A DNA stretch of 49,299 nucleotides from a virus (Duplodnaviria; Caudoviricetes). The stretch lies in the IMG/VR virus record IMGVR_UViG_3300005573_000126, positions 1 through 49,299 of that record. One strand, 5' to 3'. The position numbers were made by a program, and so were the translations under genes. Every line of letters begins with the position of its first letter. Position 1 is the first letter of the stretch. Below, in pieces: positions 1 to 49,299 of this stretch. The notes beneath the pieces were generated by a model, which did no database searches, was not told the DNA's origin, and worked only from the letters and a program-made list of their open reading frames with translations.

Positions 1-150
1 GCAAGATTGAAAAGCTCAAAAGAAAACGGAGTTTTCATTACTTGTGAAAATGATTATACAAGCAAAAATTTTTTTGTTACGAACAATGAAATAATGGAAA
101 TTCCTGAACCATGGTCTGATTGTATTGAATTTGGGAATTATAATAAGTAA
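1..150 (+). CDS. 3' end of a hypothetical protein (truncated by window)
   Basis: Frame 1 is open from base 1 to TAA at 148-150 (ARLKSSKENG...EFGNYNK); the next ATG follows 4 nt later. Confidence 0.6.
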   Translation, partial: ARLKSSKENGVFITCENDYTSKNFFVTNNEIMEIPEPWSDCIEFGNYNK

Positions 151-154
151 TACT

Positions 155-571
155 ATGAAAACATTTGATACATTAGAAGAGCTTCACGCTGAATGGGAAG
201 TTAATGGAGCATGTAGGGAAGGTGAAGAATTTAATCATTCCTGCAAAACATTGCAGGAGGTTTTTGAGAAGTGTCCATTGAATTTTAGGTTATGGAGAGT
301 TAGGCATGGATATGCACAATTTGCAGAACATTGCCCATGGGATAAATTAACCGGAGCACAGTGGATGAGATTACTTATTGAAAAGCCACAATACGCAAAG
401 TATTGTGATTGGAACAAATTGGATAATTATGACTGGGATATGCTGCTGAGTCATCATCCCGAACTCATAAAATATTGTAATGAAAAAATGGCGGAAAAAC
501 TTAATTGGGAATATCTTTTACAACGTTACCCCAAATTAAGAATATACAAACCAATTAAGAATGAATCATGA
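155..571 (+). CDS. Trp/Cys-rich ~22-aa tandem repeat protein (paralog of 2221-2802)
   Basis: ATG at 155 (MKTFDT); repeats of the form W..LL...P.Y..YC.W.KL...D. Confidence 0.8.
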   Translation: MKTFDTLEELHAEWEVNGACREGEEFNHSCKTLQEVFEKCPLNFRLWRVRHGYAQFAEHCPWDKLTGAQWMRLLIEKPQYAKYCDWNKLDNYDWDMLLSHHPELIKYCNEKMAEKLNWEYLLQRYPKLRIYKPIKNES

Positions 572-1011
572 AAACTTTGATTTTGATAATATTTTGCTTT
601 ATCCCCTTTACAGCATATTGCCCGGAATCCGGTAGCAATTGGGCGGATAGATACCGCCATACAATTAATGAAAGCCGGCAAATACAATTGCGTCGGCTCT
701 TCCGGGCATTTTGTAACGTGGAAAGTTCCGGAAATTGGCTTGCATACAATGAAAGGGAGAATGCCGGCGGAATACTGCAAATCCGTCCGGTAATGATTAA
801 TGAGGTAAACCGATTGCAAGATTCAATAAGGTTTGAGCTGCGTGACCGTTGGAATATTGAACGTTCATACAAAATCTTTGTTATTAAAATGATGGCACAC
901 AATCCGGAATTGGATATTAAAAAGGCTTGTATGTTGTGGAATGGGATAAAGACAAAAGAAAGCTATATAAATGCAATAACTTCATATTACATTAATAATA
1001 TTATTTATTAA
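568..1011 (+). CDS. lytic transglycosylase/lysozyme-like protein with hydrophobic N-terminus
   Basis: VESSGN (catalytic Glu-Ser), AGGILQI, and C-terminal LWNG...Y motifs of the SLT/lysozyme-like fold. Confidence 0.7.
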   Translation: MKTLILIIFCFIPFTAYCPESGSNWADRYRHTINESRQIQLRRLFRAFCNVESSGNWLAYNERENAGGILQIRPVMINEVNRLQDSIRFELRDRWNIERSYKIFVIKMMAHNPELDIKKACMLWNGIKTKESYINAITSYYINNIIY

Positions 1012-1030
1012 CCTTTTAAAAACTATAAAC

Positions 1031-1327
1031 ATGGAAACCAACAGATTAAACGAAGCTATTAATGCGCTTGCTACCTACCAAGCCGAAAAAGACCTTTATG
1101 AGTTAAAAGACAAATTTTTAAAAATACTTCCTTTCAATTTATGGGATATACGTATTAAAGGTAAAAATTTAGATGGCCAAGAATTTGATTTTTCGCTTAA
1201 GAATACGCTTTCTTCAGATTCTTTAATTGGAAGTGAGATTTTAAAACAATTAAAAAAGGATCATGCTAATAAAATAGTAAAAGACATACTAAACAAAGCT
1301 GGTTATGAAGACATCTATCATATTTAA
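1031..1327 (+). CDS. hypothetical protein
   Basis: ORF with A-rich leader in a tightly packed operon. Confidence 0.7.
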   Translation: METNRLNEAINALATYQAEKDLYELKDKFLKILPFNLWDIRIKGKNLDGQEFDFSLKNTLSSDSLIGSEILKQLKKDHANKIVKDILNKAGYEDIYHI

Positions 1328-1351
1328 TGTATAACCTAAAACAGTTCAGTC

Positions 1352-1588
1352 ATGAAAAAAATTGTTGTTGAAACGAATCTTGGAAAGGAAACCATGATAA
1401 TTAATACGGCATTGATTGCCTTTCTGAACCAGTTTAATAATGGAGATACTACTATTCACTTTGTCGGAGGTGGAAGTTTGAGTATTTCGCCTGATTTGGA
1501 TATTGAGGATGTATATACTCTGTTGTTTTATGAAGGAAAACATCTTAAGATTGGTAATATCTATTCCGAAGAATTACCAAAAAAGTGA
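1352..1588 (+). CDS. hypothetical protein
   Basis: ORF preceded by an aacctaaaa leader; small beta-rich phage-type protein. Confidence 0.7.
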   Translation: MKKIVVETNLGKETMIINTALIAFLNQFNNGDTTIHFVGGGSLSISPDLDIEDVYTLLFYEGKHLKIGNIYSEELPKK

Positions 1589-1644
1589 ATGACACCCAAA
1601 TAAATGCGTATAGTAAAATTCCATGATACATAAAAAATTAAATT

Positions 1645-1938
1645 ATGACACAGGAAAAAATCGAACAACTTTCAGAGCAAATATGCTCTGAGTTCGTGAC
1701 TGATAAAGATACAACAGCAACCTTTGGTGTTGATTTTGATAGGAAAGACGTCGTTAATGCCTTAATTGCTATGAGTGATGAAGTGATAGAAAACATTATT
1801 AAAGAATTGCCAACTGATGCTGAAGTAGAAGCTCAAATAAATGAGCTCATACCTCATGGCTATGGAAGTGAGGATTATTATAATGGCTTAAAAGATGGGA
1901 TTAAATGGGCGTTTAATTGGCTTAAAAATAATATTTAA
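1645..1938 (+). CDS. hypothetical protein
   Basis: ORF; N-terminus resembles that of the next gene. Confidence 0.7.
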   Translation: MTQEKIEQLSEQICSEFVTDKDTTATFGVDFDRKDVVNALIAMSDEVIENIIKELPTDAEVEAQINELIPHGYGSEDYYNGLKDGIKWAFNWLKNNI

Positions 1939-1942
1939 AATT

Positions 1943-2203
1943 ATGACACCAGAAGAAGTGGACAAATTAGCTGAACAAATTGCTCATGAGTTTAAAAAAA
2001 CTATCAATAGAGCAGTAACATACGATGAATATAGTCTCATTGTGCATAAACTCAAAAAGATGGGATATGCTGTCTTAGAAAGCATGTTACAGAAAAGAAA
2101 TTCATCCTTATATTGTGAATGTTCTAATATGCCACGTCAAGTGTATATGATTAATAGTCACTTTTTATGTTCAGTATGTAATAAGCCAATTAAACATGAA
2201 TAA
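1943..2203 (+). CDS. hypothetical protein with C-terminal CxC...CxxC zinc ribbon
   Basis: ATG at 1943, 4 nt after the previous stop; YCEC...LCSVCNK. Confidence 0.7.
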   Translation: MTPEEVDKLAEQIAHEFKKTINRAVTYDEYSLIVHKLKKMGYAVLESMLQKRNSSLYCECSNMPRQVYMINSHFLCSVCNKPIKHE

Positions 2204-2220
2204 TAACAAACTTAATTAAT

Positions 2221-2802
2221 ATGAAAACATTCAACACAATCAAGGAATTTATTTCAGAATTGGAAAGACGATATGGAGACCGTGAAGAAAAGAATTTCGT
2301 AAGGAAGTTTAAAACAATACAAGAACTTGTTGAAAAATGCCCAAAACAACCAAGATATTTTTATCTGTTACAGGGATATGTTCAGTTTGCAGAACATTGT
2401 AATTGGAATGAGTTTGATGGTGATAATTGGGCAGCTTTATTAGCTATTCAGCCTCAATATGAAAATCACTGCAACTGGAAAAAATTAAAAGGGAATAACT
2501 GGTGTTATTTATTAATACATCAGCCCAAGTTTAGTAAGCATTGTTATTGGCAGAGACTTAATGGATATGATTGGGTTTCATTGCTGGAAGTTCATCCCAA
2601 ATTTGCAAAATATTGTAAATGGAGTAAGTTAAATAAATTAAATTGGGAAAGATTACTAAGGTTTCGTCCTAAATTTATCCGGTATTGTAGCAAAAAAATG
2701 ATAAGAAACTTAGACTGGAATTATCTTACTGCTTACCAACCGGAACTAAAGAAATTATATAAAGAAACAATTAAATCTAAAAGCCATGAGAATAAAAAGT
2801 AA
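2221..2802 (+). CDS. Trp/Cys-rich ~22-aa tandem repeat protein
   Basis: About five repeats of W..LL..(Q/H)P.F..HC.W.KL.G; N-terminus MKTFNT matches 155-571. Confidence 0.8.
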   Translation: MKTFNTIKEFISELERRYGDREEKNFVRKFKTIQELVEKCPKQPRYFYLLQGYVQFAEHCNWNEFDGDNWAALLAIQPQYENHCNWKKLKGNNWCYLLIHQPKFSKHCYWQRLNGYDWVSLLEVHPKFAKYCKWSKLNKLNWERLLRFRPKFIRYCSKKMIRNLDWNYLTAYQPELKKLYKETIKSKSHENKK

Positions 2803-2989
2803 AGAAGAGAGGAAGGTATATTTCAAAGCCAGAAAAGTAATAGTAAGCTGTCAGAACATTGAACAGCTTAACACGGCTATGAGATATGTACATTTAGCGT
2901 GGAAGAATGAAAGAATTTGTTATTCGGATGCTAAAAGACTAATTGAAGAATGGAAACTCAAAAACAGAGAAATATATTTGTTCGGTTAA
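2786..2989 (+). CDS. hypothetical protein
   Basis: Overlaps the upstream stop; KARKVIVSCQNIEQL helical motif. Confidence 0.65.
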   Translation: MRIKSKEERKVYFKARKVIVSCQNIEQLNTAMRYVHLAWKNERICYSDAKRLIEEWKLKNREIYLFG

Positions 2990-3001
2990 TTTATTACAAA
3001 A

Positions 3002-3655
3002 ATGGACAAATTGGAAAAGATACGTATTTTGGTGGCATGCGAGGAAAGCCAAATTGTCACCAAAGCATTTCGTAAATTGGGTTTTAACGCATACAGTTGC
3101 GACCTTCAGTGGAGCAGCGGAGGGCATCCGGAATGGCATATCATGGATGATGTGTTAAATGTAATCAATGATGGATGGCACCTTATGATTGCTCATCCGC
3201 CGTGCACATATCTGGCTAATAGTGGTGCCGGTTGGTTATATAAGAACAATGGAGAAAAAAATCAGGAAAGATGGGAAAAATTAAAAAAGGGAGCTGAATT
3301 TTTTAAAAAACTTTTGGAAGCCGATATACCCTATATTGCTATCGAAAATCCCATACCTTTGAGATATGCTATTGAAATAATCGGCAGGAAATATGACCAG
3401 ATTATTCAGCCTTTTCAATTTGGACACCCCGAAAAAAAGGCAACCTGCCTATGGCTAAAAAATTTGCCACCATTACAGCCAACAAATGATGTTAGCGAAA
3501 AAATGAAAAAATACACAAAAAAACAGATTCAAAGGTTACATTACCTTGCACCAAGCAGGGATAGAGCAAAAATTCGCTCAAAAACGTATTCCGGTATTGC
3601 GGAAGCTATGGCAAGTCAATGGGGTAATTATGTTTTACAAAATATCGTTTTATGA
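3002..3655 (+). CDS. short phage DNA cytosine-5 methyltransferase-like protein
   Basis: ILVACEESQ (motif I variant), AYSCDL, IAHPPCT (motif IV, PC catalytic), IENP (motif VI), KATCLWL. Confidence 0.75.
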   Translation: MDKLEKIRILVACEESQIVTKAFRKLGFNAYSCDLQWSSGGHPEWHIMDDVLNVINDGWHLMIAHPPCTYLANSGAGWLYKNNGEKNQERWEKLKKGAEFFKKLLEADIPYIAIENPIPLRYAIEIIGRKYDQIIQPFQFGHPEKKATCLWLKNLPPLQPTNDVSEKMKKYTKKQIQRLHYLAPSRDRAKIRSKTYSGIAEAMASQWGNYVLQNIVL

Positions 3656-5310
3656 TTATTCAGAAGAAAGATAATCTGTTTTATGTACAATTTTCATATA
3701 GACCTTATTTAGTCGAAGGGATAAAGAAAATACCCGGTAAAAGATGGCACCCAGATAAAAAATATTGGACTGTTCCTGTAGCATCCGAAAAAGAGCTGAT
3801 GGAATATGCCAAAAAGCATAATTTCAAAATTATTGATGAGGAAACAGTTCAGGAAGTTATCCCAGAAATAAAGCCGTTACCGGAATTAAAAACATTTATA
3901 CCATTGAAGAAAGAACTATACGAATACCAAAAGAAAGGGGTTGCGTATGGTTTAATGAAAAAGAAAGTATTGATAGCCGATGCACCGGGATTGGGGAAAA
4001 CGGCTCAGGCAATTGCGATGGTAACTGCAATGAATGCTTTCCCATGTCTTGTAATATGCCCTAATAGTTTGAAAGAAAACTGGGTAAGAGAATGGGCAAT
4101 GTGGACAAATCATAAGGCAATAGTTTTTTCTGATTCGATTAAAAAAACATGGAGATATTTCTATGAAAGTGGAATGGTTGATGTCTTTATTGTAAACTAT
4201 GAGAGTCTTAAAAAGTATTTCGTAAATGAAATAGAAAAACAAGAGAAAAAGAAATTGAGGTTAAACCATATAAAATTCAATAATAATGCTGATTATTTTA
4301 AGAGTGTTATTGTTGATGAGGCACACAAAATAAAAGACTATAAAACGCAACAGGCTAAATTTGTTTATGGAATTGCCAAAGATAAAGAATACATAATATT
4401 GCTCACCGGAACGCCGGTAGTAAATAAACCGAATGACCTTATAACGCCATTAATGACTTTAGGATACCTGAAATATTTTGGTGGTTATAGTAACTTTGTA
4501 AAGACATATTGTAATGAACCGAATAAAAACACTCTAAAAAAGTTGAATTATTTGCTAAACAGTTACTGTTATTACCGTAGGGAAAAATCGGAGGTTTTAA
4601 CTGAGCTTCCGCCCAAACAAAGGCAGATAATCAAATGCGATATAACAACCGCAAATGAATACAGGGCAGCGCTTTATGATTTAGGTGAGTATTTGAGGAA
4701 ATATAAGAATGCCACCGAAGAAAAGGTTGAAAAATCACTGAGGGGTGAGATAATGGTTCGTATTGGAATTTTGAAAGATATATCAGCAAGAGGGAAATTG
4801 AATGATGTGTACGAATATATTGAATCAATACTTGAAAGTGGAGAAAAGTTAGTGGTATTTGTTCATCTTAGAGAAATTGCAGCTAAATTGAAGGAAAAAT
4901 TTCCGAGTTGTGTTACCATACTCGGAGATGACAGTTTGGAAACGAGACAGAGGAACATAGACCAATTTCAAACAAACCCTGATGTAAAACTTATAGTTGC
5001 ATCAATTAAAGCTGGGGGAGTTGGTATAACTTTGACGGCAAGTAGCAGGGTGGCATTTGTTGAATTAGCATGGCATCCGGCAGACATGGAACAATGCGAG
5101 GATAGGTGTCACAGGATTGGGCAAAAGGACAGTGTACAGTGTATTTACTTTTTGGGTAATAATACTATTGATGAGTGGATATATGATTTGATTGAATCGA
5201 AGAGAGATATGGCAAACACAATAATGGGAAGCAGGGAAGAAGTTGAGACCAGCATTATGGATGGGGTTTTGAACAAGTTTATGCAGGAAGAATTTTTAAA
5301 ATTTCAATGA
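3652..5310 (+). CDS. SNF2/SMARCAL1-like annealing helicase with N-terminal HARP-like domain
   Basis: DAPGLGKT, DEAH, LTGTP, GGVGITLT, QCEDRCHRIGQ; N-terminal KIPGKRW..DKKYWTVP. Confidence 0.92.
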   Translation: MIIQKKDNLFYVQFSYRPYLVEGIKKIPGKRWHPDKKYWTVPVASEKELMEYAKKHNFKIIDEETVQEVIPEIKPLPELKTFIPLKKELYEYQKKGVAYGLMKKKVLIADAPGLGKTAQAIAMVTAMNAFPCLVICPNSLKENWVREWAMWTNHKAIVFSDSIKKTWRYFYESGMVDVFIVNYESLKKYFVNEIEKQEKKKLRLNHIKFNNNADYFKSVIVDEAHKIKDYKTQQAKFVYGIAKDKEYIILLTGTPVVNKPNDLITPLMTLGYLKYFGGYSNFVKTYCNEPNKNTLKKLNYLLNSYCYYRREKSEVLTELPPKQRQIIKCDITTANEYRAALYDLGEYLRKYKNATEEKVEKSLRGEIMVRIGILKDISARGKLNDVYEYIESILESGEKLVVFVHLREIAAKLKEKFPSCVTILGDDSLETRQRNIDQFQTNPDVKLIVASIKAGGVGITLTASSRVAFVELAWHPADMEQCEDRCHRIGQKDSVQCIYFLGNNTIDEWIYDLIESKRDMANTIMGSREEVETSIMDGVLNKFMQEEFLKFQ

Positions 5311-5311
5311 T

Positions 5312-5698
5312 ATGAGAAAGGCTGAAGTTAACATGCAAAAGGTTATATGTCGCTATTTGCGCCAGTATCATCCGAAGGTGCTTTATTATAGCGATTTGAG
5401 CGGACTATACGTTAGCTCAATTGGAGTTCGCAAAATGATGAAGCAATTGCGTTCTGGTTCCGGATGGCCAGATTTAATGATATTTGAGCCAAGAAGCAAG
5501 TATCATGGTTTGATGATAGAATTAAAGGCTGAAGGGAAGGGAGCGTTTAAGAAGGATGGGAGTTTAAAAAGTGACCCGCATTTGCAGGAGCAAAATCAGA
5601 TGCATGAAAAATTGAGAGAGAAGGGGTATTTTGTAACTTTTTCTGAGGGAATAGAGGAAACCATTGACATTATCGAAAAGTATCTTAAAATGCAATGA
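5312..5698 (+). CDS. VRR-NUC domain nuclease
   Basis: E..MQ, GWPDL, IELK (PD-(D/E)xK), Q...HEKL...GY. Confidence 0.88.
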   Translation: MRKAEVNMQKVICRYLRQYHPKVLYYSDLSGLYVSSIGVRKMMKQLRSGSGWPDLMIFEPRSKYHGLMIELKAEGKGAFKKDGSLKSDPHLQEQNQMHEKLREKGYFVTFSEGIEETIDIIEKYLKMQ

Positions 5699-5699
5699 T

Positions 5700-7010
5700 A
5701 TGGAATCAGGATATATAAAATTGCACCGGAAGATAGTAAACTGGCAATGGTATAATGATATAAACACATTTAAGGTGTTTATTCATTTACTGTTAAATGC
5801 CAGTTATGAAGATGTAAAATGGGGGAATAAGACGATAAAAAAAGGGCAATTGATTGTGAGTCTTAATCAATTAGCATCTGAATTAAAAATGTCTAAAAAG
5901 GCTATCAGAACGAGTTTAAACAAACTGCAATCAACTAATGAAATTTTAGTCGAAAAAACGAACAAATTCAGTTTTGTAACTATCTGTAAATATGACACTT
6001 ACCAATACGCACAAAACGGTAAGGGCACACAAAAAAACGCTGTAACTGATTCAGAATCATATATGTTACAAGAGCCAGTAGTGAAAAAAGGGCACAGTAA
6101 GGGCACACAAAAGGGCACACAAAAGGGCACACAAAAGGGCACACAAAAAAGTACCTTAAAGGGCACACAAAAGGGCACACAAAAGGGCACACAAAAAATC
6201 GTCGGAAATAATTTAATATCAATGGTTTCAGAAGGTGAGGGAGAAAAAAAGGGCACACAAAAGGGCACACAAAAGGGCACACAAAAAAGTACCTTAAAGG
6301 GCACACAAAAGGGCACACAAAAGGGCACACACTTGGGCACACATATATATAAAGAAATAAAAGAAAATAAAGAAATAGATAATACTAACGTATGTAATCT
6401 AAATACTAACTTAAGTACTTATACTAACGTCTCTGGAACCCGCAAAAATTTTTTGCAATCATCTGACGATGATTGCTGCCAAAAAGAAAATGACAATGAA
6501 ATTTCTGATAATCAACAAAATACAAATACAGGAAGCAGCATTCCGCCGGCCGCTGAACCCGAAAAAAATATCAATTATTCTGATAATGAAGTAATTACAC
6601 CCGAAATTGTGCCAGCGGAAGAGGTTAATAAAAAAATTGCAGCCAGCGACAAAGATTTTGTGGATGAAATTCTGGATATATTTCGCAGTGTGTACTTGGA
6701 AAGTTATGGTGAAGAGTATGAGATTATCAATAGAGGCAAAGAACGTTCGGCTATTGGCAAATTGATAGCTATGTACAAGAAAAAACACCCGGAAGGAACA
6801 AGAGAGCATTGTCTGACAGCTATGCGTGATTTTTTCCAGATTGTAGTAAATGTTCAGGATTCATGGTTAAGAACCAATATGAGTCCTAACATCATAGTGA
6901 GTAAGTATAACGAAATCAAAAAATTAGTAAAGTATGGAAAATCAGGGAAAGGAGCAACTACACCCGAAATTGTTGCAGCAGTCAATAGAGCCTTTGAAGC
7001 AAATACATGA
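5700..7010 (+). CDS. replication initiator (N-terminal winged HTH) with internal iteron array
   Basis: ATG at 5700; GYIKLHRKI..W.WY...FIHLLL.A...GQ...S...LA..L typical of phage replisome organizers; KGTQ repeats in the linker. Confidence 0.85.
   Translation: MESGYIKLHRKIVNWQWYNDINTFKVFIHLLLNASYEDVKWGNKTIKKGQLIVSLNQLASELKMSKKAIRTSLNKLQSTNEILVEKTNKFSFVTICKYDTYQYAQNGKGTQKNAVTDSESYMLQEPVVKKGHSKGTQKGTQKGTQKGTQKSTLKGTQKGTQKGTQKIVGNNLISMVSEGEGEKKGTQKGTQKGTQKSTLKGTQKGTQKGTHLGTHIYKEIKENKEIDNTNVCNLNTNLSTYTNVSGTRKNFLQSSDDDCCQKENDNEISDNQQNTNTGSSIPPAAEPEKNINYSDNEVITPEIVPAEEVNKKIAASDKDFVDEILDIFRSVYLESYGEEYEIINRGKERSAIGKLIAMYKKKHPEGTREHCLTAMRDFFQIVVNVQDSWLRTNMSPNIIVSKYNEIKKLVKYGKSGKGATTPEIVAAVNRAFEANT
6021..6342 (+). 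repeat. 12-bp direct repeats (aagggcacacaa), putative replication origin iterons
   Basis: 15 copies of gggcacac (6023; 6101-6137 x4; 6161-6185 x3; 6251-6275 x3; 6299-6335 x4) plus one gggcacag variant; followed by an AT-rich tract at 6343-6425. Confidence 0.85.
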
Positions 7011-7419
7011 CAATTCTTTGTCGGTTTATGGCGGGAATGTTGTTACAAAGCAAGTGCTGATTATGGAACTGTTAAGGTTAAAGAAAGCGTTTCCGGCAAT
7101 AACGAATGATTTCGTTGATATATTAGCCGAAATGGTTATCCGGGAGCGGTTTACTGAGCAGAGGTTACATGATGCTATTGACCACTTGATAAAGACTTAC
7201 GAGTATCAGCATCCGACTGTTGCTTCGGTACTGAAATATGACAAGAGGGTACAGTTTCATTCTTATGCCGATATGTGCGATATGGTTGATAAGTATGGGA
7301 GTGGGGTGTGGGAGATGTATCAAAAAGTCAGGTTACAGGGACAAAGTAAGCCAGTATGGGTGAAAAAATCAGATATTGAAACATACAACCTAAAACATTT
7401 GCTTTACGAAGAAAAATGA
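6934..7419 (+). CDS. hypothetical protein, possible helicase loader/replication partner
   Basis: Overlaps the initiator 3' end, the position of lambda P-type genes; exact start uncertain. Confidence 0.55.
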   Translation: MENQGKEQLHPKLLQQSIEPLKQIHDNSLSVYGGNVVTKQVLIMELLRLKKAFPAITNDFVDILAEMVIRERFTEQRLHDAIDHLIKTYEYQHPTVASVLKYDKRVQFHSYADMCDMVDKYGSGVWEMYQKVRLQGQSKPVWVKKSDIETYNLKHLLYEEK

Positions 7420-7426
7420 TTGATAC

Positions 7427-7459
7427 TTTGGGAATATTTGATAAATTTTTTTAAATTTG
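7427..7459 (+). promoter_or_regulatory. Bacteroidota-type promoter (-33 TTTG / -7 TAAATTTG)
   Basis: TTTG at 7427-7430, 21-nt spacer, TAAATTTG at 7452-7459, upstream of the 7538 gene. Confidence 0.6.
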
Positions 7460-7537
7460 AGGAAGGAAAAAATCTATCAGAAAAAAGTGTTAATTATATG
7501 ATTTCCAATTATGTTTAACTTTTAAAATTTTTAAGTT

Positions 7538-8056
7538 ATGAGAAAGTTTATGTATTTCATTGGCTTATTTAGTCTGATTCTTGTTTCACAGGCTAATGCG
7601 CAACTGGTTGATACTTACGTGAATATGCGTAAGGATGTTGTAATGAATGAGTTCAACGAGCAGGGAATTGTTGTTAAGGAGGAGTATTGGTACGAAACAT
7701 ACTTGCTTACCATAGCGAGTAAGGAGTATGACAATCTTACAGCCAACTTTTATCTGGCTTTTGATAGGGAAACAATGAACTGTTACTTGGAAATAAAGAC
7801 ATTAAAATCAAAAGTCGAAGGGGTAACAGCGTGGGACTTACTCGGGTTTATCCTGAAGGATTACGGTTATGTTGCCAGCAGGGTTAGAGGAGGTGTAACA
7901 TTCTATGCAATGTTAAACACCAGTCATTATTTCAGTGTTTACTTTGTTGATGATAGCCATGAGTATGGGAATAGTTTCACTATCTTTTCAGTAAACAGCA
8001 CAAAAGACCCGATTGAGGTTATTAATTTGGCTTATAAATATTACAAAACAGAATAA
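7538..8056 (+). CDS. secreted protein with Sec signal peptide (moron-like)
   Basis: MRKFMYFIGLFSLILVSQANA|Q: signal peptide with +1 Gln typical of Bacteroidota; has its own promoter. Confidence 0.75.
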   Translation: MRKFMYFIGLFSLILVSQANAQLVDTYVNMRKDVVMNEFNEQGIVVKEEYWYETYLLTIASKEYDNLTANFYLAFDRETMNCYLEIKTLKSKVEGVTAWDLLGFILKDYGYVASRVRGGVTFYAMLNTSHYFSVYFVDDSHEYGNSFTIFSVNSTKDPIEVINLAYKYYKTE

Positions 8057-8076
8057 ACCGAATAACGAGATTGGAT

Positions 8077-8511
8077 ATGAAAGTAAGATTTAAAAAACTA
8101 TCAGAGAATGCCATTGCGCCGATAAAGGCGTATAATGGTGATGCTTGTTTTGATTTATATGCTACATGGGTAGCCGTTAATGTTGCGAAGGAATACATTA
8201 AGTATGGCACTGGTATAGCAATAGAGATACCAGAAGGGCATGTAGGATTGGTTTTCCCTCGCTCATCTATTGTAAACACGCCGTTTGTCTTAAAAAATTC
8301 CGTAGGTGTGATTGATTCTGGGTACAGGGGGGAAATAACAGTTGTGTTTACGAATGTGAATACGGTTGACCCTCTCAAGGGATATAGGGAAGGTGAAAGG
8401 ATTGCGCAAATATTGATTCTGCCTATCCCGGAAGTCGAATTAGAGGAGGTTGACGAATTGTCGCCTTCGGAAAGGGGTACTAACGGTTATGGAAGTTCGG
8501 GGTTAAAATAA
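8077..8511 (+). CDS. dut: trimeric dUTPase
   Basis: ACFDLY, PRSS, GVIDSGYRGEI, ERIAQIL, RGTNGYGSSG (motifs I-V). Confidence 0.97.
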   Translation: MKVRFKKLSENAIAPIKAYNGDACFDLYATWVAVNVAKEYIKYGTGIAIEIPEGHVGLVFPRSSIVNTPFVLKNSVGVIDSGYRGEITVVFTNVNTVDPLKGYREGERIAQILILPIPEVELEEVDELSPSERGTNGYGSSGLK

Positions 8512-8518
8512 AAAACTT

Positions 8519-8549
8519 TTGGGGGTATTTTAAAAGAAAATACCCCCAA
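8519..8549. terminator. 13-bp stem-loop after dut
   Basis: ttgggggtatttt-aaaag-aaaatacccccaa perfect stem; no strong U-tract on the + strand. Confidence 0.55.
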
Positions 8550-8599
8550 CTAATATAACATATTACTCACGTGGTAAAATTCAAAAAAAAGGCATTTAA

Positions 8600-8848
8600 A
8601 TGAAAAATTCAAAAGATATGAAAAAAAGAAGAGTTACACTGAAGGCATATTACAGTGAATTAAGGGCTAAAAGTCCTGCAAAAGAGTTCATTACGGAAGT
8701 ATGTCAAAAATGTGACGTAACTAAACAATCAGTTTACAAGTGGATGAAGGGAGAAATAATCCCGGATAAGCTGAAAAGAGAGGCTATTCTAAAGATAGTC
8801 CGAAAAGATTATCCGCAAATAACTGAGAACGAACTATTTAACATTTAA
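8600..8848 (+). CDS. Cro/XRE-like HTH regulator
   Basis: VCQKCDVTKQSVYKWMKGEIIP helix-turn-helix. Confidence 0.75.
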   Translation: MKNSKDMKKRRVTLKAYYSELRAKSPAKEFITEVCQKCDVTKQSVYKWMKGEIIPDKLKREAILKIVRKDYPQITENELFNI

Positions 8849-8870
8849 TCAAATTTTTTTCACAAAAAAC

Positions 8871-8901
8871 TTGCTTTTTTAAAAAAGTGTTTTAATATTT
8901 G
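8871..8901 (+). promoter_or_regulatory. putative promoter of the sigma gene
   Basis: TTG at 8871 and AATATTTG at 8894-8901 (one mismatch to TAnnTTTG). Confidence 0.45.
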
Positions 8902-8930
8902 TAGCGTTGTTTTAAAAAAATTATAAGGCT

Positions 8931-9770
8931 ATGAAACAATTGAAAATAACTCGGACAATCACGTCCCGTAACGATTCTATCAATCGTTACTTTAACGAAT
9001 TGGAAAGGATTCCTGTTGAAAATCAGGAGTCTATTTATGAATTGGTGAGAGCCGGAGATAAGGAGGCGATAAACACCCTTATTGCCAACAATCTTCGGTT
9101 TGTTGTTTCTGTCGCAAAGCAGTATCAAAATCAGGGGTTGTCGTTAGACGACCTTATACAGGAGGGAAATGTTGGGTTGGTGGTAGCAGCCCAGAAATTT
9201 GACCCTTCTCGTGGGTTTAAGTTTATATCTTATGCCGTATGGTGGATAAGGCAGTCTATTCTTATGGCTATTGATACCCACAAGAGGCAGATACGTATTC
9301 CCATTAACATTCTTCGTTATTCCGGGAAGGTTGAAACTGAAATTCAAAGGATGTTGTCGGAAAACGAAATACCGACGGTTGAGGATGTAGCAAAAAACAC
9401 TGGGCTAAGTGAAAGTTTAGTCCGGTTTATAATGTACCACAAAACAAGCTATGTAAATTTAGAGGCTTCTATTCACGATGATACGGATAGCAAGGTGATA
9501 GACATTGTCGAAAACAAAAATTCACCAAGTCCGGATGACGAATATCATAGAATAAACCGCAATGAAATGATAATAAAGGCACTCAGCATGTTGTCTGAGA
9601 AGGATGCCTTAATCATCAAAAAGCGGTTTGGCATTTTAGGTGAAGAGCAAAAAAGCATTACAAGCATTGCCAGTGAGTTAAAGATAAGCAATACTGCTGT
9701 AACGACAAGATACAAGAAGGCGATTAAAAAACTGCGCAAATACGATGCGTTAAAGGAGTTTTTGAAATGA
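8931..9770 (+). CDS. phage-encoded RpoD/SigA-family sigma70 factor (Bacteroidota type, no region 1.1)
   Basis: MKQLKITRTITSR N-terminus like the Bacteroidota primary sigma; NLRFVVSVAKQYQNQGL.L.DLIQEGN.GL; FDPSRGFKFISYAVWWIRQSI. Confidence 0.95.
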   Translation: MKQLKITRTITSRNDSINRYFNELERIPVENQESIYELVRAGDKEAINTLIANNLRFVVSVAKQYQNQGLSLDDLIQEGNVGLVVAAQKFDPSRGFKFISYAVWWIRQSILMAIDTHKRQIRIPINILRYSGKVETEIQRMLSENEIPTVEDVAKNTGLSESLVRFIMYHKTSYVNLEASIHDDTDSKVIDIVENKNSPSPDDEYHRINRNEMIIKALSMLSEKDALIIKKRFGILGEEQKSITSIASELKISNTAVTTRYKKAIKKLRKYDALKEFLK

Positions 9771-9903
9771 AGCCTATGTTTTTGAATTTCAATTTTGGCG
9801 CCCACCCTCAGAACCTTATAAGGAAAAATTTTTCCATCCTTTGAACCTAATAAGAGAAAAAGTATTAGATTTGCAACACAGCTTTTCGTTATTTCTGATT
9901 TGG

Positions 9904-9946
9904 CAGGGCTGAAATATCGGGATGATATTCAGCCCTGTGTTTTTTT
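9904..9946 (+). terminator. rho-independent terminator of the rightward early operon
   Basis: cagggctgaa...ttcagccctg stem followed by a T7 tract. Confidence 0.8.
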
Positions 9947-9956
9947 GAGCAAGCAT

Positions 9957-9983
9957 AAAAAAAGCCGGAACAGTGTCCGGCTT
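9957..9983 (-). terminator. rho-independent terminator of the leftward early operon
   Basis: aagccgga-acagtg-tccggctt with an A-run on the + strand (U-tract on the - strand). Confidence 0.8.
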
Positions 9984-10000
9984 CCTTTAAGTATTTTTAC

Positions 10001-10216
10001 TTATTTTTTCTTCGGCAATAAGAACGGTATGAATAGCAGTATTGAAGGGATAACTGCCAAATATCCTTTCATATTAATAGATAACAAAAAGGCGCATGGT
10101 AGCATGATAAGGGCAGGGATTGCCCAAACTGTATTCTTTTTTACCATGATAATTGCCATTATCATCCAAATAAGCAAAATCGCAATCATAGTGTTATAAT
10201 TTTTATTGTTTATCAT
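10001..10216 (-). CDS. small membrane protein
   Basis: Three hydrophobic stretches, basic C-terminus. Confidence 0.65.
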   Translation of the reverse strand: MINNKNYNTMIAILLIWMIMAIIMVKKNTVWAIPALIMLPCAFLLSINMKGYLAVIPSILLFIPFLLPKKK

Positions 10217-10791
10217 ACTGGGATAGGTATTTGAGAATAACCAGTGTCAGTAAATATCATACTATCAATTAGTTGCATTTGCATTAATTTACATGCAGCA
10301 GCAACTTCTTTCGTCATTTGTATATCAGCTTCGCTCGCAATAAGACTACCACCTGGGTGGTTATGTATTATTGCAATAGATGTACTATTGCACAGTATTC
10401 CGTGCTTTATTATAAGCCTGACATCATAAGTGCTTCTGCCAATACCTCCCATACTTATTTTAATTTTCTTTATAACATCCAGACTATTTGATAAATAAAC
10501 CACCCAGATTTCCTCGTGGTCTAAACCCATTAAGTGTGGTTTCATTAAGTTATATAACTTAATGGGTTCATTTATTTGATTAACTTCAGTAAGTAGTGTT
10601 TTGGAAAATTCTTTATAAAACTCTATATACGAATAGATTTTTAAGGCGCTATCATTCTTTATGTTATAATTAGCCTGTAATTCCTCCACTGTCATTTTAA
10701 GCAGAGAGTTTGCTGAGGCTTCTATTTTAGAATAGTCCTCTTCATCTATTATGTTTTTTAAAATTTCTTTCGTCGTTTTCATAAGAAACAT
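10213..10791 (-). CDS. RadC-like JAB domain protein
   Basis: LDHEEIWVVYL, ISMGG, IIHNHPGGSLIASEAD, LIDSMI; N-terminal HhH-like remnant. Confidence 0.92.
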   Translation of the reverse strand: MFLMKTTKEILKNIIDEEDYSKIEASANSLLKMTVEELQANYNIKNDSALKIYSYIEFYKEFSKTLLTEVNQINEPIKLYNLMKPHLMGLDHEEIWVVYLSNSLDVIKKIKISMGGIGRSTYDVRLIIKHGILCNSTSIAIIHNHPGGSLIASEADIQMTKEVAAACKLMQMQLIDSMIFTDTGYSQIPIPV

Positions 10792-10792
10792 A

Positions 10793-11059
10793 TTATATCA
10801 TGTTAATTATTTCATTTTTTTCCTCCGTCTCCAGCTCATAGTCACCGTCATTGACAGTGACTACACCACCCTCCACCTTAATTTTATAAATAAAAATCTC
10901 CGTGTCCGGTATATACCCCCGTGACGGGTTCATATTCCTGTAATCCAATTCCAAATTTGTAAACGCTTCTTCATACGAAGATGCGATTTGTTTGTTTTTT
11001 AACGCATCCAGCAGGTCGTAACCCGCTCTGTGGTACGCATAAAAAATTTTCTTTTTCAT
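10793..11059 (-). CDS. hypothetical protein
   Basis: ORF in a tightly packed operon. Confidence 0.65.
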   Translation of the reverse strand: MKKKIFYAYHRAGYDLLDALKNKQIASSYEEAFTNLELDYRNMNPSRGYIPDTEIFIYKIKVEGGVVTVNDGDYELETEEKNEIINMI

Positions 11060-11070
11060 AGTTGTAAGAT

Positions 11071-11280
11071 TTAATGTTTAATAATTAAGTAAATGAAAAA
11101 TCCCGCCAGTAAAGAAATGGTGGTGATAAGAATAAAGGCTTGTAATGAAAAGTTTTCGATAAATCCCATAAGGAATGTTATAACAAGTACGGCAAGGGGG
11201 GTGTATTTGCTTCGTTTAGCCGTCAAATAGGCCAACCAAAGTGTACTTATAAAAAATAGTAAGATTACAATTGAGTTCAT
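11071..11280 (-). CDS. small membrane protein
   Basis: Three hydrophobic segments. Confidence 0.65.
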   Translation of the reverse strand: MNSIVILLFFISTLWLAYLTAKRSKYTPLAVLVITFLMGFIENFSLQAFILITTISLLAGFFIYLIIKH

Positions 11281-11286
11281 AATTCT

Positions 11287-11454
11287 TCAATTTAAAGAAA
11301 TTTCAGCAACATATCCAACATTGATTAGTTTGGTCGGCAAGCCGGGAAATAGCATTTTAATTACAGCTTGCGCCTCAATCTCATTTTGAGCGACTATCTT
11401 TTTTATTATAGGCTCATCGCCGTACGTGACGGCAAAAGTGCATATCATTTTCAT
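11287..11454 (-). CDS. 55-aa hypothetical protein (not in ORF track)
   Basis: MKMICTFAVTYGDEPIIKKIVAQNEIEAQAVIKMLFPG...; exactly fills the gap between its neighbours. Confidence 0.7.
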   Translation of the reverse strand: MKMICTFAVTYGDEPIIKKIVAQNEIEAQAVIKMLFPGLPTKLINVGYVAEISLN

Positions 11455-11457
11455 ATA

Positions 11458-12111
11458 TCAATTAATTTTATAAATTGTACCATCATCAAAAAATAAGGCA
11501 TCGTGATTATAAATCTCATCAATAATTCCTTCGTCGCTATACCAATAACTAAATTCCTCGGTAAACGTGTTGCTTATTTCTCTAAAGCAAAGCCTTGTCA
11601 AATCGTAAAAGTTATATCGAAAATCGGGATGTTCTAAAAATTTGTATATAGGGCTTAATATATCATCGTCGTAACATACTCCAGTTAAAACTGTATCATT
11701 TGTAAGTATGATACGTGAATGGTAACTATTTGAATATTTACCATTTGCATGTTTATGGGTTGTTATACAAGGATGATATACTGGTCTATCATCAATTGAC
11801 AGGTGACCAAAGTATTTGCCGACGAAGAGTTTGTCTCCAAATCTATTCCATATAGCCTTGGCTAATCTTTCTCCTGTCAGAGAAAGAAAATTATCATCCA
11901 GTTCGATACGATAATCGTTTCGCCACGGTTCTATATAGTCAATATTTCTATAATTTATGCAAAAAAGATTACAAAAAGCCTCAACAGTGTTATCATATTC
12001 AGATTGGTAAAAATAATCACCATCTCTGAATTTTTTTCTGTAGTCTTCAATAGCGTTAGATTTTGCTGTTGAAGATAATTCATCAAAGGGATAAACGTTA
12101 ATTGTTTTCAT
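11458..12111 (-). CDS. conserved-type phage early protein
   Basis: VYPFDELS..AK..AIE N-terminus and acidic Y..SDE.I.D.I....F..DG C-terminus, a pattern recalled from phage/plasmid leading regions. Confidence 0.75.
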   Translation of the reverse strand: MKTINVYPFDELSSTAKSNAIEDYRKKFRDGDYFYQSEYDNTVEAFCNLFCINYRNIDYIEPWRNDYRIELDDNFLSLTGERLAKAIWNRFGDKLFVGKYFGHLSIDDRPVYHPCITTHKHANGKYSNSYHSRIILTNDTVLTGVCYDDDILSPIYKFLEHPDFRYNFYDLTRLCFREISNTFTEEFSYWYSDEGIIDEIYNHDALFFDDGTIYKIN

Positions 12112-12135
12112 AGCTTTATAGTTTTTAGGTTAATA

Positions 12136-12447
12136 TTAAAATGGGCAAATTATGAGAATAATTTCATTTTTATTATTGACAATCTGGTAGTAAATAGCAG
12201 ATTTTCCTTTCAGTTTATCAAAATTTACTTTTATATGAAAGGACGAATATGTACGAATAAAATCTTCGCAATCAATAATTACACCAGTTGATTTTTCTGT
12301 AAAATCATCTGGCGTCATTAATAATTTTTTGCCTACATACTTTGGAATACCTTCCAGGTTATCCCATTTGTGGTATATTGCTATCCCAGATTCAGGGTAT
12401 AACACTATACCTTTCGATGTTTTGGTCAAATCAATTAGACGTTTCAT
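12136..12447 (-). CDS. hypothetical protein
   Basis: ORF with ATGA overlap. Confidence 0.65.
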   Translation of the reverse strand: MKRLIDLTKTSKGIVLYPESGIAIYHKWDNLEGIPKYVGKKLLMTPDDFTEKSTGVIIDCEDFIRTYSSFHIKVNFDKLKGKSAIYYQIVNNKNEIILIICPF

Positions 12448-12674
12448 ATCACTTTTTTTTTAGGAAATATAATAGGTTCGTTAAAATACATTCTTAACGT
12501 TTCTTCCAATTTATCTTTTGATGATATATTTAGAGTAAATATAATTCTTATTTTGTTCGGCGTGTATTTTGTAATATTCACAAAACCTTGCCACACAAAG
12601 GCTTCAAAATCACCTTTTACAAATTTGTTTGAAGCCACATAATTAAATCCGAATTTTAAAAGTATTTGTTCCAT
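12444..12674 (-). CDS. hypothetical protein
   Basis: ORF overlapping both neighbours. Confidence 0.65.
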   Translation of the reverse strand: MEQILLKFGFNYVASNKFVKGDFEAFVWQGFVNITKYTPNKIRIIFTLNISSKDKLEETLRMYFNEPIIFPKKKVI

Positions 12675-13180
12675 GTTAAAAAATATAAGTTAGAATATAA
12701 ACTATCTCCTAATTCATAGAACAGATGCCGGTTTAGTATGATAATTTTATTTTTATTCATAATCACAAGCCGGCTTCCGTTAATAATAGATTGAAGGTAT
12801 TGCAAATAATTCATATCTTCCAATCGGTTAACGTCAATATCTTTAGCGAACATGTATGTATCGCTAAACTTCCTATTGCCATAGCCGGCTATTATGCCGT
12901 TATGAACAATAGCGGTATTTTCGTTAACGGCAATAGGCTGAGTATTAGCAACATCAATACGCCCGTGTGTCGCAAAGCGAAAGTGCAACACAATTGTGCC
13001 GTTAAATTTTTTTCTAAGGTTATAATATTCCTTTATAACCTTATCATTGTTCAGATTTTTGTAAATGTTCAGATGGTCGGAATACCACATCATACCAGCT
13101 CCGTCAGGGTTGTAGGCCGATGCCTGACGAAGTATATTGCGGGATAATGTATCCCGCCTATTTATAATGATTACGCACAT
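12656..13180 (-). CDS. class II glutamine amidotransferase (Ntn hydrolase)
   Basis: N-terminal MC nucleophile, NPDGAG, HFRFATHG, NTQP, VHNGII, SDT. Confidence 0.92.
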   Translation of the reverse strand: MCVIIINRRDTLSRNILRQASAYNPDGAGMMWYSDHLNIYKNLNNDKVIKEYYNLRKKFNGTIVLHFRFATHGRIDVANTQPIAVNENTAIVHNGIIAGYGNRKFSDTYMFAKDIDVNRLEDMNYLQYLQSIINGSRLVIMNKNKIIILNRHLFYELGDSLYSNLYFLTWNKYF

Positions 13181-14132
13181 ATTCTAATAATTTAATAACT
13201 ATATCCGTTTTCCGCAAATCTGGACTCAACCCTACGTATAGCGGAAATGGTTTGTCATAATACGTAAGGTCGTCGGTTATATAGTTGACTGCACCAACTG
13301 CGACAGCCAATTCAGGCAGCCGTGGGCAGTATAAGATATTTTCACCACGTTGCTTCTTCAGCCCGAAAAATACTACCGGAACAGGCAGTTTGAAGTCCGG
13401 TACATCAACAAATACTCCATAATAATCATCTCTATATGAGAATGAGTATTTGTTTGTGATTTCGCTGGCACTCACCCAGTTATTATTAATGGGGTGGTGC
13501 TTATTTTTTGCAGCCTTGTCAATTTCCTGCAGCAAGGTTGCAAAATCATGCTTATTTAAGAAGTGCTTATAATTGTTATATTCTGGCGCAACAGGGTCGC
13601 CAGTCGCCGTCAGGTTATATTTAACAACACTTAAGGCAATCTTGTAAGCCAACTTAAGCGTCAGCTTACACAGTAACGGGGTCGCCAGCCACCCAGCCGG
13701 CAGGCTTCGGTACTCAAATCCGTACCTTTTGGGCTCGATAGCGCTTTTATAGTTGTACCCTCCTCTGGCACTGCCCTGCAGCTTATCAAAAAGGGGGTAA
13801 ACATAGCTATCCATAGCAGCGGCAATCTTATAAGCCTTGCGATGAATAGCAAAGTGGATATGCCCGCCTATTGCGTAAGTGTCGCCCGCAATAGTCAGGC
13901 GTAAGCCCTCCTTGTCAGCCTGCTTAATTATTTTGCGCAGGCTGAAATATACCGAGTTCCAGCTCCCAGGCAATGGGCGTAACTCAGCAACCTTCGGGCA
14001 GCCATCCAACCCGAATGGTTCATTATTATATGGGTCGCTGACATAGTTATCGGCATCAACTACATGCCCATAACTATTCATGAGTTCAACTTCTGGGTCA
14101 GCGCCCATCATTATATATCTTTTTTTGCCCAT
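13158..14132 (-). CDS. phiEco32-like COOH-NH2 ligase type 2 (amidoligase, glutamate-cysteine ligase fold)
   Basis: GADPEV, FGLDG, AELRP, GGHIHF, YGFEYRSLP. Confidence 0.9.
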   Translation of the reverse strand: MGKKRYIMMGADPEVELMNSYGHVVDADNYVSDPYNNEPFGLDGCPKVAELRPLPGSWNSVYFSLRKIIKQADKEGLRLTIAGDTYAIGGHIHFAIHRKAYKIAAAMDSYVYPLFDKLQGSARGGYNYKSAIEPKRYGFEYRSLPAGWLATPLLCKLTLKLAYKIALSVVKYNLTATGDPVAPEYNNYKHFLNKHDFATLLQEIDKAAKNKHHPINNNWVSASEITNKYSFSYRDDYYGVFVDVPDFKLPVPVVFFGLKKQRGENILYCPRLPELAVAVGAVNYITDDLTYYDKPFPLYVGLSPDLRKTDIVIKLLEYVRNHYK

Positions 14133-14156
14133 TCTTTTCTTTGCTTTTTTTTAAAT

Positions 14157-14479
14157 GCCAGCCAGGGGGTTTAGCCCTGACTGGCGTAGGTCTTACGATT
14201 TTTCCATTATCGTGAAGGGTCGGTTATAAGTCCGACAACTACCCTTGCGGGCAACCCGCAGACAGCTCACCGGATGTTACTCCGGCTTCCTTGCATTTTT
14301 ACACCTCCGTCCCTGCGGCGACTTCGGCAACCTTAACACTTTGTGCCAGTTACTGTACTTCGCTGTGCACGCCCGGATAAGGATAGGCTAAATATCTTTT
14401 ACCTCCTGGGCTTCATTACTCCAATCCCCCGACCGCCACTGTCGGGGCATATCGTCATGGGCCGTGGCCGCCCTATATC
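14157..14479 (-). ncRNA. candidate structured non-coding RNA/leader
   Basis: GC-rich (about 55% in the lines counted), no long ORF, at least five hairpins including a GCAA-tetraloop stem with G-U pairs on the - strand. Confidence 0.5.
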
Positions 14480-14659
14480 TTACAGGGTTATCCAACCATG
14501 ATTATACCCCCAGCCGGCATATGCCAATTGAAGGGCCTCGGACACTTCCCGGCGGCTGCGGAATACCCTCCCTTCAAAGGGGTATTCCTTACCACCATTA
14601 ACAACGAAATACGGACGATATCCTCCGTCCACATTTTCAATTTTTACTCTTGTTTTCAT
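14480..14659 (-). CDS. 59-aa first gene of the leftward early operon (not in ORF track)
   Basis: MKTRVKIENVDGGYRPYFVVNGGKEYPFEGRVFRSRREVSEALQLAYAGWGYNHGWITL; A-rich leader aaaaccaaaaaaacaaaagccATG. Confidence 0.75.
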   Translation of the reverse strand: MKTRVKIENVDGGYRPYFVVNGGKEYPFEGRVFRSRREVSEALQLAYAGWGYNHGWITL

Positions 14660-14690
14660 GGCTTTTGTTTTTTTGGTTTTAATTACGATT

Positions 14691-14721
14691 CAAATATACA
14701 TCAACTTTTTCCAGTTTGCAA
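14691..14721 (-). promoter_or_regulatory. strong Bacteroidota-type early promoter
   Basis: On the - strand: TTG (14721-14719), 20-nt spacer, TATATTTG (14698-14691); A-tracts upstream. Confidence 0.75.
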
Positions 14722-14796
14722 GTTTTTTGCGTATTTTTTGCGCACTTTTTTTGAAAAAAGTTTGAACTCGCTGTAAATCAGCAAGTCACAAACGTA

Positions 14797-14815
14797 ATTT
14801 AGAATGATTCTTAAT
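14797..14815. promoter_or_regulatory. 9-1-9 palindrome, Fur-box-like operator
   Basis: ATTTAGAAT-G-ATTCTTAAT (one mismatch from perfect dyad). Confidence 0.45.
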
Positions 14816-14851
14816 AAGTCGTCAAACCAGCTCGCAGAGCGGATTTCAGCC

Positions 14852-17404
14852 CTATATGCATTGCGATATTCTTACGTCGCCTGATATGTGTGATATATAG
14901 CTGTCTTTCAGCAATTTACCAGCTATTTCTATGATGTAATATACATTGCTGTACCCGCTTTTACTGGCTATAAGTGGTTTATCTCCTTTCGTTGCTGTTG
15001 CAATAACGGGATAATAAGGTGTGTAGTCGTTTAGACTTCCGTATATAGCCATTGCGACGATGTTGTTGCCGGAATCTAACAGTCCGTTAACGGTTATATG
15101 CGAGAGGTGTTTATTAACCCCGTCGCTGGATATTTTGACAGGTAACGTCAGGATGTAGCAGTCCGTAGGCTCGTCGTAATCTTCTGTGGTCAGGTCGTAT
15201 ATTTTGCCGTTATTTATTCCGTGAGGTTTATTGCCGTACATTATTATATGGTAGGTATCCGTCCGCTTATACCACATTCTCGTCTCAACGTTGTACACCA
15301 ACGAGTAGTTGTAATCCGGATTGCAGATGATTAGCTCATTGTACGTGTCGTCAATTATCAGCTGTCCGTTATCTATCATTGACAGATAGTCGTTATCATT
15401 GCTCAGATAGCCGACTATTGCCGTCAGGTTAGTCGTCAGCTTGTCGTGTACTGCGCCGGTTATTCTGTTACCTTTAGTTATTCCGGCAATGATTTCCTGC
15501 ATAGCTACCGATCGCCCTGACTGCCATAACTGCAACCCACGGTTGCTATTATATATTATGTATCCCTGCCCCGACAGAGTTGGCCCGGTTATGCCCGGTT
15601 CACCGCCTATAGCTACATTTCCTTGCGGATAGCCTTCGGCAGATAACTGCACGGCTACCAGCCCGTTAGTTGTTATTACAATAATTGGGTGCGTTCCGTG
15701 AGGTTCGGTAGCCAATGGTGACGTATTGATTCCTATGCCAGTCACCGTGCCTGCCAACGACAGCCTGTAAGCAGGAGGCGCAACGAGCGGATTATCAATG
15801 TTCGTCACCGCAACGACGTTCTGCAATGGGTGGGTGATGTCAGGTGCGTACCCCGCATGTGGGAATCCTGACAGGTCGGTTCCTATTTGGGTGTAAACAT
15901 CCCTTTGATTCAGGGATGGAATATCTACGGTATCATTTTCGTTATGGTCTAAAATACCGTAAGCCAGATTCAGGAATGGGTGTTGGTACAGGGTATAAGA
16001 TTTAATGATATAGTAGTTAGGGTCGTTATTAGGTTTAACGACGACGTTAATTTTGTATGCGTTTACATGGGGGTAAGAGATGATAAGGGGCAGGTATAGG
16101 ATATTTGAATTTATGCTAAAGGAGGAGCGGGTGATGATAGTACCGGCGCTGGTACGGATGAATGTATCGAGTGATATTTGGTATGTAGAGCCTGAGAAGT
16201 TGAATGGGGAGAATACAGTGAGTGGGTATCCGTTATAATATTTGACAGTGATATTACCGTGCCAGATAGCGGAGTTATAGACGATAGAGGTTTTGGAGTG
16301 TAGTTTATGGAGGGAATTAGGGTCAACCTGAATCATTTCGAGGGCAGACCAAGTATTGAATTTAGGCAGGGTAATTTGTTTGCCGTTGGTAGTAGAGAGT
16401 TCTTCGAGAGGGATAGAAAGGATTTTAAAGAGTTTATTTTCTTGGAGGAGTTGTTTGAATTTATAAGGTTGGTGATATGATTCTATTTCTTGGTTATTGA
16501 TTTGTGGGTATTTACCGGAGGAGTTGAATTTAGATTTAGGTTCGGAAGCCCAGATGGTGACATTTTTGATAATGTTTTTGTAATTATTTTTGAGAGTAGA
16601 TATTTCGTTATTAAAGGTAGCAGGGATGACGTAGAATAGTTGAGCTGGGTCGAGGTTACGGATGCGAACGTAGTATTGAGGTTTGCCTTTGACGAGTTTA
16701 GAGTCCTTGACGTGATATACGTCGTTTGAGTTCCCGGCGTAAATAGTTCGTAAGGGGGAAGGTGAGACGTGGGTGCCGTCGTATAGTTCGTATGTAATGA
16801 CATATGAGATATAACCTTCGACGAGGTTTTCATTTTCGTACCATTCTTGTAGTTTGGTAAAGACGGCTGAGTTGATGGCGTTGATGTAGTCTTCGTGTTC
16901 GCTTTTGTCGGTAACGTTGACAGAAATCTGACCTTTGTCAATCATATTAGCTGTGAAATACAGGCAGATGGGGTCAGGGAGGGATGGTATAAAGCGGTAG
17001 GAATTTATTTCGGTGTCGAACCAGATATAAGAAGTATCCTTGTCGGTATCGTTAAATATGACGACCATATTCCCGACGTATTGGAATCGTACTTTCTTGT
17101 TGGTATATATGTATGTGACTGGTGTAGGTTCGCCGGTAGAAGTATTGATAATGTCAACATAACCGGTATCGGAGTTATAACCGATGAGGTTTGTTGAGCC
17201 ATTAGGCAGGTTATGGGCGAAAAAGGTATAATTACCGGAAGGTACTTTGAGGCCGGTATCATGTTTTTTACCGACCGGTTGCCATGAGCCGTTACGGTTA
17301 CGGAGGTTAATAATTTCGGCACAATATACGTCTGGAGCGACATTTTCCGGTATATTGTTAGCCATACCTTTTAAGGTAAACCGATATTGATTATTTGTTT
17401 TCAT
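14852..17404 (-). CDS. tail tubular/nozzle (stabilization-type) beta-propeller protein
   Basis: 850 aa, beta-rich; N-terminal KGM......PD..C.EIINLR...G..QPV typical of podovirus nozzle/gp10-like proteins; D..YNELII.NP. Confidence 0.65.
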   Translation of the reverse strand: MKTNNQYRFTLKGMANNIPENVAPDVYCAEIINLRNRNGSWQPVGKKHDTGLKVPSGNYTFFAHNLPNGSTNLIGYNSDTGYVDIINTSTGEPTPVTYIYTNKKVRFQYVGNMVVIFNDTDKDTSYIWFDTEINSYRFIPSLPDPICLYFTANMIDKGQISVNVTDKSEHEDYINAINSAVFTKLQEWYENENLVEGYISYVITYELYDGTHVSPSPLRTIYAGNSNDVYHVKDSKLVKGKPQYYVRIRNLDPAQLFYVIPATFNNEISTLKNNYKNIIKNVTIWASEPKSKFNSSGKYPQINNQEIESYHQPYKFKQLLQENKLFKILSIPLEELSTTNGKQITLPKFNTWSALEMIQVDPNSLHKLHSKTSIVYNSAIWHGNITVKYYNGYPLTVFSPFNFSGSTYQISLDTFIRTSAGTIITRSSFSINSNILYLPLIISYPHVNAYKINVVVKPNNDPNYYIIKSYTLYQHPFLNLAYGILDHNENDTVDIPSLNQRDVYTQIGTDLSGFPHAGYAPDITHPLQNVVAVTNIDNPLVAPPAYRLSLAGTVTGIGINTSPLATEPHGTHPIIVITTNGLVAVQLSAEGYPQGNVAIGGEPGITGPTLSGQGYIIYNSNRGLQLWQSGRSVAMQEIIAGITKGNRITGAVHDKLTTNLTAIVGYLSNDNDYLSMIDNGQLIIDDTYNELIICNPDYNYSLVYNVETRMWYKRTDTYHIIMYGNKPHGINNGKIYDLTTEDYDEPTDCYILTLPVKISSDGVNKHLSHITVNGLLDSGNNIVAMAIYGSLNDYTPYYPVIATATKGDKPLIASKSGYSNVYYIIEIAGKLLKDSYISHISGDVRISQCI

Positions 17405-17981
17405 GGTTATTCGGTTTTAAGTTTTTGTTTTCAGATTCTTTTTCGAGTTTTTTAATTACTTGGTCTTTATTGGTTATTTCATCAAGTGGTTCGACGTCTT
17501 GGACGTTAGATAGTTCTTTTTGCTGTTGAGGGAGGAATTGATTACCGAAGAAGACATAGGTTTTGTTGTTTTGGAAAGTTTGTTCAGCCTCTTTACGACC
17601 CATAACACCCATAGTTTTTTCAATTGATTCGTCGAGATATTTAAGGAGGTTGACTACACGGTTGAGGTCTTCTTCCATCATGAGGAGTTTTTTGGCACGT
17701 TCAATAGCTTGCATTTTGACGTCCCAAGCACGCTTCATGAAGGTGGCTATGTGTTTTTTTTGTTCGTTATTAACGACCTGAAGAGCCGATTTTATTTCTT
17801 TTGAGTTGTCAAGTACGTCTTTACCGTACATTTTTTCCCACTTTAAAAGGCTGCCTACCGATATATTCAGTTCACGAGATGTTTTGGAATAGTTCATTCC
17901 ATTTGCTTGAAGCATTTTGAGGGCAGCTATACGCTCGGCTATGCTGTATTTGCGCATCAATCTGTCTTCTGTTTTGTCCAT
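17391..17981 (-). CDS. HTH protein, putative terminase small subunit
   Basis: N-terminal HTH (YSIAERIAAL...YSKTSRELNISVGSLLKW), helical oligomerization-like middle, disordered tail; no DDE domain. Confidence 0.55.
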   Translation of the reverse strand: MDKTEDRLMRKYSIAERIAALKMLQANGMNYSKTSRELNISVGSLLKWEKMYGKDVLDNSKEIKSALQVVNNEQKKHIATFMKRAWDVKMQAIERAKKLLMMEEDLNRVVNLLKYLDESIEKTMGVMGRKEAEQTFQNNKTYVFFGNQFLPQQQKELSNVQDVEPLDEITNKDQVIKKLEKESENKNLKPNNHENK

Positions 17982-18054
17982 ATTTATTTGAGTTTTAGTT
18001 CATTTCATATACAAAAAGATATATTATAAATCACTCAAAGTTAATACTTTATTT

Positions 18055-18067
18055 TACTTTAGTTCAA
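18055..18067 (+). promoter_or_regulatory. candidate late promoter element TACTTTAGTTCAA
   Basis: 12/13 identical to 40081-40093; both precede structural operons. Confidence 0.45.
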
Positions 18068-18084
18068 CCAAAAAATTAGTAAAG

Positions 18085-18699
18085 ATGGATCCGGTAACCA
18101 TTGCTCAAATAGCTGCATTGCTGTCCAAAGGTGTTTCAATGGCTGGTAATGCCAGACAGAACTGGCAGTATCAGAATATGATAAACAATGAAAAATCAAA
18201 TGCCTATAACTGGTATAATGCCTTAACAAGACAGCCATATATGCAAAGAGCCGACGCACAAAGCACAATAACCCAGTTAACTGGCATGCTCAAAAAGAAT
18301 ATGAGCCAGATGGCGAACCGGTCAAGGGTAATCGGTGGAACACCTGACGCATTGAACTCGTTACAGAGCGGTGCCCAAAATACAGTAGCTAATACCGTAG
18401 GCAGAATGGCTGGCAATGCCGACCTGCAAAAAATGAGAGCATACCAGTTGCTCATGTCACGACTGAATCAGCTAAATACTATGCAGGCTGGCAGATATAA
18501 TGCTAAGATAAATTCATGGAACAACATTTCTGCCGACGCCAATCAGGTTCTTAATACCTTACTCATGTCTCAAATGGTTGGCGCTAAAGGTCTGCCAACG
18601 GGAGCAACAAATGGCATTAATATGAATAACTTGAGTAGTATTATTTACAGATACCTGCAAGGTGCACCGAAACTCAACGTACCGAAACTCATCCCATAA
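18085..18699 (+). CDS. putative DNA ejection/internal virion protein (P22 gp7-like position)
   Basis: MDPVTIAQIAALL start; rich in Q/N/A/M/G and helical; first of three genes before the portal. Confidence 0.6.
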   Translation: MDPVTIAQIAALLSKGVSMAGNARQNWQYQNMINNEKSNAYNWYNALTRQPYMQRADAQSTITQLTGMLKKNMSQMANRSRVIGGTPDALNSLQSGAQNTVANTVGRMAGNADLQKMRAYQLLMSRLNQLNTMQAGRYNAKINSWNNISADANQVLNTLLMSQMVGAKGLPTGATNGINMNNLSSIIYRYLQGAPKLNVPKLIP

Positions 18700-18711
18700 A
18701 CAATATATAAA

Positions 18712-19707
18712 ATGAACAACAACGAAGATGATGTTTTTGGTCAACTAATTAACAACTTAATTGCCAATAAGCCTACCTATAACCAGCAGGCTGCAAAAAA
18801 TTACGAGAAGGTGGCTAAAACAAGCGCCTTCCTCGATGCTATTCAATTGCTCACAAAAACACTTGGTGGCATAGGAGGCGCTACCGTAAATAGAGAAGAA
18901 CCCAATCGAGTGGTGCCTAATGCCCTCAACATGTATAACAACGATTACCAGAAATTCAAAAATGACCTCGACCGGTGGAATAGTATCTATTCAAATATAA
19001 TGCTTCAAAAACTTGCCAACGATAAATGGCAAAAACAATTTGATGCAGAACAACAATATAGAAATGCACAAATTGATATGCAAAAATTACGTACATTAAA
19101 TAGCAAAAAAATTACCACAAGCACAAAAGAACAAAAACCATTCTACACTCTTATTGATTCAAAAACAGGTACTAAACTTCACCTGCCGACACAAGGCGAC
19201 TTCGACTACCTCTGGAACCAAATACGAAATGCCTACCTTAACGGAGAATATCAAGGCAAACTTTCACAGGAAGATGACCTGTCAATGAAAAACTTTATTG
19301 ACCCTCAATTTAAAAATGAAACACTGAGAAAATCATTATTGAACAAACTATGGCTATTGCATCCGCAAATTTATAACGACCTGATTACTGGTAAAACACC
19401 ATATATACCGTTAACAAATACAAATAATTTGATGCCACAGACAAATACACCAACTCAGACAAGTAAACCAACTCAGACAAATACATCAAGTCAGACAAGT
19501 ACAATAACACAACGGCAACCGGTGGTAACTGAAAATAAACAGAAGGCAAACGCTGTTAAACAAGAACCTACACAAACAACGACGAGAACAGATACAATAC
19601 GTGGCAAGAGCGGTATAACAATGGAACAATTCCAAGACCTGATAAGACTTGGACAGAAACTACAAAGAATACAAGAAGCACAGGCAAAAAAGAAAAAAAA
19701 TAAATAG
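18712..19707 (+). CDS. putative DNA ejection/internal virion protein
   Basis: Amphipathic LLTKTLGGIGGA segment, coiled coil, T/Q-rich linker. Confidence 0.55.
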   Translation: MNNNEDDVFGQLINNLIANKPTYNQQAAKNYEKVAKTSAFLDAIQLLTKTLGGIGGATVNREEPNRVVPNALNMYNNDYQKFKNDLDRWNSIYSNIMLQKLANDKWQKQFDAEQQYRNAQIDMQKLRTLNSKKITTSTKEQKPFYTLIDSKTGTKLHLPTQGDFDYLWNQIRNAYLNGEYQGKLSQEDDLSMKNFIDPQFKNETLRKSLLNKLWLLHPQIYNDLITGKTPYIPLTNTNNLMPQTNTPTQTSKPTQTNTSSQTSTITQRQPVVTENKQKANAVKQEPTQTTTRTDTIRGKSGITMEQFQDLIRLGQKLQRIQEAQAKKKKNK

Positions 19708-19709
19708 CC

Positions 19710-22700
19710 ATGATTTATCTTGAACCTGAAAAAAACAATAATTTAATTCTTCCTTTGGAAAACAATGAGGCTGAAATTAACCTGTCATTTACAAACCAGC
19801 CAGAACAAGAACAACAGGAAGAAAGCACAACCATTCCAATACAAACAAACCAACCTCAACAACCGGTAAAAAATATTACACTGACACAACCTGTCAGTGA
19901 CAAACAAAGCAATAAACCAGAAGAAACTTATGAGGAAGGACTTACTACACCTGATATAAAAACTATCAATCACCTTTTTTCTATTACAAACAAAAAAAGC
20001 ATTGACCCCGATAACCCAGTTATTGACGAAAATACAGTAAAAAACTATTTCAACGCTTTATACCATTTAGGTAAAAATGAGTTTGGAGACCAGTTTAATC
20101 CACCTAAGGAGTTTGAAAACCTTGCTTTTGAAAAAGGTTTTGGTAAAGGTTTTAAATCCGGACTGAAACAGATTAAATATGATTTTCAATATCTTTCTCA
20201 AGAACTTAGTAAAAAGTTTGATGAAAATTTAGTATATGAACTTGACGATGATATTCGCTCAGGAATATGGGATACAAGTAAATCACCTGAACAGTTAGAA
20301 CAAGACCTGAAGTTCTTTCGTGAAAAAGAACAAGAAGAAGCTGAAAAAAGAAATCAGTTACAAAGACAACCAAGTGCCCTTTCATTTGGAGTTTCCCCTG
20401 TATTTGATACAACAAGTGCTATCAACAATCAAACTGATGAAGAAAAATTTTATGCCAAGAATGCAACCAAAACAGAACTGTGGCTGAACTTACTCAAACA
20501 GTTTGATGGTGACACCGAACAGGCAAAACAATTTCTGCATCAGTTTAAATCTTCAATGGCACCACATGAAGCCAAACAAAGAGAAATAATCAAAGAGAAA
20601 TTCAATATACCTGAAGGGAAAGGACTGTTTTATGACATAGGCAATATGGCACCACAAGTTGCGCCTATTGCTATATCAATGGCAGTTAGCCCTGTTGCCG
20701 GTTCCACTGTTTCAGGAATTTTAGGCACAGTCGTAGGTACAGCTATGGCATCAATGACAGCTGCTGATGCCTTGATGAACTACGACCAGTATATGCATGA
20801 CAAAGGTTATGCTATTGACCCAAAAGAAAGATTTGGTATTTCCATTTCAGCTGGTATTGTTGAGTATCTTACAGAAAAAATTCCTTTTGACAAGGTGTCA
20901 AAAAGACTTGTCAAAGGAACATTGATGAAAACAATTCTATCAGAAGGAGGCGAAAAAGGATTTGAGATTCTTGAAAAATATCTGCCCAAAGATTCCAGAT
21001 TGAAAGTGCTTTATAATAAAGCAATTAAACTATTAGCTGAAGGTAACAATGAAGGACTTGAAGAAGTAACCTCAGAAATAAACCAGATACTCGGTGAACA
21101 TATCTACCAAGATAAAGCAGACTGGCAGTCATTCAACGATATGGCTAATAGAATAAAACAATCCTATGTTGGTGGCGCCATGATGCGTGCTATGCTTGTC
21201 CCTGGCGAAGTTGGAATACAACATGCACAAAGAAAAATACGCTGGAACAATCAGGGTGTTAACCTTGCATCAGCAAAGGACGGTACCATTTTTGAAGTAT
21301 TAAATGTTGACTACGACAAAAATAATCCTAAAAATACAGTTTACCACGGCGAAACAAAAGATGGCAGAGAAGTCGAATATAAGGCTTCAGAACTCGACCA
21401 TTTTGTCCATTTTGAACCTGACGAAGTAAAACAATACAATGATGCCCTACAAACTGCCGATAAGGCAAAAATAGAGGCAACTAAACAAAATATCATTGAG
21501 AAACGAGTACAAAGAACTAAAGATGAAGCACTTGGTCTATTCAATAGTCTCGGAGTAAAAACCGTTGACCCCAATACCGGTAATGCTGTTGTCAAAATAG
21601 CTGATGACAAATATGGAAATAGCTGGTTGATTATTGACGAAGATGCTGATAATAACACAGCCGTAGTAGCAAAATTCAATCCGCAAACATCAGAGATTTC
21701 GGACGAGCGTAAAATGATGAATGCAAACGATTTCACCAATATTAGCATATTCGACACTGACCAGCTTGCCACCGAAATAGCAGAAAATACAAGACCAGTA
21801 GTAACTGAAGAACTCGGATTAAACCAGCCAACAGAAGAAGAACAAACACAGCAGACAAATGCTGAACCTGTTCTTCCGGTTGGAGTAGCACCCGGTAAGA
21901 CCATTACCTTCCGTAACCAAAAGTATGTTGTCAGTGAAATAAAATCTGATGGTAAAATTTACGCTGACCCAGTTGATTATGAAGCTAATGCATCAACAAT
22001 CATAACACCTGACCAGTACAAAGAAATACAAATCGAAGGTGCAAATACACAGGCTAATCAGACTGCGCCACAAGCTCAACCCACCGCCGAACAGACACAG
22101 CCGGAAGCACCCACCGCCGAACAGACACAGGGACAAACAAACACTAATCGCATATCTATTGATTTACAAGGAAATAAATTCAATGCAACAGTAAGTAATG
22201 ATGGCACCATTATTATTGATAATGTGTTTGAAGGTGCAACCGGTAAAGAAGAAGCTGAACAATTAGTTCATGCACTCAATAAAGAATATGACAATAACCC
22301 AGCTTTTGAATTAGTCAAATTGCCAAAACAAACCGATAACACAATTGAAAAACCAAAATATCAAATAATTGCTAAACCGAATCAAAATGAAAAACCTCAA
22401 GAACAACCTGCATCAACTAATAAAATTACAGGAACAGGGAACATTGAAACCCAAAAACAAAATAAAACCGAGAAAACTGAACAAAAAGGACAACCTGAAA
22501 CCAAAACCGAGATAAAAAACGTAGCCAATACTGAGAAAAAAGAAACCAAACCTCAACAGGAAGTAACAAAGACTTATGATGAACAAGTAAATGACTTCAT
22601 TAATGACTTTTTAAAGAAACATAACGAAGATGTAAACTGGTTTCTTGTTTATCGTGGTTTGAGGCATAATGATACCAACGACATAAGATATTATCTTGAT

Positions 22701-25700
22701 AAAGGTAAACTTTCATTGGCTGAATTGAAAGAATTTATTGACGAATATAATAATCAGAATTTTGCTAAGGAAGATGTAAGTAAAATTATGAATACTACAT
22801 ACGAAAGGGTGAAGGAATCTTACGAAGAAAGTTTAAAGAAAGAAGCCAAACTTCAGTCTGAAAAAGAAGCAAAGGAAACTACGCCAAAAGCAAAAGAAGC
22901 TGCACCGACAATGACTGAAAAACAGCCTGAAACAAAGGCTGAAACGAAAAATGTTGTTTTCACTGAAGAAGCATACGAGGCTGCACTAAAAAGGCTCAAG
23001 GAAAGATTTGGTAGATTAAATGCCGGTATTGACCCCACAATTCTTTCTGACGGTATAATCGTTGGAGGTTTCTACGTTGAAAAAGGTATTCATAAATTTG
23101 CCGAATGGTCTAAAAAGATGCTTGAGGCTGTTGGCAAAGAAATACAACCATATCTTAAATCAATATACCGTGCTGTAAAAACTTGGCCGGGCATGGAAGA
23201 ATATGCCAAAAATATGGACAGCGATGAGTATATTGAAAAGTACAATTTTGAACAGGAAGAGAAGCCGGAAACTCAGTTGGAAACTCAGATGGAAACTCAA
23301 AATAAACAAGAAAGTTTAAAAGATATTACAGAATTAAAAGAAGAATCAAAGAGTGAAGTTCCAAAAGACAAAACCAAAGTATATATTGACAATGAACCGG
23401 TTGACTTTAAAGATGCTGTAATGGCATACTTTCAACTTAAAAATTTGTTGAATGTAGAAATAAAGAACAAGAAGGCAGCCAAAGATGAAAATTACTCATT
23501 TTATAATAGCGAATTGGAAACATTAGGTGAAGCTATTAAGAAGTATGCTAATGCTATTGATGAGTATCTTAAAAATAACGAAGCACCAGACCCGGAATTA
23601 GAAAAACAATACACTGAATCAAGAAAAAAGATTACTGATAAGTCACCATTGTTAGAGTACAAACAAACCAAACATACAAAAACCGGTGAAACACTTCATG
23701 TTGGTATTATCAAATTTAAAGTCGTCAATTACAAAGACCTTGTTAGAGCTGTAAATGAAATTGACCCAAAGGCATATTATTCAACATTTGTCAAAGGGTT
23801 TATATTCAGCAATGAAGAACTTGCAAAGAAAGCAATCGAAACTATTCATGCAATAGATTATACGATTGATACCGAAGGTATATTCACACCGACGGTAGAA
23901 AAAGCTGCAAAAGAAACTTATCAGGTAGCAAAAGATTTACTTAATAATAAGGATAAGGTTCTTGTAATTAAGGTACCAAAAAATGAAAATACTAAGGCTG
24001 AAATCAAATATGAACATCCTTTAACCGATTCGGATAGATTATTGAAATATCCCAATTCTGAAGGAGATATATACTCATACACATTTTATAAAAATGGCAA
24101 ACTTTCATATACAATGGAATTTGCCGTATTGCCTAACGAAGGAGTAATATATCCCGTAAGAGTTGACGAACAAAAAAATGACGGTAAAATTGAACATGGA
24201 GAATGGATATTGAAGGGAGTTATCTATCAAGGGTATGATGGTGGAAATTATGAGTCGGCAATTTCTGCAATAAAACAAACATTCATAATAGCTAAAAAAT
24301 ACGGATATGGAAACGAAGAAAAACCCGAAACTAACCCCGAAGCAGTGGGACAACGTGTACAGATTATTGAAGGTCAAGAAAAGGCTGTTAGAGACGAAGC
24401 GGAAGCTCGAAGCAACGAGGCAAGAAATTCTGGCAAAACAGAAAGACTGACAGAAAGACTGAATGAAGTCAAGCAAAATCTGAATGAAGTCGAGCAAAAG
24501 GTTGACAATCTCATTAATAAAATAGTAAACGAACTTGAAAATATGGGTATTAGCGAAAAAAATACCCCAAAAGGTACTAACTTTGAACAAGAAACCAATA
24601 AACCTGAAAGCAATGGACGACCTGAGGTATCACCCACTGTTCATCAGCCTGCTAATATGGAGCAGGGAGAACAATCAAGGAATATTCATGAACAAAACAC
24701 CAGAGGAGGTGCAGAAAAGACTAACGGAGAAAGTAAACCAAGCACTGGTTTACGAGGAAATGCTGAGGGAAAAGGGAATACCGGAAGACCTGATACCGGA
24801 ACTGGTGAACGGTTATCTAATGCCGGAACCCGAAGTGGAGGAGAAGCCATATCCGAAGGCGAAGTTCCTAAAAATAGTCAATCAAATTTATCAGGGGAAT
24901 CTGCCAACAGCAATGCTGTAAAAGAGAATCACATTATTGCACCTGATGACGTAATTGTCCCCAAAGGCAAAAAGGCTAAAATGCGTGCCAATATTGAGGC
25001 TATACGCATTTTAAAACAGTGCCAGAAAGAGAATAGACAAGCTACGCCAGAAGAAAAGAAGAAATTAGCCCAATATACCGGTTGGGGTGGTTTGGCTGAT
25101 ATATTCAACTCAGATGAATATGCAGAAGAATACAGAGAGTTAAGTGAATTACTTACATATAAAGAACTTGGTTCAATAAAGAAATCAACCATAAATGCCT
25201 TTTATACTTCTAAACCGGTTATACAAGCCATGTGGAAAATGGCAGAAAAACTTGGTTTTAAAGGAGGCATTGTTCTGGAGCCGGCAGCCGGTGTCGGTCA
25301 TTTTATGGGATTTGTTCCAGAAAACTTACGTAGCAAAACTAAATTCAAGGCTGTTGAACTTGATAAAATTACCGGTGAAATAACCCAACTTCTTTACCCA
25401 AATGCCGATGTATCGGTTACTGGATTCCAAGATGTCAATGTTAAACCAAATAGCATTGACATGGCAATTACAAACGTTCCTTTCGGCAATATTCGAGTAT
25501 ATGACCCCAATAACAAAGACATTTCCAGTAAATTCAATCTTCACAATTATTTCATTGCCAAGATAGTACGTGCCTTAAAACCGAACGGTATTGCCATTGT
25601 AATTACAACGTCAAGTACAATGGACAATGGCGGACAAGGTACTGACTTCAGAAAATGGTTAGTCAATGAGGGAAATGCTGAACTTGTTGATGCTATCCGG

Positions 25701-28700
25701 TTGCCAAATAATGCGTTTAAAGATAATGCCGGTACGGAGATAACAACCGATATTCTTATTATACGTAAACTTGATACAGGAGAAACAGCCCAAAACAATT
25801 TCATCAACATAGAAAAGGTCGGAGAAGGTAAAGTAAATGACAAAGTAATACCTATCTATGTTAATGAATTTTTTGCCCAACACCCTGACAGAGTTCTTGG
25901 TAAAATGGCTATTGCTGGTGAAGTTGGTTCTGGTGCACTTTATTCTGCTGAATCAACAACTTGCGCACCTGTTCCTGATATTGATGTGGAAGAAAAATTA
26001 AATGAAATTGCTGATAAAATAAAACCGGTTGAGCATATAAGTACCACTGAAATTACACCTCAAATACAGGCTGCAAAAGAAGAAGAATCTAAAGACAAAC
26101 ATAAAGAAAATGAACTGTTTGTAAAAGGTGGGAAAATCTATCAAAAGGTAAATGGTGAATTAGTTGAATATGCAGATGTTGGAAAGAATGTTGCCAACAA
26201 AATTAGGGTATTACAAAGCTATAAATCAATTTCAGATTCATTACATAAACTTATTGAGTTAGAAAACAATCCTGAATCAAGCGAAAAAGAAATTGAGGCT
26301 GAACGTAAAAGGTTAAATGACCTTTACGATGACTTTGTAAAGAAATATGGCACTCTGAATAATAACAGAGCAGTAAGCTGGCTTTCTGATGATGTTGATT
26401 TTTATCGTATAGCAGCCATAGAAAATGTTACAACAGAAATTACGTATGATTTACAAAATCAAAAGGTTAAAAAGAATGTAAAGATTACGAAATCAGATAT
26501 TTTCAATAAGCGAGTAATCAATCCCAAAGCCATTGAAACAAAGGCAGAAACAATAGACGATGCTATAAAATTTTCATTTACTCATACCGGCAAATTTGAT
26601 ATTGATTATATATCTAAATTACTTGGCAAGAACAAGTATGACGTTATTCAGGAAATGCTTGATAAGGGATACATATTTGAGAATCCTGAAACAGGTGTTT
26701 ATGAATATGCCGATGATTATTTGTCCGGTAATGTGGTTAGAAAACTTGATTTTGCTAAGAATGCTGCCAAAGACAATCCGAAATATGAAGCAAATGTAAG
26801 AGCACTTGAAAAAGTTCAGCCTAAAAGAAAGTCTATAAATGAAATAGGCTTTAAACTCGGTTCTACATGGATTGACCCTGCGATAGTAGAAAGATGGGCA
26901 TTTGAATATTTTAACTATCCTTCATACTATAAATTTTCAGTAAAATATATACAAGATGTAGGATGGGTAGTTGACTACAATAAGCATGCAACCTCACCAC
27001 AGATTGCCTCGTCTGAAGTTAAAGGCATGTCACCTTTTGCCTTGTTGGAACATAAGCTGAATAATCAGAGTACAGTAATAAGAAAAAAGGTTGAAAACAA
27101 TAAGTTTGAACAAGACAAAGAGGCAATGTCGCTTGCTGAAGCAAAGAAGCAAGAATTTGAAAATAGTTTCAAAGAATGGTGTTATAAAAATGAAGATGTA
27201 TATACTAAACTTGAAGATAAATACAATGAAATTTATAATAGCACTATTCCGAGAAAAGATATTCCCAAAACAGAATATTATCCCGGAGCAAATACCAATA
27301 TTAAATTAAGAGAGCATCAAAAAAGAGCTGTTGATAAATGCCTTGCCGGTTCAACACTTATTGCTCATCAGGTAGGTACCGGCAAAACATATACGCTCAT
27401 TACGGCTGCGATGGAAATGCGTAGGCTTGGTTTAGCAAGAAAGCCTATGATTGTTGTGCAAAAAGCTACATTACCACAGTTTGTGGAATCTATTTATAAA
27501 TTGTATCCTAATGCAAAAGTATTGGTGCCGAGAGATAAGGATATGTCTGCATCTGAAAGGAATAAATTCCTTAACAAAATAGCGTATGGCGACTATGATA
27601 TTGTTGTTGTTACACATGACAATTTAAGATTAATACCAGATAAACCTGAAAGACTTGAATTATATATTCAGGAACAAATTGATAGATTAAATGAATTGAA
27701 ACAAGAATCAAATAATGATAGGAATACTATAAGAGAAATTGATAATCAGATAAAGCAATGGCAAAATATTGGTGGAAAAAAGAAAAATAAAAAGGGCGCA
27801 ACTTCTAATGAAGAATATGCAGCCCAAGAAATACCAATAGGTAATGTAAAACAAAATTCAAAAGAAGAGATTAGGATTGAAGAAAGTATTAAAAAACAGG
27901 CTGGTAGAAGAACTGCTAATGTGTTCTATTTTGAAGATTTAGGTATTGATGCCCTGCTTATTGATGAAGCACATACATACAAACGTCTTGGTTTTATTTC
28001 AAAACTTAATCGAATAAGAGGCATTGACAAATCAAAGAGCCAAAAATCATTGAGTGCCCTGATGAAAGTCAGGTACATACAAGAAAAGAAAAATGGCAAA
28101 AATGTCGTAATGGCTACCGGAACACCAATAAGTAATACAGCAGCCGAAATATGGACTTTCATGTATTACTTAATGCCGGATAAGCTGAGAGAATTTGGCA
28201 TGTACACATTTGATGCCTTTGCTTCTAACTTCGGAGATATTTCAGAATCAATTGAACTTGGAACCAATGGTAAATTAAGAATTGTTACAAGATTCAAAAA
28301 TTATCACAACCTTAATGAGTTAAGAAAAATATTTGGTCTAATAGCCGATGTAGCATTAACAAAAGATATTCCGGAATTAAAAGAAGGAATTGGAACACCG
28401 TCGGTTGAAATTAAGCCATTTGAAAAGGTTATAATTCCTTATGAATCTGAACCACTCAAAAACATAATGAATAGAATAATTGAAACATTGAGGATATGGG
28501 AAAAAATGAGTGGTGGCGAAAAAATGAAATTGCGTCATATACCCCTTGTAATGTTTACAAGAGCAAAACAAGCTGCCATTGATGTTAGATTGTATGATTC
28601 AAGTTTACCTGATGACCCCAAAAGTAAAGTTAATATTGCAGTAGGTAAGATATACGACATTTACAAAGAAACTGATTCATACAAAGGAACTCAGCTTGTA

Positions 28701-31700
28701 TTTTGTGACACATATATGAGTTCTGATGGTAAATTCAACCTATACAATGATATAAAAGACAAACTTGTAAAAAAAGGTATTCCCGCCAATGAGATAGCAA
28801 TCATAACCGAATGGGATAGTGAAGCTAAAAGGAAGGCATTATTTGAAATGGTTAATCAAGGAACCATACGTGTTGTTATAGGAAGTACAGAAAAATTGGG
28901 TATTGGTGTTAATGTGCAAGATAGACTTAATGCTATACATAATCTTGATGCGCCTAACAGACCAATGGACTTTGAACAAAGAATGGGACGTATAGTAAGG
29001 CAAGGGAATATGCATTTACAAATGAACAAACCAGTACGTATAATAGCATACGGAGTTGAAAAAACTCTCGATGCCAACGTTTATCAAAGACTTGCTATCA
29101 AACTGAATTTCATACATAGTATTATGGATTTCAAAAGCAATGTTGATAACGTTGAAGAAGAAGACGATATATCAGGACTTGATTTCAATTCTATGATGGC
29201 TGAACTTACCGGAGATGAAAAAATGATGGTATATGTTCAGAAAAAGAACGAATTACAAAAACTAATATTACAGAAAAAAGGATTTGAATCACAAAAGAAA
29301 CGTATAAAAAATGAAGTACCGGTATTACAAGCCAATTTGGAACATAGAAAAGAAATGTCAGAATATTATGAGAAATTGTTAAAAAATTTAGACCCAGACA
29401 ATGTAACCATAATATTTGAAAATAAAAAAGTTAACTTAAAGGATGATAAACAGATTGAAAAAATAGAGAACGAAATAGCTAAACAAAGAGGAAGTATATT
29501 TGAGTTTGTTATAGAAGATGAACCCTTCACTGTGATTAGTAATGGTGATACCTTTTTGGTTAAATCTAAGTTTTTCACATCTGAATACGTATCTTTAAAA
29601 ACCTTTTTGAAAAATGTTGGCGGTAGGTTAAAAACAACTTATGAATATTATATAAGGGATAATAAAGCTGCAATAATCAAGTTAAAAGATACGTTAAAAT
29701 CTTATGAAAGCATTAAGGACGATGTATTCCCATATGAGGAGAAACTGAATAAATTGAAGGAAGAAGTAGCTATTTTGCAAAATGAATTGTCAGAAAAAGA
29801 TAAAGAAAATACAGAGGAGGCACAATCTATTGATGATTTGGAAAGCATTGAAAGAGAATTAGAACAATCTGAAGACAATGAGGAAGATAATGAGGCGGAT
29901 AATGAAGCGGATAATGAGGAATCTGATTCGTCAATTTATATGAAGGTTTCAGACCAGCCTATGTATGCAGCAGTTCAAGATGCAGTTACCGGCGAAATAA
30001 TTGACGAGGACGAAGACCTTAATACGTCAAAAACGACCCAAACTATTGAAGAAAATCTAAATCATAAAAAGGAACAAGTCAAAGCTATTGTTACAAATAT
30101 GGCAAATAAGTTACATGATAAAGCCAATATGCCAAAGTTTGAAGTCGTAAGAAATGAAGTAGAATTGATTCAAGCTATGCAAAGAAATGGCGAATCCCCT
30201 GAATCAATAAAGTATATGATACAATTTCATTCAAAAGGAATGACTATCAATGGATTAAATACCAAAAAAGCCATTTACTTTGTTTCGGATAATATGGAAA
30301 ATAGCAGCGATGTTATTACTACATTCATTCATGAAATTATTGGTCACCAGGGATTTAGGGCTATATTCAAAACAACAGAGCAATATGCTAAATTTGGGAA
30401 ATATGTTTACGATATTGTAGGAGAAGAAGAGATTAAAAGGGTGGTTCCAAGTGAATATTGGAATAAGAGCAAACATGAACTCGGAATTGAATACGTAGCG
30501 TATATTTCCGAAAAGGTTGTAAAACAGAAACAGCTTACCAGCAATGAAAGAACTATATGGCAAAAGATAGTAGATGCCATACTTGATTTTTTGAGGACAA
30601 ACTTTAATTTAAGTAGCAAATGGAGTATTAATCTCGAAAATAAACTGAGAGACGAAATTCCTAATTTCATTTACGATGCAATACAAGCATCATACGATGT
30701 GGCAGTAAAAGGCATGGATGCAGATAAAGCAAATAAATGGATGACGGGAAGACTTATTGCAAGGGATGTAAACGCATTCAAAAAAGGTGAAAGGGCTATT
30801 TTATATACTGAAAGAAGGGATATGCCTTACCTAAGCATTAAAGAATCAAAAAGCGAGTGGAAAGAAGAACAGCCATCAAATATGAATCGCTTCAAATTTA
30901 ATGGCAAAGATTCATATATGGGAATTGTTCATGTTCCATCCGGTACTGTTCTCGGAACCATAAGCTGGGAAGAATACAAGGATGCCAATGCGAGGCACAT
31001 GGGATATATGACAAAAATGGATTCAGGTTATGTGGGTTCACCTGATTTTCAAAGATTCCTTGTTGACTCAGACGGCAAAGTAATAGGTTTCATTGAACCG
31101 CTTCCTGAATCAACGACACGCAAAATTGAAAAGCAGATTGAAATAAAGAACCAAGGTGAAGATACATTCGCAAGAATTGGGAATAAGCCACAGTTTACTG
31201 AAGAGGAAGAATTTGAACATGAGAAAACAAAATTTATTGATAACAATTGGAAAAAGTTTTTAGAAGCGGTTCAGGATAGAATGCTTTCTGTAAAGTATAT
31301 GCAAGACCTTGTAAAGGCAAGAGGAGGGGTAATTGATGAATCAAGCAACCCATACGATGAAGAAAATCTTAGTATTTCAAGGGCAAAAGCAGCTATTGAA
31401 AAGTATAATAAAAATCAATTCAATAATCTATTAAAAACAATATCTGATTTTAGTCAAAAGTATCGTATTGATATTGATGAAATTAATGAATACCTTATAA
31501 ACAAGCATGCACCTGAAAGAAATGAGTATCTTGAAGCAAAATACAATGTTAAAAATGGTTCCGGAATAGCAACAGAAGATGCTGAACAATTTGTTGAAGA
31601 ATTTGAAAGCGACAAAGATGCTGCCGATATTGAAAAATTATGGTCTGCTGTCCGTGAAGCTACAAAATTTAGTATTGATAAAGCAATGGAATACGGCTTT

Positions 31701-34010
31701 ATAAATGAAGCTGTACATGATGAAATACTTGGAAGATACCAATACTATGTACCATTAAGAGGTTGGCAGCTTGACGAAAACGACGATGCAAACATTTATG
31801 ATTATATAACGTCAGATTTAAAGCCACTCAATAACCCATTAAAGACAGCTAAAGGGAGACAAACTGTATCTGATAGCCCACTTAAATACATATCCTCGAT
31901 GGCAAATACTACCATAGTGGTTGGAGAAAAGAACCGAATCAAACAAGCTGCATTCAGGTTGATAAACAAGAATTTGGGAATGAAAGACCTTTTCACTGCC
32001 AAAAAAGTTTATACCGTGATGAATCCGACTACCGGAGAAGTTTACGAAACAATTGAAAAGCCTGAAAACGAAGATGATATTATAGATTTTGAAAAATCTA
32101 AAAAACATTTTAATAAAAAACCTATACAACTGGCAAAACAACATGAGGTTGAAGTTTATGTAAATGGTCAAAAATATATACTCATTTTCAGTGACCCCGA
32201 TGTCGCTAATGCTATAAATAAGAAAAATTTTGTAGCACCTTCCAATATCTTTTGGGAAAAATATGTTGGCATTACAAGATGGCTTTCGACAAACTTTACA
32301 GCAAAAAGTCCGGCATTTATACCGGTCAACTTTATACGTGACTTAGGCTACGCATTAATTTCAAAGGAAATAAATCCTGAGTACAAAGATGTTGATTTTG
32401 CCAAACATATCATTCCGGCAATGGCAGCTACATGGAAATATTTATCTGGCAAAGCCAATCCGGCATTGAACAAATATGACAGGTATTATCAAATGTTTTT
32501 GAAGGAAGGAGGCGAAACTGGATTTGTACATTTGAAAGAGATTGAAGATATTGAAAAAGAAATACAAAGCAATATCAAAAAGTTACGTGGAGATGGCAGC
32601 AAAATAGATAAAATGCTTATCGGCAAAATAGGTAAATCACTTGGAAGTTTACTTGATAAATCGGCTGTTGCAAGTGAAAATGCTTCTCGATTTGCCATAT
32701 TCGTTGGTATGATGGAGGCTGGTAAATCTGCACATGAAGCTGCCATTGCTGCTAAAAACATTACTGTTAACTTTAACAGAAAGGGAGTTTATAGTAGCGT
32801 TTTCGGAGGTTTGTATGCCTTTTTCAACGCAGCAGTTCAAGGTGCAGCTAATATGGTAGGTCTGGCAAAAAAAGATAAGCTAAAATTTGCACAGGTATCC
32901 GCTATAACAACATCACTTGGCTTTATGATGACAATGTTAGCTTATTGGAGAGCTACAAAAGACCAAGAAGACGAAAAGAAAATAAAGGATAATCCGTATT
33001 TTTCTGTTGGTGACTACATTAGGGATAACTTCCTGACTATCTCGGTTGGAGACAAAGTTATAACTATTCCTATGCCACAAGGGTTCAGGGCTTTTTATGG
33101 TCTCGGCGTTGAAATGGCAATGTCAATGTTAGGAGCAAAACCGGTAGATAAATCAGTGAAGAATATGTTTGGTAATTTCTTTGAAGCAATGTCACCTATA
33201 AACTTTACCAATATTACTAATAAAGAAGGTGAACTAACTATAAGACCGTTTGTTCCAACCGTATTTATACCGTTCTATGATATTGCACAGAATGAAACAT
33301 TTTCCGGTAATAGAATTTATAACGAACCTTTCGACAAGAAACTTGAAAAATACGCAGCCGATTACAACCAAGCACTTGACCGAGTTAATCCTATTTTAAA
33401 ATCTGTTTCAGAGGCTATGTTCAGAATGGCAGACTATGATACCTCTATTAATAGTAAATATAAATTGACAGATACAGGGGTACAAAAGATACCTGATTTT
33501 ATTGATTGGAACCCTTCAAAGATTGAATATATTATTGAATACTATTTGGGTGGTAGAGGTAAATTCTGGAATGATGCCATGAAGACAGCATCATCACTCA
33601 TTGCTGTTGCTAAAGATGCGGTACAAGGCAATAAAAAGGAAGGAGGTCTTTTTGATGATATTGATGTTAATCATATCCCAATTGCTCAGCGATTTATAAG
33701 GAAACCATATTACACGACTACGAATCTTAAATATAATCAGATAAGAGAAGAGATGGGAATATATCAGTACATTCGGTCACAATACAAGTCTAATAAAGAC
33801 TTTGAAAATTATATGAATACCAAATTCCATGACGTAAATTGGAAGCAGAAAGAAATAATATTTAACATGTATGACCGGATGATAAACAACTTGTATAACA
33901 ATATACTTACAAAAGCTAAAGATGCTGCCGATGCGGAACTTATCATGAGCCAGATTAGTGAGATGAAGGAAGCCTGTGTAAATCAAATTGAAAAACTTGA
34001 ACAAAAATAA
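19710..34010 (+). CDS. 4766-aa DarB-like large polyvalent virion protein: N6-adenine MTase + SNF2 helicase + zincin-like metallopeptidase + LPD38-like C-terminus
   Basis: YTGWGG (25074), NAFYT, VLEPAAGVGHF, ITNVPF (~25470); AHQVGTGKT (~27370), IDEAH (~27960), ATGTP, QRMGRIVRQGN (~28980); HEIIGH (30330); NITVNFNRKG...LYAFFNA...IPMPQGF (32750-33090). Confidence 0.9.
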   Translation: MIYLEPEKNNNLILPLENNEAEINLSFTNQPEQEQQEESTTIPIQTNQPQQPVKNITLTQPVSDKQSNKPEETYEEGLTTPDIKTINHLFSITNKKSIDPDNPVIDENTVKNYFNALYHLGKNEFGDQFNPPKEFENLAFEKGFGKGFKSGLKQIKYDFQYLSQELSKKFDENLVYELDDDIRSGIWDTSKSPEQLEQDLKFFREKEQEEAEKRNQLQRQPSALSFGVSPVFDTTSAINNQTDEEKFYAKNATKTELWLNLLKQFDGDTEQAKQFLHQFKSSMAPHEAKQREIIKEKFNIPEGKGLFYDIGNMAPQVAPIAISMAVSPVAGSTVSGILGTVVGTAMASMTAADALMNYDQYMHDKGYAIDPKERFGISISAGIVEYLTEKIPFDKVSKRLVKGTLMKTILSEGGEKGFEILEKYLPKDSRLKVLYNKAIKLLAEGNNEGLEEVTSEINQILGEHIYQDKADWQSFNDMANRIKQSYVGGAMMRAMLVPGEVGIQHAQRKIRWNNQGVNLASAKDGTIFEVLNVDYDKNNPKNTVYHGETKDGREVEYKASELDHFVHFEPDEVKQYNDALQTADKAKIEATKQNIIEKRVQRTKDEALGLFNSLGVKTVDPNTGNAVVKIADDKYGNSWLIIDEDADNNTAVVAKFNPQTSEISDERKMMNANDFTNISIFDTDQLATEIAENTRPVVTEELGLNQPTEEEQTQQTNAEPVLPVGVAPGKTITFRNQKYVVSEIKSDGKIYADPVDYEANASTIITPDQYKEIQIEGANTQANQTAPQAQPTAEQTQPEAPTAEQTQGQTNTNRISIDLQGNKFNATVSNDGTIIIDNVFEGATGKEEAEQLVHALNKEYDNNPAFELVKLPKQTDNTIEKPKYQIIAKPNQNEKPQEQPASTNKITGTGNIETQKQNKTEKTEQKGQPETKTEIKNVANTEKKETKPQQEVTKTYDEQVNDFINDFLKKHNEDVNWFLVYRGLRHNDTNDIRYYLDKGKLSLAELKEFIDEYNNQNFAKEDVSKIMNTTYERVKESYEESLKKEAKLQSEKEAKETTPKAKEAAPTMTEKQPETKAETKNVVFTEEAYEAALKRLKERFGRLNAGIDPTILSDGIIVGGFYVEKGIHKFAEWSKKMLEAVGKEIQPYLKSIYRAVKTWPGMEEYAKNMDSDEYIEKYNFEQEEKPETQLETQMETQNKQESLKDITELKEESKSEVPKDKTKVYIDNEPVDFKDAVMAYFQLKNLLNVEIKNKKAAKDENYSFYNSELETLGEAIKKYANAIDEYLKNNEAPDPELEKQYTESRKKITDKSPLLEYKQTKHTKTGETLHVGIIKFKVVNYKDLVRAVNEIDPKAYYSTFVKGFIFSNEELAKKAIETIHAIDYTIDTEGIFTPTVEKAAKETYQVAKDLLNNKDKVLVIKVPKNENTKAEIKYEHPLTDSDRLLKYPNSEGDIYSYTFYKNGKLSYTMEFAVLPNEGVIYPVRVDEQKNDGKIEHGEWILKGVIYQGYDGGNYESAISAIKQTFIIAKKYGYGNEEKPETNPEAVGQRVQIIEGQEKAVRDEAEARSNEARNSGKTERLTERLNEVKQNLNEVEQKVDNLINKIVNELENMGISEKNTPKGTNFEQETNKPESNGRPEVSPTVHQPANMEQGEQSRNIHEQNTRGGAEKTNGESKPSTGLRGNAEGKGNTGRPDTGTGERLSNAGTRSGGEAISEGEVPKNSQSNLSGESANSNAVKENHIIAPDDVIVPKGKKAKMRANIEAIRILKQCQKENRQATPEEKKKLAQYTGWGGLADIFNSDEYAEEYRELSELLTYKELGSIKKSTINAFYTSKPVIQAMWKMAEKLGFKGGIVLEPAAGVGHFMGFVPENLRSKTKFKAVELDKITGEITQLLYPNADVSVTGFQDVNVKPNSIDMAITNVPFGNIRVYDPNNKDISSKFNLHNYFIAKIVRALKPNGIAIVITTSSTMDNGGQGTDFRKWLVNEGNAELVDAIRLPNNAFKDNAGTEITTDILIIRKLDTGETAQNNFINIEKVGEGKVNDKVIPIYVNEFFAQHPDRVLGKMAIAGEVGSGALYSAESTTCAPVPDIDVEEKLNEIADKIKPVEHISTTEITPQIQAAKEEESKDKHKENELFVKGGKIYQKVNGELVEYADVGKNVANKIRVLQSYKSISDSLHKLIELENNPESSEKEIEAERKRLNDLYDDFVKKYGTLNNNRAVSWLSDDVDFYRIAAIENVTTEITYDLQNQKVKKNVKITKSDIFNKRVINPKAIETKAETIDDAIKFSFTHTGKFDIDYISKLLGKNKYDVIQEMLDKGYIFENPETGVYEYADDYLSGNVVRKLDFAKNAAKDNPKYEANVRALEKVQPKRKSINEIGFKLGSTWIDPAIVERWAFEYFNYPSYYKFSVKYIQDVGWVVDYNKHATSPQIASSEVKGMSPFALLEHKLNNQSTVIRKKVENNKFEQDKEAMSLAEAKKQEFENSFKEWCYKNEDVYTKLEDKYNEIYNSTIPRKDIPKTEYYPGANTNIKLREHQKRAVDKCLAGSTLIAHQVGTGKTYTLITAAMEMRRLGLARKPMIVVQKATLPQFVESIYKLYPNAKVLVPRDKDMSASERNKFLNKIAYGDYDIVVVTHDNLRLIPDKPERLELYIQEQIDRLNELKQESNNDRNTIREIDNQIKQWQNIGGKKKNKKGATSNEEYAAQEIPIGNVKQNSKEEIRIEESIKKQAGRRTANVFYFEDLGIDALLIDEAHTYKRLGFISKLNRIRGIDKSKSQKSLSALMKVRYIQEKKNGKNVVMATGTPISNTAAEIWTFMYYLMPDKLREFGMYTFDAFASNFGDISESIELGTNGKLRIVTRFKNYHNLNELRKIFGLIADVALTKDIPELKEGIGTPSVEIKPFEKVIIPYESEPLKNIMNRIIETLRIWEKMSGGEKMKLRHIPLVMFTRAKQAAIDVRLYDSSLPDDPKSKVNIAVGKIYDIYKETDSYKGTQLVFCDTYMSSDGKFNLYNDIKDKLVKKGIPANEIAIITEWDSEAKRKALFEMVNQGTIRVVIGSTEKLGIGVNVQDRLNAIHNLDAPNRPMDFEQRMGRIVRQGNMHLQMNKPVRIIAYGVEKTLDANVYQRLAIKLNFIHSIMDFKSNVDNVEEEDDISGLDFNSMMAELTGDEKMMVYVQKKNELQKLILQKKGFESQKKRIKNEVPVLQANLEHRKEMSEYYEKLLKNLDPDNVTIIFENKKVNLKDDKQIEKIENEIAKQRGSIFEFVIEDEPFTVISNGDTFLVKSKFFTSEYVSLKTFLKNVGGRLKTTYEYYIRDNKAAIIKLKDTLKSYESIKDDVFPYEEKLNKLKEEVAILQNELSEKDKENTEEAQSIDDLESIERELEQSEDNEEDNEADNEADNEESDSSIYMKVSDQPMYAAVQDAVTGEIIDEDEDLNTSKTTQTIEENLNHKKEQVKAIVTNMANKLHDKANMPKFEVVRNEVELIQAMQRNGESPESIKYMIQFHSKGMTINGLNTKKAIYFVSDNMENSSDVITTFIHEIIGHQGFRAIFKTTEQYAKFGKYVYDIVGEEEIKRVVPSEYWNKSKHELGIEYVAYISEKVVKQKQLTSNERTIWQKIVDAILDFLRTNFNLSSKWSINLENKLRDEIPNFIYDAIQASYDVAVKGMDADKANKWMTGRLIARDVNAFKKGERAILYTERRDMPYLSIKESKSEWKEEQPSNMNRFKFNGKDSYMGIVHVPSGTVLGTISWEEYKDANARHMGYMTKMDSGYVGSPDFQRFLVDSDGKVIGFIEPLPESTTRKIEKQIEIKNQGEDTFARIGNKPQFTEEEEFEHEKTKFIDNNWKKFLEAVQDRMLSVKYMQDLVKARGGVIDESSNPYDEENLSISRAKAAIEKYNKNQFNNLLKTISDFSQKYRIDIDEINEYLINKHAPERNEYLEAKYNVKNGSGIATEDAEQFVEEFESDKDAADIEKLWSAVREATKFSIDKAMEYGFINEAVHDEILGRYQYYVPLRGWQLDENDDANIYDYITSDLKPLNNPLKTAKGRQTVSDSPLKYISSMANTTIVVGEKNRIKQAAFRLINKNLGMKDLFTAKKVYTVMNPTTGEVYETIEKPENEDDIIDFEKSKKHFNKKPIQLAKQHEVEVYVNGQKYILIFSDPDVANAINKKNFVAPSNIFWEKYVGITRWLSTNFTAKSPAFIPVNFIRDLGYALISKEINPEYKDVDFAKHIIPAMAATWKYLSGKANPALNKYDRYYQMFLKEGGETGFVHLKEIEDIEKEIQSNIKKLRGDGSKIDKMLIGKIGKSLGSLLDKSAVASENASRFAIFVGMMEAGKSAHEAAIAAKNITVNFNRKGVYSSVFGGLYAFFNAAVQGAANMVGLAKKDKLKFAQVSAITTSLGFMMTMLAYWRATKDQEDEKKIKDNPYFSVGDYIRDNFLTISVGDKVITIPMPQGFRAFYGLGVEMAMSMLGAKPVDKSVKNMFGNFFEAMSPINFTNITNKEGELTIRPFVPTVFIPFYDIAQNETFSGNRIYNEPFDKKLEKYAADYNQALDRVNPILKSVSEAMFRMADYDTSINSKYKLTDTGVQKIPDFIDWNPSKIEYIIEYYLGGRGKFWNDAMKTASSLIAVAKDAVQGNKKEGGLFDDIDVNHIPIAQRFIRKPYYTTTNLKYNQIREEMGIYQYIRSQYKSNKDFENYMNTKFHDVNWKQKEIIFNMYDRMINNLYNNILTKAKDAADAELIMSQISEMKEACVNQIEKLEQK
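24613..24921 (+). CDS. putative overprinted 102-aa protein in the +1 frame of the giant gene (DUF1896/TnpV-like)
   Basis: Globular-looking amphipathic helical sequence; leader aataaacctgaaagcaATG; the main frame here is a low-complexity G/E/N/S/R linker. Confidence 0.6.
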   Translation: MDDLRYHPLFISLLIWSRENNQGIFMNKTPEEVQKRLTEKVNQALVYEEMLREKGIPEDLIPELVNGYLMPEPEVEEKPYPKAKFLKIVNQIYQGNLPTAML

Positions 34011-34015
34011 ACGCC

Positions 34016-36040
34016 ATGAAACGACATGATGAAGTTGACTTCAATCTTTTCAAAGATTCGGTTTTCACCAGTAAGGCTAAAACCGATGGTCTTACTAATG
34101 ATGGTGAAATAATTGCCAAATGGGAAGTCAAAGACGAAGATTACAAACTGTTGGAAACGGCAAGGGTGTATTATGAAGCATTGAGGGATAACAGAGAACG
34201 CCGGAGAAGAGCTTTAAAATATACTCGTGGTAAACAATGGAGTGATGTAATTGAAGACCCTCAAAAGCCGGGAACATACATTACCGAAGAAGATTATCTT
34301 AGAAGGCAGGGACGTATTCCATTGAAGCAGAATCAGATTATTCAGATGCTTAATAACAGAATAGGACAGTTCCGGCAATCACAGTCAAAAACAATCTTTA
34401 TTGCAAGAGCAAATGAAAAATCATTGGAAGCTGATGTAATGACAAATGCACTTGAATATGTATCGTATATCAACAATCTTGATGAAAAAGATGCCAATAG
34501 TTATCGTGAGTTTGGTTTATGTGGCGTTATTTGCCATAAAATAAGATATAAATGGTTTGAAAGCCGAAATATGTATGATGTTTACGTTGAACCAGTAAAC
34601 TTTAACCGGTTATTCTTTAATACCAATATCGAAAGCCCATTCGGAGAGGATATAAATTTCATCGGAGAAATCATTGATGCACCACTTGACGATGTCATTG
34701 CTGCATTTGCCAAATCTAAAATAGAGGAAAATATCATCAGAAAATACTATGAGGCTTACATAGATGAAGCAACAACGCTTGCAAATAAACCGGGATATGA
34801 ACGGTATGAGAATATTGATTTTTTCTTTTCCAATGACAGGAGCTTATGCCGATTATTTGAAATTTGGTATAAGAAGGCTGAATGGAAAACATACGTTCAT
34901 GATTATGCTGATGGAACGTATGTTAAAACCGATATGACACCTGAAGAAATTGATTTTGAAAATCAAAAAAGAATTGAACTTGGGTTAAATAACGGTCTTG
35001 ATTTGGAAAATATTCCATTACTTGAATATGAGGAACGTTACGAAAACACATGGTATGTAAAATACCTGACACCGGACGGTCATTGCTTGTATGAAGGTGA
35101 AACACAATACATTCACGAGGAACATCCCTACGTTATAAGATTCAGCCAAATGATTGATGGGGAAATTTGGGGATGGATAGAAGACGTTATTGACCAGCAG
35201 AAATATATTAACAGGCTTATTATTCTGATTGATTTTGTAATGTCATCATCAGCTAAAGGTGTTTTAATGATTCCAAAAGATACCATTCCGGCAGGTATGA
35301 CACCCAAAGATTTTGCCGATGCGTGGGTATCATATAATGGTGTGATTGTTTATGACCCCAAACCACATGGACAGATACCGCAACAAATTTCAATGAACTC
35401 AACCAATTTTGGTGTACATGAATTGCTTGCTTTGCAGATGCAATTGATGCAGGATATTTCAGGAATACATCCTGCTGTTCAGGGGAAAGAAGCTAAATCA
35501 GGTACGCCGGCATCACTATATGCCCTTGAAGCACAAAATGCAAATACCAACATACTTGATTCGATATTACAGTTCAAAGACTTTAAACAAAGGAGAGATT
35601 TTAAAATTGCACGGGTTATTAAACAGTTCTATAAAGAAAAACGGTTCCTTGCTATTAGTGGCAATATCTACAATGAACAATCAAAAATTTATGACCCAGA
35701 AATAATGCAAGACGTGGATTTTGAAGCAATAACCACTACAAGCACAAACAATACAGTTTACAAGTCAATGATGGACGACTTGTTGCTAAAGTTGCTTGAA
35801 ATGAATCAAATTGATATTGAAATCTTCCTTGAAAATGCATCTTTGCCTTATGCAAAACACATATTGGAAGAAATAAGAAAGAAGCAACAGCAAATGCAAG
35901 ATACTCAGGCAGGAGTGGAACAAGCAGGAATACCTCAATTATCAGAAGAACAATATCAACAAATATTACAGGGAGCTAATCCTCAGGCTATAAATATGGC
36001 TAAACAAATGTTAAACCCTAAAACTCAAAGTTATGCCTAA
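34016..36040 (+). CDS. portal protein (P22-like)
   Basis: Y..G.QW, P...NQI, HPY, G..ED.ID.Q..IN, ISGI...QG, SG; Q-rich C-terminal barrel; 674 aa. Confidence 0.88.
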   Translation: MKRHDEVDFNLFKDSVFTSKAKTDGLTNDGEIIAKWEVKDEDYKLLETARVYYEALRDNRERRRRALKYTRGKQWSDVIEDPQKPGTYITEEDYLRRQGRIPLKQNQIIQMLNNRIGQFRQSQSKTIFIARANEKSLEADVMTNALEYVSYINNLDEKDANSYREFGLCGVICHKIRYKWFESRNMYDVYVEPVNFNRLFFNTNIESPFGEDINFIGEIIDAPLDDVIAAFAKSKIEENIIRKYYEAYIDEATTLANKPGYERYENIDFFFSNDRSLCRLFEIWYKKAEWKTYVHDYADGTYVKTDMTPEEIDFENQKRIELGLNNGLDLENIPLLEYEERYENTWYVKYLTPDGHCLYEGETQYIHEEHPYVIRFSQMIDGEIWGWIEDVIDQQKYINRLIILIDFVMSSSAKGVLMIPKDTIPAGMTPKDFADAWVSYNGVIVYDPKPHGQIPQQISMNSTNFGVHELLALQMQLMQDISGIHPAVQGKEAKSGTPASLYALEAQNANTNILDSILQFKDFKQRRDFKIARVIKQFYKEKRFLAISGNIYNEQSKIYDPEIMQDVDFEAITTTSTNNTVYKSMMDDLLLKLLEMNQIDIEIFLENASLPYAKHILEEIRKKQQQMQDTQAGVEQAGIPQLSEEQYQQILQGANPQAINMAKQMLNPKTQSYA

Positions 36041-36170
36041 AGCGTACGAAGAAATGAAAAAAGCAATGGTTAAAGAGTACGGTAAAAAGAAGGGAGAAAA
36101 GATTGCTGCAATGACTTGGAATAAGCAGCACAAGGGTACCGGTCAAACCGTTGGACGTGGAAGAAAATAA
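36033..36170 (+). CDS. 45-aa basic protein (not in ORF track)
   Basis: MPKAYEEMKKAMVKEYGKKKGEKIAAMTWNKQHKGTGQTVGRGRK; overlaps the portal stop and ends at the terminator. Confidence 0.7.
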   Translation: MPKAYEEMKKAMVKEYGKKKGEKIAAMTWNKQHKGTGQTVGRGRK

Positions 36171-36193
36171 GAAATGGCTAAAAGCCATTTCTT
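36169..36193. terminator. stem-loop between convergent operons
   Basis: aagaaatggct-aaa-agccatttctt perfect 11-bp stem. Confidence 0.7.
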
Positions 36194-36590
36194 AAAATCC
36201 CAAGTCTGAATCGTAGTAATCGTTTTCAGATTCATTCTTTTTGCTATCTTCATAGCCTTTTGGCTTTGAAAGCCTAATTATTTGTATCGAATGAATTTCG
36301 GTATTATATTTTTTTTCATTTTTGCTGTCAATATATGAATTTGTGACCAGCTTGCCTTCAACGTATATCCTGTCACCTTTTTCAATTGTCTTTTCAACGA
36401 AGTCAGCCAGCCCATTGAAGGCTACAATTTTGTGCCAATAGACACGTTCTTGTTTCTGGTTGTTTTTGTCCATATAGTACTCGTTTGTAGCTAAGTTAAA
36501 TTTGGCTACAATCATTCCATTTGGGAAATGCTTCACTTCCGGAGTATTCCCCACATTACCAATAAACAGTACTTTGTTTAATGAGTTCAT
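36192..36590 (-). CDS. ssb: single-stranded DNA-binding protein
   Basis: SLNKV.FIGN.G..PE, F.LATNE, WH.IV, KGD.IYVEGKL; acidic tail ending DLGF. Confidence 0.95.
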   Translation of the reverse strand: MNSLNKVLFIGNVGNTPEVKHFPNGMIVAKFNLATNEYYMDKNNQKQERVYWHKIVAFNGLADFVEKTIEKGDRIYVEGKLVTNSYIDSKNEKKYNTEIHSIQIIRLSKPKGYEDSKKNESENDYYDSDLGF

Positions 36591-36601
36591 AATCAATTGT
36601 T

Positions 36602-36985
36602 TTAAAATGAAACATCATTTATTGTTGGAAATTGTATTCCAGGAATATTTTGCATGGCATCTGCAATTACCATATCAATGTACTTGCTAAATTCTATTGC
36701 ATCCATATCGGAAGTAGAATGAGTATCAAAATTCCATTCACCATTTGAATTAGGTTTGTAATAGGTATTGAATTTTCTTTTGTAGTATTCATGAACGGAA
36801 TCGGCAGAATAACCTGTCTCGTCGGCAATTATCTTATAAACAACACCCCATAAATAGGCATTTAGTTTCAGGCTTCTAACAGGATATTCATCATAAATAA
36901 ATATCCGGAATGGTAGCCTATTATTCTTTATTAATTCAATTACTTTGGTACGTTCCCGTTCGTTATCAATCTGAAACAGTTTCAT
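36602..36985 (-). CDS. NinB/Orf-like recombination protein
   Basis: RSLKLNAYLWG, VHEYYKRKF, STSDMD..EFSKYID. Confidence 0.75.
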   Translation of the reverse strand: MKLFQIDNERERTKVIELIKNNRLPFRIFIYDEYPVRSLKLNAYLWGVVYKIIADETGYSADSVHEYYKRKFNTYYKPNSNGEWNFDTHSTSDMDAIEFSKYIDMVIADAMQNIPGIQFPTINDVSF

Positions 36986-37658
36986 TTAATAAAATTGTTT
37001 CTAAGGTATCAGGTAAAGGGTTAATAAATTCGGGAGCCTTTTCTATTGTTTTGGCAAATTTACAATTTTGCCAATAAATATTTGGTAGATGAAAGGCAAT
37101 ATTTTTATCTTCCAATCTTATGCCCAAAATAAAAATGTTTGAATATTCAGTACCATTGGTTCTTTTTCTTGTACGCCAACAAAATGTTTTACTATGTGAC
37201 CTTATATATTGCCTACAAAAAGCAATAAATAGTATATCACGAAATGTGTACATTTCATTAAATGTATATTTCCCGTTTGATATTAGACCTGTATTACACA
37301 CTTGTGAATCACGAATCATCTTGTTTATATCATGTGCCGTTAATTTATTATATACCTTAGGTTCGGCAATGTAAAGTGCGTTTTTGAGAATATCAACAAT
37401 ATCAACATTATTGTTCATGATTTTTAGCTTTTTGAGCAAATGAGTTTCTTTTGCCAGAATGGCAACCGGTTTCCCTTTGTAATCTTTAAGAACGTAGGCA
37501 CGTGAGCCATTGGCATTCGCTTTATGCTGAGCAATCTTTATTGCCCGCATCAGGGTTTTTTCATTGTGAATTGTTTCGTACAAATCACGTTGATACATCA
37601 ACCATGAATCAATTCTGGCTAATAGCCTAAAAATCATTTTTTTTAACATATTCTGCAA
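36966..37658 (-). CDS. two-domain protein with a degenerate WDGH-like C-terminal domain
   Basis: ISNGKYTFNEMY..R..LF...C, W.T......G...FILGI, IAFHLP...W, KAP. Confidence 0.55.
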   Translation of the reverse strand: MQNMLKKMIFRLLARIDSWLMYQRDLYETIHNEKTLMRAIKIAQHKANANGSRAYVLKDYKGKPVAILAKETHLLKKLKIMNNNVDIVDILKNALYIAEPKVYNKLTAHDINKMIRDSQVCNTGLISNGKYTFNEMYTFRDILFIAFCRQYIRSHSKTFCWRTRKRTNGTEYSNIFILGIRLEDKNIAFHLPNIYWQNCKFAKTIEKAPEFINPLPDTLETILLNETVSD

Positions 37659-37842
37659 TTTTACCGTTTATAGAATCATGTGCAATAATTTTACCTTCTT
37701 TAACAAGCTCGTTCAATTCCTCACGAGGGAAATAACCGAAATGTTGTACCAAATTAATTACGGGATAATATTCCCATTTTTTTTTGACGTAATAATGCCT
37801 TATAATCTGCATTATCTCGTCCTTTACTTTTTGATTGCTCAT
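37627..37842 (-). CDS. small winged-helix-like protein
   Basis: REELNELVKEGKII..DSING. Confidence 0.6.
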   Translation of the reverse strand: MSNQKVKDEIMQIIRHYYVKKKWEYYPVINLVQHFGYFPREELNELVKEGKIIAHDSINGKIAEYVKKNDF

Positions 37843-39812
37843 ATACTCGCTTCTGAAATTTTAGGTATAATGTAGTTCTTCATTTCCCCATATTTGATTT
37901 CAAAAGGTGCCGGCATTTGATAGCATATCCACCTGACACCGGCTGTTACCATAACAAGGTCATCATGATTGCCTTCAACTGCACCCAATTCACCACTTGG
38001 CTTTTCTTCGTAAACATCAAGCTGATGACAGGTTAGAATGTCCCTTTCTATGTAATCACCATCACGAAGACCACCATTTAAACCATCAATAATCATTTCC
38101 TTTGATTTAACATTAGTGTGGAAACCATAAAGACGAGGAAGTCCCTGCCGTATCTGTTCTGGTGTAGTACGGCAATAAAGATTCGGATAGAAATTTACTA
38201 TTTCATCAAGTATTGTCAGGAAGTGGTCTCCGCCGTCACTTTGAGATTTTCGTAAACTGTTTGTTTCAACAGCAAGCAATGCCTGTTCGTAATAATATGA
38301 AAGTTGAGCAGCTCGCCATGCAAAAAGGTCTTGGTCTAAATGCCCCATCCAAACTGCTGCCACTTCAGGAGGCTGTCCCTTTAACATTGGCGCACGGTCA
38401 AGAATCTTTATTGCTGAATAGTCCGCTCTCTCGGTTCTGCCACCTATATCAGCAAATGCACAAAATCTATGTTCAATTTTTTTCACCTCGTCAGGCTTTA
38501 TCCAGATTCTTAAACATCCTTCGCTTGATTCTTCAAGACGAAGGTTCTTAAATGCTTCCATTCCTTTCCTGGCATCACCGTAAATATCACCAACAAATAT
38601 TGGTTCTTTACATGTCTTTCGTGCATTCATAACATAAATGGGAGCAAATACTCTACGACCGGTTGACTGGAATGCTTCAGCATCCGTTGACGGAAATTCT
38701 GATTTCATTCGCCAGTCATCAAAATTATTTCCAATCTTATGCCTTTTGTACCAATTTATGCTTTCAAGCGTTGCACCTAAATTATATAAAAACCAATCAT
38801 AGTCAGTCATCGTATTTATGAATGCCTTGTAGTCGGCAATCGGCAAAACGTAATTTTCGTTTTCCCACCATGCAACAAAAACCGGTTTATAGTCACTCGA
38901 TTTACTTTTAGCACTCAACCATTCGTTGTGGAAAAAGTTTCCGACGCCTTTTGCTGTTGATTCCATTACATTAACAGAGTATGGCACATCAGGTACCGCT
39001 GCCCTGATTGCCTGAACAAGGTCTTGTGGTTCTTTACCTTCAGTTTTTTTCCATAAGCCAACTTCAGATAAATGTGTCATGGAAACGTCAAAAGACCGGA
39101 AGGCATCGGGATTTTGCATACTACCCACACCAATGATGCACCCACGTTCTTTAACCATTTTGATTTTTTGCATGTTCTGCCAGTTGACCAAATGGAACTT
39201 GCCTAATTCAGACGGATATTCCGAAATTAACCGGTTATACATATTCCTTATATTGCGTGCTTGGTGTTCAATATCAGCAATAATAAGACTATGCCAGTTA
39301 GTTTTGTGTATTAGCTGTATCCATGCCATATAAACTTGAACAAGAGTGGAGCCACCCCACTGACGTGCTTTCAATAGAATGATTTTTATAGGCAAGTTTC
39401 TTGTTCTGAGGTCTTCGAGTTCAGCCAATAATTTTCTTTGTGGCTTATTTAATATAAATGGTATAATGCGCTTTGTGTTTTTTTCCTGAATCTTTACTGC
39501 AATTGACGTCCAGTATTCAAAGTCATAGTAAATTCTTGTAAAAGCAAACTGTTTGAAAAATTCAATTAAAAGTTCATCATTATATGTACCTGTCATTTCC
39601 TTGAGTAAACGTTTAACTGACTTTAATTCATACCATTGTTTAACAGTTTCTATTTCAAGCATTTGCTCTGGAACGTAAATAGATTCGTCATTGGCACCAA
39701 TTAGCGGTATCCTTTTGATTAAAGAACCTACACCGAGAGCAGGGTTATATTTTCCAAAAAGGTCTTGTAGCCTTTTTTTATTTTCCAGTTTTATATTGTC
39801 AATATCAACCAT
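37839..39812 (-). CDS. terminase large subunit
   Basis: ILLKARQWGGST (Walker A), HLSEV (Walker B), MESTAKG, FADIGG, DYS, VETN, HDDLVM (RNase H-like nuclease). Confidence 0.95.
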   Translation of the reverse strand: MVDIDNIKLENKKRLQDLFGKYNPALGVGSLIKRIPLIGANDESIYVPEQMLEIETVKQWYELKSVKRLLKEMTGTYNDELLIEFFKQFAFTRIYYDFEYWTSIAVKIQEKNTKRIIPFILNKPQRKLLAELEDLRTRNLPIKIILLKARQWGGSTLVQVYMAWIQLIHKTNWHSLIIADIEHQARNIRNMYNRLISEYPSELGKFHLVNWQNMQKIKMVKERGCIIGVGSMQNPDAFRSFDVSMTHLSEVGLWKKTEGKEPQDLVQAIRAAVPDVPYSVNVMESTAKGVGNFFHNEWLSAKSKSSDYKPVFVAWWENENYVLPIADYKAFINTMTDYDWFLYNLGATLESINWYKRHKIGNNFDDWRMKSEFPSTDAEAFQSTGRRVFAPIYVMNARKTCKEPIFVGDIYGDARKGMEAFKNLRLEESSEGCLRIWIKPDEVKKIEHRFCAFADIGGRTERADYSAIKILDRAPMLKGQPPEVAAVWMGHLDQDLFAWRAAQLSYYYEQALLAVETNSLRKSQSDGGDHFLTILDEIVNFYPNLYCRTTPEQIRQGLPRLYGFHTNVKSKEMIIDGLNGGLRDGDYIERDILTCHQLDVYEEKPSGELGAVEGNHDDLVMVTAGVRWICYQMPAPFEIKYGEMKNYIIPKISEASI

Positions 39813-39813
39813 G

Positions 39814-40002
39814 TCAGCCGAATATTTTTAACATTTTCCTAATTTGATTTGATACGTGTATTGGGTTAAGCCCGTGTTTTTCGGCTAATTTGCCATAAAT
39901 AACTTTCTTTGGAATATAAGCTGACAATTCACCATAAGACTGCATAAGTTCTTTATAGTCTTCATAAAGGCGAATTGATTTATCAGCAATATTTTTTGGC
40001 AT
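39814..40002 (-). CDS. 62-aa HTH/Mor-like protein
   Basis: Start moved to ATG 40002, downstream of the promoter; IYGKLAEKHGLNPIHVSNQIRK. Confidence 0.65.
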   Translation of the reverse strand: MPKNIADKSIRLYEDYKELMQSYGELSAYIPKKVIYGKLAEKHGLNPIHVSNQIRKMLKIFG

Positions 40003-40017
40003 ATACAATCGGTTGTG

Positions 40018-40025
40018 CAAATATA
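40018..40025 (-). promoter_or_regulatory. -7 promoter box TATATTTG for the terminase operon
   Basis: Perfect TAnnTTTG followed by CAC; no clear -33 box at canonical spacing. Confidence 0.55.
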
Positions 40026-40080
40026 GTAAAACGTAGCAAAAAACATACATTTTACGCAATTATTATTTAAACAATTAAAC

Positions 40081-40093
40081 TATTTTAGTTCAA
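40081..40093 (+). promoter_or_regulatory. candidate late promoter element TATTTTAGTTCAA
   Basis: Shared with 18055-18067; 29 nt upstream of the scaffold ATG. Confidence 0.45.
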
Positions 40094-40122
40094 GTTTTTA
40101 TTTAACACAAAGTCAAACTTTT

Positions 40123-41091
40123 ATGAATACAGAATTGGAAAATGAAACTAAAAAAACTGACGAGCAAGCTGAAAAGCCTGCTGAACAAGCTGAAAAGCCT
40201 GCTGAACAAGCTGAAAAGCCTGTCGAGCAAGCTGAAAAGCCTGCTGATGAAAAAGGGGAAGCAGGAGAGCAACCGACTACTGGTGAGGGTGAAATTGAAG
40301 AAATTACGCCTGAACAAGCTACTGAACTCATTAACAATTTAACTGCACAGGTTGAGCAGTTAAAGTCGCTTGTTCTTGGTGACCAGCAATTTGAAAAGCC
40401 TGAAGATGCTTACAATGCTATGCAGCAAAAAATTGCTGAATTGGTGGAGGTCAACAAACGAAACCAAGAAGCAAGCGTAGCTTTGAAGCAATTGTTTGAT
40501 AGAGAACCAGCTGTTGCTGAAGCCATTAGAATGGCAATAGAGGAAGGCAAATCATTCCGGGTTGCTTTGCTTGCCACTCACAACATTGAAGACCTAATCC
40601 CTACCGAAAATGATGCGGATTATGAAGAGTACCAGAAGGTAATGGAGGAAAATGCCAAAAAGGCAAAGCAGATGGAGGAGTTTGAAGCCAAGCTGCATCA
40701 AAATCTTAATGAATCCGCAGAGAATATCAAAAAGTTCTTTGAGGAAAGAAAGATGGACGAAAAGCAGCAGGCTGAGTTTATGAACTTCGTTGACAAATTC
40801 TTGCAGGATGCTTACAGTGGAAAGATTACAAAAGAGTATCTTGACGCAATGCATAAAAGCATGATGTTTGAACAAGAAGTTCAGAAAGCTGAAAAGAAAG
40901 GGGAAATTAAAGGTCTTAACAAAAAAATCGTCGTTCAAAAGGCAACCAAAAAAGAAAATGGAGATGGGTTACCTAATCTTGAAGTTAAAAGCAAGAAAGT
41001 TGAAGAGGAGGAAGGTTTTGTAAAAAGGAATGCTGTATGGATAGACGAGTTAGTAAAAAAGGAACAACAAAAATCAATGTTTTTTAAATAA
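40123..41091 (+). CDS. capsid scaffolding protein
   Basis: Acidic disordered N-terminus, coiled-coil body, directly upstream of the MCP. Confidence 0.78.
   Translation: MNTELENETKKTDEQAEKPAEQAEKPAEQAEKPVEQAEKPADEKGEAGEQPTTGEGEIEEITPEQATELINNLTAQVEQLKSLVLGDQQFEKPEDAYNAMQQKIAELVEVNKRNQEASVALKQLFDREPAVAEAIRMAIEEGKSFRVALLATHNIEDLIPTENDADYEEYQKVMEENAKKAKQMEEFEAKLHQNLNESAENIKKFFEERKMDEKQQAEFMNFVDKFLQDAYSGKITKEYLDAMHKSMMFEQEVQKAEKKGEIKGLNKKIVVQKATKKENGDGLPNLEVKSKKVEEEEGFVKRNAVWIDELVKKEQQKSMFFK
40162..40245 (+). repeat. 4 x 21-bp coding tandem repeat (EQAEKPA)
   Basis: garcaagctgaaaagcctgyy x4. Confidence 0.9.
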
Positions 41092-41126
41092 AACAATTCA
41101 TTAACAAACAATTAAAATTGACAAAA

Positions 41127-42497
41127 ATGAGACAGATTAAATACATTTTGGGAATTTTTGTACTTGCTTTTATTGTTGCAAGTATTTTTGGTGTTACCGG
41201 ACTTTTAGGTCTTGGTAGCGCTGGTGTCATCCTCGCCGTTGGTGCTATTGTAGCCGATTCGTCAAGTGTTCAGAATGCGAAAGCTAAATCGCCTGACCTT
41301 GATAAAGATTACATTTCAAATAAGGTATCGGTAATGAAACCGTCACGTTATCCGCTTGATACTATCTTGCGTGATGCTGGAAGTGTGGTAGATGTACCTT
41401 CAATCAAAACCTCGTACTTCGCCGTTGATACTAAACCCTTTAATGATACGGTAACTACCGGGTACACAAAATCAGGTGATGGGGTGGTTTCTACCGATTT
41501 GGTAGTTGGTAATATTGATATGTGGAGTGTTGACGATACTCTTCTGGCTTATGCTGCCGATGGTTCCGGTTCGCTTAAAGGTGCTCAGGACAATCTTGCC
41601 CTTGTGCTTTATGTAACCGCTATAAATAGAGCTCAGAGTAAAATCACCGTACAGGCACTTAACGGTGATAGTGGTAGCGGTACAACCGCTGGCAAAATTG
41701 TTGTTCCGACTATTGCTAATGGAACCAAGCTGTTTAGGCTGGGTAATGCCAAGAGTGAAAAAGATATTCAGGATACCCCGTACACCGCATTCCCTGCTGA
41801 TGAATACAACTATTGCCAGTCATTTATGGCACAGATAGAAGAAACCACATGGCAGGCAATGCATGAAAAAAATGCCAACTGGTCTTTCAGTGATTTGGAA
41901 GCCTTGAACATTTACGACATGCGTGCCAAAATCGAATCTTCATTCCTGTGGGGTTATCGTACTAAATTCAATGACGTGACTGAACAGGATGAAAAATACA
42001 CTTGCGGTGGCATCCGTAGATTTATCACGAAAGTTTTTGATTATACTAATACGGGTATTACTCAATCCGACTATATAAACATGACAAAAACTGTTTTTGC
42101 AGGTAACGGTGGTTCCGACGTTAGGATTGCCTTTATTGGCAAAACGCTGCTTGCTGGGCTTTCAACAATTAGTGATTTCCAGCGTCAGGTAGGTTCTGGT
42201 AATACTGAAATCGTCAAAGGCGTAACCTTCCGTAAGATTGAAACGAACTTCGGTGTTTTGTACATTAAACATCATCCTATGTTCGACCTTAGGGGATGGG
42301 ATGAAGCCGGAATAGTTATTGACCCTGCTAATATTGAAAAACATGTATTCAAACGCATGGAATCTCTTGACCTTGACCTGAAGAAGGCTGGAGTTCGCAA
42401 TGTTGACGCACGAGTAATTAATGAAGTTTCTTGTCCAATCCTGAGATACCCTGATACTCATTGCTTAATCAGGAAGTCTGGTGCAACCCTGCTTTGA
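41127..42497 (+). CDS. major capsid protein (SU10/DUF5309-like HK97 fold) with hydrophobic N-terminal extension
   Basis: PLDT, YNYCQSF, IE...LWG, TCGGI..FI, IET.FG.L....HPMF; follows the scaffold and precedes a terminator. Confidence 0.85.
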   Translation: MRQIKYILGIFVLAFIVASIFGVTGLLGLGSAGVILAVGAIVADSSSVQNAKAKSPDLDKDYISNKVSVMKPSRYPLDTILRDAGSVVDVPSIKTSYFAVDTKPFNDTVTTGYTKSGDGVVSTDLVVGNIDMWSVDDTLLAYAADGSGSLKGAQDNLALVLYVTAINRAQSKITVQALNGDSGSGTTAGKIVVPTIANGTKLFRLGNAKSEKDIQDTPYTAFPADEYNYCQSFMAQIEETTWQAMHEKNANWSFSDLEALNIYDMRAKIESSFLWGYRTKFNDVTEQDEKYTCGGIRRFITKVFDYTNTGITQSDYINMTKTVFAGNGGSDVRIAFIGKTLLAGLSTISDFQRQVGSGNTEIVKGVTFRKIETNFGVLYIKHHPMFDLRGWDEAGIVIDPANIEKHVFKRMESLDLDLKKAGVRNVDARVINEVSCPILRYPDTHCLIRKSGATLL

Positions 42498-42505
42498 ATT
42501 TGAAT

Positions 42506-42537
42506 GGGTGTGGTTTTTACCACACCCTTTCACTTTT
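42506..42537 (+). terminator. rho-independent terminator after the MCP
   Basis: gggtgtggt-tttt-accacaccc followed by tttcactttt. Confidence 0.75.
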
Positions 42538-42560
42538 ATTAACCTAAAAATAATTAAACT

Positions 42561-43067
42561 ATGGCACTTAAAATTTATCGTTCATTAGTTTATCCTATCT
42601 GGGTAACAAGTGTGATTGTTGACGGTAAAAGTGTACCAGTATCTTTTGAAGGCGGAATGATTAGTCCTTTTAAACGGTATGGTACATTCGGTACGTCTGA
42701 CCCAAAATTGCAGGAGGCTATTGAAAATCATCCGTTGTTTGGCGAGGAAATTGCCATTGATAGCATTGATGGCATTCCTTATCTTGAATATGTACGGATG
42801 AAACAAGAACCACCTACACCTGAAGATAAACCGAATCCTGAAGATAAACCGAATCCTGAAGTAGTTGATGGAACACCGGAAGAGGTAATGGAAAATATGG
42901 TTAAGGAAGAAAAAAGTGTTGAGGAGCATCCTGAAATTACAACAGTAGCCGAAGCAAGGGAATTTCTGCTGATTCATTATAATGACGTAAAGCAGAAAGA
43001 TGTGCTTACAAAATCAAGTATTCGCCAAGTAGCAGAAAGAAAAGGATTATCATTTCCTAACCTTTAA
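42561..43067 (+). CDS. hypothetical head-associated protein with C-terminal HeH/Rho-N-like helix pair
   Basis: T.DP.LQ.AIE.HP.F; PEDKPN 18-bp repeat at 42819-42861; TKSSIRQVAERKGLSFPNL. Confidence 0.65.
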   Translation: MALKIYRSLVYPIWVTSVIVDGKSVPVSFEGGMISPFKRYGTFGTSDPKLQEAIENHPLFGEEIAIDSIDGIPYLEYVRMKQEPPTPEDKPNPEDKPNPEVVDGTPEEVMENMVKEEKSVEEHPEITTVAEAREFLLIHYNDVKQKDVLTKSSIRQVAERKGLSFPNL

Positions 43068-43081
43068 AAAAATGGTTGGCA

Positions 43082-43471
43082 ATGACAAATGAAGAATTAC
43101 AAAAGGAAAATGCTCAATTGAGAGATATTGTTTCAAACTTGAAACACGATGTTATACTTAATCGTGTTTCAAGTTTTGAAATGTTTGTTAAAGATAAATT
43201 TTCAAACATTGAAAAAATGATAGACGAGTTAAGGGGAGGGATTATTGCAGACATAAAAGACCATGAAGAACGAATAAAAAAATTGGAAGAAATAAATGCT
43301 ACATGTCCAATAAAAGAAGTAAAAAATGAATTTGATGCCATTAAGAAAAAAATCACACCTGTTACATTCTTTATTGACAACCCATTACTTTTTAAGTACA
43401 TTGTTGTTGGGTTTCTGACTATAAGTCTTGCAAATTTGGCAATACTTGTTTATTTGAATTTCATAAAATGA
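43082..43471 (+). CDS. coiled-coil protein with C-terminal TM (holin/antiholin-like)
   Basis: IKDHEERIKKLE coiled coil and a C-terminal hydrophobic helix; immediately upstream of the endolysin. Confidence 0.6.
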   Translation: MTNEELQKENAQLRDIVSNLKHDVILNRVSSFEMFVKDKFSNIEKMIDELRGGIIADIKDHEERIKKLEEINATCPIKEVKNEFDAIKKKITPVTFFIDNPLLFKYIVVGFLTISLANLAILVYLNFIK

Positions 43472-43477
43472 TGTGGT

Positions 43478-44182
43478 ATGTATGACTACATGAACATATT
43501 GGACAAGAGAATCAAAAATATAAGTGACAACTATCCTGACACTTACTTAAAAAATCATATATCTGATGTATTACTTTTTATTGATGCCGGTCATGGTGGA
43601 ATAATTGATGGCAAATATGTGACGGCACCCAGCAAAATGTACCAACATAAAGACTTTGTTTTCTATGAGGGAGTTTACAATAGGGCAATAGCATGGGAAT
43701 TGATAACTTTGCTTTATAATGCTCAATTGCCGTATGTACTTGTTACTAAAGACAATAAGGATATAATGTTATCCGAACGAGTAAAGTACATAAATCTTTC
43801 AGCAAAAACCCTGATTTATAAGGGTTATAAGCCATACTTGCACAGCATACATGGCAATGCTTCCGATAATAAGAATGCTACAGGAATAGAAATATGGACA
43901 TCACATGGCGTGACAAAAAGCGATAAAATTGCCGAAATCTATTTTAATGAATACAAGTCAATAGGTTGGAAAATGCGTTCAGATTATTCTGACGAAGATA
44001 ATGACAAAGAATCGAATTTTTATATTTTAAAAAATACCGAAATACCGGCTATACTCAGCGAAATGGGTTTTTATACCAATGAAGAACAAGCCATTAAAAT
44101 GGCTAATGTGTCAACTATTATTGACATAGCAGGGAAAATGTTTACAGCACATTTAAAAGTAATTAAAAACAAGATTATATGA
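43478..44182 (+). CDS. endolysin, N-acetylmuramoyl-L-alanine amidase (Amidase_3)
   Basis: IDAGHGG, E (YEG), L.ER, SIHGNA, G.EIW, FYILKNT..PAILSE.GF. Confidence 0.93.
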   Translation: MYDYMNILDKRIKNISDNYPDTYLKNHISDVLLFIDAGHGGIIDGKYVTAPSKMYQHKDFVFYEGVYNRAIAWELITLLYNAQLPYVLVTKDNKDIMLSERVKYINLSAKTLIYKGYKPYLHSIHGNASDNKNATGIEIWTSHGVTKSDKIAEIYFNEYKSIGWKMRSDYSDEDNDKESNFYILKNTEIPAILSEMGFYTNEEQAIKMANVSTIIDIAGKMFTAHLKVIKNKII

Positions 44183-44415
44183 AAGCAAACTGGAAAAGTT
44201 ATTATAAGCCCACACCGATATTGATGAGAAAAATTGGTGATTCGCTTTTAGCAGTAGCAACATTCGTGAGTACATATGCTATTACACAGAATTATAAAGT
44301 AGTGGCAATTGTTTCACTCATTGTCGGCAGTATTGGTAAATTTCTGACAAACTTTTTTGCTGATGATAATCTTCAGGATAATACTTTAAGCGAACAAAAA
44401 GATGAAAGCCAATAA
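44179..44415 (+). CDS. holin
   Basis: YYKPTP..RKIGD.LL; two TM segments; located in the lysis cassette. Confidence 0.7.
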   Translation: MKANWKSYYKPTPILMRKIGDSLLAVATFVSTYAITQNYKVVAIVSLIVGSIGKFLTNFFADDNLQDNTLSEQKDESQ

Positions 44416-44731
44416 AGTTTTATGGTCTATTTTGATTGCATTATTAGTGGCAGTTATTTACCTTTATTTTACAAACAATAAGGGGATTAAAGTCATTGAT
44501 AATAATGTAATTACATTGCATCATAAAATTGATTCGCTTGAGCAGATTGTAAAGAATTACGATAAAGCCATTGATTCACTGATGATTGTTGGTGATAGAT
44601 ATTCTAAAGAGATAAGCAGAAGCAAAAGTAACATACAGGAATTAAAACTGAAATATAATGAGATTCTTAATGGTATTATTTTTATCAGTGCTGATTCCGT
44701 TGTCGGCTACCTGTCAAAAAGATACAAGTAA
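44402..44731 (+). CDS. i-spanin-like protein
   Basis: N-terminal TM anchor followed by a coiled coil. Confidence 0.65.
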   Translation: MKANKVLWSILIALLVAVIYLYFTNNKGIKVIDNNVITLHHKIDSLEQIVKNYDKAIDSLMIVGDRYSKEISRSKSNIQELKLKYNEILNGIIFISADSVVGYLSKRYK

Positions 44732-45047
44732 ATATGTGATATGCTTTAATGAACGACAGGCAAGAATGATAATGGAAGACGTCATAGCTAAAGATTTGTG
44801 TCAATCTTTAGTAAAAAGCTATGAATCTGAAATTTATATGTATGATAGCCTGTTTGCAGCAAATCGTTCATTGATAACTAACTTATATGATAAAAACGAG
44901 GCTTTAAAAAAGGAGTTAGGAATAAAAGATTCTTTGATTTCTAAGCTGAATGTAAATGCCAATATAGCTGAAAGAGAGATTCAAAAGCAAGTAAATATAA
45001 GAACAGTAATAATGGTTTTTGCCATAATTATAATTTTATTGAAATGA
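44658..45047 (+). CDS. spanin-like partner with signal peptide and C-terminal TM
   Basis: Overlaps the previous gene by 74 nt; MRFLMVLFLSVLIPLSATC|Q; coiled coil; VIMVFAIIIILLK. Confidence 0.6.
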   Translation: MRFLMVLFLSVLIPLSATCQKDTSKYVICFNERQARMIMEDVIAKDLCQSLVKSYESEIYMYDSLFAANRSLITNLYDKNEALKKELGIKDSLISKLNVNANIAEREIQKQVNIRTVIMVFAIIIILLK

Positions 45048-45682
45048 CAAGAGACGAAATAATAACGGGAGTAAAGGCCAGGATGGATGAATTAACTCTT
45101 GGCGAAGAAGAAGCAATATTGTACGTTGGTGACAATATTGAAAAACCATTATACACAGTGATTGATGTAATAATTGATGAATGTGGGCATGATATTTTAA
45201 GAGTGGCGCCGTTGCATTTGTGTCCAAGAAAATCAATTGACCCTGCAACAATGACAATTAATATTAAAGACAAGGTAGCTTATATTCCTGTTCCCTCAGA
45301 TTTTTTACGATTGGCATTTATACAATTTATAAACTGGGAAAGACCGGTTACAAAAACCATTACTATTGAAAGCCTTGAGTATTTATTACAGAAAAACAAG
45401 TTTACACGTGGAGGACTTAGTAAACCGGTTGTGGCTATAACTAATGATAGCGAAACGGGAGAAATGGTTTTAGAATGTTATACGGTTGGAGACCTTACAG
45501 TAAATGACAAACCGATACTGATTTATGTTAGAGCTGTAACTGTTGAAGAAATAGGAGATATTCTATTGAATGCAGTCATGTGGCATTGTGCATCGAAAGT
45601 TTTGAATATCATGGCGAGGCTAAATGAATCGGTTGCAGCCGAACAAAGAGCAACTGAAATCTTAAAAGCATTGATGATATGA
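45044..45682 (+). CDS. head-tail adaptor/tail tubular A-like protein
   Basis: VPSDFLRL, W.RPV, RGG..KPV, AV.W..AS.VL; size and position. Confidence 0.65.
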   Translation: MTRDEIITGVKARMDELTLGEEEAILYVGDNIEKPLYTVIDVIIDECGHDILRVAPLHLCPRKSIDPATMTINIKDKVAYIPVPSDFLRLAFIQFINWERPVTKTITIESLEYLLQKNKFTRGGLSKPVVAITNDSETGEMVLECYTVGDLTVNDKPILIYVRAVTVEEIGDILLNAVMWHCASKVLNIMARLNESVAAEQRATEILKALMI

Positions 45683-47922
45683 GCATGTTTACAGAACTCG
45701 TCAATGAATTTACAGCACTCATAGAGGCTGTATTTGAAAAGAAGGTGCAGGAACGCAAAATCAATGCACCGGAAATGGCATCGTCATTGGACGAGTTTGA
45801 AAATATTTACATGCAGGATTACGATGGCGATGAGCCTATTGAACAAGGTTTTTTCAGAACTTTTTTACATTGGCTGGAACAATACTATGACTATCATAGA
45901 AATTACGATTCAGTAGATACGATTACCAAGATAAAATGGTTATCAGCGAATCCTGTTACAAATCCGAATAACGGTGAAATACCAGCTGTTGTAAAAAATC
46001 TTGTATTAACTGGTGCCGGAGTAAAGCCAACTGTACCCAACCCAGATACAATGCTACCTTTTGAGATGAGCTGGGATTTGGGAAGTAACATTCTGGAAGG
46101 GCAATTCGCATACAATAGCACAGATAATAAATGGTATTACAGGAAAGGCAATCAAATCCTTGAACTTAAAGCAGGGTTAAATCTTTCAACCTCTGACATA
46201 AGTAATCTTGATACAACGCTAAACAACTATAATGTTCGTATAACGTCAGCAGAAGGGAATATAACCAACCTGCAAAATTCTGTAAATGGTATAAATACAA
46301 CATTATCTAACGTACAAACCACAGTAAATAATCAAGGGAATAGTATTAATAGCCTTCAGACGAATGTAAATAATATTCAAACTAACTATTTACAAAAGGC
46401 TGAAGCACAAAATCTGTACTCATTAAAAGACCACAATCACGATTTAGTATATGCTACCATAAGCAATCTGAATCAATTACAGGATAAAATTTTTGATGAA
46501 ACAGGAAATTATTTTGACCCAATCAATATAAAACCACTTACGATTGAAACAAAGATGCTACGTACCGGTAGCAAATCAGAAATGTTTCAGGTGAGTGGCG
46601 CCCTGTTCATAACAAATATGGACTATTGGGCAACCCCACCAGTTAAGAATGAAAATATACTGAGTATCATTTGTTCAAACGCAAAGCTCACTCATTTACA
46701 GTTTTATAATTCACAGACTGGACAAGATGAAGTAAAATCATGGAACTTGACAGCCGGCAAACCGCAAGGAGAAACACAGGATGGACGATGGGCAAATTTA
46801 GATAGTGGAACTGCATACTACATTTATGCACTTTGCAGCAAATCTGACAATACTGGACAGATTATACTCGATGCTTTGCCAAGACAGGTTGAAAATGATT
46901 CAAATACAGCTTATTACTTTTTCCTGATTGGTGTTTTGCATACGCCGGTAAATGGTGTAAGGGCAATAAGTTTGACTTACGGGCAAACAGCTATCAATGG
47001 TAAATTTATTAAAACCGGTAAAATTGAAAGTCTTGATGGTCAGACATATTTTGATTTGGACAATGGAATCATAGGAGGCAGGATAACGTTTCTTCCGGGT
47101 TCAGGTGGTTATTCAAATTTATCAGACAAACCAAATTCTTTAACCGACATAAATTCAACAGAGGGCAACAAACTGGCTGGCATTGCTGATGGAGCAGATA
47201 ATACAAAGACGACTATTGATGGCGGTCTTGTAACAACCGGTAAAATAATACTTCAGGATGGTGCATCGGTACAAAAAGCAGGTATAACGGCAGAAGGTTC
47301 AGGAGACAGTCAAGTAAGGATATGGGCTGGTGCCACTTACAACAACCGCAGCACAGCGCCTTTTAGAGTTTTACAGGATGGTTCAATGTATGCAACAAAA
47401 GGGACAATTGCCGGTTGGAATTTAGCAGCAGATGCACTTTATACTGGAACAAAATCATTGGCAAGTGGTTATAACCCTAATACAGCAATTACTATTGGCG
47501 CTGATGGCTCAATTCACACAAGGAATTTTTACATTAATTCAGATGGTACTTTAGGTTTTAGAACATCGGTTTTAGGGAAAAGGATTGAAATTGATTCTAT
47601 AAACAATAAATTCACATTATATGCGAATGATGGTGTAAGTTATATTGAAATAGACGATACAGTTGGAAGTTATAATTACCCAATAATACATATTGCATAC
47701 GGCACACATAACAATAGCTATTTAACAGGACTTGGTATAAGTGTTGAGGATACTAATATAGGCACACTATTTTATTGGTTTGCTACAAAACCATTTTTAT
47801 ATACAATGGCAACACCATTGGTTATAAAAGGGTTACCATTGAGAAACAGAGATTCTGGAGATTGGGCTAATGTTAATGTAAGGGTAAGCACAGGGGAAGT
47901 TTATTTAACAACAGATGACTAA
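45679..47922 (+). CDS. tail fiber/spike protein
   Basis: Coiled-coil N/T/Q heptads, TTIDGGLVTTG, APFRVLQDGSMYATKGTIAGW beta-repeat motifs. Confidence 0.75.
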   Translation: MSMFTELVNEFTALIEAVFEKKVQERKINAPEMASSLDEFENIYMQDYDGDEPIEQGFFRTFLHWLEQYYDYHRNYDSVDTITKIKWLSANPVTNPNNGEIPAVVKNLVLTGAGVKPTVPNPDTMLPFEMSWDLGSNILEGQFAYNSTDNKWYYRKGNQILELKAGLNLSTSDISNLDTTLNNYNVRITSAEGNITNLQNSVNGINTTLSNVQTTVNNQGNSINSLQTNVNNIQTNYLQKAEAQNLYSLKDHNHDLVYATISNLNQLQDKIFDETGNYFDPINIKPLTIETKMLRTGSKSEMFQVSGALFITNMDYWATPPVKNENILSIICSNAKLTHLQFYNSQTGQDEVKSWNLTAGKPQGETQDGRWANLDSGTAYYIYALCSKSDNTGQIILDALPRQVENDSNTAYYFFLIGVLHTPVNGVRAISLTYGQTAINGKFIKTGKIESLDGQTYFDLDNGIIGGRITFLPGSGGYSNLSDKPNSLTDINSTEGNKLAGIADGADNTKTTIDGGLVTTGKIILQDGASVQKAGITAEGSGDSQVRIWAGATYNNRSTAPFRVLQDGSMYATKGTIAGWNLAADALYTGTKSLASGYNPNTAITIGADGSIHTRNFYINSDGTLGFRTSVLGKRIEIDSINNKFTLYANDGVSYIEIDDTVGSYNYPIIHIAYGTHNNSYLTGLGISVEDTNIGTLFYWFATKPFLYTMATPLVIKGLPLRNRDSGDWANVNVRVSTGEVYLTTDD

Positions 47923-47924
47923 CA

Positions 47925-49299
47925 ATGGCAGAATTATATCCAAATAAAATAAAGGTTCTTATAGGGGTAAACTTGGCAGGAGAGTTACCCGAGCCGATAG
48001 ATTTGCCAGAAAATGACCCAAATTACAAGAAAAATTATTTACAAGACGGTGAATGGGCACATAACATTACAAATGGGATATATTATCAAAGAGTTGGAGA
48101 AGACATTTATTCAACATATAACCCTGAATTTGTTTTCGATTCTACGCACCCACAGAGATGGAACGAAACAAAAGCATATTCAGAAGGAGAAATTTGTGCT
48201 TTAGAGATTGATGGTCTTACGTATATTTTTTGGGCATTATCAGATATTGAGGCTGGTTTGTACCCAAAAGATAGACCAGATATTTGGTTTGATATGGCAC
48301 AGATTGAAGTGCCAACCATACCGGAAGCAATAAAAGACCTTTCAGTTAACAGTGAAAATTACATCACTAAATCTGAAAAAGGTGCAGCAAATGGAGTCGC
48401 AACACTTGATTCTACCGGGCAAATACCGGTAAATCAAATACCATTGGATTTGCCTGCACTTGAAGATTATCTTACTACAAGCGAGGGTGATTTAAGATAT
48501 GCTACACCGTCACATAATCATGATGGTATTTACACAAAAATTCAGGAGTTAGACGAATTAAAAAATGCAATCTTTGACCAAGACGGATACTTTACTGATA
48601 AAATAAGACCATTGTCAATTGAAACAGCATTATTATCTGTTGGTCAACGGTCATCTAACTTGACAATTGAGGGAGTTACTTTTGATGCCAATTATACAGG
48701 TGACAAATCAAAATTTAAAATAACATCAGTTAATGGTAAACTATACCATTTTTCAATCGAAGAAGAAATAAGGGAATGGAATGTAATTGATAACCTTATA
48801 ACCGGTTTGGTTGACAATACTGCATATTACATATATGCTGTTTGTGACATTGGAGGGAATAATTGTGAAATTTTATTAAGTACTGAAAAATATAAAGTAA
48901 CCAATGAAGATAAAGGAGATTACATTCATTATTACTTTTTAATTGGAATGCTTCATTCAGTAAGGAATGGATTTAGGGGAATATCAATGACTTATGGTCA
49001 AACTACCATTAACGGTCGGTTAGTTACTACCGGTAAAATACAAAGCCAAGACGGTCAAACATATTTTGACCTTGATGCCGGTGAAATTAAAGGCAAAATA
49101 GTGTTCCGGTCAGGATTGGATGATTCCCAAATTGAACAGGAAATAAATACAGCGCAGTCAACAGCAAATTCGGCACAGACAGCAGCCAACAATGCGCAGT
49201 CAACGGCGAACAGTGCTTTATCTACGGCTAACAATGCAGCTACACAGGCAGCAGCAATTGCACCTGATGACAGTTCGCTGAAATTACGGTACCGGTTTG
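47925..49299 (+). CDS. second tail fiber protein, paralog of 45679-47922 (truncated by window; not in ORF track)
   Basis: Open from ATG 47925 (MAELYPNKIK) to the window end; KGAANGVATLD, HNHD, IRPLSIET, TAYYIYAVC, TYGQTTING, DGQTYFDLD; AQSTAN repeats. Confidence 0.8.
   Translation, partial: MAELYPNKIKVLIGVNLAGELPEPIDLPENDPNYKKNYLQDGEWAHNITNGIYYQRVGEDIYSTYNPEFVFDSTHPQRWNETKAYSEGEICALEIDGLTYIFWALSDIEAGLYPKDRPDIWFDMAQIEVPTIPEAIKDLSVNSENYITKSEKGAANGVATLDSTGQIPVNQIPLDLPALEDYLTTSEGDLRYATPSHNHDGIYTKIQELDELKNAIFDQDGYFTDKIRPLSIETALLSVGQRSSNLTIEGVTFDANYTGDKSKFKITSVNGKLYHFSIEEEIREWNVIDNLITGLVDNTAYYIYAVCDIGGNNCEILLSTEKYKVTNEDKGDYIHYYFLIGMLHSVRNGFRGISMTYGQTTINGRLVTTGKIQSQDGQTYFDLDAGEIKGKIVFRSGLDDSQIEQEINTAQSTANSAQTAANNAQSTANSALSTANNAATQAAAIAPDDSSLKLRYRF

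Follow-up and report, generated by a model that had tools for sequence, protein, structure and literature searches.

Phage genomes contain fewer copies of the PAM of their hosts than expected. This under-representation is genome-wide, includes the PAMs of type I-C systems and has been ascribed to selection for escape (Kupczok & Bollback, PMC4246573; Ortega-Sanz et al., PMC12174588). Other studies concern narrower regions. In phage T5, only the first-injected DNA is CRISPR-sensitive and priming involves one strand in about 90% of the cases (PMC5389539). A strand bias of 70–80% was also reported for priming in type I-C systems (10.1101/137067). Protective spacers against the Thermus phage phiFa map to its terminal repeat (LTR; PMC7515739), and spacer uptake is favoured by free DNA ends (PMC5737086). 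As for the mutations that allow escape from Cascade in type I-E, the strongest reported are changes to G in the target strand (Kunne et al., PMC6212716).

The locus described here differs from these PAM depletions, which are statistical deficits over whole genomes (PMC4246573; PMC12174588) and, in the accessible text of PMC12174588, pool both strands. Here the loss is near-complete, spans 1 kb, affects one strand and changes conserved residues. We therefore regard the locus as a variant rather than a member of this kind: depletion there concerns both strands, and the plus strand of our locus is not significantly low. There are also similarities with the T5 pre-early region and the phiFa LTR, where a narrow region beside early genes is under CRISPR pressure and the spacers are strand-biased. 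Yet these two cases are known from laboratory spacer maps and mapped DNA ends, with no PAM desert described in the accessible parts of the papers, whereas here there is the footprint alone and the end is unmapped. Mild genome-wide PAM depletion is known. In the accessible literature that we searched, we found no PAM desert that is local or one-stranded, and no extinction that overrides a protein.

The phage and its relatives

The window, i.e. the whole stretch of 49,299 nucleotides that we analysed, represents part of the genome of a tailed Bacteroidota phage. It encodes a P22-like portal, an SU10-type capsid, TerL, a Bacteroidota-type sigma factor and a DarB-like methyltransferase/SNF2 helicase protein of 4766 aa (19710–34010, plus strand). 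The phage is best represented in hot-spring metagenomes, and no RNA dataset is listed among those that contain it. Searches for DNA of close relatives returned a single identical copy among viral contigs and only the window itself among metagenome contigs. The nearest cultured relatives are temperate phages of Bacteroides, whose TerL is 38–39% identical (PMC12694917). Three of these (BF1-TP2, BKO1-TP3 and BS-TP4), as well as uncultured relatives, share the giant protein, the portal and a homologue of the virion protein analysed below (21–23% identity). The sigma-70 factor (279 aa, 8931–9770, plus strand) is ~41% identical to primary sigma factors of Bacteroidota; its matches among genome contigs are from the same phylum, at 37–42%, and give no host assignment. 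Tandem repeats of 18 nt occur near the 3′ end of a 331-aa gene (19438–19509, plus strand). The window contains no Rfam family and no tRNA.

A one-strand void and a second zone in a virion protein gene

The PAM desert (zone 1) extends from 14825 to 15894 on the minus strand, which is the coding strand of a virion protein of 850 aa (14852–17404). The coding strand of this void has no TTT, two TTC and three CTT, and in its core (15250–15800) the counts fall to zero, zero and one. On the plus strand, no AAA is found between 14824 and 15895, leaving a gap of 1071 nt when the next-largest AAA gap is 299. Our strand-specific counts agree with a sequence-only reading of this DNA, which had claimed that AAA is missing from the plus strand at 14827–15894, that GAA occurs only twice (15072 and 15863) and that TTT remains common. 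At the rate of the window, 60.6 AAA would be expected here; we counted none, along with three AAG, 20 TTT and 21 TTC on this strand. The void itself is thus confirmed, as is the purge of TTT from the coding strand, but the motif is better described as TTY/YTT, with CTT included. The accompanying statement that AAA is ubiquitous elsewhere was too strong: coding-strand TTT is already low from ~12.8 to 17.9 kb (1–9 per 300 nt) relative to 11.0–12.8 kb (11–21).

At the rates observed in 20 other genes, the void should contain 25.1 TTT, 13.0 TTC and 13.7 CTT on its coding strand, and 10.3, 11.5 and 11.5 when local base content is considered. These are the three most depleted coding-strand triplets in the void. 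The longest TTT-free run among the 20 genes is 393 nt. Where TT remains, it has a purine on both sides in 26 of 31 cases. Given the protein, TTT and TTC are not significantly low on the plus strand, nor is AAA on the coding strand (18 versus 22.4 expected, p = 0.13). When we recoded the same protein with the codon usage of the genome, out-of-frame TTT averaged 10.4 and zero was reached in none of 3000 trials. The out-of-frame deficit is weaker with the codon usage of the region itself (TTT p = 0.02, TTC p = 0.14, CTT p = 0.16), which indicates that most of the signal lies in the choice of codons and residues. Of 701 synonymous single changes, 54 would give rise to a PAM-like triplet. Hence, the earlier claim that out-of-frame triplets were purged too holds against genome usage and weakly against that of the region. 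Avoidance of UV dimers was rejected, because TC is not reduced (39 versus 39.6). The void has no plus-strand ORF longer than 73 codons, and its predicted RNA structures revealed nothing consistent over 36 windows; one of these, of 150 nt (15600–15749, plus strand), has a folding z-score of −4.4 (20 shuffles). We also rejected a mirror void on the plus strand at 18–19.7 kb, where relatives share the low TTT, pointing to protein composition. The same likely applies to a Phe-free protein of 204 aa encoded there (18085–18699, plus strand), whose low coding-strand TTT is common to relatives.

The consequences for the protein are extensive. It has 22 Phe up to aa 514 and none in the final 336 aa (aa 515–850), as the sequence-only reading had noticed. 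That reading had proposed checking whether orthologues are equally Phe-free, and this is not the case: the same segment contains 7–24 Phe in each of the homologues that 83 related loci encode (61 distinct proteins) and 10–27 in each of 122 other proteins of 780–1000 aa retrieved by protein searches. In an alignment of the 51 closest homologues, all eight columns with at least 60% Phe, at aa 540–788, are non-Phe in the window protein, where the residues are L, A, H, I, Y, Y, I and Y. The most eroded part, aa 515–680, is 18.3% identical to the 51 homologues, for which the corresponding figure averages 34.6% and is at least 26.3%; the most conserved segment of the family is the most eroded one in the window protein. 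The N-terminal part is within the range of the family (its identity is the 7th lowest of 51 for aa 1–250 and the 13th lowest for aa 251–500). Against this pattern, a separate alignment shows three conserved-Phe columns that are likewise non-Phe there. All 16 homologues scanned match phrog_32516 (E ≤ 4e-35), whereas the window protein does not. A 93% identical protein (P0003), with 27 substitutions, is equally Phe-free in the segment, which is weak evidence when taken alone. It is the sole close relative protein. Its record names a Spirochaetes MAG as the source, and the 13.9-kb contig that encodes it is likely of phage origin and misbinned. Finally, strain X3 differs from the window at 115 of 907 positions in the void (12.7%) and at 185 of 5060 (3.7%) elsewhere, i.e. 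in seven other pieces among those listed (p = 6e-24). The Phe kept by homologues, the erosion of the most conserved segment and the excess divergence of X3 show that a DNA-level constraint in the void overrides protein composition.

The sequence of the 850-aa protein suggests that it is likely a tail muzzle/nozzle. The nearest named Atlas clusters are crAss_MUZ (feature similarity 0.93; 17–18% of members), which we treat as a lead. Weak matches to tail or virion PHROGs were found in three of 16 homologues, and a search of PDB sequences gave no match for the protein.

Change-point fits for G, G3 and TTY/CTT place a compositional switch inside the gene, at 15854–15989 and best at ~15903, which makes this position a candidate genome end or pac cut. 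On the other side of the switch lies a second zone, missed by the earlier reading, which spans ~2 kb from ~15.9 kb through the TerS-like gene (zone 2; 15960–17981, minus strand). Its coding strand is C-rich and G-poor, and its plus strand G-rich. Four-fold sites have frequencies of C and G of 0.45 and 0.05 in zone 2, and of 0.35 and 0.06 in the TerS-like gene. The C–G skew reaches 0.44, against a mean of 0.004 and a maximum of 0.19 in 58 homologous genes. Zone 2 retains its PAMs, with no clear gradient of C excess near them, and its mRNA is YC-rich and weakly folding. The pentamer GGTAT is found 11 times on the plus strand at 15960–17400, versus 3.9 in codon shuffles; it may be a Chi-like or methylation motif, at a significance uncorrected over 1024 tests.

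The TerS-like gene (17391–17981, minus strand), located 1.5–3 kb from the desert, encodes a 196-aa HTH protein. Together with the HTH, an Atlas cluster with Terminase_5 among its top feature matches supports the earlier suggestion that a putative small terminase is adjacent to the void. An ORF of similar size and on the same strand precedes the virion gene in all nine environmental relatives inspected. Both zones are absent from these nine syntenic relatives and from BF1-TP2, BKO1-TP3 and BS-TP4, which keep 15–21 Phe in the segment. Three related loci (L022, L027 and L058) show mild TTY/CTT lows over the TerS-like gene at ~9450–10280 (ratios 0.15–0.22), which may reflect protein composition.

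At its other end, the desert is bordered by a promoter-like region (14680–14826, minus strand) with TAnnTTTG at 14796 and 14698 and A-tracts upstream of the second motif. We take TAnnTTTG to be the −7 promoter consensus of Bacteroidota. On the minus strand, it does not occur between 18043 and 14796. Genes pointing away from the desert on the same strand (10213–14132) are likely early or host-takeover genes, and include COOH-NH2 ligase-like, amidotransferase-like and RadC-like functions. Judging from sequence, the promoter motifs and the types of genes would be compatible with a first-injected leader of the T5/T7/phiFa type, which is followed by promoters and by early genes pointing inward. The ligase and amidotransferase-like genes form a phiEco32-like pair (12656–14132, minus strand), and the ligase gene resembles zone 1 in being G-rich at its four-fold sites. 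In run X1, the early region (10548–14473) has a depth of 12.5, an alternative contig of 570 nt (depth 7.2) joins at 14427–14473, and the depth rightward is 21.2. Hence, two forms of the early module seem to coexist in the phage population of this run. Another X1 contig (9444 nt, depth 24.4) has short collinear matches at 12873, 13915, 14090, 14255 and 14702 (window 12873–14728), and would thus come from a related element whose early region is laid out alike.

A CRISPR array with a probable tie to the phage

One low-depth contig of run X4 (depth 2.85) is identical to positions 13420–13787 and then has a loose end of 30 nt, which is an exact match to the repeat array of a Bacteroidales genome (G336). 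This repeat was found in one of 401 Bacteroidales genomes, which is also one of the five of its family, and in no other of the 401 in the class. Its two ends are identical to those of a type I-C repeat from the literature (PMC5071653), and the putative I-C subtype of the host array rests on this repeat. Rfam has no name for it, the accessible supplementary files of PMC8482600 do not contain it, and neither the repeat nor three spacer seeds had an exact match among viral contigs.

The junction in the X4 contig would correspond to a protospacer at 13752–13790 on the minus strand, starting at 13787 for an assumed length of ~35, with a TTT flank at 13790–13788. Spacer 3 of the G336 array matches a partial protospacer on the plus strand (14677–14700), also flanked by TTT (14677–14679). 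All 21 PAM-proximal bases match (14680–14700), and 26 of 35 do so overall. The nine mismatches suggest that the true target is likely a relative of this phage. The match has an E-value of 0.1 in a whole-genome BLAST and a within-array chance of 3.6e-7 per spacer; the other five of the six spacers do not match the phage. The chance that both protospacer flanks are TTT, TTC or CTT is ~0.006. Neither lead falls within the void: the DNA around both is rich in PAMs, and one of them is partial and on the plus strand.

The published ranking of type I-C PAMs starts with TTC, followed by TTT, CTT, CTC, TTA, TTG, then TCC (10.1101/137067), and TTC, TTT and CTT are all among the I-C PAMs of a second catalogue (PMC8482600). 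The triplets depleted in the void are those at the head of this ranking, and the minor PAMs CTC and TCC show no depletion. Searches for I-C cas genes in the incomplete candidate-host genomes found cas8c in none of three (the control was silent too) and Cas7 in none of five. The sole cas1, in one of five genomes (G200), lies among type III accessory genes, in a cluster with TM1812/DxTHG and Csx20-like genes (L202, G200:C160) of the candidate host genus. The start of TerL (39792–39817) has a 26-nt exact match (E = 2e-4) to a coding region of G200, which is of the same genus as G336 (L185, G200:C12:28213–28238); it is outside any array and may be due to chance or be an attachment core. A spacer hunt in 151 genomes of the family of G001 gave four with matches at E ≤ 1e-4, with 64–89% identity and all in the region of the giant gene.

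Explanations for the two zones

The two zones might be a packaging signal. In this case, TerS would bind within the gene that encodes it and in zone 2, the terminase would cut at ~15.9 kb, and zone 1 would have to lack pyrimidine runs or A-tracts, at which the terminase or the motor would otherwise cut or stall. Sites of the pac type are commonly in or near terS, the TerS-like gene lies within zone 2, whose limit at ~15.9 kb is sharp, and TerL is ~27% similar to that of 933W-like phages, which are headful packagers. However, a functional cis element should be conserved, yet the void is the fastest-changing part; the nine syntenic relatives have neither zone, and we found no repeat or recurring motif. 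We consider this explanation unlikely. Transcription is another candidate, with zone 2 as a Rho-loading tract and zone 1 avoiding U-runs, or the TTTG promoter core, upstream of a strong early promoter. The YC-rich and weakly folding mRNA fits, as does the lack of minus-strand TAnnTTTG over the region, but the void shows no significant shortage of TTG (14 versus 19.2 expected, p = 0.08), and losing TTC and CTT is unneeded against terminators. Replacing near-invariant Phe would be a high price to pay, and the excess divergence is not predicted, which leaves transcription distinctly unlikely. The sequence-only reading had offered both terminase/pac and U-tract ideas, and these explain neither the loss of TTC and CTT nor the local acceleration of divergence.

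One-strand action would be explained directly by another motif-specific defence that hits the stretch when it is unwound or transcribed. DarT-type enzymes ADP-ribosylate T in TTT and TCT, and ToxN-type enzymes cleave A-rich RNA, here from the plus strand. A local origin or an R-loop could lie where the G/C skew switches, at 15.9 kb. Such a defence is quite improbable: TCT is not purged (7 versus 9.7 expected, p = 0.23), and the void has neither a plus-strand ORF of more than 73 codons nor a consistent structure. The void could also be a by-product, either of a mosaic exchange in which the gene received its 3′ third from another phage, or of a local mutator of the DGR type (A-to-N). The boundary is sharp, GC is higher, and the relatives BKO1-TP3 and BS-TP4 encode reverse transcriptases. 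However, no Phe-poor homologue exists in the 61 loci or among the 122 proteins, and single A's are plentiful on the plus strand, where just AAA, GAA and AAG are lost. A DGR variable region was rejected on three grounds: the window, a partial genome, has no reverse transcriptase or template repeat, the span is 1 kb instead of 100–150 nt, and the loss is context-specific instead of restricted to A. These origins are very improbable. Chance acting on a low-T background would account for the modest out-of-frame deficits under the codon usage of the region, but the probability of observing no Phe in 336 aa is ~2e-8 at the rate of the family, and the void scores 57.5 when voids in 61 related loci, mostly within low-complexity or charged proteins, score at most 26.0. 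Its likelihood is negligible.

We favour, with slightly better than even confidence, the hypothesis that PAMs were removed from one strand by repeated escape from a type I-C-like CRISPR system of the host, at the cost of conserved Phe. Among the ideas of the sequence-only reading, the best fit is that of a segment that is injected first and avoids a strand-specific factor, which would be a type I-C-like PAM. One step of this process, the DNA-level purge that overrides the protein, with its local excess of divergence, is observed; another, the tie between a Bacteroidales array with an I-C-type repeat and the phage at two TTT-flanked sites, is partly established. Spacer uptake would be concentrated in this region and biased to one strand, as when adaptation is primed close to a DNA end that is free or enters first. 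Mutants of PAM and seed would be selected in every round, until the strand becomes PAM-free. The switch at ~15.9 kb may be that DNA end, or the limit of Cas3 travel. Since priming from minus-strand protospacers would sample toward higher coordinates, the pressure would peak at the end near 15.9 kb, where the erosion of the protein is greatest. The desert would halt on the other side at the promoter-like region, which requires T-runs. On a more speculative note, zone 2, where PAMs are intact, might escape by G substitutions in the target (plus) strand. Its G-rich and C-poor plus strand, the target for minus-strand PAMs, matches the polarity of escape from type I-E, i.e. an excess of G on the targeted strand; the link is post hoc, and PMC6212716 shows the effect for type I-E only. 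Since both strands are potential targets, its authors do not expect a bias over a whole strand. Several observations weigh against CRISPR escape. Plus-strand PAMs persist in the void, in the form of the TTC and TTT counted above, the two spacer leads map elsewhere (one through a single low-depth contig), CTC and TCC are undepleted, I-C cas genes did not turn up in the incomplete genomes, and three conserved Phe are replaced in the N-terminal part as well. Furthermore, a PAM without a spacer is costless, so that full loss demands very high local uptake.

A more specific version of CRISPR escape, which we put forward tentatively and regard as rather doubtful, is that the end of the virion DNA is fixed at ~15.9 kb in the muzzle gene. 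The flanking 3 kb would then be the fossil of a one-strand arms race with type I-C systems, with PAM extinction in a leader of 1.07 kb before the early promoter and a G-enriched target strand where PAMs survive.

If CRISPR escape is the cause, CRISPR pressure in nature would be so strong and so focused that even near-invariant positions of a virion protein are rewritten. Zone 2 would provide a natural example of G-biased escape, which was predicted but thought hard to detect, and strand-specific k-mer deserts would reveal the entry end of a phage and the PAM of its host from phage sequence alone. Even without CRISPR, a two-zone DNA code over an essential gene, absent in all 61 related loci, would represent an undescribed constraint.

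Follow-up and report, generated by a model that had tools for sequence, protein, structure and literature searches.

The open reading frame that runs in the +1 frame of the giant DarB-like gene of this phage, immediately ahead of the methyltransferase domain, is almost certainly a real gene, as judged from comparative sequence analysis. It is likely a divergent Bacteroidota-phage member of an arrangement, apparently widespread and unpublished, in which a gene of the TnpV/DUF1896 type is nested in a DarB-type gene.

Table 1. Features of the giant gene and its nested reading frame (positions in the window)
Feature	Position	Strand	Details
Gene of the 4766-aa giant DarB-like polyvalent protein (host frame)	19710..34010	+	phrog_10089 DarB-like antirestriction, SNF2/helicase and LPD38 matches
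A-rich translation-start leader, like the phage's own leaders without Shine-Dalgarno motif	24593..24612	+	7.04 bits
Linker of the giant protein, rich in G, S, N and R (the nested gene in a reading shifted back by one base)	24612..24929	+
Nested gene, 102 aa, acidic, predicted all-helical, TnpV/DUF1896-like	24613..24921	+	frame +1 of giant gene
DNA methyltransferase domain, directly after the nested stop codon	24930..25913 (end approximate)	+	phrog_11801, phrog_37568 from residue 1754
SNF2-type helicase/ATPase domains	27300..29006	+	residues 2531-3099
LPD38 domain	32988..33596	+	residues 4427-4629
P22-like portal gene, directly downstream of giant gene	34016..36040	+

The giant gene and its phage

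The window, that is the whole stretch of 49,299 nucleotides that was analysed, is a linear virus record, 81% complete by the record's own estimate, in which portal, terminase, major head and endolysin genes are present. Because the portal gene follows directly, the giant gene is placed among virion genes, and there it unites a methylase and an SNF2 helicase in one reading frame, as DarB-like genes do. LPD38 is typical of phage polyvalent proteins according to the available text of PMC5512222. Packaging in the virion and protection from restriction were shown for DarB of phage P1 (PMC9024508, in the part available), and packaging was shown for gp69 of JC1 (PMC9024508 and PMC9144972, likewise in part). 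The host of the phage is likely one of the Bacteroidota, because the gene leaders have no Shine-Dalgarno motif and the closest methylase among the genome loci listed is that of Dysgonomonas (47%). The phage also encodes a sigma-factor-like protein (8931-9770) and a separate small DNA methyltransferase (3002-3655). No useful Pfam or PHROG match was obtained for an 850-aa ORF on the minus strand (14852-17404) or for the two ORFs preceding the giant gene, which include 18085-19707 (+).

Reading frame, start signals and selection

A sequence-only reading of the window had reported a 102-aa product hidden in the +1 frame before the methyltransferase, and its coordinates and translation were exact. 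The ORF begins with the ATG at 24613 and ends with a TAA at 24921, in the +1 phase relative to ORF 19710-34010, and its product has a pI of 5.0. The main frame regains hydrophobic residues at 24930, where the methyltransferase begins, and the coincidence of the nested stop with the methyltransferase start was thus described correctly. Over the nested ORF the giant protein (approximately residues 1635-1737) contains 16.5% G, 11.7% S, 11.7% N and 6.8% R with no F, Y or W, in agreement with the atypical G/R/S/N/E linker that had been noted.

The stop-free stretch that holds the nested ORF has 130 codons and is the longest in the shifted plus-strand frames of the giant gene, the next having 76; the antisense frames contain longer ones, up to 205 codons. 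When the giant protein without the linker was recoded, an ATG ORF of at least 102 codons appeared in 65 of 1000 runs, and ORF length was dropped as proof of a nested gene because null genes match it at this rate. A 130-codon open stretch appeared in 20 of the 1000, and with the linker kept the corresponding figures were 353/1000 and 226/1000. With the linker peptide fixed under synonymous recoding, the +1 frame was open in 5584 of 20000 runs, a null that starts from a peptide which the overlap has itself shaped. Recoding of the small protein produced a mean of 9.4 main-frame stops and left the main frame open in 1 of 20000 runs. Furthermore, T was found at none of the 37 third positions where it would make a main-frame stop, compared with 619 of 1740 elsewhere. 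The main frame across the overlap is actively kept open.

A leader matrix was built from 34 gene leaders chosen from the ORF list of the window, none of which (0/34) contains a Shine-Dalgarno motif. The leader of the nested ATG scored 7.04 bits. Each of the 364 other ATGs inside the giant gene scored lower, and 10 of the 34 real leaders scored higher; the second in-frame ATG of the nested ORF (M26) scored -3.85 bits. The leader that had been quoted and its look-alikes at 1333, 12130 (minus strand) and 42541 are all present in the sequence. In homologues, a Shine-Dalgarno motif precedes 79 of 119 hidden ATGs and 257 of 3389 control ATGs. The nested gene has an initiation signal of its own, and its translation likely begins at this internal ATG. 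Upstream of it, the +1 frame stays open for a median of only 14 codons. A restart in the main frame ahead of the methylase was found in 8 of 130 cases, and because it is so rare the linker is likely translated through.

Selection was assessed with 59 independent pairs, 6 of which were left out for low identity. In the remaining 53, the differences per main codon position were 0.238, 0.142 and 0.119 over the overlap versus 0.084, 0.053 and 0.302 over the methylase. The frame-specific check suggested with the original reading came out in its favor, with pN/pS at 0.37 in the nested frame against 1.55 in the main frame and 0.17 in the methylase, and the nested protein was better conserved than the main-frame product in 52 of the 53 pairs. 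As this alignment was made in the nested frame, a gap-free repeat was carried out with 31 pairs. The differences at the three nested codon positions numbered 126, 83 and 336, and the silent and non-silent changed codons were 298 and 157 in the nested frame versus 46 and 405 in the main frame.

Close strains were represented by contigs of four sequencing runs, and no RNA run was among the sequencing runs listed. Of the 15 overlap changes listed, 10 fall silently on third codon positions in the nested frame and 11 alter the giant protein, and 8 of the 14 changes listed for the methylase fall at main third positions. In one more distant contig, read by eye, the nested frame continues with a W-L-x-E-Y-Q-P motif like the family consensus. 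Taken at the sequence level, these patterns indicate that purifying selection acts on the nested frame, both in relatives and in close strains. Since the small gene and not the linker is the constrained one, it is probably the older frame and the linker of the giant protein probably a by-product. Just upstream of the nested start, at 24430-24540, the close strains also differ by deletions of 12 and 21 nt that keep the frame and by closely spaced substitutions; no change in the start region itself is among those listed.

Recurrence, family and genomic settings

Ten of 125 phage records with a methylase match were sampled. A +1 ORF lies upstream of the methylase in nine, and in the tenth the match lies further upstream. 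Seven of the nine ORFs share an N-W-x-x-x-A-R-x-H-W-K-E-type pattern, that of Bcep22 is a diverged form, and that of BKO1-TP3 looks unrelated. In none of the ten records, which include Bcep22, VvAW1 and SopranoGao, is it annotated as a separate gene. Cultured phages with such an ORF include POI1126, Itty13 and Mwe-JY07. In the PBC5 record (L009:1168-1476) the TnpV-like domain is the in-frame C-terminus of gp22 and the giant gene is split there, which may reflect a frameshift or a sequence error. The annotated genes of the RefSeq record of Itty13 (L012) are, over this stretch, on the strand opposite to the DarB-like frame, a likely misannotation.

A larger set of 80 viral loci, chosen by methylase, was reduced to 60 clusters at 80% identity and, after one with a short main frame was skipped, to 59. 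A locus was counted as positive if an ATG ORF of 60 or more residues ended within -200 to +90 nt of the methylase start. A +1 ORF occupied this slot in 52 of the 59 giant genes compared with 116 of 865 control windows, as had been expected of homologous giant genes, and a +2-frame ORF in none of the 59. The small ORF lies wholly within another open, conserved gene in a shifted frame, as a nested gene does. When the search was made with the small ORF, 75 loci were obtained; 73 contain a methylase, and in 72 of these the ORF is nested in the +1 frame upstream of it.

The best matches of the window protein among 73 viral ORFs are from the loci with the closest methylases, with E values (computed for 80 targets) of 5.5e-6 to 8.5e-4. 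A profile of 13 relatives, built with the window left out, scored the window protein at 31.4 bits, whereas 1000 shuffles reached at most 9.8 bits and the next best of 455 window segments 5.5 bits. A profile from distant members only gave it a weak 8.9 bits, below one unrelated segment. Profile matches occurred at 59 of 80 loci of the first viral set, a count with some circularity, since these loci also supplied the profile, at 32 of 44 in a second viral set and at 45 of 80 in a metagenome set. A profile search of 1.84 billion representatives yielded 2022 clusters at E <= 0.001, and ten that were looked up were unnamed or hypothetical and mostly on short contigs. Some called proteins carry the domain within products of 200-370 aa.

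Other small ORFs, unrelated in appearance, are also found in the slot before the methylase. A second family comprises +1 ORFs of about 70 aa (L030:2696-2908, L064, L082, L089, L283, L288), of which the member tested had no Pfam match, and a third comprises +1 ORFs of 55-65 aa (L027:2657-2854, L028, L067, L083, L267, L268); further types occur at L057/L079/L270/L274 and at L004. A second nested +1 ORF with cysteine motifs accompanies the TnpV-like one at L051:2381-2614, where it had no Pfam match, and at L049:2717-2884. By this reading of the ORFs, some giant genes hide two genes.

The window protein itself had no match in Pfam or PHROGs, no TnpV match was listed for it up to E 1, and it falls below the Pfam cut-offs of TnpV (PF14198, 27 bits) and DUF1896 (PF08989, 25 bits). 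A word-indexed protein search gave no match and tblastn of phages nothing usable. The sole locus obtained with it from viral contigs (L001) was rejected as a chance match in an unrelated ORF, and designed helical repeats, the only matches at E < 0.001 in a sequence search of solved structures, were discarded. Twenty-two of 39 aligned family members match TnpV at E <= 0.1 (best 7.3e-9), and through such intermediates the window protein is homologous to TnpV at the superfamily level. No residue is invariant in 131 sequences, the most conserved being L33 (90%). The median pI of the family is 5.2, and 83 of the 131 members are acidic.

A structure model built from the 131-sequence alignment was confident and all-helical (pLDDT 87.5; helices 8-20, 22-25, 30-53, 61-69 and 82-92), in line with the earlier impression of a folded helical product. 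Its best match among 48161 chains, and the only one with Z >= 5, was 2apl (PG0816; Z 6.3, next 4.7), with an rmsd of 1.9 over 61 aligned residues (residues 7-73). We take 2apl to be the structure representing DUF1896. The model thus appears to share an N-terminal helical fold with 2apl, at a Z score that is modest for a helical protein. A language-model search with the window protein returned DUF1896 as the top lead (0.75), and one with a homologue returned unnamed clusters and a weak TnpV lead. A weak DUF1896 profile comparison (probability 10%, E 0.003) had the same register as the fold match. Because the 2apl match agrees with the language-model lead, the profile register and the gene position, TnpV and DUF1896 likely share one fold. 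Of the checks suggested for the family, the structural comparison thus gave 2apl, and Foldseek searches of the PDB and of viral models found nothing at E <= 0.001. The proposal of a DUF1896/TnpV kind holds in that relatives match TnpV and the modelled fold matches 2apl, but not to the extent of either Pfam cut-off, and the window protein is likely a remote relative that belongs, strictly speaking, to neither family.

In conjugative-type elements of Firmicutes, TnpV-type ORFs (PF14198, Tn4451-type) are nested, as here, in the +1 frame of giant ArdC-N/methylase/SNF2 genes, there 0.5-3 kb upstream of the methylase; the TnpV genes that have been described, however, stand alone, and the window protein is linked to them only via intermediate relatives. 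Among 80 genome loci selected by methylase, the small gene was nested in the +1 frame in 51 and outside the frame in 3, the 5' part was cut off in 19, and 7 had no profile match with the whole 5' part in view. As TnpV is itself nested in most of the conjugative elements examined, nesting is no peculiarity of phage virion proteins.

The nested gene lies unannotated under SNF2/helicase genes in Virgibacillus and C. perfringens plasmids. Another eight loci were sampled from 2050 matching plasmid records. The plasmids of Campylobacter and Gordonia contain nested +1 ORFs to which the profile has no match, that of S. salivarius has a separate unrelated gene, and no nested ORF was found at the Agrobacterium, E. 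coli and Phocaeicola loci (3 of the 8). On a Bacteroides fragilis plasmid, separate metallopeptidase, DUF4116 and DUF1896 genes are followed by the methylase. DUF1896, which has about 70 more C-terminal residues than the window protein and is a separate gene in this one case seen, is thus directly upstream of a methylase-SNF2 module. On an Acaryochloris plasmid a separate TnpV gene overlaps the start of the SNF2 gene by 8 nt. The sequence-only reading had placed the relatives as separate genes upstream of methylase-SNF2 genes, which is true of these two plasmids, whereas the conjugative elements examined mostly have them nested in +1. Its further idea of fusion by read-through finds the expected unfused state in the same plasmids, but the two unfused examples are in phase +2, unlike the nested +1 forms, so that fusion must have involved more than losing a stop codon.

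Homologues also occur as ordinary annotated genes. Stand-alone TnpV genes adjoin a recombinase or a MobQ relaxase, and in the stretches fetched around them no methylase-helicase gene lies directly downstream. In Streptococcus suis, mobilisable elements that carry TnpV have the snf2 gene of conjugative elements as their main insertion site (PMC9815147, available text), which may connect to the link between TnpV and SNF2. The genome of phage P1 has no family member. The identities of the small protein and the methylase correlate (rho 0.67, 122 loci); linkage accounts for this correlation, which was therefore not taken as a sign of co-evolution.

Possible role, alternatives and significance

We propose that the small acidic protein, predicted to be helical, would bind the methylase-SNF2 module of the giant protein and keep this module soluble but without activity while the phage is being produced, up to the packaging of the giant protein and its delivery into the next host. 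That it serves the module as a dedicated partner in some role, presumably by binding, is probable; for the specific role of inhibitor-chaperone the probability is put at roughly 45%. The small gene stays with the module both as a separate gene and in the nested state. A protein that is module-linked and acidic, has no invariant residue and occupies a replaceable slot would fit a binding partner required at the site of enzyme production. Counting against this reading are the solitary TnpV genes with no methylase-helicase gene next to them downstream in the stretches fetched, phage P1, whose DarB functions without a family member, the Agrobacterium and E. coli plasmid homologues with no nested ORF, and the 7 of 80 genome loci without a profile match. 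Complex prediction with residues 1738-2480 of the giant protein returned an uninformative score of 0.00. As to origin, an upstream gene may have been fused to the methylase-helicase gene by read-through of the small partner gene between them, with the G/S/N/R linker as a by-product. The unfused operons suggest such a fusion across the small gene, the linker probably being the new frame.

The same co-location with the module would be seen if the protein were an adaptor for loading or delivery into the capsid or conjugation channel, or an activating subunit that travels with the enzyme, which we regard as unlikely. Ulx of P1 is listed as aiding DarB localisation in the available text of PMC9024508, and Bcep22-like phages are without the P1 accessory proteins, which leaves a role to fill (PMC9144972, in part). 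However, Ulx was ruled out as a homologue (best -0.8 bits), one family would have to serve capsids and conjugation systems, which are unrelated machines, and the small gene adjoins the enzyme rather than the variable N-terminal parts. Somewhat less likely again is a protein that acts alone, as an anti-defence factor, DNA mimic or recombination/excision factor, and is nested merely since its neighbors fused across it. The phage copies are deep in the virion region and not by an integrase, the gene accompanies the methylase-SNF2 module in phages, on plasmids and in chromosomal elements, and the fold predicted for it consists of helices only, whereas Xis is a winged-helix protein. Independent action would nevertheless agree with the stand-alone TnpV genes beside recombinases on mobilisable elements and with the acidity of 83 of 131 members. 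TnpV is moreover credited by postulate with excision or integration in the accessible parts of PMC3158075 and PMC9815147, in the former with excision by likeness to lambda Xis.

The two remaining alternatives concern expression. Ribosomal frameshifting into the +1 frame, giving a shortened giant protein that ends in the small domain, is improbable. It would account for the C-terminus of PBC5 gp22 and for the domain within 200-370-aa called proteins, but PBC5 is 1 of 73 and possibly a sequence error, the frame is open only briefly upstream of the ATG, and that ATG is the gene's own, preceded in 79 of 119 homologues by a Shine-Dalgarno motif and here by the top-scoring leader. We find it barely credible that there is no second gene and that a low-complexity linker merely happens to leave the frame open. 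The 5584 of 20000 open recodings and the absence of Pfam, PHROG or word-indexed matches to the window protein are compatible with this, yet that null is conditioned on a peptide shaped by the overlap; protein-level conservation, silent-site bias and start signals all favor the +1 frame, and annotated homologues exist.

Fully nested same-strand genes are generally considered rare in bacteria and phages. Known pairs are comS inside srfAB, phiX174 B inside A, and Rz1 inside Rz, in each of which a small gene with its own start lies inside a larger gene on the same strand, as here. The present pair differs in that the host frame over the overlap is an unconstrained linker, that unfused forms survive, and that the pair is distributed over many phyla, in phages, on plasmids and in chromosomal elements. 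The nesting of Rz1 is described in the available text of PMC9144972. Like the giant gene here, P1 DarB is a methylase-helicase of the DarB-like class with a small accessory neighbor, but ulx is a separate gene lying downstream and the partner here is nested inside. DarB is packaged and works in P1, although that phage has no family member (PMC9024508, in part). The polyvalent proteins of PMC5512222 combine, as here, methylase, SWI2/SNF2 ATPase and LPD38 in one invader-delivered polypeptide; in its main text, as available, overlap, TnpV and linker never occur. A literature search, mainly of open-access main texts, returned no description of the nested gene.

The pair recurs in phages, plasmids and chromosomal elements of Bacteroidota, Pseudomonadota, Bacillota and others, and ties two families without a function, TnpV and DUF1896, to one enzyme module. 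The small protein is a candidate control element for DarB-type anti-restriction, the mechanism of which is poorly known, and fusion across a gene that is retained would be a growth route of giant polyvalent proteins. Insertions and deletions in these linkers would strike two genes at once. More speculatively, and with a probability that we consider low, the slot before the methylase may be a built-in off-switch cassette of DarB-type machines, filled by the TnpV/DUF1896 superfamily (more than 2000 clusters), replaceable by small proteins of unrelated kinds, and hidden in glycine/arginine linkers; stand-alone TnpV on mobilisable elements would then be pirated copies that tame or exploit the methylase-remodeller of a helper. 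If this off-switch reading is true, other G/R linkers of polyvalent proteins would hide further partner genes.
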